Source of the DNA: Lederbergia citri
GTDB taxonomy: Bacteria > Bacillota > Bacilli > Bacillales > Bacillaceae_C
Assembly: GCF_018343625.1 (NCBI RefSeq)
Contig: NZ_JAGYPG010000001.1
Location: 190,342-230,341, forward strand
Length of the DNA stretch: 40,000 nucleotides
Direction of reading: 5' to 3'
Each line of letters opens with the position of its first letter. Within the stretch, counting starts at the first letter, position 1. The notes below the pieces were generated by a model. It had not been told where the DNA came from, made no database searches, and worked only from the letters and a program-made list of their open reading frames with translations. Shown here piece after piece: positions 1-40,000 of this stretch. Made by a program: the position numbers and the translations under genes.

Positions 1-558
1 AATGCACTTGTACATCATTATGAACGAACAGGTAATGTTTCAGCAGTACATATTGTAACAAGATTGGACCGCAATACATCTGGTTTAGTGCTTATTGCAA
101 AACATCGCCATGCCCATCATTTACTAAGTTTACAGCAGCAAAAAGGAAAGATTAAAAGATATTATGAGGCATTTGCGGAAAATGGATTTCATAAACAGGA
201 AGGCTGTATCAATGCTCCGATTGGAAGAAATCCATCCAGTATAATTGAAAGGGAAGTAAGGATGGACGGGCAAAGGGCAGTTACTCATTATAAAGTAGTT
301 CAGAATTATCCTCAATTTTCCCATATAAGATTAGAACTTGAAACGGGCAGGACACATCAAATAAGAGTGCATATGGCTTATATCGGGCATCCTTTGCTTG
401 GCGATGATTTATACGGCGGCAATCAAGCCTTCATTAATCGCCAAGCCTTGCACTGCAAAGAATTACATTTTATACAACCTATAAAACAATTAAAACTTTC
501 TTTTTCCTCCCCGCTTCCAATGGATATGGAAACACTTCTTACGAAGGGAAATTTGTGA
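1..558 (+). CDS. RluA-family pseudouridine synthase, C-terminal part (5' end outside window)
   Basis: Frame 1 is open from base 1. RluA-family motifs are present ([35 protein letters not shown]). No start codon in the window. Position next to prpE matches B. subtilis yjbO. Confidence 0.8.
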
Positions 559-1279
559 ATTTTTCAGGGACAATCGGCATACTTGAAGGAACAGAGATTG
601 TTTTCATTTCGGGATATCTGAAAGCTGTCAGTTTTCCACCAAAGACGGCTCCAGTATCTATATTTATCGTTTTTCCTATAAGTCTGGGCTCGCGTACTGG
701 AGTGTGTCCATATACGATGAAGGGCTTCCCTTTGTAATGTTTTGCCCAGTCACGGCGAACAGGCATTCCATTAGGAAGGGTTTCTCCCGTCACATCTCCA
801 TATAAAACAAATGATTTTACACTTTTATTGTTTTTACCGATATAATCTGCTCTAATCCCAGCGTGTGCAATAACGAGTTTTTCATCGTCAAGGACATAAT
901 AAAGTGGAGAGGCTTCATAAAGATCTGTAAACATTTTCCTATAATGATTCCATTCTTTTTGTGATTGTGCATTAAGTTCTGCAACAGTTGTTTCTAATCC
1001 ATGTGTGATCTGTATGTTCCTTCCAAGAAAATAGCGATATAATTTATTGCAATGGTTCCCAGGAACGTAATAGGCCCCATGGTATTTCCATAGTTCCCAA
1101 ACGACTTTAATCATTTTTAAAGAATCGGGTCCACGATCTGTTATATCACCAACAAAAGCTATTTTTCTCCGCTTTGCATGGGTAGGAATACCGCTTGCCC
1201 ACGAGTAATCCATCTTTTTTGTAAGCGTGACAAACTCATCATAGCATCCATGTACATCTCCAATAATATCGATATTCAA
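539..1279 (-). CDS. prpE: PrpE-like bis(5'-nucleosyl)-tetraphosphatase (metallophosphoesterase)
   Basis: Calcineurin-like phosphoesterase motifs are present ([26 protein letters not shown]). I place the start at TTG 1279, 5 nt after a GAGGTG RBS. The track's ATG at 1525 would overlap mgtE and add a non-conserved extension. Confidence 0.8.
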
Positions 1280-1399
1280 ACCATTCACCTCACAATATAA
1301 AAATAATATCGAATGATGTATATTTTCTTTCAATTTTGTAGCGACAAAAGTATATAGATTTGTTAGGATAGTGTAGACAAAAGGGGAGGAGGAGTCAAA

Positions 1400-2773
1400 T
1401 TGGATAACAAATACGATATAAATAGCCAAATCAATGAAGAACTTCTTAATACCACAATAAATAAAGATGATATTCTTGGATTTCGAGAGGAGTTCCTGAC
1501 TCTTCACCCATATGACCAAGCACAATTTTTTTTCAAATTATCCCCAGATGATCGAATAAAAATTTATAATTTTTTATCTCCAAAAGAGCTTGCCGACTTT
1601 TTCGAAATGCTCGAAATAGAGGATCATGAATATAAAGATATTTTAGCGGAAATGGATCCAAAATATGCGGCAGATATGCTTGCAAATATGTTCACCGATA
1701 ATGCCGTTGACGTTTTAAATAACTTGGATAAGGATCAAACTGCCAGTTATTTATCTATCATGGACCATACGGCAGCTCAAGAAATAAAAGGCTTGCTTCA
1801 TTATGAGGAATATACAGCAGGAAGTATTATGACGACGGAATTTATTGCTATTTCAGCAAATCAAACGGTCCGTTCAGCTATGTATATTTTAAAAAAGGAA
1901 GCACCTAAAGCTGAAACCATTTACTATGTTTATGTAATAGATGAGGATGGCAGGCTTGTCGGAGTCATTTCTCTGCGCGATTTAATTATTAGCAGTGATG
2001 ATACGATGATTTCAGACATAATGTTTGATCGGATTGTCTCCATTTCTGTAAGTGCTGACCAGGAAGAAGCCGCTAAACAGATGAGAGACTATGATTTACT
2101 TGCTCTACCAGTAGTTGATTTTCAAAATCATTTACTTGGAATCATTACAGTCGATGATATTATCGACGTTATTGATGAGGAAGCATCGGATGACTATTCT
2201 AAACTTGCCGGTGTTTCCGACATGGACACTATTGATAAAAATCCCTTTGCTGCTGCAAAAAAGAGACTTCCATGGCTAATCATTTTGCTTTTTTTAGGGA
2301 TGTTCACTGCAAGTCTTATCGGAAAATTTGAAGATACTTTAAGTAAAGTACCCATTGTGGCAGTCTTTATTCCTCTTATTGCTGGTATGGCGGGGAATAC
2401 AGGGACACAGGCATTGGCCGTTGCAGTCCGGGGAATTGCAACTGGAGAACTGGAAGAAGCAAGTAAATTTAAACTCATTATGAGAGAATCAGGTACAGGA
2501 TTAATCACAGGAACGATTTGCGGAGTTTTAGTATCTGTTATTGTATACGTATGGAAAGGGGAACTATTACTAGGCTTTCTTGTAGGGATCGCTATACTTG
2601 CATCTTTGTTTGTAGCTACTTTAGCGGGTTCACTAGTTCCATTGGCGATGCATAAATTTAAAATTGATCCCGCCGTCGCTTCGGGTCCATTCATTACGAC
2701 GATGAATGATATGACTTCCATTCTCATATATTTTGGTTTGGCAACGATGTTTATGAATTATTTAATTCACTAG
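1400..2773 (+). CDS. mgtE: magnesium transporter MgtE
   Basis: TTG start behind GGAGGAGG. It has an N-terminal MgtE_N-like region, tandem CBS-like segments ([18 protein letters not shown]) and a C-terminal 5-TM channel with the [12 protein letters not shown] motif. Confidence 0.9.
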
Positions 2774-2798
2774 TAAACTGAAACAACCTTATTGAAAG

Positions 2799-4664
2799 TT
2801 GGTACACCTTATGGAACAGGATTCTTCTCTGCTATCACTCGTTATTGTATTAGTTGTGGCATTTATAACTCCATTCTTATTGCACCGATTCCGTCTTACA
2901 TTTTTGCCAGTTGTCATTGCTGAAATCATTATGGGCTTAATTATTGGTAAAAGTGGACTGAATTTAGTACACGACGGTTCATGGTTAAATACGCTCTCGA
3001 CTCTAGGATTTATCTTTTTAATGTTTTTAAGCGGGTTGGAAATTGACTTCTCCGCTTTTAAAACGAATAAAAAGAAAAAAGTACTGCCAAGTGGAAAATT
3101 GGAACCTAATCGATTAGCTGTTTCATTGATTATTTTCTTCGGTATTTTTATCTTATCAATTGGATTGTCTTTTTTATTTGTAAAAATTGGATTGATTGAA
3201 AATGTTTTCTTAATGACCTTAATTATCTCAACTATATCATTAGGTGTCGTTGTTCCTACTTTGAAGGAAGCAAATGTGTTAAAAACGGGAATTGGCCAAA
3301 TTATTTTACTCGTTGCTGTTATTGCGGATCTTGTCACGATGATATTACTTGCCATTTTTGTATCTGTTTCCAGCGAAAGTGAAGGGAATATGTGGCTATT
3401 ACTTATTTTATTTGCAACAGGGCTGATACTATATGTGATTGGCAGTCGACTTAAAAATCGTCCAATTATTGAGAGATTATCAACTGGAACCGTGCAAATA
3501 GGAACGAGAGCTATTTTTACATTAATTATCGTCCTCGTGGCGTTATCAGAATCTGTAGGTGCTGAAAATATTTTAGGCGCTTTTTTGGCCGGAACATTAG
3601 TGTCTTTATTAAATCCGAGACAAGAATTGGTGCAGCAGCTCGATTCATTTGGGTATGGATTTTTAATTCCCATTTTCTTTGTAATGGTTGGTGTTGAACT
3701 TGATTTATGGTCACTTTTAAGTGATAAAAATTTATTGCTTTTAATTCCGTTATTATTAGTAGCACTTCTAGCTTCAAAAATCTTTCCAGTATTCATATTA
3801 AGAAAATGGTATGATACAAAAACGGTTGTAGCCTCCGCTTTCTTGCTTACGTCTACATTGTCCCTTGTCATTGCTGCAGCGAAAATTGCAGAGCGGATCG
3901 ATGTAATTACACCTGAAATGAGTGGAACATTTATATTAGTTGCAGTAATCTCATGTATCATTACTCCGATTTTCTTTAAAAAATGGTTTCCGAAAGAAAA
4001 TGGGTATGAACGAAAACTTAAATTAGCTTTAATAGGAGCAAATCAATTGACTCTACCAGTATCTAAAGAACTAAATGATACACAATTTGACTCAACCGTT
4101 TATCATAAAAAATTGGAGAAGGTAGAAACGCAAAGTTCAGACTCAATCTTTAATATTGTGTACATCCAAGATTATGAAAACCTCGAGTTAAAAAAAGCAG
4201 GTGTATTTGATTCAGATATTATGTTTATGTCAACTGGCGATGAAAAGCAAAATGCAGCTTTAGCTATTGAAGCAAAGAAAAGTGGGATTGAAAGAGTGAT
4301 TGCGAGAATCGAAAGCCCTGAATTGGCAAAGCAGTTAAAGGAATATGAAATCGAAGTATTTTCAACTATTTTGTCTACCACAGCTTTACTAAAAGCATTA
4401 ATAGAATCGCCAAAAGTGGCACAAATCATGACGAATGGTGAAACAGCATTATATGAAATAATGATGCTGAATAGTCATTATGCACATATGACATTAAGAG
4501 AATTTCCGTTTATGGGTGATGTCATAGTCGTAAGAATATTTAGGGGAAATGATTCTTTAGTTCCTCACGGAGATACCGAATTGCAAATGGAAGATCGATT
4601 AATTGTGACTGGATCAAAAGAATATGTGGATCATTTAATGAAAGAACTCCAGTATAACATTTAG
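2799..4664 (+). CDS. CPA2-type cation:proton antiporter with C-terminal RCK/TrkA-C-like domains (YjbQ-like)
   Basis: About 390 aa of multi-TM Na+/H+-exchanger-like sequence is followed by about 220 aa of soluble sequence ending in a TrkA-C-like segment (DRLIVTGSKEYV). The start may be ATG 2811 instead, and no strong RBS is visible. Position between prpE/mgtE and fabI matches yjbQ. Confidence 0.75.
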   Translation: MVHLMEQDSSLLSLVIVLVVAFITPFLLHRFRLTFLPVVIAEIIMGLIIGKSGLNLVHDGSWLNTLSTLGFIFLMFLSGLEIDFSAFKTNKKKKVLPSGKLEPNRLAVSLIIFFGIFILSIGLSFLFVKIGLIENVFLMTLIISTISLGVVVPTLKEANVLKTGIGQIILLVAVIADLVTMILLAIFVSVSSESEGNMWLLLILFATGLILYVIGSRLKNRPIIERLSTGTVQIGTRAIFTLIIVLVALSESVGAENILGAFLAGTLVSLLNPRQELVQQLDSFGYGFLIPIFFVMVGVELDLWSLLSDKNLLLLIPLLLVALLASKIFPVFILRKWYDTKTVVASAFLLTSTLSLVIAAAKIAERIDVITPEMSGTFILVAVISCIITPIFFKKWFPKENGYERKLKLALIGANQLTLPVSKELNDTQFDSTVYHKKLEKVETQSSDSIFNIVYIQDYENLELKKAGVFDSDIMFMSTGDEKQNAALAIEAKKSGIERVIARIESPELAKQLKEYEIEVFSTILSTTALLKALIESPKVAQIMTNGETALYEIMMLNSHYAHMTLREFPFMGDVIVVRIFRGNDSLVPHGDTELQMEDRLIVTGSKEYVDHLMKELQYNI

Positions 4665-4689
4665 AGAGGTAATCCTTTATCAATCATAC

Positions 4690-4719
4690 TTTACAATTTT
4701 GAAAGTTATCATGTATGAT
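4690..4719 (+). promoter_or_regulatory. candidate sigma-A promoter of fabI (TTTACA-18 nt-TATGAT)
   Basis: -35-like TTTACA at 4690-4695 and -10-like TATGAT at 4714-4719, read by eye. Confidence 0.35.
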
Positions 4720-4735
4720 TAGGACTAGGTACTAA
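4719..4735 (+). promoter_or_regulatory. candidate FapR operator upstream of fabI
   Basis: The 17-bp inverted repeat TTAGGAC-TAG-GTACTAA abuts the candidate -10, about 45 nt before the fabI ATG. As I recall them, FapR boxes have TTAGTAC/GTACTAA half-sites. fabI belongs to the B. subtilis FapR regulon. Confidence 0.5.
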
Positions 4736-4779
4736 TAACTTGTAAAAACTTTTTAGACTGATAATAAGGGGATGATTAA

Positions 4780-5562
4780 ATGAATCTTTCTTTAAATGGA
4801 AAAACGTTTGTCGTAATGGGAGTAGCCAATAAACGCAGCATTGCTTGGGGGATTGCTCGTTCGCTTCATAATGCCGGTGCGAAGTTAATATTTACATATG
4901 CAGGCGAGCGTCTTGAAAAAAGTGTCCGTGAACTTGCTGATTCATTAGAAGGAGAAAAATCACTTGTACTTCCTTGTGATATTACTAAAGATGAAGATAT
5001 CGAACAATGCTTCACTCAAATAAAAGAAGCTGTCGGTCCTATCCACGGTATCGCACACTGTATCGCATTTGCAAATAAGGAAGAGTTAAGTGGAGATTAT
5101 TTAAATGTAACGAGAGATGGATTCTTATTAGCTCAAAATATTAGCGCATATTCACTAACTGCCGTAGCGAAAGCAGTGCAAAATCTTGATATTATGCCTG
5201 ATGGCGGCAGTATTGTAACATTAACGTATCTAGGTGGGGAGCGAGTTGTTACGAACTATAACGTAATGGGTGTAGCAAAAGCTTCCCTTGATGCAAGTGT
5301 CATGTATTTAGCGAGTGATCTTGGAAAACACGGAATAAGAGTCAATTCCATTTCTGCAGGTCCAATTAGAACGCTATCTGCAAAAGGAATCAGTGACTTC
5401 AATAGCATATTAAAAGACATTGAGGAAAGGGCACCGCTTCGTAGAACGACAACACCTGAAGAAGTTGGTGACACGGCGTTATTCTTATTTAGTGATCTAT
5501 CACGCGGTATTACGGGTGAGAGTATACATGTAGATTCAGGGTTCCACATTTTAGCTATATAA
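4780..5562 (+). CDS. fabI: enoyl-[acyl-carrier-protein] reductase (NADH) FabI
   Basis: 260 aa with a GGGGATG-type RBS. The N-terminal GVANKRSIAWGIA nucleotide-binding motif and SDR-type sequence throughout are typical of Bacillus FabI. Confidence 0.9.
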   Translation: MNLSLNGKTFVVMGVANKRSIAWGIARSLHNAGAKLIFTYAGERLEKSVRELADSLEGEKSLVLPCDITKDEDIEQCFTQIKEAVGPIHGIAHCIAFANKEELSGDYLNVTRDGFLLAQNISAYSLTAVAKAVQNLDIMPDGGSIVTLTYLGGERVVTNYNVMGVAKASLDASVMYLASDLGKHGIRVNSISAGPIRTLSAKGISDFNSILKDIEERAPLRRTTTPEEVGDTALFLFSDLSRGITGESIHVDSGFHILAI

Positions 5563-5568
5563 AATGTA

Positions 5569-5603
5569 AGCAGCTGTCACGAATGAGTGTCAGCTGCTTT
5601 TCT
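5569..5603 (+). terminator. intrinsic terminator after fabI
   Basis: AGCAGCTGTCAC-GAATGA-GTGTCAGCTGCT stem (one mismatch) followed by TTTTCTT. Confidence 0.75.
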
Positions 5604-5653
5604 TATGCTTTAGGAAATTGAAAAATTGGGGACTTGTGGAAAAATTAAGAAGA

Positions 5654-5782
5654 TAGTTCCAGCCTAGCAAGTAGCCAGCGACTAGCCAATTTAGGTTTCT
5701 TTCTACTATAAGTCAACATCGACGGATCGACGGACCCACTTCCTGTGCGCCTGTACGTAGCTGAACAGGCGCTTGCGCTTTT
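5654..5782 (+). repeat. GC-rich intergenic repeat, short copy
   Basis: Aligns by eye to both ends of the longer copy at 7741-8133. Left-end pair: tagttccagc...aagtcaacatcg versus tagctccagc...aagtcaacatcg. Right-end pair: cgacggacccacttcctgtgcgcctgtacgt...gcttgcgctttt versus cgacggacccacattctgtgggcctgtacgt...gcttgcgctttt. Much more GC-rich than its flanks. Confidence 0.7.
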
Positions 5783-5857
5783 GTTCCTTTTTTGGAAACC
5801 TTAGGCTCTTTTATGCATACATATAAAACGAAGTAAGAAGAACGGAGGTGCTCCTTC

Positions 5858-6403
5858 ATGGAGAATAATAAGGAAGGAACTAAAGAGGAGCCTTTATTAT
5901 ACATCCATCAGCCAAAATTCAAACAGCCTGAAAGAAAGATGCAAGACTCTTTTTTATCAGAGGAGATAACGGATACAATAGACTTGGAAAAAATATTTCC
6001 AAAGGAGGTGGAAAAAAAGCAAAGTTTTACTCTTCCTCCTATAGACAGTGAAAAGGAAATAGAAGTAGTGCAAGATATACCCAAAGAAAAGCAAGAAGAA
6101 ATTAAAAAACCTATAAATGCTGCAGACTATTTTCGTAGAAATACGCCTTCAAGAAAGACTTGGAATTTGAACTTGGTAACACCCTTTAGAGATATGTCAA
6201 TTAAGGAAAAACTAGAATACTTATCAGGATTTCCAAGCAGTCAGCAACCCTTCCCATGTGAATTCATTACGGAAAAACAACAATATAAAGGTACATTAAG
6301 TAAGTATGAAAATAATCGAATATTTATTAAAAACCTACAAGGTGACATGGACGAGATTGATGTAAAAGAACTACAAACAATAAAAATTTTATATAAAACG
6401 TAA
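5858..6403 (+). CDS. cotO: CotO-like spore coat protein (tentative)
   Basis: GGAGGTG RBS. The protein is Glu/Lys-rich with an N-terminal PLLYIHQPKF segment. Its position directly after fabI and convergent with a CotY/Z-family gene matches B. subtilis fabI-cotO-cotZ. The family call rests mainly on synteny. Confidence 0.5.
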   Translation: MENNKEGTKEEPLLYIHQPKFKQPERKMQDSFLSEEITDTIDLEKIFPKEVEKKQSFTLPPIDSEKEIEVVQDIPKEKQEEIKKPINAADYFRRNTPSRKTWNLNLVTPFRDMSIKEKLEYLSGFPSSQQPFPCEFITEKQQYKGTLSKYENNRIFIKNLQGDMDEIDVKELQTIKILYKT

Positions 6404-6404
6404 T

Positions 6405-6436
6405 AAGAAATGGGGCATATTTTGCCCCATTTCTTA
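6405..6436. terminator. bidirectional terminator between convergent coat genes
   Basis: AAGAAATGGGGCA-tatt-TGCCCCATTTCTT stem flanked by A/T runs on both sides. Confidence 0.8.
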
Positions 6437-6961
6437 TTAGACCTCACAAATGCCAAGATTAACATCGGAAATACATTGAACTGCACAGAAGCAATGTAGA
6501 TCAACTGTTATACAGCTATTGCTTGAAGCCCAGTTATTTACTGAACAAAGTGCTTCGTAGCTAAGTGTTCCATTAGGAAATAAATTTACAACTGTTTGGC
6601 CATTTAAAGGAATTAACACGCGTAATGTGGCGCAGCAATTATCGAAAATGTCTTCGACTCTAAAAAATACTGATACACATTTTCCAGCGGTACCTTTAAA
6701 TAATGCTTTAAATAATTCTCCGTTTTTATTAGTTAAAGTAAAAACACGAGTATCAGAACGTTGGCGGGCTGGAAGTGCTAATTCACCTAGAGGTTCAACA
6801 AAACAGTTGGATGTGCAAGGAAGGCACTCTTCTTCCACTGCTTCATCTTGAATATCCTTAATGGCACGGACTACTTGACACACACAGTTAAGCCGGCATC
6901 CGCACCCCGAATTGGAACTGGTTTCAAGCACTTCACTTGATTCCATCTCTTCAAAACTCAT
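6437..6961 (-). CDS. CotY/CotZ/ExsY-family cysteine-rich spore coat/exosporium protein
   Basis: AGGAGG RBS. Cys-rich 174 aa with family-typical blocks (VFFRVEDIFDNCCATLRVL, CITVDLHCFCAVQCI). Confidence 0.8.
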   Translation of the reverse strand: MSFEEMESSEVLETSSNSGCGCRLNCVCQVVRAIKDIQDEAVEEECLPCTSNCFVEPLGELALPARQRSDTRVFTLTNKNGELFKALFKGTAGKCVSVFFRVEDIFDNCCATLRVLIPLNGQTVVNLFPNGTLSYEALCSVNNWASSNSCITVDLHCFCAVQCISDVNLGICEV

Positions 6962-7083
6962 GGATTATATCCTCCTTATCTTTAAAATGATTCATTTACA
7001 CTACTAACATATTAGGTAGTAGCCAAATGAGTTACGGACAGACGCCCCATTTTGGGAAAATAGGCAGGTTAGGAGCTGAGAAA

Positions 7084-7440
7084 ATGGATATTTCATGGAT
7101 CAAATTTGTATTAATGAGTCTAGCTATATTTCGGGTTACGAGACTAATTGTGTTTGACAAAATAACAGCTTTCATTAGAGCCCCATTTTTAATGGAATAT
7201 GAAGAAACTAATCTTTTAGGTGAAAAAGAAACGTATTTGGTGCCACGTGAAAAGGGATTGCGTGGTTGGATCGGAAAGCTGATTAGCTGCTATTGGTGTA
7301 CAGGAATATGGGTAGCAACAGCAGTGTTCATTTTTCAATGGTTTTTTTCATTCATTGTGGATCCAATCCTCATAATTTTTGCTCTAGCAGGAATGGCAGC
7401 AATATTTGAATCGATTATCCAAATTCTCATAAAAGATTAA
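7084..7440 (+). CDS. DUF1360-type membrane protein (YjcA-like sporulation protein)
   Basis: Start moved to ATG 7084 (AGGAG RBS 8 nt upstream), giving 118 aa. Motifs FRVTRLIVFDKIT and CYWCTGIWV resemble DUF1360/YjcA. Confidence 0.7.
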   Translation: MDISWIKFVLMSLAIFRVTRLIVFDKITAFIRAPFLMEYEETNLLGEKETYLVPREKGLRGWIGKLISCYWCTGIWVATAVFIFQWFFSFIVDPILIIFALAGMAAIFESIIQILIKD

Positions 7441-7524
7441 TTTAGCCCTTTTTAAAAACACATGCGCCAAACATTTCATAAAATGTAGAAGGTTGGATTT
7501 AAAAAAATTCAGGAAGTGATTTAC

Positions 7525-7626
7525 ATGCAAAGACCACCTAGAAGGCCAAGACCAATAGGACCAACCCGTCCAAGAAAATCCGGTTGTGGATGCGGAAAAC
7601 CGATAAAAAAGCCTAGAGGTTATTAA
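7525..7626 (+). CDS. unannotated 33-aa Arg/Pro-rich peptide (MQRPPRRPRPIGPTRPRKSGCGCGKPIKKPRGY)
   Basis: AGGAAGTGA RBS 4-5 nt before the ATG and a strong terminator directly after. It is below the ORF-track length cutoff. Confidence 0.4.
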   Translation: MQRPPRRPRPIGPTRPRKSGCGCGKPIKKPRGY

Positions 7627-7638
7627 GTGAATATGAAT

Positions 7639-7679
7639 GGAATAAGGATTGACTCTATAGAGTCATCCTTATTCTTTTT
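7639..7679 (+). terminator. intrinsic terminator
   Basis: GGAATAAGGATTGACTC-TATA-GAGTCATCCTTATTC stem (one bulged T) followed by a T-run. Confidence 0.8.
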
Positions 7680-7740
7680 AAACAGTAAAAAAATATAACT
7701 TTTTTATAGGTCTATATTTTTAGGTAAGACTATTAGTGTC

Positions 7741-8133
7741 TAGCTCCAGCACCTATCGACTAGCAAACTTCTTGTCCTTCTCTTTTGCGTAAGTCAACAT
7801 CGGCTCGTCTTGTCTAGCATCAGGCGCCAGGCCCTCGAGATCAAATAACCTGAGTCAATAAAAGTCAAAGATCAGACTTTTTTGCCTCAGAGCATTTGCT
7901 TGTCGGAGGCACGTAGGATGCGGGTCAGGAAGGTGTTGCAACAGGATGGTGCGTAATTAGCCTTCCTTCTTTATTCGAGCGCCCTACGCTTTCCCAACCT
8001 CGCCGTGTTTCCTTTATTCAGTCGAAGGCCCTAATAGGAACGTCGACTAAAACCGCCACTTCCTGTGGCAACGTCGACGGACCCACATTCTGTGGGCCTG
8101 TACGTCGATGGGCAAGGTGGTGCTTGCGCTTTT
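7741..8133 (+). repeat. GC-rich intergenic repeat, long copy
   Basis: Its ends match the copy at 5654-5782. The interior contains additional GC-rich material and small tandem hairpin modules (ccacttcctgtgg, cccacattctgtggg). No credible ORF. Confidence 0.7.
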
Positions 8134-8251
8134 CTTAACATAATCATTCATAATTTATCAAATGTAGTGAAAAATATTGATAACCTTACTTTATTTTTTG
8201 CACTGGAGTGTGATCTGTACACTCCTTAGGCTTATAAACTGGGAGGAGTCC

Positions 8252-8725
8252 ATGATCAAAAAAATAATGATTTCCACTATTATATGTGCTATTTTTTTCA
8301 CTGGCGCATGTTCTAATCAACCTGATGAACAAAAAAGCAAATTATCATTAATAAAGAAAACACAGCCTGCACCGATTGAAATCAACTATAAGCGGAAGGA
8401 TGATTCCATAGCGTTCCAAGTAAGAGAAGAAGTCAAAAAGAAGGATTCAATTTACGATGTTGCCGTTTTAGAAGGGGATCATAATATCCTTGTAAGCTAC
8501 AAAGTAAAACATCTTCAACGATTTCGAATGAAAAAAATCGAAAAAGATTTAACAAAGTCATTAAAAAAGAAATTTCCTGATCATTCATTCATCGTGTCTA
8601 GTGACTATAAAATTTTTCTTGAAGCTATTCGATTAAAAGAAGAATTAGAATACGATAATTTATCAAATAAAGAAGCAAAAAAGCGTTTGAATAAAATTAT
8701 TAAATTAAAGAAGGAAATGACATAA
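8252..8725 (+). CDS. YhcN/YlaJ-family sporulation lipoprotein
   Basis: Start at ATG 8252 behind GGGAGGAG. Signal peptide with lipobox FFTGAC. The central VAVLEGDHNILVSYKVKHLQRFRMKKIEKD segment resembles YlaJ/YhcN proteins. Only 2 nt separate it from spoVAC. Confidence 0.65.
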   Translation: MIKKIMISTIICAIFFTGACSNQPDEQKSKLSLIKKTQPAPIEINYKRKDDSIAFQVREEVKKKDSIYDVAVLEGDHNILVSYKVKHLQRFRMKKIEKDLTKSLKKKFPDHSFIVSSDYKIFLEAIRLKEELEYDNLSNKEAKKRLNKIIKLKKEMT

Positions 8726-8727
8726 AA

Positions 8728-9204
8728 ATGGCTAAAAAAAATAAAACAAAAACTCCTGAACAAATTAAATATGATCAAATGCAAAAAAAGCATGAGCTTA
8801 AGAGACCAATATTAAAAAATTGTATTCGTGCTTTTTTTGTTGGCGGGACAATTTGTTTAATTGGCCAAGCCATTACTTATTTCTATATTTATTACTTTGA
8901 TTTTACAGAAAAGACAGCGGGTAATCCGACTGTTGCTACAATGGTTTTTATTGCAATGCTTTTGACAGGATTCGGTTTATACGATAGGCTCGGACAATTT
9001 GGAGGAGCAGGAAGTGCTGTACCAGTTACAGGATTCGGAAATGCAGTAATTTCTTCAGCGATTGAACATCGTACAGAAGGATTTGTCCTCGGTGTGGGAG
9101 GAAATATTTTTAAACTTGCTGGTTCCGTTATTGTTTTTGGTGTTTTTTCCGCATTCGTAGTAGCTCTCATTAAAACCTTCATTTCCCAGTGGGGGGGATT
9201 CTAA
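8728..9204 (+). CDS. spoVAC: stage V sporulation protein AC
   Basis: 158-aa 4-TM protein with the conserved GAGSAVPVTGFGN segment. First gene of the spoVAC-AD-AEb order. Confidence 0.9.
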   Translation: MAKKNKTKTPEQIKYDQMQKKHELKRPILKNCIRAFFVGGTICLIGQAITYFYIYYFDFTEKTAGNPTVATMVFIAMLLTGFGLYDRLGQFGGAGSAVPVTGFGNAVISSAIEHRTEGFVLGVGGNIFKLAGSVIVFGVFSAFVVALIKTFISQWGGF

Positions 9205-10220
9205 TGCTAACCGGTTCACAAACATGGATATTTCAAAACAAGCCAGTCATCCTCTCTACAGGAGTTGTAGGCGGCCCTTTTGAAAAGGATAGCCGACTTG
9301 CAAGTGATTTCGATAAATTCCATGATGATTTGTGGATGGGACAAGACTCATATGAAAAAGCCCAACGAGTTTTATTGGAGGACGCCGTACAGATTGCATT
9401 AAGAAAAAAAGCGTTTAAGGAAGATGCAATTCAATTTTTTCTTGCAGGGGATTTAATCAATCAGATCACTCCTACTAGTTTTGCAGCAAGAACAAATCAA
9501 ATTCCACATTTAGGTTTATTCAGCGCATGTGCTGTGTCCACGCAAGGACTTGCCCTTGCAGCCATGATCATAAATAATGGGGGAGCTAAGCGCATTCTTA
9601 CTGGAGCGGCAAGTCATAATGCTTCAGCTGAAAAGCAATTTCGTTATCCTACTGAATACGGAGGTCAAAAACCTCCAACCGCACAGTGGACAGCAACAGG
9701 TGCTGGTGTTGGTCTAGTAGGAACAGATGAAAATCTGGAAAATCCTCATCCAAGGATTATTGCAGCGACTATCGGGAAAGTGATTGATTTAGGATTGTCG
9801 GACCCTTTTAATATGGGTGGAGCAATGGCACCAGCGGCAGTTGATACCATTCAGCGTCATTTATTTGATTTAAAAGTGGATCCTTCTTATTATGATTTAA
9901 TCATCACTGGAGATCTTGCAGAAATTGGAAGAAATACAGCTTTGGAGCTGTTTAGAGAAAAAGGTGTAGCTATTCAGGAACAAAAATTCCAAGATTGTGG
10001 ATTACTTCTTTACACCCCCGAGCAAGAAGTTTTTGCCGGTGCGAGCGGTCCAGGATGCTCCGCAACCGTCATGTACGGACACTTACTTAACCAAATGGCA
10101 AAAGGTGTATACAAACGAATTTTAGTAGTAGCAACGGGAGCACTACTGTCGCCATTATCTTTCCAGCAAAAAGAAACTATACCATGTATAGCTCACGCAG
10201 TAGCGATTGAGTTTAATTAG
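9204..10220 (+). CDS. spoVAD: stage V sporulation protein AD
   Basis: Start at ATG 9204 overlapping the spoVAC stop (TAATG), with a GGGGGA RBS. Thiolase-like fold sequence typical of SpoVAD (LGLFSACAVST, GASGPGCSA). Confidence 0.9.
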   Translation: MLTGSQTWIFQNKPVILSTGVVGGPFEKDSRLASDFDKFHDDLWMGQDSYEKAQRVLLEDAVQIALRKKAFKEDAIQFFLAGDLINQITPTSFAARTNQIPHLGLFSACAVSTQGLALAAMIINNGGAKRILTGAASHNASAEKQFRYPTEYGGQKPPTAQWTATGAGVGLVGTDENLENPHPRIIAATIGKVIDLGLSDPFNMGGAMAPAAVDTIQRHLFDLKVDPSYYDLIITGDLAEIGRNTALELFREKGVAIQEQKFQDCGLLLYTPEQEVFAGASGPGCSATVMYGHLLNQMAKGVYKRILVVATGALLSPLSFQQKETIPCIAHAVAIEFN

Positions 10221-10246
10221 ACATATATAAAGAAGGAGTGAAGAAT

Positions 10247-10603
10247 ATGCTTGCTATGTTCTTTTGGGCATTTGTGATTGGTGGTTTAATCTGTGTGATT
10301 GGTCAATTAATGTTTGATGCAGCTAAATTAACGCCAGCTCATACTTTAAGCATTTTAGTAAGTGCAGGGGCTATTTTGGCAGGGCTCGGCCTCTATGAAC
10401 CCCTTATTGATTTTGCTGGAGCAGGGGCAACAATTCCCATCACAAGTTTTGGAAACTCCCTTGTTAATGGAGCGATGGTGGAAGCTGAAAAACATGGGAT
10501 AGTAGGAGTTATGACAGGAATGTTTGAAGTTACTTCTTCTGGAATATCTGCCGCAATCGTTTTCGGTTTTATCGGAGCTCTTTTATTTAAGCCGAAAGGA
10601 TAA
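10247..10603 (+). CDS. spoVAEb: stage V sporulation protein AEb
   Basis: ATG 10247 sits 10 nt after AAGGAG. 118-aa membrane protein with GAGATIPITSFGN, paralogous to SpoVAC. Confidence 0.85.
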   Translation: MLAMFFWAFVIGGLICVIGQLMFDAAKLTPAHTLSILVSAGAILAGLGLYEPLIDFAGAGATIPITSFGNSLVNGAMVEAEKHGIVGVMTGMFEVTSSGISAAIVFGFIGALLFKPKG

Positions 10604-10700
10604 AGTTGGGAAAGTTTTGCATTACAATGTAAATGCCCATACAGATTTCAATTACCTCACATAATTTATTAGGGATATAACATAAGTGAGGTGAAAGTCT

Positions 10701-10856
10701 ATGTTTGGTTATGGAGGATATGGCGGTTTCGGAGGTTTCGGTGGCTGCTGCGGTTATGGTGGCTACGGTGGAGGCTTCTATGGCGGGAATGCGTTTGTTT
10801 TGATTGTTGTATTGTTCATCTTGCTAATCATTGTAGGAGCCAGCTTTTGCTTCTAA
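10701..10856 (+). CDS. YjcZ-like tiny Gly-rich membrane sporulation protein (51 aa)
   Basis: GAGGTGA RBS, then the protein [51 protein letters not shown], then a terminator. This replaces the track ORF 10691..10924, which reads the same DNA in another frame. Confidence 0.7.
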
Positions 10857-10861
10857 AACGT

Positions 10862-10906
10862 AAGGGACGGAGTACATCTTATCTGGGTATTCCGTCCTTT
10901 TTTTCC
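10862..10906 (+). terminator. intrinsic terminator
   Basis: AAGGGACGGA...TCCGTCCTTT stem followed by TTTTT. Confidence 0.75.
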
Positions 10907-10972
10907 TCTCATTTCACTTATTAATATGTACCTTCATATCATATACAGATGAAAGGGAGGGAGCGGCAAGTA

Positions 10973-11227
10973 ATGGAAAATCAATTTTTTAAAAACATTG
11001 AAAAGAAGACTGGAGTAAATATGAATGATATCTTTGAATTAGCTAATTCGTTGCAAAACGCTAATTTTAAAGATGAAAAAACAGTACGCGGAATCATTAA
11101 AAGAGTATCTGAATTGGCTAATAAACCAGTACCAAAAGAGCTGGAAGACAAAATGGTCCAAACAATCATCCAAGATGGAAGTAAACTTGATTTAGGTGCC
11201 ATCAGCCAAATGATGAATAAAAAATAA
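10973..11227 (+). CDS. spoVIF: stage VI sporulation protein F
   Basis: Start at ATG 10973 (GGGAGGGAG RBS) gives 84 aa. The sequence (MENQFFKNIEKKTGVNMNDIFELANS...) resembles SpoVIF/YjcC as I recall it. Synteny with yjcZ supports the call. Confidence 0.75.
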   Translation: MENQFFKNIEKKTGVNMNDIFELANSLQNANFKDEKTVRGIIKRVSELANKPVPKELEDKMVQTIIQDGSKLDLGAISQMMNKK

Positions 11228-11233
11228 TTTGAA

Positions 11234-11268
11234 AAAATAGCTGCTCATACAATGGGCAGTTATTTTTT
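11234..11268 (+). terminator. probable terminator after spoVIF
   Basis: Imperfect stem (AGCTGCTCA/TGGGCAGTT) followed by a T7 run. Confidence 0.5.
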
Positions 11269-11337
11269 TATAAAAAATGTTTACAATTAATTAAAATGGG
11301 TAGAGAGAAATGAAAAAACTTTTTTGGGGTGAGAAAA

Positions 11338-11553
11338 ATGGGCTATATTGCACCAATCACACAATACCAATATATGCAATATCATGAGAGAGTAAGAGCA
11401 AAAGGGAAGAAATTAGACCCCTATCCAATTAATTCTGTCCAAAAAATAAGCTTAAACTCAAATCATGACTACAATAGTCTCGGTATAAAAAACAATCCAT
11501 TGACAATAGAAAAAATAACAGGAAAAGGGAGACATTTCAGCGAATATGTATAA
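11338..11553 (+). CDS. hypothetical 71-aa protein
   Basis: ATG 11338 follows a GGGGTGA RBS. No motif recognised. Confidence 0.45.
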   Translation: MGYIAPITQYQYMQYHERVRAKGKKLDPYPINSVQKISLNSNHDYNSLGIKNNPLTIEKITGKGRHFSEYV

Positions 11554-11580
11554 AAGCATATTCGAAGGGATGTCTTTTTT

Positions 11581-12498
11581 ATGTTAACGCAAATAACCGA
11601 TTCTTGTTTCTATATGAAAGGTCATGTAAACATTGGATACATTACAAAAAACGGAAAGGGTTTATTAATCGACAGCGGTTTGGATAAAGGAGCTGCCAAA
11701 AGAATAATAAAAATATTAAAAGAAAATCAGCTTCCTCTTCACTACTGCATCATAACACATGGACATGTAGACCATTATGGTGGAGCTAAATATTTGAAAA
11801 ACGAAATGGAGATAGAATTTTTTTCAACAAAAATTGAGTCGTCATTTGTACAGAACCCAGTCCTTGAACCGATCTATTTATGGAATGGGGCTATGCCTAT
11901 TAAAGAATTACGGAATAAATTTTTGGAAGGGGAAGAAACGGATATATTTGGTTTTTTAAATGAAGGGATTCAAAAGATAGGACCTTTTACATTTGAAGTA
12001 ATGCCTTTTCCTGGCCATAGTTATGGTCAAATAGGGATACTGATTGATGACGTATTATTTGCGGCAGATTCATATTTCGGAGTCGATGTTTTAAATAAAC
12101 ATAAAGTGCCCTTTATCGTCGATGCGAAAGCAACGATAGAAACACTAGAAAAAATAAATGATCTAGATTGTCTGGGAGCTTTACCTGGTCATGGTGATTT
12201 TGAAGCTAAATTTAAATCAACAATACAAGCGAATAAAAAATGCCACGAAAATATCCTTGCCTTTTTACTTTCCAGTATTGAAAAGGAAGAAAATGGTGTG
12301 TACATGGAGGATTTACAAACTATATTTTTCCAACAATATGAGTTAAGCCCTGCCAACATCGGTTCATGGCTATTGTATAGGACTTCCTTTACTTCGTATA
12401 TCTCAACACTGATAGAAAAAGGGCTTGTTTCTATTTCAATTAAAGACTACAAGCTATGGTTACAAAATACTAAAATTATAGAGCCTCGGTCTTCTTAA
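11581..12498 (+). CDS. MBL-fold metallo-hydrolase
   Basis: HxHxDH motif (ITHGHVDHYGG) and downstream His/Asp ligand positions (PGHSYG, LPGHGD). Confidence 0.75.
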   Translation: MLTQITDSCFYMKGHVNIGYITKNGKGLLIDSGLDKGAAKRIIKILKENQLPLHYCIITHGHVDHYGGAKYLKNEMEIEFFSTKIESSFVQNPVLEPIYLWNGAMPIKELRNKFLEGEETDIFGFLNEGIQKIGPFTFEVMPFPGHSYGQIGILIDDVLFAADSYFGVDVLNKHKVPFIVDAKATIETLEKINDLDCLGALPGHGDFEAKFKSTIQANKKCHENILAFLLSSIEKEENGVYMEDLQTIFFQQYELSPANIGSWLLYRTSFTSYISTLIEKGLVSISIKDYKLWLQNTKIIEPRSS

Positions 12499-12519
12499 TT
12501 TAATGACCAAGGCTCTATT

Positions 12520-12945
12520 TTAAGTAATATTCTTTTCCATTGTTTTATGTGGAATACCTGCATCTAAAAATTCATCGGATACGACACTATAACCTAATTT
12601 CTCATAAAATGGAATGGCATATGTTTGAGCATTGAGTTTTAGAATGCCAATCCCTTTTTCTTTCGCATGATTCTCTATAGCATCCATTAAGATTTTACCT
12701 GAACCGGAGCCCCGATTAGCCAATAAAACACATATGCGCTCTATTTTTCCTTTTCCATCCAATAGTCTAAATCTGCCGGCACCTATTGGGGTACTTCCAG
12801 AGTATAGAACAAAATGGTCAGAAACGTTTTCGAATTCATCGATTTCAAGTTCATATGGTACTTTTTGTTCTTCAACAAATACTGTCTTTCTAATATAGAA
12901 AGCTTCTTGAAGCTGAGCTTCAGTCTTTGCATTAACTACTTTCAT
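12520..12945 (-). CDS. GNAT-family N-acetyltransferase (YjcF-like)
   Basis: 141 aa with an acetyl-CoA-binding-type segment (RGSGSGKILMDAIE). It abuts the YjcG-like gene as in B. subtilis. Confidence 0.8.
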   Translation of the reverse strand: MKVVNAKTEAQLQEAFYIRKTVFVEEQKVPYELEIDEFENVSDHFVLYSGSTPIGAGRFRLLDGKGKIERICVLLANRGSGSGKILMDAIENHAKEKGIGILKLNAQTYAIPFYEKLGYSVVSDEFLDAGIPHKTMEKNIT

Positions 12946-13461
12946 TTACTGAGGATCCCTTCCTAATCGAAATGTTTCGTAAACTGTCCAAGAGTTGTTT
13001 TCTAATTGATACACTAGATGAAAACGGTCAATCATTTCCTCGTGTTCGATTCCAAGCATACGTAAAGAACCGTACACATCAGAATGCTCATCATTGGATA
13101 ACTTTTGACCAATTGTTACGTGGGGAACAAAAGGATGTTGAGGTTCTCCGCCAGGAAGTTGATTGTAACAATCATCGTGCAATCCTTTTAATTCATCATT
13201 ACTCTCTGCTTTAAAATAAATCGTATTTGTTATAGGCTGGAATGAGCTTACTTTATTGATTTTTAAGTTGAAAGGTTCATACTTTTGGGCAATTTCCTCG
13301 AGCTTTTCTGTCAATTTTTCAGGTTCTAAATCAGTATTAAAAGCATCTTTTAAAGTTAAATGCGGAGGGATCAGGGCATAGTGAGGATCATACCGCTTCC
13401 TATAGGAGTTTGCTAAATCTTGTAATTTCTTGGATGGAAAAATAACGATGCCGTATTTCAT
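12946..13461 (-). CDS. 2H phosphoesterase superfamily protein (YjcG-like)
   Basis: Two HxT/S motifs (PHLTLK, PHVTIG) in a 171-aa protein. Confidence 0.75.
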
Positions 13462-13587
13462 TTTCTTTTCCTCCTTCTAAATAAACTAATGTTATGTTTT
13501 GGCAATTATAACATTCAATATTACTATATCAAATATTTAAAATACTTTATATAGGAATGATGTAGCTTATTTTGACGAAAAAACTGA

Positions 13588-14307
13588 TTAAGAAAACATT
13601 TTCTGCAAAGCTCTCTTTACATCGGATTGCCAATACTTCCACGAATGTCCCCCTTCAAACTCATCATAAAATGTATTAAAGCCTTTTTCTAAGAATAGTT
13701 GATGAAGTTTTCTGTTTGGAGTTAGGAAATCGCGATTATTAGATACTTTTACAACTGTCTCTTCTTTTCCGATAACATGATAAACGTCAACAAGAGATGA
13801 ATTTTGATGGTTTTTAACAGTTTCAAGAACTGAGTCATCTACATACGGTGAATGTAAGATCACCTGGCCAAATGTGTTAGGATATTTTAATGCTGTCATC
13901 AGGGATACTGTCCCTGCTAAACTATCTCCCATTAGTGTTCTACCTTTACCCATTCCGGTAGTAGGATACTCCTTATCAATCCAAGGTACAAGCTCATGGG
14001 CAAGAAAACGAATATACGCTTCGTTTTGATCTCCTTCTGGATGGTACTTATTTCTTCGGTCAGTGACATTTTTATAATGTGCCCCAACAATGATAATATT
14101 TTCAATTTCGTTTTGATCAATTAGTTCATCTGCATAACGGGCCAAACGACCCATTTGAAAATAATCCTTTCCATCTTGGACAATCAATAAAGAATATTTA
14201 TAAAGTGGTGAAAATGTTGCAGGTACATATACCAACAACGATAACGTTTCACCAAGCTCCTTACTTTTAAAATCAATATCCGTTATGGTTCCTTGCGGGA
14301 ATGGCAT
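13588..14307 (-). CDS. putative esterase (YjcH-like, alpha/beta hydrolase)
   Basis: GDSLAG nucleophile-elbow-like motif. 239 aa, with synteny to yjcF/yjcG. Confidence 0.7.
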   Translation of the reverse strand: MPFPQGTITDIDFKSKELGETLSLLVYVPATFSPLYKYSLLIVQDGKDYFQMGRLARYADELIDQNEIENIIIVGAHYKNVTDRRNKYHPEGDQNEAYIRFLAHELVPWIDKEYPTTGMGKGRTLMGDSLAGTVSLMTALKYPNTFGQVILHSPYVDDSVLETVKNHQNSSLVDVYHVIGKEETVVKVSNNRDFLTPNRKLHQLFLEKGFNTFYDEFEGGHSWKYWQSDVKRALQKMFS

Positions 14308-14487
14308 TGTCAGTCCTCCCTAAAACTTATTGGAGAATATTTTACCACAGAAATCTTATAAATATTGTATCAAATGCATAGAACGTTCTCCATATAGGTA
14401 TAAAGTCTATAAATAGCTTTTCATTGTTCTTTTATAAGAAATATATGATAGAATTGTGACATAATTATCCTAAAAGGAGGAAAATAC

Positions 14488-15513
14488 GTGAAAAGAAAAA
14501 GTCTTTTTTTAGGTGCGGCACTTATCATCATGTTGTCCATCTTTTTAACCGCTTGTGGAGGCAGTAATAAGGAAAGCGAAAATAAAAATGGTAATAAAGG
14601 AACAGAAAATGCAGATAACGGAAAAAAAGATTATGGAATTAAATTCTTAAGTATTGCGACTGGCGGTACAGGAGGAACGTATTATCCACTTGGTGGAAAT
14701 TTCGCCAGCATGATCCAGGATGCTACAGGCATCGAATCGAATGCGGTAACATCTAACGCATCCGCGGAAAATATGGCACTTATTAAGAAAAAAGAGGTAG
14801 AAGTTGCTTTTACACAAACAGATATAGCTACTTACGCTAGTGAAGGAACGATGATGTTCAATGGTGAAAAAGTTGATAATGTAAGAGGGCTTGGGACATT
14901 GTACCCTGAAACCATTCAAATCGTTACTACTTCTAAGAGCGGAATTAAATCAGTTGAAGATTTAAAAGGAAAATCGGTTTCAGTCGGCGAAGCAGGTTCT
15001 GGAACGAGAGCAAACGCCGAACAAATTTTAGAGATGTATGGAATGACAGTAGATGATGTAAAAGCACGTAACCTTTCTTTTGATGATTCCACTACAGGGA
15101 TCCAAGATGGAACAATTGATGCCGCATTCATAACAGCTGGAACTCCGACTGGTGCGGTAGAAGGGTTAGCTGCAACGGAAGATGTAGTTATTGTTCCGCT
15201 TGATGCTGATAAGATTGATGCTTTGATTGATAAATATCCTTATTATGCAAAGGAAACAATTCCAACTGGGACTTATGCTTCAGTTAAAAATGATATTGAT
15301 ACAGTTGCAGTTCAAGCTATGCTCGTTGTCCAAAGCGATTTGACAGATGATCTCGTGTACGATATGACAAAAGCCATTTTTGAAAATACAGATAAGATTG
15401 GCCACGCAAAAGGTAAGCTGATTAAAACTGAAAATGCACTAAATGGGATGGGGATTGAAATCCATCCAGGTGCGAAAAAATATTTTGATGAAAAAGGAGT
15501 TTCAGCAAAATAA
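14488..15513 (+). CDS. TAXI-family TRAP transporter solute-binding lipoprotein
   Basis: GTG start after AAGGAGG. Lipobox LTAC, a Gly/Asn/Lys-rich linker and the TGGTGGTYYPLGG motif typical of TAXI receptors. Confidence 0.85.
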   Translation: MKRKSLFLGAALIIMLSIFLTACGGSNKESENKNGNKGTENADNGKKDYGIKFLSIATGGTGGTYYPLGGNFASMIQDATGIESNAVTSNASAENMALIKKKEVEVAFTQTDIATYASEGTMMFNGEKVDNVRGLGTLYPETIQIVTTSKSGIKSVEDLKGKSVSVGEAGSGTRANAEQILEMYGMTVDDVKARNLSFDDSTTGIQDGTIDAAFITAGTPTGAVEGLAATEDVVIVPLDADKIDALIDKYPYYAKETIPTGTYASVKNDIDTVAVQAMLVVQSDLTDDLVYDMTKAIFENTDKIGHAKGKLIKTENALNGMGIEIHPGAKKYFDEKGVSAK

Positions 15514-15618
15514 ATACGTGGAATATAGGAATAGACCGTTTGAACTATCCGGTCTATTCTTTCTACTTTCAATTTTTAAAACGATCATAAGAAAAGTGGA
15601 AAATTTGGAGACTACATT

Positions 15619-16128
15619 GTGAAAATCGTAAAACTTGCTCTTTTACCATGTATTATTTTTTTGTTTTTTTGTATACCCTTCCAAAAGTCATTTATTATAG
15701 AAAAAGGAAACTCTGGGAAGGTCCTCGCTTATTTTCCAATACAACAATCAAACAAAACCTTTCACATTCTTTATACTCATTCCATTCATAAATCCGAAGT
15801 GAAAGAGACATATAATATTTTAAAGAATGACAAAATACGACTCATTGAAATTATGTATGAAGATACGGCAATTGGTATGCCTTCTAATGCGGAGGAAGGT
15901 GAAACATTTGAAATGATAGATGGGAAATATGTAATTCGCAATATGAAAAGGGATTTTCAATCTATTAATATGAGGGTGGCCCAAGTAGTAGGCGATCATA
16001 TATTAACAGTAAATGGACACAAAATGAAGTTTTCTCAAATGGTGGAGCCTGGTTCATTAGTAAAGTTAACAGTTAAGCGTTTATCGTTGTTGCAGTTATG
16101 GAGAGGAGTGAATATTGTTGGTAAATGA
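15619..16128 (+). CDS. DUF1850-like protein associated with TAXI-TRAP systems
   Basis: 169-aa protein with an N-terminal TM segment. It lies between the TAXI receptor and the fused permease, the usual position of DUF1850. The call rests on context. Confidence 0.6.
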   Translation: MKIVKLALLPCIIFLFFCIPFQKSFIIEKGNSGKVLAYFPIQQSNKTFHILYTHSIHKSEVKETYNILKNDKIRLIEIMYEDTAIGMPSNAEEGETFEMIDGKYVIRNMKRDFQSINMRVAQVVGDHILTVNGHKMKFSQMVEPGSLVKLTVKRLSLLQLWRGVNIVGK

Positions 16129-18064
16129 ACATGAAACATTATCAGCGGAAAAACAGCAAGAAATTTTAGAAAAATACGATCCGGAATCGGCTACAAGAAA
16201 GTTGAAAGGATCGATGGGCATCATCGTTTTTGTGGGCTTGCTTGCTTTTTCTATTTTCCAACTTTACGCATCTATTGCCCAAACAGTACCTAGACAAATA
16301 TTGCTGTCAGTCCATTTAGGGTTTGCTTTATCCCTCATTTTCATTTTATTTCCGGCTAGTAGGAAAACGAGGAAAAAAGACTCTGTTGCCTGGTATGATT
16401 ACATACTTTCTATACTTGCCGTTGGAGTAGGTGCTTATTGGCCATTAATGTTAGATACAATCGTAAACAGGGTAGGGGTTTTAACACCTCTTGATTTAAC
16501 TGTTGGTACAATAGGAATTTTATTAACATTAGAAGCAACTAGAAGAGCTGTCGGTCTTCCCATTACAATTATTGCTACATTATTTATCGCCTATGCCTAT
16601 TTTGGCCAGTCGATGCCTGGATTTTTAGCCCATCGTGGGTTGAATTTTGAAGGACTTGTAAATACTTTGTTTTTTACGTCGCAAGGAATTTTAGGGACGC
16701 CATTATATGTATCTGCTACGTTTATTTTCCTGTTTTTGCTATTTGGAGCATTCCTTGTTAAGACAGGTGTTGGACAATATTTTAACGATCTAGCTTTAGC
16801 CATTGCCGGCAGAAGAATAGGTGGTCCGGCAAAAGTTGCTATTTTTTCAAGTGCTTTACAAGGAACAATCAGCGGAAGCTCTGTTGCGAACGTTGTAACA
16901 TCAGGCTCCTTTACGATCCCAATGATGAAAAGACTAGGGTATCGGAAAGAATTTGCTGGAGCTGTAGAAGCAGCGGCATCGACTGGAGGACAAATCATGC
17001 CTCCGGTTATGGGAGCAGCAGCGTTTTTGATGGTAGAGTTTATTGGTGGAATTAGTTATTGGGATATCGCAAAAGCTGCAGCCATTCCTGCTATTCTTTA
17101 TTTTACAGGTATTTGGATCATGACTCACTTCGAAGCAAAGAGAGTCGGGCTTAAAGGACTTACAAAAGAACAAATGCCGAATCGTAAAGAGGTTTTATCA
17201 AAAATTTATTTACTTATTCCAATCTTAATGGTTATTATTCTTTTAATGAGCGGAGTAAGTGTTATGAGGGCTGCTCTTTGGTCTATTGTGGGTACTATTG
17301 TAGTAAGTGCGATTCGTAAAGAAACACGAATTGGATTAAAGAAAATTATTGAAGCATTAGTCGATGGAGCACGAACAGCATTATCAGTTGCCGCCGCGAC
17401 TGCTGCTGCGGGAATTATAGTAGGGGTCGTAACGAAAACGGGGCTTGGATTAAAACTGGCAAATGGATTAGTTGGACTTGCGAACGAACAATTATTATTA
17501 ACGTTGTTTTTTACAATGATCACTTCCTTAATATTGGGAATGGGATCTCCGACAACAGCAAACTATGTTATTACATCCACAATCGCGGCTCCAGCCATCA
17601 TTTTACTTGGTGTACCTGCCCTTTCTGCACACCTTTTTGTATTCTACTTCGGGATTGTTGCTGACATTACCCCTCCAGTCGCGCTTGCTGCATTTGCTGC
17701 TGCCGGAGTAGCAGGAGGAGAACCGATTAGGACCGGTGTAAATGCTTCGAAACTAGCAATTGCAGCTTTCGTCATACCGTATATGTTTGTTCTATCGCCT
17801 GAATTATTAATGATTGACACGACGATATGGTATCTAATTTGGGTTGTATTTACAGCTTTTACGGGTATGATCGGGATTGGTGCAGGGATAATCGGATTCT
17901 GGTATAGAAAATTGTATTGGTTTGAAAGGATTATTGCAGTAATCGCAGGGTTAATGCTCATGTACCCAGAAGGGCTAAGCGATACAATTGGTATGATATT
18001 ATTTGTATTATTACTGGCCAGCCAAATCATGACGAAAAATAAGGGTAAGTATAAATTGGCATAA
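16115..18064 (+). CDS. TRAP transporter fused (4TM/12TM) permease
   Basis: 649-aa highly hydrophobic protein that overlaps the preceding gene. The start is TTG 16115 or TTG 16118. Confidence 0.85.
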   Translation: MLVNEHETLSAEKQQEILEKYDPESATRKLKGSMGIIVFVGLLAFSIFQLYASIAQTVPRQILLSVHLGFALSLIFILFPASRKTRKKDSVAWYDYILSILAVGVGAYWPLMLDTIVNRVGVLTPLDLTVGTIGILLTLEATRRAVGLPITIIATLFIAYAYFGQSMPGFLAHRGLNFEGLVNTLFFTSQGILGTPLYVSATFIFLFLLFGAFLVKTGVGQYFNDLALAIAGRRIGGPAKVAIFSSALQGTISGSSVANVVTSGSFTIPMMKRLGYRKEFAGAVEAAASTGGQIMPPVMGAAAFLMVEFIGGISYWDIAKAAAIPAILYFTGIWIMTHFEAKRVGLKGLTKEQMPNRKEVLSKIYLLIPILMVIILLMSGVSVMRAALWSIVGTIVVSAIRKETRIGLKKIIEALVDGARTALSVAAATAAAGIIVGVVTKTGLGLKLANGLVGLANEQLLLTLFFTMITSLILGMGSPTTANYVITSTIAAPAIILLGVPALSAHLFVFYFGIVADITPPVALAAFAAAGVAGGEPIRTGVNASKLAIAAFVIPYMFVLSPELLMIDTTIWYLIWVVFTAFTGMIGIGAGIIGFWYRKLYWFERIIAVIAGLMLMYPEGLSDTIGMILFVLLLASQIMTKNKGKYKLA

Positions 18065-18091
18065 ATGTGCTAATGTTAATTAGGATACCTC

Positions 18092-18134
18092 TTACGGTCA
18101 CGATGACCTCTTATCGTGACCGTAAACTTTTTTG
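18092..18134 (+). terminator. intrinsic terminator after the TRAP operon
   Basis: TTACGGTCACGAT-gacctctt-ATCGTGACCGTAA stem followed by a T-run. Confidence 0.85.
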
Positions 18135-18326
18135 TTTATAAACGGCCACCAGAAATTATAGGTAGTTGTTTTACCTAATTGCCCATTGCTGTTTTGTAGT
18201 CTGTTACTTCTTCTTTAATTACGAATGCTAAATAAGACAGGCAGCAAGAGTTATGGAAATAATCAGATCTATGCATTTAATTATTAAAGAATCTAATAGG
18301 ATTATTGAGGAATCCAGAAAAAGACA

Positions 18327-18355
18327 TTGACTGATAGCCAAGTTCATTGTATATT
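18327..18355 (+). promoter_or_regulatory. sigma-A-type promoter for the tRNA locus
   Basis: TTGACT (18327-18332), a 17-nt spacer, then TATATT (18350-18355). It lies about 25 nt before the tRNA-like fragment. Confidence 0.6.
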
Positions 18356-18380
18356 ATTAAGTGTCCAGTTTAATACATAC

Positions 18381-18420
18381 GATCCGATAGTTCAGTGGGA
18401 GAATACATCCTTGACAGGGA
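18381..18420 (+). pseudogene. truncated 5' half of a second tRNA-Val(GAC) allele
   Basis: GATCCGA-TA-GTTCAGTGGGAGAAT-A-CATCC-TTGACAG-GGA has acceptor, D-arm, anticodon stem and loop in register with the intact tRNA but with a different sequence. It breaks off 3 nt into the 3' side of the anticodon stem. It shares the 11-bp core CCTTGACAGGG with the intact gene. Confidence 0.65.
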
Positions 18421-18438
18421 AACTATCCTTTATATTAC

Positions 18439-18510
18439 GAGCGATTAGTTCAGTGGGAGAACATCACCTTGACAGGGTGAGGGTCGGGGGTTCGAATCCC
18501 TCATCGCTCA
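18439..18510 (+). tRNA. tRNA-Val (anticodon GAC), no encoded CCA
   Basis: Hand-folded cloverleaf. Acceptor GAGCGAT/ATCGCTC, D-arm GTTC-AGTGGGA-GAAC, anticodon arm TCACC-TTGACAG-GGTGA, variable loop GGGTC, T-arm GGGGG-TTCGAAT-CCCTC, discriminator A. Confidence 0.85.
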
Positions 18511-18517
18511 TAGGTTT

Positions 18518-18553
18518 AAGGCACTTTCTAAGAAATTAGAGAGTGCCTTTTTA
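18518..18553 (+). terminator. intrinsic terminator after tRNA-Val
   Basis: AAGGCACTTTCTA...TAGAGAGTGCCTT stem followed by TTTT. Confidence 0.8.
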
Positions 18554-18642
18554 TTTGTCGAGAATGTTATAACATTTAATCGATTTTCTGTATTATTTAT
18601 TTCACGGTGGGATTTTGGCGGGGGAGTTTTTAATCCCTCACT

Positions 18643-19755
18643 TTATTCAAATAATCGTTCAAATTTCTCAATTGCTTCAGTCTCCATTGAAGGTAGTAAA
18701 TGTGCATAAGTGTCCATTGTTATTTTAATTGAACTATGACCAAGCCTTTCTGAAACTACTTTCATTTGAACACCTGCTTTTAACATTAGAGTAGCATGTG
18801 TATGGCGTATTGCATGGAAAGATAAAGTTTTATTTACGGGGCTTGATTTTAGTGTATGACGGAAAATACGTGAAAAGTTATCAACAGATAAGAACTTACC
18901 GTTTTGAGTAGCAATAACTAAGTCATTGTCTTCATACTTATTCGTTTCTTGTTCAATCTTTTGCATTTCTTTATGTTTAATAATGTCTTGTTTCATTTGT
19001 TCCGAGAAGGCAACAAATCTTCCAATTGAGGTCTTGGTACCTTCTTGCATATATCGATCTGTACCCATAGCCGCTCTAACTAATCTTTTTCTGACATTTA
19101 TTGTTTTTCTATCTAAATCAATATCACGCCACTGTAAGGCCAATAATTCCCCACGTCTAAGCCCGGTGTGTGAAGCCAATCTAAATGCAAAAGCATAACG
19201 AGTGTAGCCCTCAGCAAACTCTAAAAGTTCTTTGAGTTCCTTTTCATCAAGTACTTCAATTTTTTTGTTCGTCTCTTTTGGTTTTTCAACCCCATTACAT
19301 GGGTTATACTTGATTTCTTGTCTTTTTAATAGGTCGTTATAATACTTGTTCACAATGTTATATGCTTTTTTTACCGTAGCACTGCTTAAGTTCTTATCAT
19401 ATAAACTGTTTAAAAATAATTGGACATCAGTGGCCTTAATTTGATTAACGGCTTTTTTGTTAAAGAAGGGCTTAATGTGGGTATCAAGTTGCATTTGATA
19501 AACACTTCTTGTGTTATCAGATAGGTTTCTTCTACCATTTAGCCAAACTTGTATATGTTCAGCCATATTGTCTTCAATTTCATAATCCCCACTTAATTGT
19601 CTTTTAAGTTTTTCTCTATCTGCAGTTTCTGCATCTCTAGCATCATCTCTATCTTTAAACCCACTTTGTTTCCTTCTTATTCCCTTATATTGATACTCAA
19701 AGTACCATAACAAATCTTCCTTTTTACTTCTATCCTTGTGTTTGTATTGTGGCAT
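18643..19755 (-). CDS. tyrosine-type site-specific integrase
   Basis: Start at ATG 19755 (GGGGGATGG RBS). C-terminal catalytic signature is present (GLRRGELLAL, AIRHTHATLM, MDTYAHLL). N-terminal arm-binding-like region (EDLLWYFEYQYKG). Confidence 0.85.
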   Translation of the reverse strand: MPQYKHKDRSKKEDLLWYFEYQYKGIRRKQSGFKDRDDARDAETADREKLKRQLSGDYEIEDNMAEHIQVWLNGRRNLSDNTRSVYQMQLDTHIKPFFNKKAVNQIKATDVQLFLNSLYDKNLSSATVKKAYNIVNKYYNDLLKRQEIKYNPCNGVEKPKETNKKIEVLDEKELKELLEFAEGYTRYAFAFRLASHTGLRRGELLALQWRDIDLDRKTINVRKRLVRAAMGTDRYMQEGTKTSIGRFVAFSEQMKQDIIKHKEMQKIEQETNKYEDNDLVIATQNGKFLSVDNFSRIFRHTLKSSPVNKTLSFHAIRHTHATLMLKAGVQMKVVSERLGHSSIKITMDTYAHLLPSMETEAIEKFERLFE

Positions 19756-19791
19756 TCGACCATCCCCCTTTTTAATTAGTTTAGTAGATTG

Positions 19792-19809
19792 TATCACTCC
19801 GGAGTGATA
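19792..19809. promoter_or_regulatory. 18-bp perfect palindrome upstream of int
   Basis: TATCACTCCGGAGTGATA lies about 37 nt upstream of the integrase start. With no loop, it is more likely a dimeric protein-binding site than an RNA hairpin. Confidence 0.4.
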
Positions 19810-19819
19810 TTGAGTAGGA

Positions 19820-19836
19820 GGTATTTTTATGATACC
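19820..19836. repeat. GGTA-N9-TACC motif, copy 1
   Basis: aggaGGTATTTTTATGATACCa. A near-identical copy lies at 19929-19945. Confidence 0.4.
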
Positions 19837-19928
19837 AGCCTATATGTTTTCAATAAATAAACACTTATTTAAGGCGTTATTACGATGAATAATTAGATTC
19901 TATCATTACGGAGGGATTTAGGGAAGAA

Positions 19929-19945
19929 GGTACTTTTATGTTACC
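19929..19945. repeat. GGTA-N9-TACC motif, copy 2
   Basis: agaaGGTACTTTTATGTTACCa. It is a direct repeat of copy 1 about 109 bp away, in the int/orf20144 divergent intergenic region. Confidence 0.4.
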
Positions 19946-20143
19946 ACTTCCTAACTTATAAAATATAAGCATTCAATCTATGGTCATATTTAATTTAAAA
20001 TATTTTCTAGTTGATAAATATATCGATTCGTCTTTTGGGTATATTAAAAATAAAAAATATTAATAAATGGTTTACTTTTTATAAAAAAATGTAGTAAGAT
20101 TAAATCAAATAATACATAGTCCAAAAATGAGAGGAGATAGTAA

Positions 20144-20911
20144 ATGAGTATTAGTTCAGACATGGGTCAATCGGTTATTGGGAATCTCGTTAAAGCATTT
20201 ACAGGAACAACAAATGAAGTTGTAAATGAAGTTAGGCAAGAGTACGGCTGGGACACAGGGAACTTTAAAAATGGAGGATCATGGGATACTAGGTTCAATA
20301 GAATCAAACAAGTTGCATTACAGAATGAATTATTGGTTCTAACTAGAAAAAGAGGAATATGGTCATTTATTTGTGTTCTAAATCTTGATTCTGGCACTTT
20401 ATATGTCTTTTCAAAAGACAAGAATTTAGAAGGGGTTATTAAAAAACTCGGAAGGAAAAATATTCATTACTTCCAAGCCTTTGTATCCCTAAATAGTGAC
20501 CCAGTTGATATGGACAATCAGCAAATGTCATTATTTTCTGTTTTTCCTGAAGATTACGAGATGCGTAGAATCAGAGAGGCTCAGAAAATACTAGGGGAAG
20601 AATATCCGTTAGTAAACCAAGTGATTTTTGTAGTTGCTAAGGAAGAAGAAAGAAAGATAGTTGGGGTTGAAGCGAAACTATTTAATCGATATTTTGAGTT
20701 AATTGATGTTCAAGATTGGTCTTCGCACGTTCCTGACGATGAATACGGAAGCATTCTAGTTATAGATGATGAAACCATTGACAATACTGAAAATATTGGT
20801 ATTATTCCTAAGGTGAAACTAGAGGTTAAAAACAGAAAAAATCATTTTGAAAAAGAAATTCCAAGTAAAAAGCAGCATAAAAGAAATATAAAAGAGGAAG
20901 GAAACAGTTAA
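20144..20911 (+). CDS. hypothetical 255-aa protein (island cargo, first gene of a two-gene module)
   Basis: GAGAGGAG RBS. No motif I can name. Soluble, with an acidic and Lys-rich C-terminal tail. It lies 30 nt upstream of the HTH-peptidase gene with no terminator between them. Confidence 0.6.
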   Translation: MSISSDMGQSVIGNLVKAFTGTTNEVVNEVRQEYGWDTGNFKNGGSWDTRFNRIKQVALQNELLVLTRKRGIWSFICVLNLDSGTLYVFSKDKNLEGVIKKLGRKNIHYFQAFVSLNSDPVDMDNQQMSLFSVFPEDYEMRRIREAQKILGEEYPLVNQVIFVVAKEEERKIVGVEAKLFNRYFELIDVQDWSSHVPDDEYGSILVIDDETIDNTENIGIIPKVKLEVKNRKNHFEKEIPSKKQHKRNIKEEGNS

Positions 20912-20941
20912 ATGGTCCTGTTCTCATAAGGAGGTATCAGG

Positions 20942-22123
20942 GTGTTAGAACGCCAATTTAACGGTTCAAGACTAAGAGAAGGAAGAATATATCGAGGATA
21001 TACTATTACCGACCTTGCAAACGAACTAGAAGTAAGTAAACAAATGATTTCAAAGTATGAAAATAACAAAGCAGTTCCTACTTTTGAATCCCTAATACAA
21101 ATAAGCAATTTATTAAAATTTCCAAAAGAATACTTTTATGAGAATTCGATAGAAGTCAAAACTGGTAACACTTACTTTCGTTCTCTGTTAACAACTGGTA
21201 AAAAAGAAAGAGAAATGCAGTACGACCGTGTTAAATATTTAACAATTATTCGAGCATTACTTGAAGAGTATGTTGATTTTCCAGAATTGCATGTCCCAGA
21301 CTTTTCTGAAAGGGATTCTGAGAATGTTGAAGAGATTGCGAATCGATTAAGAGTAGAATGGGGCTTAGAAGATAAACCTATTAAGGATATTGTCTTTTTA
21401 TTGGAGACAAAGGGATTTGTCATTTCTTCTTTAAATTTGGATAAGAGAACAATTGATGCTTTTGGATCGCAACATGAAGTCAATGGAAAACAATATTATT
21501 CAATTGTTTTAGGAAACGATAAAGGTTCTTTTTACAGACGCCAGTTTGATGTGGCTCATGAATTGGGGCATAAAGTCTTACATGATCCTTATTTAAATTT
21601 AGATGACTTGAGTAAGGATGAGTTCAAACAAATTGAGCAAGAAGCCAATGATTTTGCAGCAGCATTTCTTTTACCTAAAGAAAGTTTCTTGAGAGACGTC
21701 TCAATTCATCCGAACGATTTAATGTATTATAAACTTCTAAAGAAGAAATGGTGTGTATCTATTGGCGCAATGGTTATGCGCGCTTATAAATTAGGTGCAA
21801 TTACAGAAGGAACGTACCAATACATGCAAAGGTCTATAAGTCAAAAAGGTTGGAGAACCAAAGAACCACTAGATGATATAAAAGACATTAGAGAACCAGT
21901 ATCAATGAAACAAGCAATAGAACTACTTATTGAAAATAACTACATTACTGGTGATGAATTTATGCAGAAACTATCCCAACATTATGGCCTAAGTTTATAT
22001 AGGGAAGAAGTTGAGGAATTGCTTGGATTAGAGGAAGGTTATCTTAAAACAGAGTCTGTTCCTTTAAAGGATAATATAGTAAGTATTAAAGACAGACTAG
22101 AATCAAAGAAACAAATCAAATAA
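20942..22123 (+). CDS. fused XRE-family HTH / ImmA-IrrE-type zinc metallopeptidase
   Basis: GTG start 7 nt after AAGGAGG. N-terminal HTH (YTITDLANELEVSKQMISKYENNK). Central HEXXH (VAHELGHKVLHD) with downstream EQEANDFAAAFLLP, typical of COG2856/M78 peptidases. Confidence 0.8.
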   Translation: MLERQFNGSRLREGRIYRGYTITDLANELEVSKQMISKYENNKAVPTFESLIQISNLLKFPKEYFYENSIEVKTGNTYFRSLLTTGKKEREMQYDRVKYLTIIRALLEEYVDFPELHVPDFSERDSENVEEIANRLRVEWGLEDKPIKDIVFLLETKGFVISSLNLDKRTIDAFGSQHEVNGKQYYSIVLGNDKGSFYRRQFDVAHELGHKVLHDPYLNLDDLSKDEFKQIEQEANDFAAAFLLPKESFLRDVSIHPNDLMYYKLLKKKWCVSIGAMVMRAYKLGAITEGTYQYMQRSISQKGWRTKEPLDDIKDIREPVSMKQAIELLIENNYITGDEFMQKLSQHYGLSLYREEVEELLGLEEGYLKTESVPLKDNIVSIKDRLESKKQIK

Positions 22124-22147
22124 GTGTTAAACAAGTAAGACATAATA

Positions 22148-22184
22148 AATAAAACCTAGCTGATATATCAGCTAGGTTTTATTT
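22148..22184 (+). terminator. intrinsic terminator
   Basis: AAAACCTAGCTGATATATCAGCTAGGTTTT is a perfect hairpin followed by a T-rich tail. Confidence 0.85.
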
Positions 22185-22261
22185 ATGTAAGAAAAGAAGG
22201 TAACACACTCTCTATATAGAACATCATGACAATAATGAAGTTTACGAAAGAGGGTAGAGAT

Positions 22262-22552
22262 ATGAACGTAAGAAATGAAACGGAAATAGTACAAGTAAAT
22301 AAAGACATGGTTGTGGCACAACAAGATGATAATTTTGTTGCAGTTATCAAGATTAAACCTTCAAGGGGAAATCAGACTAAGTATGCCATAGTGATTCCTA
22401 AAAATAGCCCTACGAAACATCAAAGGACACTGTTTAGGAAAGAGAATAATGATTTAAATTTTTTTATGAAACTTAAGGTTGCAATCACTCTCTTTAACAT
22501 TTACAAAAGGGAAATGAAAGAAACACAAAAGGGTCAAGAAAAAAATATTTAA
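22262..22552 (+). CDS. hypothetical 96-aa protein
   Basis: ATG 22262 lies 7 nt after AAAGAGGG. The gene has its own terminator. No motif recognised. Confidence 0.5.
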   Translation: MNVRNETEIVQVNKDMVVAQQDDNFVAVIKIKPSRGNQTKYAIVIPKNSPTKHQRTLFRKENNDLNFFMKLKVAITLFNIYKREMKETQKGQEKNI

Positions 22553-22567
22553 TTATCTCTAATGAGC

Positions 22568-22600
22568 AAGTAAGGATAAATTTTTCCTTACTTCTTTTTT
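22568..22600 (+). terminator. intrinsic terminator
   Basis: AAGTAAGGA-taaatttt-TCCTTACTT stem followed by a T-run. Confidence 0.75.
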
Positions 22601-22770
22601 GTTCCTTTATAACTCACTAAAATATGTAATTGGTTCTAAGCTGGTTCATTGCTTATGATTAATCTGTTTCGAATACAGTTACAATTCTTTTTTAAAAAAA
22701 TAAAGGTTAGAACGTATATGCGTGTAAATGAATATATGTAAAGACTTTACAAAAGAAAGGATTGAATATA

Positions 22771-23139
22771 ATGGCTAGCAAGGGAAAACAAAAGAAATTG
22801 GATTTTGTGAAGGCAATTCACGATGATTATACTTTTATTATTGCCAAGCATCCCCGTTACGGATGGATGCACCATAGCGAAGAGGAGTATATATATTTTT
22901 TGTATATTACCCGCTCACAGAAGAGATTTGTAGACAACCGCACAGCTAATGTCGGTGAATACAATATTTTATGTTTTCAAAATTTCTTTTCTTCATATGA
23001 GAATCTCATGAATGTTATTGAACCAGTATTGAGTGAATATATACTGGATAACAAGAAGTTATTTCAAATAGCGATGTTATGTGAGGAACTTATAGAACCT
23101 AACGAAGATCCACTCCATAAAAAAGCAAGTGGAGAATGA
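22771..23139 (+). CDS. hypothetical 122-aa protein
   Basis: ATG 22771 follows AAAGGA. The gene has its own terminator. No motif recognised. Confidence 0.5.
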   Translation: MASKGKQKKLDFVKAIHDDYTFIIAKHPRYGWMHHSEEEYIYFLYITRSQKRFVDNRTANVGEYNILCFQNFFSSYENLMNVIEPVLSEYILDNKKLFQIAMLCEELIEPNEDPLHKKASGE

Positions 23140-23145
23140 TATCTC

Positions 23146-23176
23146 AGCAAGGATTGTCTCCTTGCTCTTTTTTTTG
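23146..23176 (+). terminator. intrinsic terminator
   Basis: AGCAAGGA-ttgtc-TCCTTGCT stem followed by a T8 run. Confidence 0.8.
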
Positions 23177-23299
23177 TTTATTTTTAATTATGACTATAAA
23201 TATTTATTTGGATAAAAAAATAATAAAGGTTTTTCTTGCCCTAGAAAGAAGTAGCAAGTATGGGAAACCAATGGAGAGTAAGGAAAGGAGAGGAGAAGA

Positions 23300-23689
23300 A
23301 TGGATAAGTTTGAATATAGTGTTCAAGATTTAATAAGTATTAATGAATTATATAATCATGCGGCAAGTGTTATGTTCCATAATTTAAATAAATTTGTTTA
23401 CATTGAAATCATTGATAGTGAGGGTGAAAAGAATTGTTTTACTCTGACTAAAAGAGACTTTAAGGCAGTTCAGACTGACTTTTTTATTTGTGTACTTAAC
23501 GATATTATTGTAGATGGCTTAGACGATGAGTTAATCATGAGTGTTAAATTAAATCCGAGTGTTGAAAATTTTCCAGTTGAAATAATATTTACTTATCAAA
23601 ATGAAATTCATGAAAGGTACTTTTGTAATTTTAAGGAATTGGGTTTTATTTATAACTCATTGAAAAAGCAAAGATCAGGCATTAGGTAG
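23300..23689 (+). CDS. hypothetical 129-aa protein
   Basis: Strong RBS (AAGGAGAGGAG). No motif recognised. Confidence 0.55.
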   Translation: MDKFEYSVQDLISINELYNHAASVMFHNLNKFVYIEIIDSEGEKNCFTLTKRDFKAVQTDFFICVLNDIIVDGLDDELIMSVKLNPSVENFPVEIIFTYQNEIHERYFCNFKELGFIYNSLKKQRSGIR

Positions 23690-23802
23690 AAGATATGAAG
23701 GTGAAGTAATACTTAGATAGAATTTTGCTCACAAATGACAGGGCCTGCACCAACAAGCTAAATAATTTAATGTGTTGGTGTCTATGTTAGGAGGTGCTGC
23801 AT

Positions 23803-24282
23803 ATGCAAACAATAATAGCCGTGAAGTCCCCTACAATTATGGCAATAGACGCCTCATTAACATCCTCCGGTATTGCTATTACAAAATTCAACAAAGAAAT
23901 TGTCATGCTCCATACAATTAAGACTACTGCTAATATGCCTATTCATCAAAGGATTCTCTTTGTATATATAAATTTAGACAAAATTATTGAAGACTACAAG
24001 GTTAAAGTTATTTTAATGGAAAGTAACTATACTGGAGGAAGTAAGGAAGTAAATTGGATTATAGGAATAATCTATTTAATTGCTGCAATGAGAGGAATTA
24101 ATGTAGTGACTTACGCTCCTGCTTCTATTAAAAAGGCTGTTACAGGGAATGGAAGAGCAAGCAAGAAAGAGATAAAAATTGCCATACATAAAATATTCGG
24201 GGATTTAAAAACAAATGAGCATGTTCGCGATGCATTGGGAATCATTCATTGTTATTTTATAAAAAAGGTTGAAGCGATATAA
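23803..24282 (+). CDS. RuvC-like Holliday-junction resolvase/nuclease (mobile-element type)
   Basis: ATG 23803 follows AGGAGG. It aligns by eye with E. coli RuvC across the catalytic blocks: IMAIDASLTSSGIAI (Asp), VILMESNY (Glu), VVTYAPASIKKAVTGNGRASKKEI, and HVRDALGIIHCY (Asp). Confidence 0.7.
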   Translation: MQTIIAVKSPTIMAIDASLTSSGIAITKFNKEIVMLHTIKTTANMPIHQRILFVYINLDKIIEDYKVKVILMESNYTGGSKEVNWIIGIIYLIAAMRGINVVTYAPASIKKAVTGNGRASKKEIKIAIHKIFGDLKTNEHVRDALGIIHCYFIKKVEAI

Positions 24283-24375
24283 AAAAATTAAAATATAAAA
24301 TAGTCATATAAAGAGTAGACATTGCGTTTGCTCTTTTTTCTTTTTGTAAATAATACCAATTAAGGAGTGATTATC

Positions 24376-24801
24376 TTGTATAAACACGATATACATAAAG
24401 GATTTACTTATTTATTTTTCTTTATGATAACGATATTTATTCTTATACCATTTGTTCCGATATCTTTTCAAATTGACCAGTTCACTTACATGAATGCTTT
24501 AATTTTTTCTATAATTGGTTCATTTTGTTTTAGTGAAATATATATCGGATTACATGAATCAATTAAGGAAAAGGGATTCCTTGCTATCTTTGTTCGATAT
24601 CTATTTATTCTTCCTGTTTTTGCAATAAATTGTTCTTTAGTCTTATTGGGAAACTGGTTTGCAATGCAGCACAAAATAGTGGATACATTAAATTTTACAT
24701 GGTTTGCAGTTGTTGGAGGCTTTATATGGTTTATTAGTTTCCATTCGGCAAAGTTAGTTCCAAATTTGCCAGCAATGGCATTTAAGAAAAAGGAGCAATA
24801 A
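24376..24801 (+). CDS. small multi-TM membrane protein (141 aa)
   Basis: TTG 24376 lies 9 nt after AAGGAG. About four hydrophobic segments. No motif recognised. Confidence 0.55.
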   Translation: MYKHDIHKGFTYLFFFMITIFILIPFVPISFQIDQFTYMNALIFSIIGSFCFSEIYIGLHESIKEKGFLAIFVRYLFILPVFAINCSLVLLGNWFAMQHKIVDTLNFTWFAVVGGFIWFISFHSAKLVPNLPAMAFKKKEQ

Positions 24802-24864
24802 TCCCGCTCTTTTTCAAATGTCAAAATATAAAGGTTTGTGTCTTTTTATACTATTCATTTGGCC

Positions 24865-24893
24865 CTGACTGTATTCTTAGATCGACGTATAAT
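24865..24893 (+). promoter_or_regulatory. candidate promoter (CTGACT-17 nt-TATAAT)
   Basis: Consensus -10 TATAAT at 24888-24893 and a 4/6 match to the -35 at 24865-24870. Confidence 0.35.
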
Positions 24894-25001
24894 AATAGAA
24901 TACCAATAAATTTCTAAGATTAGGGGGCGTTTGATATAGAACTACTTATACCAAGTAAAAAGACGAGGCTGAATACTCATTTATTTCATTTCTTATGTAG
25001 A

Positions 25002-25361
25002 TTGTTTGTTATAACTTTGTTTGCTCCTTTGACCTTACAATTCTGGGAAAACAGTGCTATGGCATATTTTATCATTGCATACTTGACTATGCAGATAGGT
25101 GGATTTATTTATAAGCGAATGTACGTTCTAACATATCAATACTTGGTCAATGAGAAATATAATAATAATGGAATGCCACCAATATTTTCTTGGATTATGC
25201 TTACGCTCATATTGTTTGTCTCATTAGTGTCCGGGGTGATACTTTTCTTTCAAGGGAATAGAGTATTTTCTACTTTTTTTATGCCATTTTTTTTCTTTAT
25301 GGGGGCATTCTGCTGGAACTTAGTAATCTATTCTGTCTTGGCATCATTAAGAGAGAGGTGA
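25002..25361 (+). CDS. small multi-TM membrane protein (about 119 aa, start uncertain)
   Basis: The frame is open from 24924 with no convincing RBS or start. The hydrophobic core shows similarity to the next ORF (GGFIYKRMYVLTYQYLV versus SGVLFHRFYLYMYDHVV). Confidence 0.5.
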   Translation: MFVITLFAPLTLQFWENSAMAYFIIAYLTMQIGGFIYKRMYVLTYQYLVNEKYNNNGMPPIFSWIMLTLILFVSLVSGVILFFQGNRVFSTFFMPFFFFMGAFCWNLVIYSVLASLRER

Positions 25362-25367
25362 GCCAAG

Positions 25368-25868
25368 TTGCATAATATAAACGAAAAGGATATTAATACT
25401 AATTTAAGGATTATTTCTGTACTATTTGTTTGGTCTATAATTTTTTGTTCAATTTCTTCAGTTATGCTATACCCTATTAATTATTTAACATTAAAACTTG
25501 ACCCAACCTACTATTTTTTATCCTTTGCTGCAGTATTCATTAGTAGTGGCGTTCTATTTCACCGATTTTATTTATATATGTATGATCATGTTGTAATCTT
25601 AGCAAAAAATCAAAATGAAAAATTTTGGAATACGATTGCTATTAATATATTTAACTTAACAGGAGCATTTGCTGGATTCCTAATTTACTTGTTTACCAAT
25701 AGCCCCGTATATGGAGGGATTACAATTTTGGTTTATTTGTACGGTTCTTTAAGTTGGTACATCCCTCTAAATTATTTTAGAAAGGAACTTAAAGAAAAAA
25801 GGGAAAGGAAATATAATACTGTCTTTATAGACGAGAATGGGAATAAACGTCTCTATTTCAAAGTTTAA
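25368..25868 (+). CDS. small multi-TM membrane protein (166 aa), probable paralog of the preceding ORF
   Basis: TTG start about 7 nt after AGAGGTGA, and 6 nt after the stop of the preceding ORF. Four hydrophobic segments and a basic C-terminal tail. Confidence 0.6.
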   Translation: MHNINEKDINTNLRIISVLFVWSIIFCSISSVMLYPINYLTLKLDPTYYFLSFAAVFISSGVLFHRFYLYMYDHVVILAKNQNEKFWNTIAINIFNLTGAFAGFLIYLFTNSPVYGGITILVYLYGSLSWYIPLNYFRKELKEKRERKYNTVFIDENGNKRLYFKV

Positions 25869-26118
25869 AAATGTGTCATGCTAGTTACAAAATAATAATG
25901 AAAATTAGCCGATAAGAATCAATAATAATGATTATTTTTAGAGGGTACAGAGGGAATAGCTGATAATATTTTTAATATAAAAGAAGGTAATTATCTGTAA
26001 ATGTTGAAATAAATAGTGTCAGGATAAATCATTCCCCTTAGAATCTTCTGACAATGTCCTCTAATTCTTTTGCCGCTTTCTTGTGTTTACTTCTTTTTTG
26101 ATTGTAATAATAATACAC

Positions 26119-26155
26119 AAAAGATCAAATGGTTTTGTTAACTATTTGATCTTTT
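26119..26155. terminator. orphan strong hairpin in the ORF-free region
   Basis: AAAAGATCAAAT-13 nt-ATTTGATCTTTT is a perfect 12-bp stem with T/A runs on both sides. No adjacent gene. Confidence 0.4.
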
Positions 26156-26538
26156 CTTATTTTTAGAAGAAAAATTTTTGCTTTCTTGTAATTAAAATTT
26201 AGTAAAAATTTATTAACGAAAAAAATAAATTCAATGTACGAAAAAAATCCATACAATAGGATAATATTAAATGTTTACTATCAAGGAAAATGAAAGAAAA
26301 CGAACAAATTTGCATTACATTAACATTTATTAAGTTTGACTGTTTTAGGCTATATTCAACAGCTTTCGGCTGTTTTTAGGGATTTATAATTATAATGGGA
26401 ATGTAAATTTTCGGTTCCTCAATGAACATTTTTTTTGAATTTTAAATGACTAATCACTCTTAAAATAAAGGTTTTTTTGAAAAGAAATATAAAGAACAGG
26501 TATGAAAAAAACTTTTATGATAGAGAGGGGTTTTCTAA

Positions 26539-26766
26539 ATGACAAAAGAATTAGAAGTATTAGTAGATAGTATTGATCGCATTGCAAATGGCTGTATTAT
26601 TGCAGTAGCAATCTTTTTTGTAATCACTTTAATTAAGTTTTTCATTAATAATAGGATAAATGATAATTTACCAGAACAAATGGCAAAAAAAATTGAGACA
26701 ATACTAGAGTGGACAAGTTTAATGACATTCAACATTGGAGTAATGTGGGCTATTTTGAACAACTAA
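26539..26766 (+). CDS. hypothetical 75-aa two-TM protein
   Basis: GAGAGGGG RBS 8 nt upstream. Two hydrophobic segments. It is isolated in a 1.5-kb AT-rich gap. Confidence 0.45.
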   Translation: MTKELEVLVDSIDRIANGCIIAVAIFFVITLIKFFINNRINDNLPEQMAKKIETILEWTSLMTFNIGVMWAILNN

Positions 26767-26957
26767 ACAATTATTTAACAACTATTTGTAAAAGGAACTG
26801 AAAAACGTTTGCAATCATTTTGATTATGGTCATTGTATTTAACCACCGTTGCCATACTTTTTACAATTAAGTAAAAAAGATTGTACCAGTAAATGACATA
26901 CACTTACCACTGAATATTTTTGTGTAATTAATGTTACTCTCACGATAGATTTACACT

Positions 26958-26991
26958 ATTATTGCGTAGTAGACTCTTACTACGCAATAAT
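26958..26991. terminator. orphan perfect hairpin
   Basis: ATTATTGCGTAGTA-gactct-TACTACGCAATAAT is a 14-bp perfect stem. No ORF ends nearby. Confidence 0.35.
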
Positions 26992-27395
26992 TATCATCAT
27001 TTTTAGATGCAATTGTGGTGAATGTACCTAAAACTGAACGGATTAGGTTTGTGCAAGAAAGAAAGCAGAAATAAAAAGAGATAAACAGTTATCCATTTTT
27101 TAATATTCCAACGCAATTTTGCGGTGTGTTTTTATAAATAAAAACAACCATTAACTCTTCGAAAATCTAAAGAGTGCCACAAAAAATTTTTTTTATCTAA
27201 CTTCTTCCTCGTTCCTAAAAAGTTAAACAGACTATATAACATATATTTGTAAACAATGAGACAAGTGAAGAAGCTTGCACAAGATATTGAAGATCGTTTA
27301 ATTGGTTGTATTAATAAAAGTATATAGAAGGATAATAAGGGAAGAGGATAACTAATTATTCTGTTCCCTTTATTATTTAAGAAAGAGGTATGGTA

Positions 27396-27881
27396 ATGAA
27401 AAGATATACTTACATAATGTGGGGGTTATTAATTTTCCCATTGTTAACGATACCACTAATAGGAAAGAAACATTTTTTTCGATTTTTACCATCAGCGACT
27501 TTTGTTTCTTTGCTTTTAGCGCTAATGAGTGAAATAGCGCAATCTAGAAGATGGTGGAAGGTGAAAATCAATTTAATACCTGATCTAACCACTAATGTTT
27601 CCTTTGTATTGAGCTCCTTTTTTGTAGGAACGTTATGGGTATTTAAATATTCATATGGGAATTTTTTTAAGTATCTAGGAGCAAACATTATTTTGGATTG
27701 GTTATTTTCATATCCTTTTACCACCTTGTTTCAAAAACTTAATGTATTCAAATTAATTCGGTTTAGACAACATCAAATCTTTCTAACATTTATTTCATTT
27801 TCACTTATCATTTATTGGTTCCAGAAAAAAGTTGAGGAGTATGTAGGTAAGTCAAAAGTTGAAGAGTTAAAAACCCCGTAG
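27396..27881 (+). CDS. hypothetical multi-TM membrane protein (161 aa)
   Basis: ATG 27396 lies 7 nt after GAAAGAGGT. About 5 hydrophobic segments. An AAAACCCCG...CAGGGTTTTT hairpin lies at its 3' end. Confidence 0.55.
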   Translation: MKRYTYIMWGLLIFPLLTIPLIGKKHFFRFLPSATFVSLLLALMSEIAQSRRWWKVKINLIPDLTTNVSFVLSSFFVGTLWVFKYSYGNFFKYLGANIILDWLFSYPFTTLFQKLNVFKLIRFRQHQIFLTFISFSLIIYWFQKKVEEYVGKSKVEELKTP

Positions 27882-27889
27882 CAATACAG

Positions 27890-28260
27890 GGTTTTTATAT
27901 ACCGAAGAATACGTTTTCCAACCACGATCTAAATTGAGGGCTTTATATCCTAAATTAATTAAAATTCTAGTGGCAGTACATATTTTACTGTTCTCTTCTT
28001 GATTTAATTTAAACACTTCACTAAGATTTCAAATATCTAAATTAAACTTTTTACTCATACTCTCAACCGTTTGAACCAACATCTTGCTCAGTCCCTTAAT
28101 CGTTTCCCCAATATAGTTAGGCAATCCACAGTTGGCAAATGAAATGTGTATCCCTTTTTCAAATAAAACAATCGTTGATGTTTCATCCAGCCTTCTCAAT
28201 CTTGCGGCAGTTGTTGCTTCTTCAGCAACTCCACCTACTATTACTACGTTTTTTATGCAT
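27890..28260 (-). pseudogene. decayed CoA-disulfide reductase (CoADR-rhodanese type) remnant
   Basis: The minus strand reads an N-terminal FAD-binding region, then an in-frame stop, then only a rhodanese-type C-terminal tail. The N-terminal region is IKNVVIVGGVAEEATTAARLRRLDETSTIVLFEKGIHISFANCGLPNYIGE...LVQTVESMSKKFNLDI, with GG changed to EE in the GxGxxG motif. It is out of frame with the ATG at 28260. The tail is CTATRILINLGYKALNLDRGWKTY. Most of the roughly 550-aa gene is missing. Confidence 0.65.
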
Positions 28261-28415
28261 GTTGATATCTCTATTAATTTTTATACTTTGATGTGTTAAA
28301 AGTCACACCTTGGAACTTGTTTTGGTTTTATATGGAGGGGTGTTAATAAACATATTTACCAGAAAAAAGAGAATTCTAAGTATGACTTGTATACTTCAAC
28401 ATAAGGAGTGACGAA

Positions 28416-28736
28416 ATGAATACTAAGTCAAAAGTTGCTGAGATTTTACCAAAAGAAGTATCTGAAAAAGTTAGGCAAGGAAAAGCGCAAAGTATTATCG
28501 ATGTTCGTGAACATGAAGAAGTTGTACAAGGGAAAATACCTGGTGCTTACCATATCCCTTTAGGAGAGCTTGAAAATAGATTACATGAAATTGACAAAGA
28601 CAAGGAGCATTTTATGGTATGTCGATCGGGGAGTCGGAGTGGGATGGCTGCTGAGTTTTTGCAAGATAAGGGGTATAAAGTGAAAAATATGGTTGGTGGA
28701 ATGCTAAATTGGGAAGATGAAGTTGAAAAACCGTAA
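28416..28736 (+). CDS. single-domain rhodanese sulfurtransferase (cluster 1)
   Basis: AAGGAG RBS. Active-site loop CRSGSRS. Paralog of 34745-35041. Confidence 0.85.
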   Translation: MNTKSKVAEILPKEVSEKVRQGKAQSIIDVREHEEVVQGKIPGAYHIPLGELENRLHEIDKDKEHFMVCRSGSRSGMAAEFLQDKGYKVKNMVGGMLNWEDEVEKP

Positions 28737-28756
28737 CCCAAGAAGGAGGAATCTCA

Positions 28757-29329
28757 ATGGAAGTTACAGTTAACAGGGTGTTAGATGCAAAGGGACTAGC
28801 TTGCCCGATGCCAATTGTAAAAACAAAAAAAGAAATGAACACCCTTGAACCAGGTGAAGTGATGGAAATTCAAGCTACCGATAAAGGTTCAACAGCTGAT
28901 TTAAAGGCTTGGGCTTCTAGTACCGGTCATCAATATTTAGGAACTGTAGAAGAGGGCGAGACATTAAAACATTATCTTCGAAAAGCTCGTTCAGAAGAAG
29001 AAAAACCTGAAGCAAAACATCCGGATGTGGTTCATTTAGATGAATTATTAAATAAATTAGATGGTAATGAAAAAGTAACTGTTTTAGATGTGAGAGAACC
29101 GGCTGAATATGCATTCGGTCATGTTCCAGGCGCCATAAATATCCCTCTTGGTGAATTAGAAAATCGGTTTGAAGAACTTAACAATGTAGACAATCTACAT
29201 GTCATTTGTAGGACGGGGAGTCGGAGTGATTTTGCTTCACAAAAGTTAACCGAAAAAGGTTTTAGAAACGTTAAAAATGTAGTTCCTGGAATGAAAGACT
29301 GGACAGGTCCGGTCGATAAAAATCATTAA
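28757..29329 (+). CDS. TusA-rhodanese fusion sulfurtransferase (YrkF-like, cluster 1)
   Basis: N-terminal TusA motif DAKGLACPMPIVKTKK and C-terminal rhodanese loop CRTGSRS. Confidence 0.85.
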   Translation: MEVTVNRVLDAKGLACPMPIVKTKKEMNTLEPGEVMEIQATDKGSTADLKAWASSTGHQYLGTVEEGETLKHYLRKARSEEEKPEAKHPDVVHLDELLNKLDGNEKVTVLDVREPAEYAFGHVPGAINIPLGELENRFEELNNVDNLHVICRTGSRSDFASQKLTEKGFRNVKNVVPGMKDWTGPVDKNH

Positions 29330-29345
29330 ACAAGGAGGAATAAAA

Positions 29346-29735
29346 ATGAAAGTAGCTATCATTGCCTCAAACGGTGGGATGTTTGATGCCTATAAAGTAT
29401 TCAATATTGCAACGGCTGCAGCTGCTACTGATGCTGAAGTGGGAATCTTTTTTACATTTGAAGGCTTAAATCTCATTCATAAAGAAGGTCATAAAAATTT
29501 GCCAATGCCTAAAGGAACAGAACATTTTCAAGAAGGATTTAAAAAAGCGAATGTTCCACCAGTTGAAGAGCTAGTTGCAATGGCGAGTGAGATGGGTGTA
29601 AAAATGATTGCGTGCCAAATGACAATGGATGTTATGAGTTTAGAAAAAGAGCATTTTGTAGAAGGGATTGATGTTGGCGGTGCAGTTACATTCCTATCCT
29701 TTGCTAAAGATGCAGACGTGACCCTTACGTTCTAA
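29346..29735 (+). CDS. DsrE/DsrF-like family protein (cluster 1)
   Basis: 129 aa with the conserved Cys in the IACQMTMDVM segment. Paralog of 35939-36331. Confidence 0.75.
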   Translation: MKVAIIASNGGMFDAYKVFNIATAAAATDAEVGIFFTFEGLNLIHKEGHKNLPMPKGTEHFQEGFKKANVPPVEELVAMASEMGVKMIACQMTMDVMSLEKEHFVEGIDVGGAVTFLSFAKDADVTLTF

Positions 29736-29746
29736 AGGAGTGAAGA

Positions 29747-29988
29747 ATGATGAGTAAGAATGTTACTGTCTATACCACAAACACACTTGTCCCTATTGTG
29801 TAATGATAAAAAACTTTTTAAATGAGCAAGGTGTGGCATTTAAAGAAGTAAATGTGCAAGAAGATCCTGCTGCAGGAGATAAATTGGTTGAAACAACAGG
29901 TCAGATGGGAGTCCCTCAAATTGAAATCAGTGGTGAGTGGGTTTTAGGGTATGATACCGAAACGGTTACTCAACTTTTAGAAAAGTAA
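29747..29988 (+). pseudogene. glutaredoxin-like gene with a frameshift just before the CPYC motif (cluster 1)
   Basis: After AAGGAG, the ATG at 29747 gives MMSKNVTVYTTNTLVPIV then a stop. Shifting by one base restores CPYCVMIKNFLNEQG..., which is the frame of track ORF 29803..29988. The copy-2 paralog has cacacgctgtccg where this copy has cacac-ttgtccc. Confidence 0.7.
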
Positions 29989-30001
29989 AAGGAGGAGACA
30001 C

Positions 30002-31138
30002 ATGGGAACAACAACATCTGTGAAAACAATATCTGTTAAAGATTTAGCTCGGAAAGTAATTAATCATGAAGACCTTTTCATTCTTGATGCACGAAATACA
30101 GATGATTTTGACGATTGGAAAATCGAGGGACGAAATATAGAGGTCATAAATAAGCCATACTTTGATCTTTTAGAAGGGGTAGATTCAATATTAGAGAAGT
30201 TACCAAAAAATAAAGAAATTTATGTCATCTGTGCAAAAGGTGGATCTTCTGAATTCGTTGCAGAACAAATTATGGGAGCTGGATTTACAGATGTTTATTC
30301 GGTTGAAGGTGGTATGAAAGCCTGGAGTGAACACCTTGAGCCAATAAAAATAGGTAGTTTAAAAAATGGAGGAAGCATCTATCAATTTGTACGTATTGGA
30401 AAAGGCTGCCTTTCCTACTTAATTGAGTCTGACGGGAAAGGGGCAATAATTGATACTAACAGAATGTTGTCTCCATATGAAGAGATGATAAAGGAACATA
30501 ATATTACGTTAACACACGTTTTAGATACTCATTTGCATGCTGACCATATTTCTGGTGGTAGAGAACTTGCTGAAAAACATGGTGCAACCTATTATTTACC
30601 ACCAAAGGATGCTACAGAAGTCACATATAACTATTCACAAATTAATGATGGCGATGAATACAAGGTTGGACAGACAACCATAAAAGCCATTTACTCTCCT
30701 GGGCATACCATTGGTAGTACATCTTTTGTCGTTGATGATCAATATTTGTTAACTGGTGACATTTTATTTATTGATTCCATTGGTCGCCCTGATCTAGCTG
30801 GTAAAGCTGAAGACTGGGTAGGAGATTTAAGAAATACCCTTTATCAACGTTACAAAGAGCTAGCTGATAATCTTCTAGTGCTACCTGCCCATTACATGGG
30901 AATTAACGAAATGAATGATGATGGAAGTATTTCAGAAAAACTTGGTGTGCTTTATCAACAAAATCATGGATTAAATATTAATGATGAAGCTGAATTCAGA
31001 AAAACGGTGACAGAAAATCTTCCGCCACAGCCAAATTCATACCAAGAAATTCGTGAAACAAATATGGGTAAAATCAAACCTGAGGAAGAACAACAAAGAG
31101 AAATGGAAATCGGTCCTAACCGATGTGCCGTTAGATAA
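30002..31138 (+). CDS. rhodanese-MBL fusion, persulfide-dioxygenase-like (YrkH/CstB-like, cluster 1)
   Basis: N-terminal rhodanese-like domain. MBL signature [11 protein letters not shown] plus SPGHTIGS and a C-terminal GPNRCAVR. Confidence 0.8.
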
Positions 31139-31150
31139 GGAGGTAATACC

Positions 31151-31378
31151 ATGGAAGCTAATAAAGTGTTAGATGCAAAAGGGCTAGCTTGTCCTATGCC
31201 AATTGTAAAAACAAAAAAAGAAATGGATGCATTAAGTTCAGGGGAGGTCCTTGAGATTCATGCAACAGATAAAGGGGCAAAAAATGACTTGACCGCATGG
31301 GCACAATCGGGTGGACACGAATTGCTAAAAGATGAAGAAGAAAATGGTGTTTATAAGTTCTGGTTAAAAAAAGGATAG
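31151..31378 (+). CDS. TusA-family sulfur carrier (YrkI-like, cluster 1)
   Basis: 75 aa with the motif DAKGLACPMPIVKTKK. Confidence 0.85.
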   Translation: MEANKVLDAKGLACPMPIVKTKKEMDALSSGEVLEIHATDKGAKNDLTAWAQSGGHELLKDEEENGVYKFWLKKG

Positions 31379-31384
31379 AATTTA

Positions 31385-31420
31385 GGGGAAGGTACCTTTA
31401 AACGGTTACCCTCCCCCTTT
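31385..31420 (+). terminator. GC-rich imperfect hairpin between tusA-like and tauE-like genes (cluster 1)
   Basis: GGGGAAGGTACC-tttaaac-GGTTACCCTCCCC stem (with bulges) followed by CTTT. A hairpin occupies the same position in cluster 2. Confidence 0.4.
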
Positions 31421-31438
31421 GATTGGAGGAAAAAGAAA

Positions 31439-32218
31439 GTGGATATTGCATTTATCGTGGTTATATTCCTTATCGGTTTTATTGGATCCTTCATATCCGG
31501 AATGGTTGGAATTGGTGGATCGATTATTAAGTATCCCATGCTTCTATACATTCCGCCACTGTTTGGATTAGCTGCATTTAGTGCACATGAGGTGTCTGGA
31601 ATTAGCGCCGTACAAGTTTTCTTCGCCACAATAGGGGGAGTATGGGCTTATAGAAAAGGCGGGTACTTGAATAAAACGTTAATTATATACATGGGTGTTG
31701 CCATATTAATTGGTAGTTTTATTGGTGGATATGGCTCAAAGCTCATGACCGAAAGTGGAATTAACTTTGTATATGGAATTCTAGCTTTAATCGCCGTTGT
31801 GATGATGTTCTTGCCTAAAAAAGGAATCGACGAGATCCCTCTTGATCAGGTGAAGTTTAATAAATGGCTCGCAGCTGTTCTAGCTTTAATAGTTGGGATT
31901 GGTGCGGGAATTGTTGGTGCTGCTGGTGCATTCATTTTAGTTCCTATCATGCTCGTAGTGCTAAAAATTCCAACTAGAATGACGATAGCGACTTCTTTGG
32001 CTATTACGTTTATTTCGTCAATTGGTGCAACTGTTGGGAAAATTACAACGGGTCAAGTTGAATATTATCCAGCGTTAATCATGGTTGTTGCAAGCCTAAT
32101 CGCTTCACCACTTGGTGCTAATTTTGGGAAAAAAATTAATACCAAAATCCTACAATGGATTTTGGCACTACTCATATTAGCTACTTCAATTAAAATTTGG
32201 TCTGATATTTTATTTTAA
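31439..32218 (+). CDS. TauE/SafE-family (DUF81) membrane transporter (YrkJ-like, cluster 1)
   Basis: GTG start after GGAGG. 259 aa with about 8 TM segments and Gly-rich repeats ([23 protein letters not shown]). Confidence 0.8.
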
Positions 32219-32394
32219 AACACCTTATTACTTTCAACGTATGTCTCAAGTGCAGGATGATATTCCCTTTGGAAATGATTATCTGGACATGATTTAATTA
32301 CAATTGAGAGTAATGAGTTCGTTTTATCGCTGACTAAATTTTTATTACAAGTAGGACATTTCTCATTGAAAAGAGATTTTAAAAAACGTTTCAT
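32215..32394 (-). CDS. unannotated 59-aa Cys-containing protein (CPxC...CPxxH)
   Basis: AGGAGG RBS 8 nt before the ATG at 32394. The protein is [59 protein letters not shown]. Its stop overlaps the tauE-like stop. It is just below the track cutoff. Confidence 0.4.
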
Positions 32395-32505
32395 ATAAGG
32401 TTCCTCCTATATCCTTTAATTCCTATAATTATACTAGGTATTATAGAAGATTTATTTTAAAAACTCAATGGGTTTATATACCAATCAACGAGAGGATGGG
32501 AATAC

Positions 32506-32907
32506 GTGAGAGATCTATTTCCACCAACTACAATTAAAGTAAAGTTAAACACTGATGATGGAATCAATAATGAAATAGAACGAAAAACTGCCCATAATAT
32601 CAACAAATACTACCGAAAAACTGAAGAAGAAATAGATAGACGTATTAAAGAATTAAATTATGAATGGGATACCGAAAGAGTTTTAGAACTTAACTTTGCA
32701 TCAATTGTATTGATATCATCTTTACTTGGATTATTAGGCAATAAAAAATGGATGGCATTGTCTGGAATTACAAGTGTGTTTATGATCCAACATTCTTTAC
32801 AGGGATGGTGCCCACCTTTACCGATTATTAGAAGAATGGGAATAAGGACAGCAGTGGAAATTACGAAGGAAAAGGAAGCTTTAAGAAAGCTTAAATCTTT
32901 AAAATGA
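32506..32907 (+). CDS. DUF2892 (YgaP-like membrane domain) protein
   Basis: C-terminal two-TM segment ending in LQGWCPPLPIIRRMG, typical of DUF2892. About 60 aa of soluble N-terminus. Confidence 0.65.
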   Translation: MRDLFPPTTIKVKLNTDDGINNEIERKTAHNINKYYRKTEEEIDRRIKELNYEWDTERVLELNFASIVLISSLLGLLGNKKWMALSGITSVFMIQHSLQGWCPPLPIIRRMGIRTAVEITKEKEALRKLKSLK

Positions 32908-32940
32908 AGAAATTCATCCTTAGGATAAATGCCTATAAAA

Positions 32941-32972
32941 GCTCATGAGATATTATTCATGGGCTCATTTTA
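32941..32972 (+). terminator. probable terminator
   Basis: GCTCATGA-gatattat-TCATGGGC stem (one G-U pair) followed by a T-rich tail. Confidence 0.45.
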
Positions 32973-32991
32973 TATATTTGTTTTTAGAGTG

Positions 32992-33020
32992 TTGACAATA
33001 TACCCAGTACGGTATATTAT
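32992..33020 (+). promoter_or_regulatory. sigma-A promoter with embedded CstR/CsoR-type operator (op1)
   Basis: TTGACA (32992-32997), a 17-nt spacer, then TATTAT (33015-33020). The spacer contains the palindrome ATATACC-CAGTAC-GGTATAT (32998-33017). Confidence 0.65.
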
Positions 33021-33059
33021 AAGTCTTGTCAGCCGCTGAAAGTTAGGAGGACAGTCAAC

Positions 33060-33443
33060 ATGGCGATTGTAATGTTTGTTTTATTAATAGTTGTCGGTTA
33101 CCTGATAGCTATAAGATATTTTCCAATCATAGGACTAAATTATATAGATAATAAGAAAGAACTAGATTTAACAACATTGATTAAAGTAGATGTTAGGGAC
33201 TATAATGAGTCCTATAAAAATCCCGTAAAGGGAGCAATCAATGTTCCAGTTGCATACCTGAAAAGGTACTACTTGGAAATACCAAGTAAAAATCTGATAG
33301 TAGTTGCTTCGAATCGCCTTGAAAAGAATGTTGGTATTCGATTCTTACGTACAAAGGGATTTAAGGTGGTTGGATACACAATTACTAATGAAGAACAAAC
33401 TGTATCAAAGGGAAATCAATTAAATAAAGAAACTTATTGTTAA
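33060..33443 (+). CDS. membrane-anchored rhodanese-homology protein lacking the catalytic Cys
   Basis: N-terminal TM segment. Rhodanese-like fold sequence (VDVRDYNESYKNPVKGAINVP) with VVASNRLEKN where paralogs have CQSGMRS or CRSGxRS. Confidence 0.65.
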   Translation: MAIVMFVLLIVVGYLIAIRYFPIIGLNYIDNKKELDLTTLIKVDVRDYNESYKNPVKGAINVPVAYLKRYYLEIPSKNLIVVASNRLEKNVGIRFLRTKGFKVVGYTITNEEQTVSKGNQLNKETYC

Positions 33444-33456
33444 GGGGGGAAAACAG

Positions 33457-33720
33457 ATGGAATACAACGATCAAATGAAAAACAGAGTAAAGCGCATTGA
33501 AGGACAACTTAGAGGAATCTTAAGAATGATGGAAGAAAATAAAGACTGTAAAGATGTTATCACTCAGTTATCTGCAGCAAGAACAGCAATTGATCGGACA
33601 ATTGGAGTTGTCGTCAGTTCAAATTTAGTGGAATGTGTTCGAAACGCCGAAGAAACTGGTGAGAGAAATACAGAAGAACTACTAAAAGAAGCTGTCAATC
33701 TGCTTGTAAGAAGTAGATAG
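33457..33720 (+). CDS. cstR: CsoR-family repressor of the CstR (persulfide-sensing) type
   Basis: 87 aa of DUF156/CsoR-like sequence (RIEGQLRGILRMMEE). Cys31 and Cys60 are present, with Asn56 where Cu-sensing CsoR has His. This C-N-C pattern and the Cys numbering match what I recall for S. aureus CstR. Confidence 0.7.
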   Translation: MEYNDQMKNRVKRIEGQLRGILRMMEENKDCKDVITQLSAARTAIDRTIGVVVSSNLVECVRNAEETGERNTEELLKEAVNLLVRSR

Positions 33721-33731
33721 AAATAAAGAGG

Positions 33732-33761
33732 TTGACTCTCTTTTATTTTTAATAATATAAT
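33732..33761 (+). promoter_or_regulatory. candidate promoter of the cluster-2 operon (TTGACT-18 nt-TATAAT)
   Basis: -35 at 33732-33737 and -10 at 33756-33761. Operator op2 overlaps the -10 and +1 region. Confidence 0.5.
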
Positions 33762-33774
33762 ACCCATGGGGGTA
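33760..33774. promoter_or_regulatory. CstR/CsoR-type operator op2
   Basis: aTACCC-ATGG-GGGTA palindrome. Confidence 0.6.
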
Positions 33775-33804
33775 GAGATAAGTGTAAAAAAATTATACAG
33801 ATAA

Positions 33805-33819
33805 ATACCCTAATGGGTA
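33805..33819. promoter_or_regulatory. CstR/CsoR-type operator op3
   Basis: aTACCC-TAAT-GGGTA palindrome, about 22 nt before the DsrE-like start. Confidence 0.6.
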
Positions 33820-33841
33820 ACAACAAAGAGGAGGAACAAGC

Positions 33842-34321
33842 ATGACAGAAAAGAAAAAAACCACAATCGTATTATTTAGTGGTGATTATGATAAAGCAAT
33901 GGCAGCTTATATTATTGCAAATGGTGCAGCTGCCTATGATCATGAAGTAACAATTTTCCACACATTTTGGGGGTTAAATGCTCTTCGAAAAGATGAAAAT
34001 ATTCAAGTTAAAAAGGGATTCATGGAAAAGATGTTTGGCAAAATGATGCCAAGAGGTGCTGACAAAATGGGTCTGTCAAAAATGCATTTCGCAGGTTTCG
34101 GTCCTAAAATGATTAAAGATGTGATGAAAAAGCATAATGCAATGCCACTTCCAGATTTAATTGAAATGGCAAAAGAACAAGATGTAAAGCTCGTTGCATG
34201 TACGATGACAATGGATTTATTAGGACTTCAAAAAGAAGAACTTTTAGATAATATTGAATATGCAGGTGTAGCTGCGTATTTAGCAGATGCAGAAGATGGA
34301 AATGTAAATCTATTTATCTAA
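33842..34321 (+). CDS. DsrE/DsrF-like protein (YrkE-like, 159 aa)
   Basis: DsrE-like core with an insert. Conserved Cys in the LVACTMTMDLLG segment. Confidence 0.75.
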   Translation: MTEKKKTTIVLFSGDYDKAMAAYIIANGAAAYDHEVTIFHTFWGLNALRKDENIQVKKGFMEKMFGKMMPRGADKMGLSKMHFAGFGPKMIKDVMKKHNAMPLPDLIEMAKEQDVKLVACTMTMDLLGLQKEELLDNIEYAGVAAYLADAEDGNVNLFI

Positions 34322-34366
34322 ACACGTTAGGGGGATTCTCCCCTACATAAAAAGGAGGGAGTAAGT

Positions 34367-34729
34367 TTGGAATATCTAAATTATATAATTATTGGACTCT
34401 TTCTGTTATTTATCATTAAACGAATCATCCCGGTTAAAGGTGTTAGACAAATTTCAACAACAGATTTAAAAAATGAATTAAAAGATAAGAATAAACAATT
34501 TGTTGACGTTCGTACTCCTGGGGAGTTTAAGGGAAATAACATCAAAGGGTTTAAAAACCTTCCGCTCCAACAACTTGCGCAAAAAGCGGAGAAGGAACTA
34601 TCAAAAGACAAAGAAGTAGTTGTTATATGTCAAAGTGGAATGAGAAGTCAAAATGCTACTAAAATATTAAAAAAATTAGGATTTACGAACGTGACAAATG
34701 TAAAAGGTGGTATGAGTGCCTGGAGATAA
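34367..34729 (+). CDS. membrane-anchored rhodanese sulfurtransferase
   Basis: TTG start after AGGAGGGAG. N-terminal TM segment and active loop CQSGMRS. Confidence 0.8.
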   Translation: MEYLNYIIIGLFLLFIIKRIIPVKGVRQISTTDLKNELKDKNKQFVDVRTPGEFKGNNIKGFKNLPLQQLAQKAEKELSKDKEVVVICQSGMRSQNATKILKKLGFTNVTNVKGGMSAWR

Positions 34730-34744
34730 AAAGGAGGAGAAAAA

Positions 34745-35041
34745 ATGAAGCAGTTATCCGCTAAAGAAGTAGAAACATTATTAGTAGAAGGTCAACCATT
34801 AAACCTAATTGATGTTCGTGAAGTGGAAGAAGTGGAAACTGGGAAAATCCCAGGAGCGATCCACATTCCACTAGGGTTATTAGAATTCCGTTTGCATGAA
34901 TTAGATAAGTCACAAGACTATATCATGGTTTGTCGTTCTGGTGCACGTAGTGGGCGCGCCTGTCAATTTCTTGAAAGTCATGGGTTTAAGGTAACCAACA
35001 TGACAGGCGGAATGCTTGCATGGGAAGGCGAAACAAAATAA
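34745..35041 (+). CDS. single-domain rhodanese sulfurtransferase (cluster 2)
   Basis: Active loop CRSGARS. 98 aa. Confidence 0.85.
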   Translation: MKQLSAKEVETLLVEGQPLNLIDVREVEEVETGKIPGAIHIPLGLLEFRLHELDKSQDYIMVCRSGARSGRACQFLESHGFKVTNMTGGMLAWEGETK

Positions 35042-35064
35042 GGTGATTTTTTTTAGAAGTTAAT

Positions 35065-35079
35065 ATACCCATAAGGGTA
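35065..35079. promoter_or_regulatory. CstR/CsoR-type operator op4 (internal)
   Basis: aTACCC-ATAA-GGGTA palindrome, 22 nt before the TusA-rhodanese start. Confidence 0.6.
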
Positions 35080-35101
35080 ATAAATAGGAGGTTTTTATAT
35101 T

Positions 35102-35677
35102 ATGAATTCATTAAAAACAGATCTTTTATTAGATGCAAAGGGCTTAGCTTGCCCAATGCCTATCGTAAAAACAAAAAAGGCAATGAATGAGTTACAAGCT
35201 GGTCAAGTCTTAGAGGTTCAAGCAACAGATAAAGGGTCAAAAGCTGACCTGGAAGCATGGGCAAAAAGCGCTGGACATCAGTATCTAGGCACAATTGAAC
35301 AAGGAGATGTGTTAAAGCATTACCTTAGAAAATCTTCCAATGATGGAACAATTGAAAGAAAACATCCTAATGTTACAAGTAATGAAGAGCTTGAAAAGAA
35401 GCTTTTAGCAAATGAGAATATTGTAGTTTTAGATGTGAGAGAAGCAGCAGAGTATGCTTTTAACCATATTCCTAATGCAATTTCAATTCCTTTAGGAGAG
35501 TTAGAAAATCGATTCTCAGAATTAAATACAGGAGATGAGATTTATGTGGTTTGCCGAACAGGAAACCGTAGTGATCTTGCAGCTCAAAAGTTAGCTGAAA
35601 AAGGTTTTTCTAATGTAATTAATGTTGTGCCAGGGATGAGTGCTTGGTCAGGCAAAACCAATAGTGTAAATAAATAA
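35102..35677 (+). CDS. TusA-rhodanese fusion sulfurtransferase (YrkF-like, cluster 2)
   Basis: TusA motif DAKGLACPMPIVKTKK plus rhodanese loop CRTGNRS. Confidence 0.85.
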   Translation: MNSLKTDLLLDAKGLACPMPIVKTKKAMNELQAGQVLEVQATDKGSKADLEAWAKSAGHQYLGTIEQGDVLKHYLRKSSNDGTIERKHPNVTSNEELEKKLLANENIVVLDVREAAEYAFNHIPNAISIPLGELENRFSELNTGDEIYVVCRTGNRSDLAAQKLAEKGFSNVINVVPGMSAWSGKTNSVNK

Positions 35678-35692
35678 GGAGGGAAAATTGAT

Positions 35693-35926
35693 ATGAGCAC
35701 AGTAACGGTATACACAACCACACGCTGTCCGTATTGTGTTATGTTAAAGAACTTTTTGGAAGATCAAAATATACCTTTTAGAGAGATAAATGTTGAAGGA
35801 AATCTAGAGATTATGAACCAAATAGTCGCGAAGACGGGTCAAATGGGAGTTCCTCAAACAGAGGTAAATGGTAAGTGGGTTGTTGGTTATGATCCAAATA
35901 ATATAATGCTAGCATTAAGAAACTAG
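35693..35926 (+). CDS. glutaredoxin-like protein (intact, CPYC)
   Basis: 77 aa with TRCPYCVMLKNFL and GQMGVPQTEVNGKWVVGYD. Confidence 0.8.
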   Translation: MSTVTVYTTTRCPYCVMLKNFLEDQNIPFREINVEGNLEIMNQIVAKTGQMGVPQTEVNGKWVVGYDPNNIMLALRN

Positions 35927-35938
35927 GAGGAATTAAGA

Positions 35939-36331
35939 ATGAATAAAGTAGCAATTATAGCAAGTAATGGTGGATTATTTGATGCATATAAAGTGTTTAA
36001 TATTGCAACAGCTGCAGCAGCATCGGATCAGGAAGTAGCGATTTTCTTTACATTTGAAGGATTAAACTTAATCCATAAAGAGTCATACAAACAGCTTCCA
36101 ATGCCGGAGGGAAAAGAACACTTTGCCGAAGGTTTTGCTAATGCAAATGTTCCAGCCATTCCAGAATTGGTAGCAATGGCACAAGAAATGGGTGTTAAGT
36201 TCATTGGTTGTCAAATGACAATGGATGTTATGGGATTAGAAAAAGACTCATTTATTGATGGAATTCAAGTTGGTGGAGCAGTAACCTTTTTAGAATATGC
36301 AAAGGATGCAGATGTAACACTTACTTTTTAA
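35939..36331 (+). CDS. DsrE/DsrF-like family protein (cluster 2)
   Basis: 130 aa with the GCQMTMDVMG segment. Paralog of 29346-29735. Confidence 0.75.
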   Translation: MNKVAIIASNGGLFDAYKVFNIATAAAASDQEVAIFFTFEGLNLIHKESYKQLPMPEGKEHFAEGFANANVPAIPELVAMAQEMGVKFIGCQMTMDVMGLEKDSFIDGIQVGGAVTFLEYAKDADVTLTF

Positions 36332-36357
36332 TCTTAAATATTTTTTTAAATTAAATT

Positions 36358-36372
36358 ATACCGTAGGGGGTA
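36358..36372. promoter_or_regulatory. CstR/CsoR-type operator op5 (internal, one mismatch)
   Basis: aTACCG-TAGG-GGGTA palindrome, about 8 nt before the rhodanese-MBL start. Confidence 0.5.
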
Positions 36373-36379
36373 AAAATAT

Positions 36380-37507
36380 ATGACTGTAAAAGCTATGACT
36401 TCAAAAGAAGTAACTCAAAAAGTATTTAATAAAGAAGAATTGTTTATTCTAGACGTTCGTAACGAAAGTGATTTTCAAGATTGGAAAATTGAAGGTGAAA
36501 ACTTTGACTATCTAAATATCCCGTATTTTGAATTACTGGATGGAGTGGAAGAAATCTTAGAGAAGCTTCCTTCTGATAGAGAAATAGTGGTTGTATGTGC
36601 TAAAGAAGGGTCATCTGTTATGGTGGCAGAGATGCTTTCTGAAGAAGGATTAACAGTTTCCTACTTACAAGGTGGCATGAAAGCATGGAGTGAACACTTA
36701 GAACCAGTTAAAGTTGGGGAATTAAGAGATGGAGGCAAAGTGTATCAGTTCGTTCGTATCGGAAAAGGATGTCTATCATACATGGTTACTTCAAACGGTG
36801 AAGCTGCGATTATCGATGCAACTCGTATGACTGACATTTATCTTGATTTTGCAAATGAAATTGGAGCAAAAATTACGCATGTTTTTGATACACACCTTCA
36901 TGCTGACCATATTTCAGGAGGAAGAGTGATTGCTGAGAGAACAGGTGCAACATATTGGTTACCTCCAAAAGATGCGACAGAAGTAACATTTGAGTACGAG
37001 GCTCTAGAAGGTGGAAATGTAGTGACAATCGGAAATACGGCGATTGATATTCATGCGCTATACTCTCCAGGTCATACGATCGGTTCTACATCTTTTGTTG
37101 TTGATGAAAAGTTCCTTCTTTCAGGAGATATATTATTCATCGATTCAATTGGAAGACCAGACCTTGCTGGTATGGCAGAGGATTGGGTAGCAGATTTAAG
37201 AGAAAGTCTGTACTTACGCTACAGAGAGCTATCAGAAGATTTAGTTGTTCTGCCAGCACACTTTATGATCATTGATGAATTGAATGACGATGGTAGTGTA
37301 TCAGAAAAATTAGGAACACTGTTTGCAAAAAATCACGGTTTAAACATTGAAGACGAAAATGAGTTCAGAAAACTAGTAACAGAAAACCTACCACCACAAC
37401 CAAATGCGTATCAAGAAATTCGTGAAACAAACATGGGGAAAATCAACCCTGATGAAGAAAAACAACGTGAAATGGAAATCGGACCAAACCGTTGTGCGGT
37501 TAGATAA
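36380..37507 (+). CDS. rhodanese-MBL fusion, persulfide-dioxygenase-like (YrkH/CstB-like, cluster 2)
   Basis: It shows the same motifs as 30002-31138 ([27 protein letters not shown]). Confidence 0.8.
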
Positions 37508-37532
37508 AAATTAATTTTAGGAGGAATAAACA

Positions 37533-37760
37533 ATGGAATCAACTAAAGTTTTAGACGCAAAAGGATTAGCATGTCCAATGCCAATTGTAAAAACAAAAAA
37601 AGCTATGAATGACTTAGCAACAGGAGAAGTTCTAGAAATTCATGCAACAGATAAGGGTGCTAAAAACGACCTGACAGCTTGGGCAACATCTGGTGGTCAT
37701 GAATTAATTAAACATGAAGAAGAAAATGATGTATTTAAATTTTGGATTAAAAAAGGTTGA
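37533..37760 (+). CDS. TusA-family sulfur carrier (YrkI-like, cluster 2)
   Basis: 75 aa. By my hand count, 62 of 75 residues are identical to the cluster-1 copy. Confidence 0.85.
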   Translation: MESTKVLDAKGLACPMPIVKTKKAMNDLATGEVLEIHATDKGAKNDLTAWATSGGHELIKHEEENDVFKFWIKKG

Positions 37761-37765
37761 AAAAT

Positions 37766-37796
37766 AAGGGGGAGCCTATGTAGGGTTCCCTTTTTT
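37766..37796 (+). terminator. hairpin plus T-run between tusA-like and tauE-like genes (cluster 2)
   Basis: GGGAGCC-tatgtag-GGTTCCC stem, extendable by G-U and A-U pairs, followed by TTTTTT. Confidence 0.55.
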
Positions 37797-37813
37797 CAAA
37801 AGGAGGTAACAAG

Positions 37814-38590
37814 ATGGATTTTGGATTTATTATTACAATATTTTTAATCGGATTTATCGGATCATACATTTCTGGAATGTTAGGTATTGGTGGGTCAATT
37901 ATTAAATACCCAATGTTATTATATATTCCACCATTATTTGGCTTAGCCGCTTTTAGTGCTCATGAGGTTTCTGGTATAAGTGCGATTCAAGTATTCTTTG
38001 CAACCATTGGTGGAGTTTGGGCATACCGAAAAGGTGGATATTTAAATAAAACGTTAATCATGTATATGGGTGCTAGTATTTTAGTAGGTAGTTTTGTTGG
38101 AGGATTTGGATCAAAGTTAATGTCAGAAGGAGGCATTAATTTAATTTATGGGATACTAGCTTTAATTGCAGCTGTGATGATGTTTATTCCGAAAAAGGGG
38201 ATAGATGATATCCCTTTAGATCAGGTGAAATTTAATAAATGGCTCGCAGCAATCTTAGCCCTTATTGTTGGTGTAGGTGCTGGAATCGTCGGGGCAGCAG
38301 GAGCCTTTTTATTAGTGCCAATCATGTTAGTGGTATTAAAAATTCCAACAAGAATGACAATCGCATCATCACTAGCAATTACGTTTATATCATCAATAGG
38401 TGCAACTGTCGGTAAAATTACAACTGGACAGATTGATTATTTCCCTGCTTTTATTATGGTCGTTGCAAGTTTACTTGCTTCCCCATTAGGAGCAATAGCT
38501 GGAAAAAAAGTGAATACAAAAATACTACAAATTATTTTGGCGTTATTAATTGGAGCTACTGCTGTTAAGATTTGGTTAGATATCTTATAA
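37814..38590 (+). CDS. TauE/SafE-family (DUF81) membrane transporter (YrkJ-like, cluster 2)
   Basis: 258 aa, highly similar to 31439-32218. Confidence 0.8.
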
Positions 38591-38642
38591 AAATAGGGGA
38601 AAATAAAACATAAAATTAGCTTATCTGAAAGAAGGGCTAAAA

Positions 38643-38990
38643 ATGACAAATAAGAAATACATCTATTTTGTATCGTTAAGTTCAAATGTTCCCTATGTAC
38701 TAAAGAAATCGATTGAAATGGTCAACCCAAAAAATGAAGTCACCATATTTTTTGATCTTGATGGAGCCCGTGTTTTAGATAAACGTTATTTAAAAAAAGT
38801 GACGAGAACGCATGGAGTGGATCTAGTCTCACTTTTTAAAATAGCTTTAGAGGCAGGGATTAAATTGTATGGTTGTCAAATGAACGTGTTAATTGCAGAT
38901 GGTTTGGAATTAATAGATGGAGCAGAGCTTGCAGGCGTTGTTACCTTTTTAGAAGCAGCCTACCAAGCTGATGCTGTTTTAAGCTATTAA
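38643..38990 (+). CDS. DsrE-like small protein with conserved Cys (115 aa)
   Basis: LYGCQMNV and GAELAGVVTFLE segments parallel the DsrE-like paralogs. No terminator lies after the tauE-like gene. Confidence 0.6.
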   Translation: MTNKKYIYFVSLSSNVPYVLKKSIEMVNPKNEVTIFFDLDGARVLDKRYLKKVTRTHGVDLVSLFKIALEAGIKLYGCQMNVLIADGLELIDGAELAGVVTFLEAAYQADAVLSY

Positions 38991-39004
38991 GAGGGGGACT
39001 AAAC

Positions 39005-39385
39005 ATGAATAAGAAAAAGGTTGTAGTATTAGCACTTCATGATGAATTAGAGTCTGCTTACCCACCCTTAAATGTTGCCGTTGGAGCTGCTTCATCCGGG
39101 GCTGATGTGATCTTAGCCTTCTCACGAAAAGGAGTAAACATTTTAGACCATAAATACATTCCTATTCCATCGGATGGAATTGAATACTTGTCTAATGCGC
39201 TATCTGATTTTAACGCACCTTCAATTAACGATTTACTTGAGATAGCTGTTGAATCTGGTGTTAAATTTTATGTGGTGGACTTAGATATAAAGGACCATAC
39301 GCAATTTAAGTATCCAGCTGAGCAAGTCCCCATTAAATGGGTTTTAAATGAGGCAGTTTCAGCGGATTTATTTGTACATTTTTAA
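39005..39385 (+). CDS. DsrE/DsrF-like small protein lacking the active-site Cys (126 aa)
   Basis: Same fold-type pattern (VVVLALHD..., GVKFYVVDLD) but with no Cys at all. Confidence 0.55.
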   Translation: MNKKKVVVLALHDELESAYPPLNVAVGAASSGADVILAFSRKGVNILDHKYIPIPSDGIEYLSNALSDFNAPSINDLLEIAVESGVKFYVVDLDIKDHTQFKYPAEQVPIKWVLNEAVSADLFVHF

Positions 39386-39404
39386 ATATATAGGAGGAAT
39401 AACG

Positions 39405-39680
39405 TTGATTAAAATTACAGATGCTGCGATATCAAAAATAAGACAAGAAGTTAAAGATGTAAAAAAACCGGTTATTCGTCTTGCAATGGGCATTGGTTGA
39501 GGGGGACCTCAGCTTCGCCTGGCTCTGGAAGAGTCAGCTTTAGAAAATGATGAAATCATTGAACAAGACGGCATAAGTTTTTTAGTACATGAAACAAGTA
39601 AACCATATTTTAATAATGTCAAAATTGATTATACCAAGACCATATTGGGTGGCGGGCAATTTATTGTCCTTACACTATAA
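39405..39680 (+). CDS. HesB/IscA-like ORF interrupted by an in-frame TGA at 39498-39500 (Sec candidate, readthrough or pseudogene)
   Basis: TTG start 7 nt after AGGAGG. The frame reads IKITDAAISKIRQEVKDVKKPVIRLAMGIG-TGA-GGPQLRLALEESALENDEIIEQDGISFLVHETSKPYFNNVKIDYTKTILGGGQFIVLTL. The stop falls where IscA/HesB proteins have the Cys of the GGGCSG block. The frame stays open for 59 more codons. Confidence 0.5.
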
Positions 39681-39704
39681 GTACATCTGAAAGCAGGAGT
39701 TTCT

Positions 39705-40000
39705 TTGAAGATTAAAACAATAGCATTATATCTACCCATTGTCATTTTAGTATTATATTTTGTCTATACCCAGTTTGAAAATAAAAGTATTAAAACAATT
39801 TCAATTAATGAGTTGGAGCAAAAATTACAGGATCCCAAATCAAGTAACATAATCTTTGTTGATGTGCGTGAACCCCATGAATATGAAGCAGGTCATATTA
39901 AAGGGATGAAAAACATTCCACTAAGCACATTAAAATCCGATTATAAAGGTCTGTCTAAAGATGCGGAAATCGTTCTATTGTGTAGGAGTGGGAAACGAAG
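39705..40000 (+). CDS. membrane-anchored rhodanese sulfurtransferase (3' end outside window)
   Basis: TTG start after GCAGGAG. N-terminal TM segment, VDVREPHEYEAGHIKG and the start of the active loop CRSGKR at the window edge. Confidence 0.7.
   Translation, partial: MKIKTIALYLPIVILVLYFVYTQFENKSIKTISINELEQKLQDPKSSNIIFVDVREPHEYEAGHIKGMKNIPLSTLKSDYKGLSKDAEIVLLCRSGKR

Follow-up and report, generated by a model that had tools for sequence, protein, structure and literature searches.

A split and a complete tRNA-Val gene next to an integrase

The locus described here raises the question of why the 5' half of a tRNA-Val gene stands directly in front of a complete tRNA-Val(GAC) gene and the gene of a tyrosine integrase, and where the missing 3' half has gone. 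The window, i.e., the whole analysed stretch of 40,000 nucleotides, corresponds to C1:190342-230341 of the 4.8-Mb genome. ARAGORN detects a single tRNA in it, the tRNA-Val(GAC) at 18439..18510 (+ strand), which also obtains 67.3 bits with Rfam, in agreement with the first-pass annotation, in which it was described as complete. According to the census of the genome, this is the sole remaining tRNA-Val(GAC) gene, and there are three or more genes of tRNA-Val(UAC).

Upstream of the complete gene lies a stub (18381..18420, + strand) at which neither ARAGORN nor Rfam calls a tRNA. It comprises the acceptor strand, the D-arm, the 5' strand of the anticodon stem, and the loop, and it ends with the sequence TTGACAGGGA (18411-18420). 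Positions 18381-18419 of the stub are colinear with the first 39 nt of the complete tRNA and identical to it at 31 of these 39 positions. The two sequences differ in the acceptor strand (GATCCGA in the stub vs. GAGCGAT in the complete tRNA) and in the anticodon-stem strand (CATCC vs. TCACC), the likeness of the stub to a tRNA is lost 3 nt past the loop, and a gap of 18 nt (18421-18438) separates them. The first-pass description of the two strands, the end of the stub, and the gap proved accurate. It had, however, taken an 11-bp core in the anticodon loop for the only long stretch of identity, while the 16-nt D-arm block TAGTTCAGTGGGAGAA is also identical in both sequences (18388-18403 and 18446-18461). 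The 11-mer itself, CCTTGACAGGG, occurs in the window only in the stub and in the complete tRNA. Its expected number of occurrences by chance is 0.26, and a count of two was reached in 2 of 100 shuffles.

The sole good sigma-A match found by the promoter scan is upstream of the stub (TTGACT-17-TATATT, 18327..18355, + strand, score 10/12). This predicted host promoter of the resident tRNA-Val gene is now located upstream of both the stub and the complete tRNA. The scan revealed no promoter-like site between the two, and the spacer that separates them (18421..18438, + strand; 18 nt counted after the core, 19 nt counted after GGG) is too short to contain a promoter. The complete tRNA is followed by an intrinsic terminator (18518..18549, + strand) formed by a 14-pair stem and a T run, which is conserved in related elements.

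The uninterrupted site in related genomes

The comparison with other members of the genus indicates what the resident gene looked like. The TRAP-transporter (DctM) gene and the promoter are shared by five same-genus genomes, and an intact tRNA-Val(GAC) gene directly follows them there; two of these relatives, G012 and G008, have the sequence of the 18327-18355 promoter in front of the intact tRNA. The stub equals the first 40 nt of the tRNA of G012, and the homology of all five genomes to the window ends at position 18420. No integrase follows the tRNA in G012 and G008, where the native flank continues, and the DNA that separates the tRNA from this flank in our genome is missing in G012, G008, and G004. 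Strong homology to G008 and G004 does not resume before C1:253400. The intact site of the relatives, together with the break and the resumption of homology, identifies the interval between the stub and the displaced 3' half described below (R1) as a 36.5-kb insertion, which we refer to as E1. Concerning related genomes, the first-pass annotation had named, as a case against its model, the stub and the complete tRNA occurring together in the absence of any island, and the opposite was seen in the five genomes with the intact gene.

The far end of the insertion and the displaced 3' half

When the 3' end of the tRNA was searched for within the window, the only match was the complete tRNA itself. 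The search of the whole genome revealed three tRNA-Val 3' halves downstream, R1, R2, and R3, all of them on the same strand. R1 (C1:245224-245265, L009:14883-14924, + strand) is intact, has its own terminator, and is located 14.9 kb beyond the end of the window and 36.5 kb downstream of the stub. It consists of the core followed by ATGGGG...TTCGAATCC...TCGGATCA. A displaced 3' half composed of the core and ATG...TTCGAATCC...TCGGATCA had been predicted for the far end of the element in the first-pass annotation, and R1 is its exact match. No tRNA was called at R1 in the genome census. The stub joined with C1:245233-245265 gives a perfect 72-nt tRNA-Val(GAC) with 7/7 pairs in the acceptor and 5/5 pairs in the anticodon stem, which is letter-identical to the intact tRNA of G012 from the same site.

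Both junctions of the insertion, attL at the stub and attR at R1, can be read from these alignments. The crossover maps to the anticodon loop, as had been proposed, but the core is shorter than the 11 bp assigned to it before: the sequence common to attL and attR is the 10-nt TTGACAGGGA, and attR differs at the second position of the 11-mer. Neither the stub nor R1 is decayed, which suggests that the event was recent or at least that there was little time for drift. The limits of E1 are position 18421 of the window and C1:245223 (about 36.5 kb, with the right part at L009:1-14882). The island thus extends past the 40-kb end of the window and encloses the sulfur clusters described below, which is one of the two outcomes that the first-pass annotation had considered.

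E1 is followed at this locus by two decayed remnants in tandem. Past the terminator of R1, the minus strand contains an integrase pseudogene (C1:245367-245872) that can be assigned to the remnant of an older, classical element, E2; it has in-frame stops and is 40-57% identical to the integrase of E1. The decayed 3' half R2 (C1:246966-247004, L009:16625-16663) and, about 2.3 kb from it, the more decayed R3 (C1:249322-249359, L009:18981-19018) are on the same strand as R1. R2, and then R3, were considered as the original 3' half of the host gene, but the relatives too have extra 3' halves and similar terminators, and the comparison does not single out one remnant as the original. In G012, a second 3' half is present 1.35 kb past its own tRNA; this and the tandem remnants indicate that the locus is a recurrent target. 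Judging by the remnants, the older occupants of the tRNA-Val locus are classical elements, i.e., elements that bring a 3' half with them.

Integrase, attachment site, and cargo of E1

Past the core, E1 contains, in this order, the spacer, the complete tRNA, the terminator, a candidate arm-type site, and the integrase gene. The integrase (18643..19755, - strand, 370 aa) has a Phage_integrase domain (Pfam, 4.9e-30) and SAM-like N domains. The listed ORF, which begins with GTG at 19797, would encode 384 aa, but the relatives of this protein start at the ATG at 19755. The candidate arm-type site GGTGGGATTTTGG (18606..18618, + strand) may be bound by the integrase in the P' arm, and a near-identical candidate site of the P arm, GGTGGGATTATGG, is located at L009:14735-14747, 148 nt before the attR core. 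We reconstructed the attP of E1 by joining the left flank of R1, the core, and the sequence from the spacer onwards. It aligns on both arms with the attP of an element of Bacillus methanolicus PB1, and the candidate motif has the same positions relative to the core in the two elements, -148 and about +190. Each arm of E1 has the motif as GGTGGGATT(A/T)TGG, whereas its form in the two arms of the B. methanolicus element is GGTGAATTTTTGG. Hence, to judge by these putative sites, the motif changes in step between the elements, and both ends belong to one element.

The body of E1 within the window (19756..40000), as analysed with Pfam and PHROGs, encodes a DUF5986 protein, a fusion of HTH and ImmA/IrrE domains, a RuvC-like nuclease, small unknown ORFs, and two paralogous sulfur-transfer clusters (rhodanese/TusA/DsrE/MBL/TauE). 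The part beyond the window encodes DsbD/thioredoxin, a TehB-like methyltransferase, a helicase-like protein of 879 aa, an unknown protein of 581 aa, and a Ser/Thr kinase, besides a second tyrosine recombinase and a resolvase fragment. The G+C content of E1 is 32.9%, as compared with 36.2% for the contig. No capsid, tail, terminase, or lysis families were found with Pfam and PHROGs among about 45 ORFs of E1, many of which have no match; the sole phage-type match among the scanned ORFs is the RuvC-like nuclease. Neither database recognised an excisionase (RDF) in E1.

What E1 has in common with the B. methanolicus element is limited to the int/tRNA module, two small ORFs, and both ends. One shared ORF, of 83 aa and located near the far end, has no family assignment in Pfam or PHROGs. 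The presence of the second tyrosine recombinase and of the resolvase fragment, as well as the little cargo shared with the B. methanolicus element, may suggest that E1 is composite.

The same layout in other Bacillales

About 15 relatives, which are 48-99% identical and all 370-391 aa long, form a clade with the integrase of E1; the next relatives are at most 40% identical. The genomic context was read for nine members of the clade, and two more are at contig ends. In six other genomes or contigs, a host 5' half ending with CCTTGACAGGG is followed by the same split-and-replace layout, the complete order being host promoter, 5' half, spacer of 18-20 nt, complete tRNA-Val(GAC), terminator, and int. 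These are a Neobacillus MAG (integrase 97% identical to that of E1), Metabacillus sp. (integrase remnant only), B. methanolicus PB1 (73%), Virgibacillus dakarensis (64%), and the metagenomic contigs L042 (66%) and L043 (72%). The 18-20 nt spacer is homologous in all six (6/6), and the tRNA and spacer of E1 are identical to those of the element of the Neobacillus MAG.

The host halves behind which this layout is found vary in the acceptor strand (GATCCGA, GATCTGT, GATTCCT, GATTCCG, and GACTTGT) and in the anticodon stem, the junction base being constant. In B. methanolicus PB1, a displaced 3' half is located at a distance of about 38.5 kb, on the expected strand, and forms a perfect tRNA when joined with the stub; the displaced 3' half of Metabacillus was not found. 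The structure of the tRNAs carried by the elements is conserved. In six distinct element-borne tRNAs, 100% of stem positions are paired, and compensatory changes occur in 14 of the 21 pairs, a number that none of 500 shuffles reached; the signal vanishes when the pairing partners are slid.

The replace-type loci are grouped in one clade of the integrase tree (support 99/97). Exiguobacterium (53%) and the contig L041 (66%) have a classical single tRNA without a stub, and L041 is nested inside the replace-type clade, albeit with weak support (80/70). With a classical layout inside this clade, the architecture does not seem to be strictly clade-defining. The homology of the spacer suggests that the design arose once and that L041 changed later. 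The family is probably rare in the collections searched, as scans of 43 genomes of the family, 400 genomes of the order, metagenome contigs, and viral contigs for the attL/attP junction pattern gave nothing beyond G000.

Proposed mechanism and alternative explanations

Results of our analysis make it highly probable that E1 split the resident tRNA-Val(GAC) gene at the anticodon loop and brought with it a complete replacement tRNA. That an element with its own tRNA had entered the resident gene and left the 5' half behind was one model offered in the first-pass annotation, and the perfect join, the intact gene of the relatives, and the recurrence of the module bear it out. According to the mechanism that we propose, the attP of E1 would recombine, via the 10-nt core, with the anticodon loop of the single-copy resident tRNA-Val(GAC) gene. 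Instead of the 3' portion of the gene, its P' arm carries a complete, foreign tRNA-Val(GAC) behind the 19-nt spacer. Integration leaves the 5' half of the host gene as a dead stub at attL and exiles the 3' half to attR, 36.5 kb away, and the promoterless tRNA of the island lands directly behind the tRNA promoter of the host. It could then be transcribed with the stub as a leader, cut out of the transcript by RNase P, and replace the function of the lost tRNA. Since a match would be needed only at the conserved anticodon loop, differing tRNA-Val stems would not bar the same element from a host. The two junctions, the uninterrupted site of the relatives, the recurrence of the layout behind different host halves, and the conserved structure of the tRNA are direct observations. 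What we infer from them is that the tRNA is expressed from the host promoter and complements the loss, that E1 is still mobile, and that the design brings a benefit in host range.

The disruption of the gene by E1 could be real and the tRNA of the island could nevertheless be cargo with another role, such as the escape from tRNA-targeting defence nucleases or codon supply, if the loss of tRNA-Val(GAC) is tolerated. In Bacilli, tRNA-Val(UAC) may read all four Val codons; as it is present here, the cell might tolerate the loss of tRNA-Val(GAC), which would make the tRNA of the island less than essential. The three or more tRNA-Val(UAC) genes would, under such an explanation, read all Val codons. 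In three elements, the anticodon-stem flanks of the tRNA are unlike the core, which is also compatible with a cargo function, and an anti-defence role of phage tRNAs has been raised by Guerrero-Bustamante and Hatfull (PMC10865867). However, the isoacceptor type and the anticodon always match those of the disrupted gene, and the tRNA is always located 18-20 nt from the crossover and lacks a promoter of its own. Such a constant promoterless position close to the crossover makes sense only if integration switches the tRNA on, and we consider a pure cargo function unlikely.

Much less probable still is that the stub and the spacer constitute a conserved structured leader or regulatory RNA of the complete tRNA. 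They would indeed be transcribed as its 5' leader, and the fold energy of the presumed primary transcript is modestly below that of shuffled sequences (z = -2.5), but this score comes mainly from the tRNA and the terminator. The thermodynamic fold of the same transcript did not recover the cloverleaf and carries no information on processing. The arrangement of stub and spacer is missing in the same-genus relatives, the stub varies with the host, and the spacer travels with the element; the leader explanation was rejected on comparison with the relatives. The origin of the stub as a decayed upstream copy from a tandem tRNA-Val duplication unrelated to the island, to which the 31/39 identity and the identical 16-nt D-arm block could point, is hardly credible and was rejected on the same comparison, since the relatives have a single intact gene with a 5' half equal to the stub, the partner 3' half of the stub is 36.5 kb away, and the same spacer and tRNA are found elsewhere behind unrelated host halves.

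Split and replacement by E1 being the reading that we prefer, a separate matter is whether the location of a promoterless tRNA in attP is an adaptation that makes expression conditional on integration, widens the host range across genera, and permits a permanent replacement of the host gene after decay of the element. We see the chances for and against this as even.

Relation to known integration systems

In a classical tRNA-targeting island, attP carries the 3' portion of the target gene, and tRNA-targeting islands and prophages with a crossover in the anticodon loop were reportedly covered by Williams in 2002 (NAR 30:866, cited in PMC11476347). E1 resembles classical islands (Islander, PMC4383910) in that its integrase gene adjoins the tRNA, recombination occurs in the anticodon loop, elements form tandem arrays at one tDNA, and a displaced fragment of the target is present at the distal end in direct orientation (R1, + strand). 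In contrast to them, E1 does not regenerate its target, as the core is followed by an unrelated spacer of 18 nt, and both halves of the host gene become displaced pieces, the 5' stub staying at attL.

A mode of integration termed tRNA-dependent lysogeny was described in 2024 for actinobacteriophages (Fionnbharth/K4, cluster L, Gaia, and others; Guerrero-Bustamante and Hatfull, mBio, PMC10865867). With their short core, these phages do not rebuild the tRNA, and viable lysogens need a cognate tRNA encoded by the phage (PMC10865867). The similarities to E1 are several. In both cases, the attB used by a tyrosine integrase overlaps a tRNA gene, the core (8-17 bp in PMC10865867, 10 nt in E1) does not rebuild a functional tRNA, and the element carries the cognate tRNA, which concerns E1 as well as all six related elements. 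The classical, rebuilding mode is also found among close relatives of the integrase both in the actinobacteriophages (PMC10865867) and in the clade of E1.

The differences concern the host (Bacillales vs. Actinobacteria), the apparent type of the element, and the position of the tRNA. While the systems described in PMC10865867 are temperate phages, E1 has no recognised phage structural genes and carries sulfur-transfer and redox cargo. The tRNA gene of Fionnbharth is elsewhere in the phage genome, where it overlaps gene 37 and has its own, demonstrated promoter (PMC10865867), whereas the promoterless tRNA gene of E1 is part of attP itself, at a distance of 19 nt from the crossover, so that integration itself would couple it to the host promoter. 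The need for the tRNA was demonstrated in the systems of PMC10865867; for E1, it may be indirectly suggested by the status of its tRNA as the sole tRNA-Val(GAC) gene and by the compensatory changes in the stems.

The authors of PMC10865867 themselves point to the Lactobacillus johnsonii prophage Lj965 (Ventura et al. 2003). In the passages of PMC10865867 and PMC3714127 that concern Lj965, its target tRNA is not rebuilt and a cognate tRNA is encoded by the prophage. Lj965 is, like E1, an element of Firmicutes, but, according to the same passages, it differs from E1 in being a prophage with four tRNA genes.

In relation to tRNA-dependent lysogeny, the new features of E1 are the taxon, the apparently non-phage character of the island, and the promoterless tRNA in attP. 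A further difference is the direct evidence of near-identical elements in hosts with incompatible tRNA stems. Two hosts of the same element (97% integrase identity) have tRNA-Val acceptor strands with three differing positions, and one 3' half would be unable to pair with both strands, which provides a concrete reason for the design.

Significance

Our findings would extend the concept of tRNA-dependent lysogeny past actinobacteriophages, to islands of Bacillales that look non-phage. They also suggest a more compact design of such a system, in which the tRNA is placed within attP and would be switched on by the capture of the host promoter. Pipelines that seek a regenerated tRNA and a repeat of its 3' end would misplace the left end of E1. 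The int-attP-tRNA cassette of about 1.5 kb could be of use as a vector for single-copy integration in a broad range of Bacillaceae hosts, e.g., B. methanolicus.

If the promoterless tRNA in attP is indeed an adaptation, the 3' half provided by an element need not pair with the 5' half of the host gene, and the decay of int or of the exiled 3' half, for which the Metabacillus locus may be compared, would fix the foreign tRNA in place of the gene of the host. The locus of E1 and its counterparts in other Bacillales document a route by which mobile elements may turn over the tRNA genes of their hosts.

The element-borne replacement tRNAs of three islands with integrases of the E1 clade (L038:3746-3817, L042:2746-2817, and L043:2558-2629, the last two in metagenomic contigs) have anticodon-stem flanks (GTTGACAGC, GCTTGACAGGC) unlike the crossover core CCTTGACAGGG. 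With flanks that diverge from the core in this manner, the tRNA of the element itself would not be available to the integrase as another core. E1 and three other elements contain an exact duplicate of the core. At L041:1378-1572, a single host-type tRNA-Val(GAC) without a stub of a resident gene adjoins an integrase that is 66% identical to that of E1 and is nested within the clade of integrases of replace-type islands, namely, those in which a stub is followed by a spacer and a complete tRNA of the element. The layout of this locus may represent a reversion to the classical attP, which could have occurred, for example, by recombination through the anticodon loop of the element tRNA.

Besides the integrase, only two protein ORFs were found by tblastx to be common to E1 and the related island of Bacillus methanolicus PB1: one at 24367-24801 of the window (46% identity) and one at L009:10710-10961, in the part of E1 past the window's end (56% identity). 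Because no family could be assigned to either of them, each might have a role peculiar to these elements, for instance, that of an excisionase or a regulator.

The presence in E1 of a second, short (274 aa) tyrosine recombinase of XerC/D type (L009:3484-4308, minus strand) and of a 120 aa fragment of a serine resolvase N-terminal domain (L009:9893-10255, plus strand) suggests that the island is composite or has acquired other mobile DNA. The final genes ahead of attR (L009:11380-14703, plus strand) encode a 581 aa protein, which matched no family, and a 510 aa Ser/Thr protein kinase. Homologs of the sulfur-transfer clusters of E1 (75-84% DNA identity) are present in a Neobacillus MAG (G430:C4:210706-221873), on a different contig from its 97%-identical integrase module, and thus the sulfur cargo is not necessarily linked to the module of this type.

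An ORF downstream of attR (L009:17221-17592, i.e., C1:247561-247932, minus strand) consists of about ten 30-nt tandem repeats of the type cca ggg aaa ccg ccg taa ccc ata cct tgg; its product, a repeat protein rich in Gly, Tyr, Pro, and Met, matched no Pfam family. A homologous repeat region is also located downstream of the tRNA in G012, a relative of the same genus. In this relative, the tRNA-Val(GAC) is intact, and 1.35 kb downstream of it there is an additional tRNA-Val 3' half, followed by a terminator of similar type (L031:1693-1794, contig G012:C61). As judged from this additional half, integration has targeted tRNA-Val(GAC) as a hot spot throughout the genus.

Follow-up and report, generated by a model that had tools for sequence, protein, structure and literature searches.

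The window, a stretch of 40,000 nucleotides from Lederbergia citri, probably carries a single CstR-controlled, two-module regulon of the yrk/cst type directed against sulfane sulfur (persulfides and polysulfides), which lies on a mobile block and whose first module is in an early phase of decay in this genome. The case is instructive yet fairly ordinary, being a two-module variant of a known persulfide-detoxification cluster. The preliminary description of this DNA is partly confirmed by our analysis, and its interpretation is partly supported.

Two modules and the genes between them

Pfam matches above curated cut-offs place seven paralogous genes at 28416-32218 (module 1) and seven at 34745-38590 (module 2), in agreement with the two seven-gene sets described before, and direct DNA repeats with a spacing of ~6.36 kb are detected independently. 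Contrary to that description, the two copies differ in gene order: module 1 runs dsrE-grx, and module 2 grx-dsrE. The module 1 and module 2 proteins share 44-85% amino-acid identity, with values of 56% for the single rhodanese, 63.5% for TusA-rhodanese, 79% for DsrE, 44% (over 61 aa) for Grx, 66.5% for rhodanese-MBL and 85% for TauE; the TusA pair is identical at 62 of 75 residues, exactly the number that had been counted by hand. Also as described, copy 2 alone is accompanied by cstR, a YrkE-like DsrE, two membrane-anchored rhodanese-type proteins and five ATACCC-N4-GGGTAT sites. The parts of a yrk/cst-type cluster beside cstR (rhodanese, TusA, DsrE-like, PDO-like MBL and TauE) are present twice. 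The features are listed below.

27867-28280, minus: cdr remnant (CoA-disulfide/persulfide reductase-rhodanese); stop-to-stop frames, tblastn and alignment to metagenome contig L121
28281-28415, plus: intergenic region between cdr and module 1, with a ~39-bp deletion scar at about 28286-28289; alignment to relatives
28416-28736, plus: module 1 single-domain rhodanese, 106 aa, CRSGSRS loop; PF00581, 2e-18; B1-b2 ortholog 96% identical
28757-29329, plus: module 1 TusA-rhodanese fusion, 190 aa; PF01206 + PF00581
29346-29735, plus: module 1 short DsrE-like protein, 129 aa; PF13686/PF02635
29747-29988, plus: module 1 glutaredoxin pseudogene, with a 2-bp (AC) insertion at 29781-29786, just before the CPYC motif
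30002-31138, plus: module 1 rhodanese-MBL, 378 aa, "type 1" clade, persulfide-dioxygenase-like; PF00581 + PF00753, tree
31151-31378, plus: module 1 TusA, 75 aa; PF01206, 1e-25
31385-31416, plus: hairpin between module 1 tusA and tauE; fold -16.9 kcal/mol, not better than shuffles
31439-32218, plus: module 1 TauE-family predicted exporter, 259 aa; PF01925, 4e-46
32506-32907, plus: DUF2892/YgaP-like membrane protein between the modules, 133 aa; PF11127 weak, annotated as DUF2892 on pBO1
32992-33020, plus: promoter-like TTGACA-17-TATTAT, with candidate CstR operator 1 (33000-33015) in the spacer
33060-33443, plus: membrane-anchored rhodanese-like protein without the catalytic Cys, 127 aa; BLASTP to the anchored rhodanese
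33457-33720, plus: cstR, predicted CsoR-family repressor, 87 aa, Cys31 and Cys60, Asn at the His position; PF02583, 1e-24
33732-33820, plus: promoter-like TTGACT-18-TATAAT, with candidate operators 2 (33760-33775) and 3 (33805-33820)
33842-34321, plus: YrkE-like long DsrE, 159 aa; PF13686, 7e-70
34367-34729, plus: membrane-anchored rhodanese, 120 aa, CQSGMRS loop; PF00581, 6e-22
34745-35041, plus: module 2 rhodanese, 98 aa; Pfam
35065-35080, unstranded: candidate CstR operator 4, internal, before module 2 tusA-rhd
35102-35677, plus: module 2 TusA-rhodanese, 191 aa; Pfam
35693-35926, plus: module 2 glutaredoxin, 77 aa, CPYC, preceding dsrE; Pfam
35939-36331, plus: module 2 short DsrE-like protein, 130 aa; Pfam
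36358-36373, unstranded: candidate CstR operator 5, internal, before module 2 rhd-MBL, 2 mismatches
36380-37507, plus: module 2 rhodanese-MBL, 375 aa, "type 2" clade (the type of single yrk-like clusters); Pfam, tree, PDB neighbours
37533-37760, plus: module 2 TusA, 75 aa; Pfam
37766-37794, plus: terminator- or attenuator-like hairpin with U run between module 2 tusA and tauE; fold -16.4 kcal/mol, z -2.2
37814-38590, plus: module 2 TauE, 258 aa; Pfam
38643-40000, plus: start of the co-transferred extension, with two DsrE-like genes, a HesB-like gene (in-frame TGA) and one for an anchored rhodanese

The BLASTP match of the 33060-33443 protein to the anchored rhodanese is at 28% identity (E 4e-6), with Ala replacing the catalytic Cys. 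The extension continues past the window with a 220-aa protein, DsbD/CcdA, a redoxin and a TehB-like methyltransferase, and it ends at ~42933 (window coordinate).

Age of the modules and arrival of the block

The divergence of the two copies is old. Synonymous sites differ throughout, as had been noted, and are in fact saturated (pS 0.65-0.82, dN/dS 0.04-0.23). In the rhd-MBL tree copy 2 lies in a type-2 clade of 43 rows (SH-aLRT 98) and copy 1 in a type-1 clade of 62 rows (SH-aLRT 90); many Bacillaceae genera are represented in both clades, and an AU test rejects the two copies as sisters (delta lnL 301, p-AU 8e-64). A test of the copy 2 MBL against same-genus type-2 proteins is marginal, p 0.04 with a group picked after the tree had been seen. 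In the TauE tree, a module-1-linked clade (96) is nested among module-2-linked TauEs under midpoint rooting, with supports of 86-88. The modules are ancient paralogs and did not arise by local duplication. Their core of tusA-rhd, dsrE and rhd-MBL split earlier than many Bacillaceae genera; the module 1 tail, tusA-tauE, seems to be a younger though still old copy of the module 2 tail. The earlier statement that this is not a recent tandem duplication is upheld by the saturated dS and by the separate MBL clades. A tandem duplication inside this lineage with fast divergence afterwards would account for copies that are adjacent, on the same strand and nearly equal in gene content, but it is refuted by the same saturation, clades and AU test, and the orthologs of each copy in other genera are 93-98% identical, which leaves it a negligible probability.

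The pair is shared as a block with distant relatives. About 15 kb of DNA (window 28292-42933) align at 92.6-94% nucleotide identity to pBO1 (NZ_CP015507.1), a 387-kb plasmid of Cytobacillus oceanisediminis on which all 7+7 genes are annotated intact, and the block is 89-97% identical in S. cohnii, PS06 and B1-b2, with a common right end at ~42933. GyrA, by comparison, is only 79-81% identical to that of the latter three and 88-90% identical to that of same-genus genomes. Type-1 MBL and module 1 are absent from all 17 same-genus genomes searched, and the site that holds a single cluster in one congener (G004) is empty in this genome (G000), as its flanks adjoin there at C2:975866/976131. Integrases lie near the block at 18643-19797 and at window coordinates 43484-44308. 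Among the type-1 loci compared, 26 of 55 have a type-2 MBL within 10 kb, and in 19 of the 55 cstR lies between the two. Identity to L121 along the block is a mosaic, from 100% down to 87%, which shows recombination within it.

The preliminary description had left the choice between an old duplication and two separate acquisitions. The ancient divergence holds; separate acquisitions do not, since a Cytobacillus megaplasmid and several distant Bacillaceae carry the pair in this same order and with an identical right-hand end, so that it must have arrived as one unit. Two xenologous modules landing side by side by chance could be read from the different MBL clades, from the lack of module 1 in same-genus genomes and from the mosaic identity. 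However, pBO1, B1-b2, S. cohnii and PS06 all have module 1, cstR, module 2 and the extension in this order and with the same right boundary, about 90-97% identical, and the layout recurs at 19 loci in many genera, making a chance assembly very improbable. These alignments identify the pair, the cstR between and the redox extension as a ~15 kb horizontally mobile unit found on Cytobacillus megaplasmids, and they indicate that this genome gained both modules together, at a site that has integrase-bearing DNA on either side.

Regulation and the lesions of module 1

The predicted repressor has two Cys (Cys31 and Cys60), with Asn56 where a His would serve as metal ligand; this x-C-x-C pattern is the one described for persulfide sensors (bioRxiv 10.1101/2021.07.25.453692). 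Five candidate CstR operators (ATACCC-N4-GGGTAT, <=2 mismatches) lie within 33000-36373, and two of these fall within the best two promoter-like sites, so that palindromes of the cst type (ATACCC-N4/5-GGGTAT) are predicted in promoters of neighbouring sulfur genes. In the whole genome, intergenic matches with <=1 mismatch are confined to 33000-35080; two further ones are intragenic.

Upstream of module 1 the picture is different. The interval 28281-28415 contains no operator at <=2 mismatches and no promoter-like site at >=9/12 matches, while the close relatives (near-identical metagenome contigs and Bacillus sp. PS06) have a perfect CstR-type operator, a -10 box and an intact divergent cdr. 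L121 and PS06 both carry ATACCCTATTGGGTAT and, after it, TATAAT/TATATT, as part of a promoter-like site of the form TTTATA-16. Alignment to these two relatives reveals that the ~39-bp deletion took the right half of the operator together with the -10 box, which identifies the missing regulation of module 1 as a recent loss. In the intact design read from such sequences, CstR is predicted to control both modules, that of module 1 through a promoter that carries the operator in its spacer and is shared with divergent cdr. The claim that only one copy is regulated may fit this genome, which deleted the operator upstream of module 1, but it does not describe how the system is built. Across lineages an operator-like site (<=2 mismatches) occurs within 350 bp upstream of 13 of 53 type-1 modules, so CstR control of module 1 is supported by sequence in some lineages and not in all.

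The destroyed cdr that had been reported beside copy 1 is confirmed as the minus-strand remnant, which consists of ~83 N-terminal codons (28029-28280) and a C-terminal rhodanese tail (27867-28028). Alignment to L121, where cdr is intact as it is in PS06 and contigs L122 and L123, reveals an internal deletion of 1270 bp with its junction at 27974/27975; with the intact 548-aa PS06 Cdr as tblastn query, the remnant covers 23%, one stop included. No intact ~548-aa Cdr (Pyr_redox_2 + rhodanese) and no second copy is found in the genome. The frameshift reported in copy 1 grx is likewise present in the assembled sequence, though not as the loss of one base: the intact orthologs (78-79 aa in B1-b2, S. 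cohnii and pBO1) reveal the AC insertion. Among the metagenome contigs, five from a near-identical lineage and a sixth that is related to them have grx lesions of other, independent kinds (two 1-bp deletions; a nonsense codon), so grx loss is recurrent. The other six of the seven module 1 ORFs are intact, with tauE and MBL 99.6-100% identical to those of lineages that retain the promoter (tauE is 100% identical in nucleotides to L121); no decay is visible past the three lesions. The relatives have lost other pieces, from either module. The view of copy 1 as decaying is supported by these three derived lesions, but decay is not peculiar to it: in S. cohnii it is copy 2 that is damaged, in yrkE and tauE, and PS06 has lost dsrE-grx and tauE of copy 1.

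We considered whether the lesions are real. The genome is a 9-contig draft, and errors of assembly or sequencing in grx and in the small upstream region would leave copy 1 intact and regulated. A 2-bp insertion and deletions of 39 and 1270 bp are, however, atypical of consensus errors, the cdr remnant has additional substitutions and its ribosome-binding site is degraded, and relatives have grx lesions of their own; we regard such errors as improbable. A reading that deserves more weight, though still an unlikely one, is that module 1 is not decaying and has been rewired to constitutive or read-through expression independent of CstR with a distinct role (subfunctionalisation), the loss of grx and cdr being neutral trimming. 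Its six ORFs retain catalytic Cys and metal motifs and have been under purifying selection across the history of the paralogs, no plus-strand terminator-like site is predicted from the upstream gene (27390-27881) to 28416, a promoter-like TTGACA-16-TATGGT lies internally at 28591-28618, and type-1 modules without grx or cdr are retained in many genera. On the other hand, the upstream promoter-like site is gone, and the nearest relatives, with genes 99% identical, retain operator-promoter and cdr, so the intact ORFs may merely reflect how recent the lesions are. Sister lineages, moreover, lose genes from either module, a pattern more in line with redundancy than with divided labour. In this genome module 1 has lost its operator and -10 box through the 39-bp deletion, its cdr partner through the 1270-bp one and grx through the 2-bp insertion. 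On the preferred reading of early decay, it would now be silent or expressed by read-through only, independently of CstR; the decay would be tolerated because module 2 is intact and functionally overlapping.

Proposed chemistry and comparison with known systems

The chemistry is assigned from family membership, by analogy with the named families. Both rhd-MBL copies carry HxHxDH, GHT and GD(I)LF motifs, in keeping with the MBL fold and His/His/Asp iron ligands of persulfide dioxygenases of the ETHE1/CstB type, and the top PDB matches of the copy 2 MBL are 3TP9, 3R2U, 5VE3-5 (a PDO-rhodanese fusion), 4YSB and 4CHL (ETHE1), with E of 1e-10 to 1e-20. The domain order is not that of CstB and BpPRF, in which the MBL comes first and the rhodanese is C-terminal; the present proteins begin with the rhodanese (residues ~10-110) and end with the MBL, which is the YrkH-type arrangement. 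By this analogy, the rhodanese, TusA and DsrE-like carriers would take up and relay sulfane sulfur, the rhodanese-MBL would oxidise it, and TauE would export sulfite or thiosulfate. Thiol persulfides may be resolved by glutaredoxin and, where relatives retain it intact, by the CoA-persulfide-reductase-like Cdr. A more speculative and rather doubtful proposal is that module 1 with cdr, cstR, module 2 with YrkE and the membrane-anchored rhodaneses, and the redox extension together form a conserved, plasmid-transmissible two-tier persulfide defence of Bacillaceae whose modules have distinct substrates, and that the lineage-specific loss of pieces reflects habitat tuning and not plain redundancy. 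In that case module 1 with Cdr would act on persulfides of CoA or other low-molecular-weight thiols, and module 2 on membrane-proximal or inorganic polysulfide.

Module 2 and its head have the same parts in the same order as yrkD-yrkE-yrkF-yrkH-yrkI-yrkJ of B. licheniformis MW3 and B. subtilis (PMC9918477), namely YrkD (CstR-like), YrkE (long DsrE), YrkF (TusA-rhodanese), YrkH (rhodanese-MBL, a putative PDO), YrkI (TusA), the hairpin and YrkJ (TauE). In B. licheniformis a hairpin lies in the same position, between yrkI and yrkJ, the yrk cluster is induced by sulfane sulfur via its repressor and has several promoters inside it, and both the sensing of sulfane sulfur by YrkD/CstR and the phenotypes of yrkE-ydfQ mutants are described (PMC9918477). 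The present locus differs in having a second, anciently diverged module ahead of cstR, originally with divergent cdr, in having additional rhodaneses, including two membrane-anchored ones, as well as grx and a short DsrE, in being borne as a whole block on a plasmid elsewhere, and in lacking the nreBC-sqr-pdo tail. No SQR was recognised in the window, in line with the earlier statement, or in the rest of the genome, so that a complete SQR-PDO pathway of sulfide oxidation is not apparent. Of the 14 Pyr_redox_2 proteins of the genome, six were looked at individually: four of ~400 aa are nearest to NDH-2 structures, and none matches an SQR model or has an SQR structure as its best match; two of ~346 aa, scanned against NCBIfam only, match thioredoxin-reductase and ArsO-type families.

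The cstR-rhdA-coaP-rhdB operon of Enterococcus faecalis and streptococci (PMC9405070; bioRxiv 10.1101/2021.07.25.453692) also has a CstR operator of the ATACCC...GGGTAT type, which controls rhodaneses and a CoA-persulfide reductase with a C-terminal rhodanese. That reductase corresponds to the product of the cdr gene that accompanies module 1 where relatives have it intact, and of which this genome has only a remnant; these operons, in turn, are without PDO-like MBL, TusA, DsrE and TauE. Finally, S. aureus with cst1 and the SCCmec-borne cst2 likewise has two paralogous clusters per genome, one of them acquired via a mobile element, and most such cst clusters are without sqr, yet protective against polysulfides (bioRxiv 10.64898/2026.01.28.702267). 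The S. aureus clusters lie apart in the genome, have one cstR apiece and consist of the multidomain CstA and CstB, whereas the modules described here are adjacent, share one common cstR, encode single- or two-domain carriers and move as one unit.

Gene content and age of the two modules

The window carries two diverged versions of a sulfur-handling gene set whose parts belong to the characterised yrk/cst kind. The genes are as follows.

Genes of the two modules and of the DNA between them
28416-32218, + strand: module 1, with rhodanese (rhd), TusA-rhodanese, short DsrE-like protein, truncated glutaredoxin (grx) ORF, rhodanese-metallo-beta-lactamase-type protein (rhd-MBL), TusA and TauE (ORF listing and Pfam)
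34745-38590, + strand: module 2, with rhodanese, TusA-rhodanese, glutaredoxin, short DsrE-like protein, rhd-MBL, TusA and TauE (ORF listing and Pfam)
Between the modules: DUF2892/YgaP-like gene
Between the modules: membrane-anchored rhodanese-like protein without the catalytic Cys (28% identity to the anchored rhodanese, E 4e-6, Ala replacing Cys)
Between the modules: cstR
Between the modules: long YrkE-like DsrE gene
Between the modules: membrane-anchored rhodanese

The preliminary description, whose overall observation is real and needs small corrections, gave one seven-gene order for both copies; the content is as it claimed, but dsrE and grx are swapped between the modules. Besides grx, all six other module-1 ORFs are full-length with catalytic motifs present. 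Protein identity between the modules is 56% for rhd, 63.5% for TusA-rhd, 79% for DsrE, 44% for Grx (61 aa), 66.5% for rhd-MBL, 82.7% for TusA (62/75 residues, exactly the earlier hand count) and 85% for TauE. Synonymous divergence is saturated in all module pairs (pS 0.65–0.82) and dN/dS is 0.04–0.23 (Nei-Gojobori), which argues that the copies are old and that purifying selection has acted on both. Recent gene conversion as the source of the higher TauE and TusA identity is ruled out, since pS is equally saturated there. A repeat finder independently recovered diverged DNA repeats at ~6.36-kb spacing. An Rfam scan of 26000-40000 matched zero families. Downstream of module 2, a HesB/IscA-like ORF (39405-39690) has an in-frame TGA where the active-site Cys is expected.

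The maximum likelihood tree of 113 rhd-MBL proteins places the window's two proteins far apart, with a module-1 clade (type 1, 62 rows, SH-aLRT 90) and a module-2 clade (type 2, 43 rows, SH-aLRT 98). Constraining the pair as sisters costs 301 log-likelihood units (p-AU 8e-64). Together with the saturated pS, the separate clades and the rejected sisterhood bear out the earlier view of an old duplication rather than a recent tandem one. In 12 of the 17 other genomes of the genus (GTDB) there is one rhd-MBL match each (broken in one genome), and never a second; where examined, these genes lie in single cstR-yrkE-...-tauE clusters of the module-2 type.

Searched with the module-1 MBL, species-representative genomes yielded 64 named loci. 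A type-2 MBL lies within 10 kb of the type-1 gene in 26 of the 55 type-1 loci, with cstR between both in 19, as judged by synteny. The window-like layout occurs in Cytobacillus, Neobacillus, Robertmurraya, Metabacillus, Halalkalibacter, Alkalihalobacterium, Alkalihalobacillus, Rossellomorea, Sutcliffiella cohnii and several unplaced "Bacillus" species, while a stand-alone type-1 core of three genes (tusA-rhd, dsrE, rhd-MBL) is found in other genera, Mesobacillus among them. Literature searches turned up no account of this two-module layout in Bacillaceae, which does not prove that none exists. The TauEs linked to module 1 form one clade (support 96) nested within those linked to module 2, with moderate support in a midpoint-rooted tree, and this nesting suggests that module 1 received its tusA-tauE tail as a copy of module 2's, after the core had split.

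Several Bacillales genomes (loci L033, L034, L036, L038, L063 and L071) also hold a third, more distant rhd-MBL type, at 45–52% identity, with grx or an anchored rhodanese as neighbours, and one genome (G033) has four rhd-MBL genes. The records of Pseudomonas sp. ISL-84 and Chryseobacterium sp. ISL-80 (L084 and L093) contain Mesobacillus-like type-1 modules nested within the Mesobacillus clade, and are probably mislabelled or contaminated assemblies.

Mobility of the two-module block

The preliminary description had left open two separate acquisitions as a source of the pair. This is not supported, given that Sutcliffiella cohnii and Bacillus sp. PS06 and B1-b2 have the same double arrangement with the same right-hand end, and that the whole block is present on a plasmid. 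The nearest database matches to the module-1 MBL, at 93–96% identity, come from these double arrangements. The window DNA matches S. cohnii, PS06 and B1-b2 at 89–94% from ~27.3 kb on and at 94–97% in the extension downstream of module 2; their common right-hand end is at window coordinate ~42933, with no similarity past it. GyrA identity to the window's genome is only 79–81% in these three versus 88–90% in genomes of the same genus.

Three Cytobacillus plasmids of ~380 kb in PLSDB carry the module-1 MBL (tblastn, 95.5% identity). For pBO1 of Cytobacillus oceanisediminis 2691 the annotation shows the complete block, with all 7+7 genes intact and an IS21 element and a recombinase adjoining; its DNA identity to the window is 94.0% over 28292-32884 and 92.6% over 33186-42933. 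The TehB-like methyltransferase gene (window 42320-42919) was considered as a chromosomal anchor of synteny to other genomes of the genus and was rejected, as it belongs to the mobile block on pBO1.

The block of the window's genome sits between an island headed by a tyrosine integrase and a second tyrosine-recombinase (integrase) gene beyond the window's right end (window 43484-44308, 3484-4308 of the adjoining DNA).

Island to the left of the block
18643-19797: tyrosine integrase, heading an island that extends up to ~27.2 kb

This island (18643-27250) is of low GC (26–31%) and carries DUF5986, HTH-M78 peptidase and RuvC-like genes. Att-like direct repeats were sought at the block ends and none was convincing. 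The flanks of the single cluster of G004, a same-genus genome, are adjacent in the window's genome (C2:975866/976131; protein identity 90–97%), an empty site, and the cluster of another same-genus genome (G017) is at yet another locus. Placing the window's type-2 MBL with the same-genus sequences gives an AU p of 0.04, which is marginal and concerns a group chosen after the tree was seen; transfer is therefore argued mainly from the identity contrast, the common boundary and the plasmid copy. Identity to L121, which is the nearest metagenome contig and has an intact cdr (the CoA-disulfide/persulfide reductase-rhodanese gene), is mosaic over the contiguous block 28416-37507, at 100% for module-1 tauE, 99.6% for module-1 MBL and 87–88% for module-2 dsrE and MBL, which points to recombination among block variants. 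The system is of a known kind, and the variant seen here has two modules and is horizontally mobile.

CstR operators and the lesions of module 1

The CstR of the window has Cys31, Cys60 and Asn in the His position, the persulfide-sensor pattern. The motif ATACCC-N4-GGGTAT, with up to two mismatches, occurs at five sites in the 40-kb window (33000, 33760, 33805, 35065 and 36358) and agrees with the published core of the streptococcal cst operator (bioRxiv 10.1101/2021.07.25.453692). In the best promoter-like site (TTGACA-17-TATTAT) the spacer contains operator site 33000, and site 33760 overlaps the -10 of another (TTGACT-18-TATAAT). Genome-wide, the only remaining sites with at most one mismatch, C2:174668 and C2:391108, are both intragenic and were dismissed as chance. 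On pBO1, an operator-like site with one mismatch is at 10759, and genes for an ArsR/SmtB regulator, another MBL hydrolase and an MFS transporter (8653-10647) precede the block; this stretch may be a further CstR-linked unit, absent from the window.

As had been noted, module 1 has no recognisable operator: neither an operator nor a promoter-like site was found upstream of it in 28281-28415. The relatives differ. An intact divergent cdr of 548 aa (Pyr_redox_2 and rhodanese) is present in PS06 and in the three metagenome contigs that reach far enough upstream. Between cdr and module 1 these relatives have a perfect ATACCCTATTGGGTAT, and after it TATAAT (in PS06, TATATT). It sits inside a promoter-like TTTATA-16 site that shares the operator-in-spacer design of the cstR promoters. 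The three contigs are among five that span grx, all with a module-1 MBL 99% identical to that of the window.

Lesions of the window compared with relatives
27974/27975 (junction): cdr, 1270-bp internal deletion, with a degraded ribosome-binding site
28286-28289: upstream of module 1, ~39-bp deletion; operator right half and -10 box gone
29781-29786: grx, 2-bp AC insertion directly before the CPYC motif

The reported grx frameshift and destroyed cdr are borne out by these alignments, and a genome search found no second cdr. That only one copy is regulated by design is not supported, since relatives keep a perfect operator-promoter before module 1 and the window lost it by deletion. As read from these alignments, the module-1 defects are recent and derived, and module 1 here would have been stripped only lately of its switch, the partner reductase and the glutaredoxin.

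Likely function and recurrent loss

The CstR-regulated cst/yrk clusters are the chief defence known in Firmicutes against reactive sulfur species that derive from sulfide. The Bacillus licheniformis CstR homolog YrkD is a sulfane sulfur sensor, and the yrkE-ydfQ genes of that organism help it tolerate cysteine, sulfide and sulfane sulfur (PMC9918477). A hairpin lies there between yrkI and yrkJ (PMC9918477); both window modules have one at the same position, although only that of module 2 beats shuffles. Solved relatives of the module-2 rhd-MBL are persulfide dioxygenase-rhodanese fusions and ETHE1; the rhodanese domain of the window protein is N-terminal. From family membership, the carriers would pass sulfur to the dioxygenase and on to the exporter. 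The window lacks a recognisable sulfide:quinone oxidoreductase (SQR), as first stated, and the genome search likewise recognised none; of the 14 Pyr_redox_2 proteins in the genome, the four of ~400 aa are NDH-2-like flavoproteins. Staphylococcal clusters without sqr still protect against polysulfides (bioRxiv 10.64898/2026.01.28.702267), and the window's genome resembles them in its lack of a recognised SQR.

Loss is recurrent and affects either module. Module-1 grx has two 1-bp deletions in the five metagenome contigs that are near-identical here; in a sixth contig, less closely related, it has a nonsense codon. PS06 has lost module-1 dsrE-grx, its module-1 tauE is in fragments and its module-1 rhd is interrupted by a stop; in S. 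cohnii module 1 is complete, while yrkE is truncated and module-2 tauE is damaged at its 5' end; cdr is absent from B1-b2, pBO1 and S. cohnii. The loss of parts from either module in various lineages fits functional overlap of the modules.

The finding involves no new mechanism and no new protein family. In many Bacillaceae two anciently diverged modules form a fixed pair with a single repressor. Megaplasmids take the pair from genus to genus, and different lineages shed parts of either module; together this offers a natural experiment in whether sulfur-trafficking genes are redundant or specialised. Three strains that differ by defined natural lesions are convenient for comparison: S. cohnii DSM 6307 has a damaged module 2, the window's strain has an unregulated module 1, and C. 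oceanisediminis 2691 has everything intact on pBO1. The chromosome of Bacillus sp. SCS-153A (L086) has, within 21 kb, three rhd-MBL genes (types 1 and 2 both present) and two full cstR-headed type-2 clusters, apparently a further, more recent amplification of this sulfur system.

Follow-up and report, generated by a model that had tools for sequence, protein, structure and literature searches.

The TauE/SafE gene that ends the CstR-type cluster 2 of Lederbergia citri is followed by four further open reading frames on the + strand, at successive gaps of 52, 14, 19 and 24 nt, which raises the question of what these genes are doing there. To our knowledge, described cst/yrk operons end at TauE, and we know of none with a DsrE pair, a HesB-like gene, a two-selenocysteine (two-Sec) microprotein or a CcdA/ResA/TehB unit. 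We studied this locus in a window of 40,000 nucleotides (i.e. the whole stretch of DNA that was analysed) and in the genome sequence beyond its edge. The four genes probably open an accessory block that moves horizontally and is attached to a CstR-type persulfide-detoxification operon, and the selenoprotein genes of this block would be stranded in a host that lacks the Sec machinery.

Gene order and co-transcription

Upstream of the extension, cluster 2 consists of CstR, the rhodanese/TusA/DsrE carriers, an MBL-rhodanese dioxygenase and TauE, all encoded on the same strand, which places it among the cst/yrk-type clusters. It shares this content with cst of Staphylococcus aureus and yrk of Bacillus subtilis, where CstR, TusA-rhodanese-DsrE carriers and a CstB-type MBL-rhodanese persulfide dioxygenase are likewise found, with TauE as the last gene. 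Unlike these operons, cluster 2 has a same-strand extension beyond TauE, with no terminator between them (Table 1). In line with the earlier note, a terminator scan and the fold of the gap between TauE and the DsrE-like gene revealed no intrinsic terminator; the sole structure was a weak hairpin (-8.9 kcal/mol) that is not followed by a U tract. The lack of a terminator makes co-transcription plausible, and cluster 2 and its extension may thus form a single transcript. A weak terminator-like site within the Cys-less DsrE gene (39329-39341; 5 bp, 3 GC pairs) was judged to be a chance occurrence. An Rfam scan of positions 33000-40000 gave no matches.

Profile searches, complemented by a fold model for the Cys-less DsrE protein, showed that the four gene identities proposed in the earlier note were right. 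Its statements that cluster 1 lacks the extension and that the module runs past the window edge also held: beyond position 40000 the rhodanese gene is completed, and it is followed by an ORF with two TGA codons and then by a unit with CcdA, ResA-like and TehB-like genes. We found no published description of this gene set in the literature, in agreement with the suggestion that it had not been characterised before.

Table 1. Features at the end of cluster 2 and in its extension. Features beyond position 40000 are given in window-equivalent coordinates.
Feature	Position	Strand	Support
TauE/SafE gene, end of CstR-type cluster 2	37814..38590	+	PF01925 145.8 bits
TauE-to-DsrE gap, 52 nt, without terminator	38591..38642	+	terminator scan, fold
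DsrE-like protein with Cys, 115 aa	38643..38990	+	PF13686 35.8 bits
Cys-less DsrE-fold partner, 126 aa	39005..39385	+	PF13686 35.2 bits, AlphaFold, Foldseek
HesB/IscA-like selenoprotein gene (predicted), 91 codons, TTG 39405 to TAA 39680	39405..39680	+	PF01521 44.5 bits
HesB in-frame TGA, codon 32	39498..39500	+	same column in orthologs
SECIS-like hairpin UGGCUCU-GGA-AGAGUCA	39520..39536	+	pairing in 7 orthologs
Membrane-anchored rhodanese, start TTG 39705, cut at window end	39705..40000	+	PF00581 79.2 bits, complete protein
Rhodanese end in genome (complete = 130 aa)	40097	+	
47-codon two-TGA ORF	40119-40262		
Terminator after two-TGA ORF	40263-40288		-20.5 kcal/mol, z = -4.8
Membrane protein, 220 aa	40323-40985		
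CcdA	41005-41730		
ResA-like	41727-42293		
TehB-like	42320-42919		
Tyrosine recombinase	43484-44308	-	

The HesB-like gene and its TGA codon

The third gene of the extension encodes a protein of the HesB/IscA fold. Its PF01521 score lies above the cut-off of 26.3 bits, and its alignment with the IscA-like protein 1NWB spans residues 2-85 (E = 8e-12). In this alignment, the in-frame TGA falls on the position of the first Cys that serves as a cluster ligand in IscA-type proteins, which in 1NWB is the Cys of GGCSGFQ. A HesB-like selenoprotein family was reportedly described by Kryukov and Gladyshev in 2004. This family is treated in Zhang 2006 (PMC1794560), and the motif UxGP is listed for HesB-like selenoproteins (PMC13188914). 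With the TGA read as U, the protein from L. citri has the motif G-I-G-U-G-G-P, which fits UxGP.

The TGA column was identical in 7/7 aligned HesB orthologs. We calculated ortholog counts in a sample of 401 Bacillales genomes, 55 of which carried a HesB ortholog; the TGA was present in all of these but one, a frameshifted fragment, and none of the 55 carrier genomes was found to have a Cys form of the clade. Metagenome homologs displayed with a W ('with_TGA=W') actually have a TGA, as does every full-length database homolog. Among the HesB carriers 52 of the 55 genomes had selA, versus 184 of the 401 genomes overall (compared by hand). Furthermore, a hairpin with a 7-bp stem and a GGA loop lies 22-38 nt from the U of the UGA. 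Across 7 orthologs its pairing was 100%, one pair being compensatory, and the third-codon positions in the stem were invariant. On this conservation, the TGA is the predicted selenocysteine codon of the family.

The L. citri protein resembles the HesB-like selenoproteins (TIGR01911) in its HesB/IscA fold, in the putative Sec at the first ligand Cys, in the UxGP motif (here U-G-G-P) and in the SECIS-type hairpin just 3' of the codon. In contrast to that family, the Bacillales clade falls under all curated cut-offs, has no Cys form among those found, and is located at the end of CstR-type operons; moreover, the copy studied here resides in a Sec-less host. The scores were 28.8 bits for TIGR01911 (cut-off 66.35) and 49.7 bits for NF038090 (cut-off 85). 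Six orthologs from Sec-decoding genomes were likewise under the cut-offs, and the clade ranged from 26 to 29 bits for TIGR01911 and from 36 to 55 bits for NF038090. By these profile scores, the Bacillales HesB(Sec) proteins are a separate clade that has not been curated. RefSeq entries for the clade consist only of 52-55-residue 'hypothetical protein' fragments.

The gene also has a recurrent position. At least 10 loci, spread over several families, have HesB(Sec) directly 3' of the end of a cst/yrk-like cluster, mostly behind TauE and in two loci behind a TusA or an MBL-rhodanese gene. The TauE of cluster 2 was 86-97% identical to TauE genes located immediately 5' of HesB(Sec) or of the DsrE pair in other families.

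The DsrE-like pair and the rhodanese-associated genes

In the first DsrE-like protein the Cys sits in the sequence LYGCQM. The Cys of (Y/F)GCQ(M/L) was invariant in 16/16 DsrE-like orthologs and shares its alignment column with the Cys of the DsrE-like protein of cluster 2 itself; 3MC3 is a relative in the PDB. The partner protein has VVDL in place of GCQM, and its PF13686 match covers the N-terminal 47 residues only. Its AlphaFold model (pLDDT 89.4, pTM 0.83) gave the DsrE-family structures 3PNX and 2QS7 as top Foldseek matches (TM 0.81-0.82), with YchN and DsrEFH (2HY5) at lower rank and 3MC3 also matched. The Cys-less gene was present in 20 of the 401 genomes, 18 of which had selA. It immediately followed its Cys-bearing paralog in 12/12 further loci and in the island copies. 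The idea that the pair always precedes HesB(Sec) proved false, since in the 12 further loci the pair either comes last in its operon or has just the two-Sec ORF behind it.

The earlier note had suggested that the two DsrE-like proteins form a heteromer. The fixed pairing of a Cys-bearing with a Cys-less gene stands, and a heteromer like DsrEFH/TusBCD would fit this pairing. As in DsrEFH/TusBCD, DsrE-fold paralogs are encoded side by side and a single subunit has the reactive Cys. The difference is that the block has two paralogs rather than three, and that these belong to the PF13686 (DsrE_2) branch. No DsrH/TusB-like, DsrC/TusE-like or other dsr/tus partner genes were seen in the block.

The rhodanese begins with a hydrophobic helix, and its residues 93-99 form the active-site loop CRSGKRS, which matches the pattern C-R-x-G-x-R-[ST]. 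A fifth gene lies just beyond the window. It is a tail-anchored ORF with two conserved TGAs (C-x4-U ... P-P-I-U-P-G), both of which are kept in 11 orthologs. This small ORF occurred in 50 of the 401 genomes, 48 of which had selA, and it is also found in cst/yrk-like clusters. One homolog has Cys at both positions (P0128). The hairpin 3' of the second TGA was 98.9% paired, whereas a candidate hairpin for the first TGA, which spans the second TGA, reached only 64.8% pairing, with little covariation. Hence, conserved TGAs, a Cys homolog, a hairpin after the second TGA and selA-containing carriers all point to a selenoprotein. The small ORF had no match in Pfam or NCBIfam, and the protein was not found among the 119 families of a 2026 catalogue (PMC13188914). 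Gene callers overlook this ORF entirely.

A loose motif common to the hairpins, GGCUC(N)UGGNA(N)GAGYC, had only two occurrences genome-wide, each of them within the module. We rejected it as a general SECIS signature, because in five Sec-decoding genomes it was confined to these two gene families.

A comparable case of several selenoprotein genes in one locus is the Tso multi-selenoprotein system (PMC13188914), in which TsoB is a rhodanese/DsbD/thioredoxin-like fusion selenoprotein (NF045694). Successive parts of the TsoB model were matched by the rhodanese (34.5 bits, 39-151), CcdA (54.8 bits, 187-387) and the ResA-like protein (22.6 bits, 457-534). Unlike in Tso, these are separate genes with Cys, far under the 805-bit cut-off, and the selenoproteins belong to other families. 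No matches to TsoA, TsoC, TsoX or TsoY were seen in the block.

Sec machinery, mobility and the fate of the UGA codons

We searched the L. citri genome for the Sec machinery. The scope of this search was a 9-contig assembly, 99.76% complete, less 1710 bases, within which the absences are to be read as not absolute. No selA was found. There was also no selB, the best match (189 bits) being EF-Tu-like, and no SelB wing domain. ARAGORN and Rfam detected no tRNA-Sec; a tRNA-like match near selD turned out to be tRNA-Ser(CGA). The same searches did detect selA, selB and tRNA-Sec in the carrier genomes G169 and G039, used as positive controls, and selA was present in 0/17 genomes of the same genus. 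The selD gene adjoins mnmH, and selD therefore serves selenouridine synthesis. The host thus lacks the set (selA, selB and tRNA-Sec) expected for a functional selenoprotein, and because of this absence HesB should be cut short at residue 31.

The earlier note had named co-occurrence of the four families in other genomes as a check. The exact set is not widely conserved, and every occurrence belongs to a copy of a single mobile block. A genome of another family (G406) is collinear over about 15.6 kb at 84-91% nucleotide identity, and the shared block stops 12 nt past the TehB-like gene. G406 likewise lacks selA, selB and tRNA-Sec, and an extra TAA and a frameshift show that the HesB copy there has decayed. 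In G322, which is also Sec-less, the HesB copy is frameshifted. The island is found in a selA-containing genome as well (G103; 86-97% amino-acid identity). In L. citri the HesB-like and two-Sec ORFs show no damage other than the TGAs, and each hairpin is preserved. The two genes should be recently stranded passengers of the island in this host, with products that are predicted to be truncated.

In our proposed explanation, a first unit of five genes would encode a Cys-bearing DsrE-like carrier, its obligate Cys-less partner, HesB with one Sec, the anchored rhodanese and the 47-residue two-Sec protein. The strong terminator would close this unit, and a second unit would supply the membrane protein, CcdA, the ResA-like oxidoreductase and the TehB-like methyltransferase. 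In Sec-decoding Bacillales, the TGAs would be read as selenocysteine, aided by the hairpins ~20 nt downstream. Sulfane sulfur carried on rhodanese, TusA and DsrE proteins would then go to the selenols of both selenoproteins; alternatively, these very nucleophilic selenols may reductively release the carried sulfane sulfur. The CcdA/ResA pair would provide reducing power at the outer face of the membrane. We infer this sulfur-relay chemistry from family membership and gene neighbourhood. In L. citri, the three UGAs would terminate translation, leaving stubs of 31 residues (HesB) and 12 residues, so that production would be limited to the DsrE pair, the rhodanese and the second unit.

A first alternative, which we consider improbable, is that the UGAs are still decoded in this Sec-less host, by readthrough with near-cognate tRNA-Trp or tRNA-Cys or by another route, and that low levels of full-length proteins are under selection. 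In Bacillus subtilis, UGA readthrough by tRNA-Trp has been reported. Both ORFs are open past their TGAs with intact hairpins, and comparison with the closest, 92%-identical metagenome copy gave dN/dS values of 0.19 and 0 (0 nonsynonymous of 3 changes), which would also fit continued function, but which come from so few substitutions that they do not separate it from recent stranding. However, low dN/dS can predate the transfer, as the island occurs in the selA-containing G103. Moreover, no suppressor or tRNA-Sec-like gene was detected by ARAGORN and Rfam, a Trp at the catalytic Sec/Cys position would probably be inactive, and the HesB copies of two other Sec-less hosts contain extra stops or frameshifts. 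Decoding of all three UGAs by a SelB-independent route is, on these grounds, very unlikely.

The earlier note had raised a model in which the DsrE/F pair, a HesB-type scaffold and the anchored rhodanese supply a membrane-located Fe-S or cofactor pathway with sulfur from persulfide, or with selenium. The HesB/IscA fold, the conserved DsrE pair and the anchored rhodanese are in line with this model, and the genome uses selenium (selD and mnmH). Yet the HesB gene is a predicted selenoprotein gene, of a clade in which Sec stands alone. The copy studied here has this one reactive residue and lacks the C-terminal CGC ligands (its C-terminus is GGGQFIVLTL), so that U is the sole ligand position present; the C ... 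C-G-C arrangement of A-type Fe-S carriers is missing, and the scores are under the IscA, SufA and ErpA cut-offs. There are no Fe-S or cofactor genes nearby, and every recurrent neighbour is a persulfide-handling gene. The HesB protein cannot be completed in this host either. The Fe-S scaffold is not supported, and we regard this model as distinctly improbable.

It is most unlikely that the Sec machinery is present and was missed, with ordinary, working selenoprotein genes. The assembly is in 9 contigs and 1710 bases fell outside the search, but selA, selB and selC together need ~3.5 kb, and the completeness, the other genomes of the genus and the positive controls argue against it as well. An error of sequencing, or a chance nonsense mutation that struck an ordinary IscA-like gene, has nothing more in its favour as the origin of the TGA than that a stop codon is there. 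This reading is refuted by the same TGA column in full-length orthologs of 55 carriers and many metagenome contigs, with no Cys form in the clade.

Returning to the stranded mobile block, we lean towards seeing it as a branch of persulfide handling in aerobic Bacillales that depends on selenium and has not been catalogued. In this branch, a single-Sec HesB and a new two-Sec tail-anchored protein would act together with the rhodanese, TusA and DsrE carriers, controlled by CstR. If true, this would be the first functional context for HesB-like selenoproteins, together with a new selenoprotein family. Lists of selenoproteins have included the HesB-like ones for ~20 years without a known function, and through the link with persulfide operons a role in sulfane-sulfur chemistry can now be tested. 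In about one in seven of the sampled Bacillales genomes, the Cys-free HesB clade has its fixed place at the end of a CstR-type persulfide operon.

For annotation, the locus is a warning, since its in-frame TGA should not be read as 'selenoprotein made', nor as 'random pseudogene'. It offers a clean natural case of selenoprotein genes that move by island into hosts unable to decode them. The copies are intact in L. citri and visibly decaying in another Sec-less genome, which bears on how the Sec trait may limit horizontal gene flow.

Genes downstream of the TauE/SafE gene

The CstR-type persulfide-detoxification cluster that ends in the TauE/SafE gene is followed by four genes on the same strand, with gaps from TauE onwards of 52, 14, 19 and 24 nt. 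Families were assigned with Pfam and NCBIfam, and the ORFs, families and spacing of this four-gene extension, which an earlier note had read from the sequence, were confirmed. No terminator was found between TauE and the first DsrE-like gene, again as the note had claimed; the gap contains only a weak hairpin, which lacks a U tract.

Positions of the features in the window, its continuation and the genome
Feature	Position	Strand	Remarks
TauE gene	37814-38590	+	PF01925
DsrE-like, 115 aa	38643-38990	+	DsrE_2, PF13686
Cys-less DsrE-like, 126 aa	39005-39385	+	DsrE_2, PF13686
HesB-like ORF, 91 codons	39405-39680	+	Fe-S_biosyn/HesB, PF01521
In-frame TGA of HesB-like ORF	39498-39500	+	
Hairpin UGGCUCU-GGA-AGAGUCA, 7 bp	39520-39536		22-38 nt from U of UGA
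Rhodanese	39705 onward, past window end	+	PF00581
Two-TGA ORF, 47 codons	40119-40262, continued past window end (locus L002 2461-2604)	+	
Multi-pass membrane protein, 220 aa	40323-40985, continued past window end (L002 2665-3327)		
selD + mnmH (tRNA 2-selenouridine synthase)	own genome C3:215936-217940		tRNA-Ser(CGA) ~1.4 kb downstream

The module also continues beyond the window, as had been suspected. The complete rhodanese has 130 aa, a hydrophobic helix at its N-terminus and the active-site loop CRSGKRS. The apparent gap of 225 nt 3' of it contains a small ORF with two in-frame TGAs, directly followed by a strong intrinsic terminator (-20.5 kcal/mol, z = -4.8). Past the terminator lies a second unit, encoding a membrane protein, CcdA (DsbD_TM), a ResA/StoA-like thiol-disulfide oxidoreductase and a TehB-like methyltransferase, and beyond it a tyrosine recombinase on the opposite strand. 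The membrane protein matched no Pfam family and gave a faint Lgt-like match (19.6 bits); it accompanies the ResA-like gene beside the TGA-containing HesB gene, HesB(Sec), in several families (loci L043, L082 and L054).

HesB(Sec) directly follows the last cluster genes (MBL-rhodanese, TusA, TauE) in at least 10 loci from several families. The preceding gene is mostly TauE; two loci have TusA or the MBL-rhodanese gene there instead. The extension therefore recurs in cst/yrk-like clusters of Sec-decoding Bacillales. The exact four-gene set is confined to island copies in this genome, in G406 (a genome of another family) and in metagenome contigs L049-L053, with a partial set in L054. In L054 (JGI metagenome 3300002963), two abutting ORF fragments at 1118-1725, flanked by HesB(Sec) and an OsmC-like gene, look like one broken gene. 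In L049, the nearest of the metagenome copies with 92% identity in HesB, the anchored rhodanese gene (2124-2342) appears frameshifted, through either assembly error or decay.

The two DsrE-like genes are adjacent in 12 of 12 further loci. The Cys of the first protein is invariant in 16 of 16 orthologs, within (Y/F)GCQ(M/L), and the second protein has VVDL at this position. The Cys-less partner is predicted to have a full DsrE fold (model pLDDT 89.4; Foldseek matches 3PNX, 2QS7, 3MC3, YchN and DsrEFH). By gene order the two are a fixed, obligate pair, which fits the heteromer of a Cys-bearing and a Cys-free protein proposed earlier. Among 401 genomes evenly sampled from the order Bacillales, 20 carry the pair, 18 of them with selA. 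Database labels of its homologs in many Bacillales are "peroxiredoxin family" or "DsrE/DsrF/DrsH-like".

Selenocysteine codons in the HesB-like gene and the small ORF

Among 60 relatives searched, HesB orthologs (44-66% identity) turned up in six genomes, all from other families; every ortholog has a single in-frame TGA, in a shared column, G-(I/A)-G-U-G-G-P-Q. This context matches the UxGP motif tabulated for HesB-like selenoproteins (PMC13188914), and in alignment with IscA-type proteins the TGA takes the place of their first ligand Cys. The hairpin downstream is paired in all seven sequences, with one compensatory change (G-U to U-A), and third-codon positions are invariant within its stem and variable outside. 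Every full-length database homolog has "W" at this site, where the underlying DNA reads TGA. Orthologs were present in 55 of the 401 genomes, with the TGA in all but one frameshifted fragment; no Cys form was found among the 401. Of the carriers, 52/55 have selA, compared with 184/401 overall; the lists were compared by hand and are given as counts without a test, because related genomes are not independent. On this evidence, the TGA encodes selenocysteine in a conserved protein family. The clade falls below all curated NCBIfam cut-offs, both here and in Sec-decoding genomes, and its RefSeq entries are only C-terminal fragments of 52-55 residues, named hypothetical proteins.

In a more distant subgroup (42-58% identity; G053, G054, G088, G093, G101, G119, G137, G198, G242, G268, G293, G316, G339, G396, G402 and G416), HesB(Sec) and selA share a contig and are within ~2-25 kb of each other, and G054 has the small two-Sec ORF at 1.6 kb from selA. 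Some HesB(Sec) copies of this subgroup have a Cys at the C-terminus (…GNC, …GGC), unlike the window's copy.

The small ORF translates as MNKDHNNCGKGS-U-GIPNKKSRSFFPPI-U-PGILVWLLVGVIVLIQRMF. In the 11 orthologs compared, the two TGAs are conserved, as are a Cys five positions upstream of the first (C-x4-U), the P-P-I-U-P-G motif and a hydrophobic helix at the C-terminus. An 8-bp hairpin, UGGCUCCU-GGN-AGGAGUCA, begins 15 nt downstream of the second TGA, with 98.9% pairing. A candidate hairpin for the first TGA, which spans the second, shows 64.8% pairing and little covariation. A profile search found the ORF in 50 of the 401 genomes (27 genera), with exactly two TGAs in nearly all matches. selA is present in 48 of these carriers; the two exceptions are this genome and G406. 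One homolog, P0128 of Bacillus sp. 1P06AnD, has Cys at both Sec positions, and its gene directly follows two rhodanese genes. At other loci the small ORF comes after TauE, after rhodanese genes or after the DsrE pair, or else lies ahead of CstR. Searches of Pfam and NCBIfam gave no match to it at E values up to 10, and it was not found among the 119 families tabulated in PMC13188914. It looks like a new family of tail-anchored double-selenocysteine microproteins, tied to rhodanese/CstR clusters.

Sec decoding and the mobile block

Searches of this genome returned no selA and no SelB winged-helix domain; the best selB match (189 bits) was EF-Tu-like, and neither ARAGORN nor Rfam found a tRNA-Sec. 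The nearest tRNA-Sec candidate was rejected as tRNA-Ser(CGA). Identical searches recovered SelB (370 bits) and tRNA-Sec (61-65 bits) in the selA-positive carriers G169 and G039. The assembly is 99.76% complete, and the 1710 bases outside the searches are fewer than selA, selB and selC need. Neither selA nor a HesB ortholog was found in any of 17 same-genus genomes. By its gene content, this genome cannot decode the Sec codon of the HesB-like gene. It does have selD, adjoining mnmH (the selenouridine trait), and its predicted selenium use is tRNA modification, not proteins.

A block of ~15.6 kb, from 27326 to the position equivalent to 42931, is collinear with G406 (G406:C1:4241138-4255698) at 84-91% nucleotide identity. 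It takes in the two sulfur clusters together with the entire extension, and ends 12 nt after the TehB-like gene; the G406 block lacks the DsrE2-like gene at 33842-34321 and the segment 32337-32831. The tyrosine recombinase gene lies just outside.

No selA, selB or tRNA-Sec was found in G406 (loci L084 and L071). Its island HesB copy carries a frameshift as well as an additional TAA at codon 11, and its second small-ORF copy an additional TAG. In G322 (locus L099), also without selA, selB or tRNA-Sec, the HesB gene is frameshifted. The selA-bearing G103 has an island variant with 86-97% amino-acid identity. These comparisons imply that the block moves between families and that its selenoprotein genes decay without Sec decoding. 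Because 12 of 14 genomes of its family carry selA, G406 may have lost the Sec trait recently. In our strain the selenoprotein genes are still intact. Against the 92%-identical metagenome copy, the HesB-like gene has a dN/dS of 0.19 and the small ORF 0 nonsynonymous among 3 changes, both tiny counts; with these counts, we read intactness and low dN/dS as a probable recent arrival.

Possible role in sulfane sulfur handling

The analysis shows which families are present, the recoding signals, the association with persulfide-handling genes and with the Sec trait, and the absence of decoding in this genome; a role may be proposed from these. In Sec-decoding hosts, carriers of the rhodanese, TusA and DsrE types would hand on sulfane sulfur, which the selenols of the selenoproteins would accept or reduce. 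Extracytoplasmic reducing power could come from CcdA and the ResA-like protein, and the TehB-like enzyme hints at chalcogen stress more broadly. The Fe-S role suggested earlier, with HesB as scaffold, is weak, because the window's copy has a single reactive residue, lacks a CGC tail and has no Fe-S genes nearby.

The HesB-like selenoprotein family was already known (PMC1794560, PMC13188914). New are the occurrence of its gene in a Sec-less host, on a mobile block that shows decay in other Sec-less hosts, the predicted obligate DsrE pair with its tie to Sec-decoding genomes, and the putative two-Sec microprotein.
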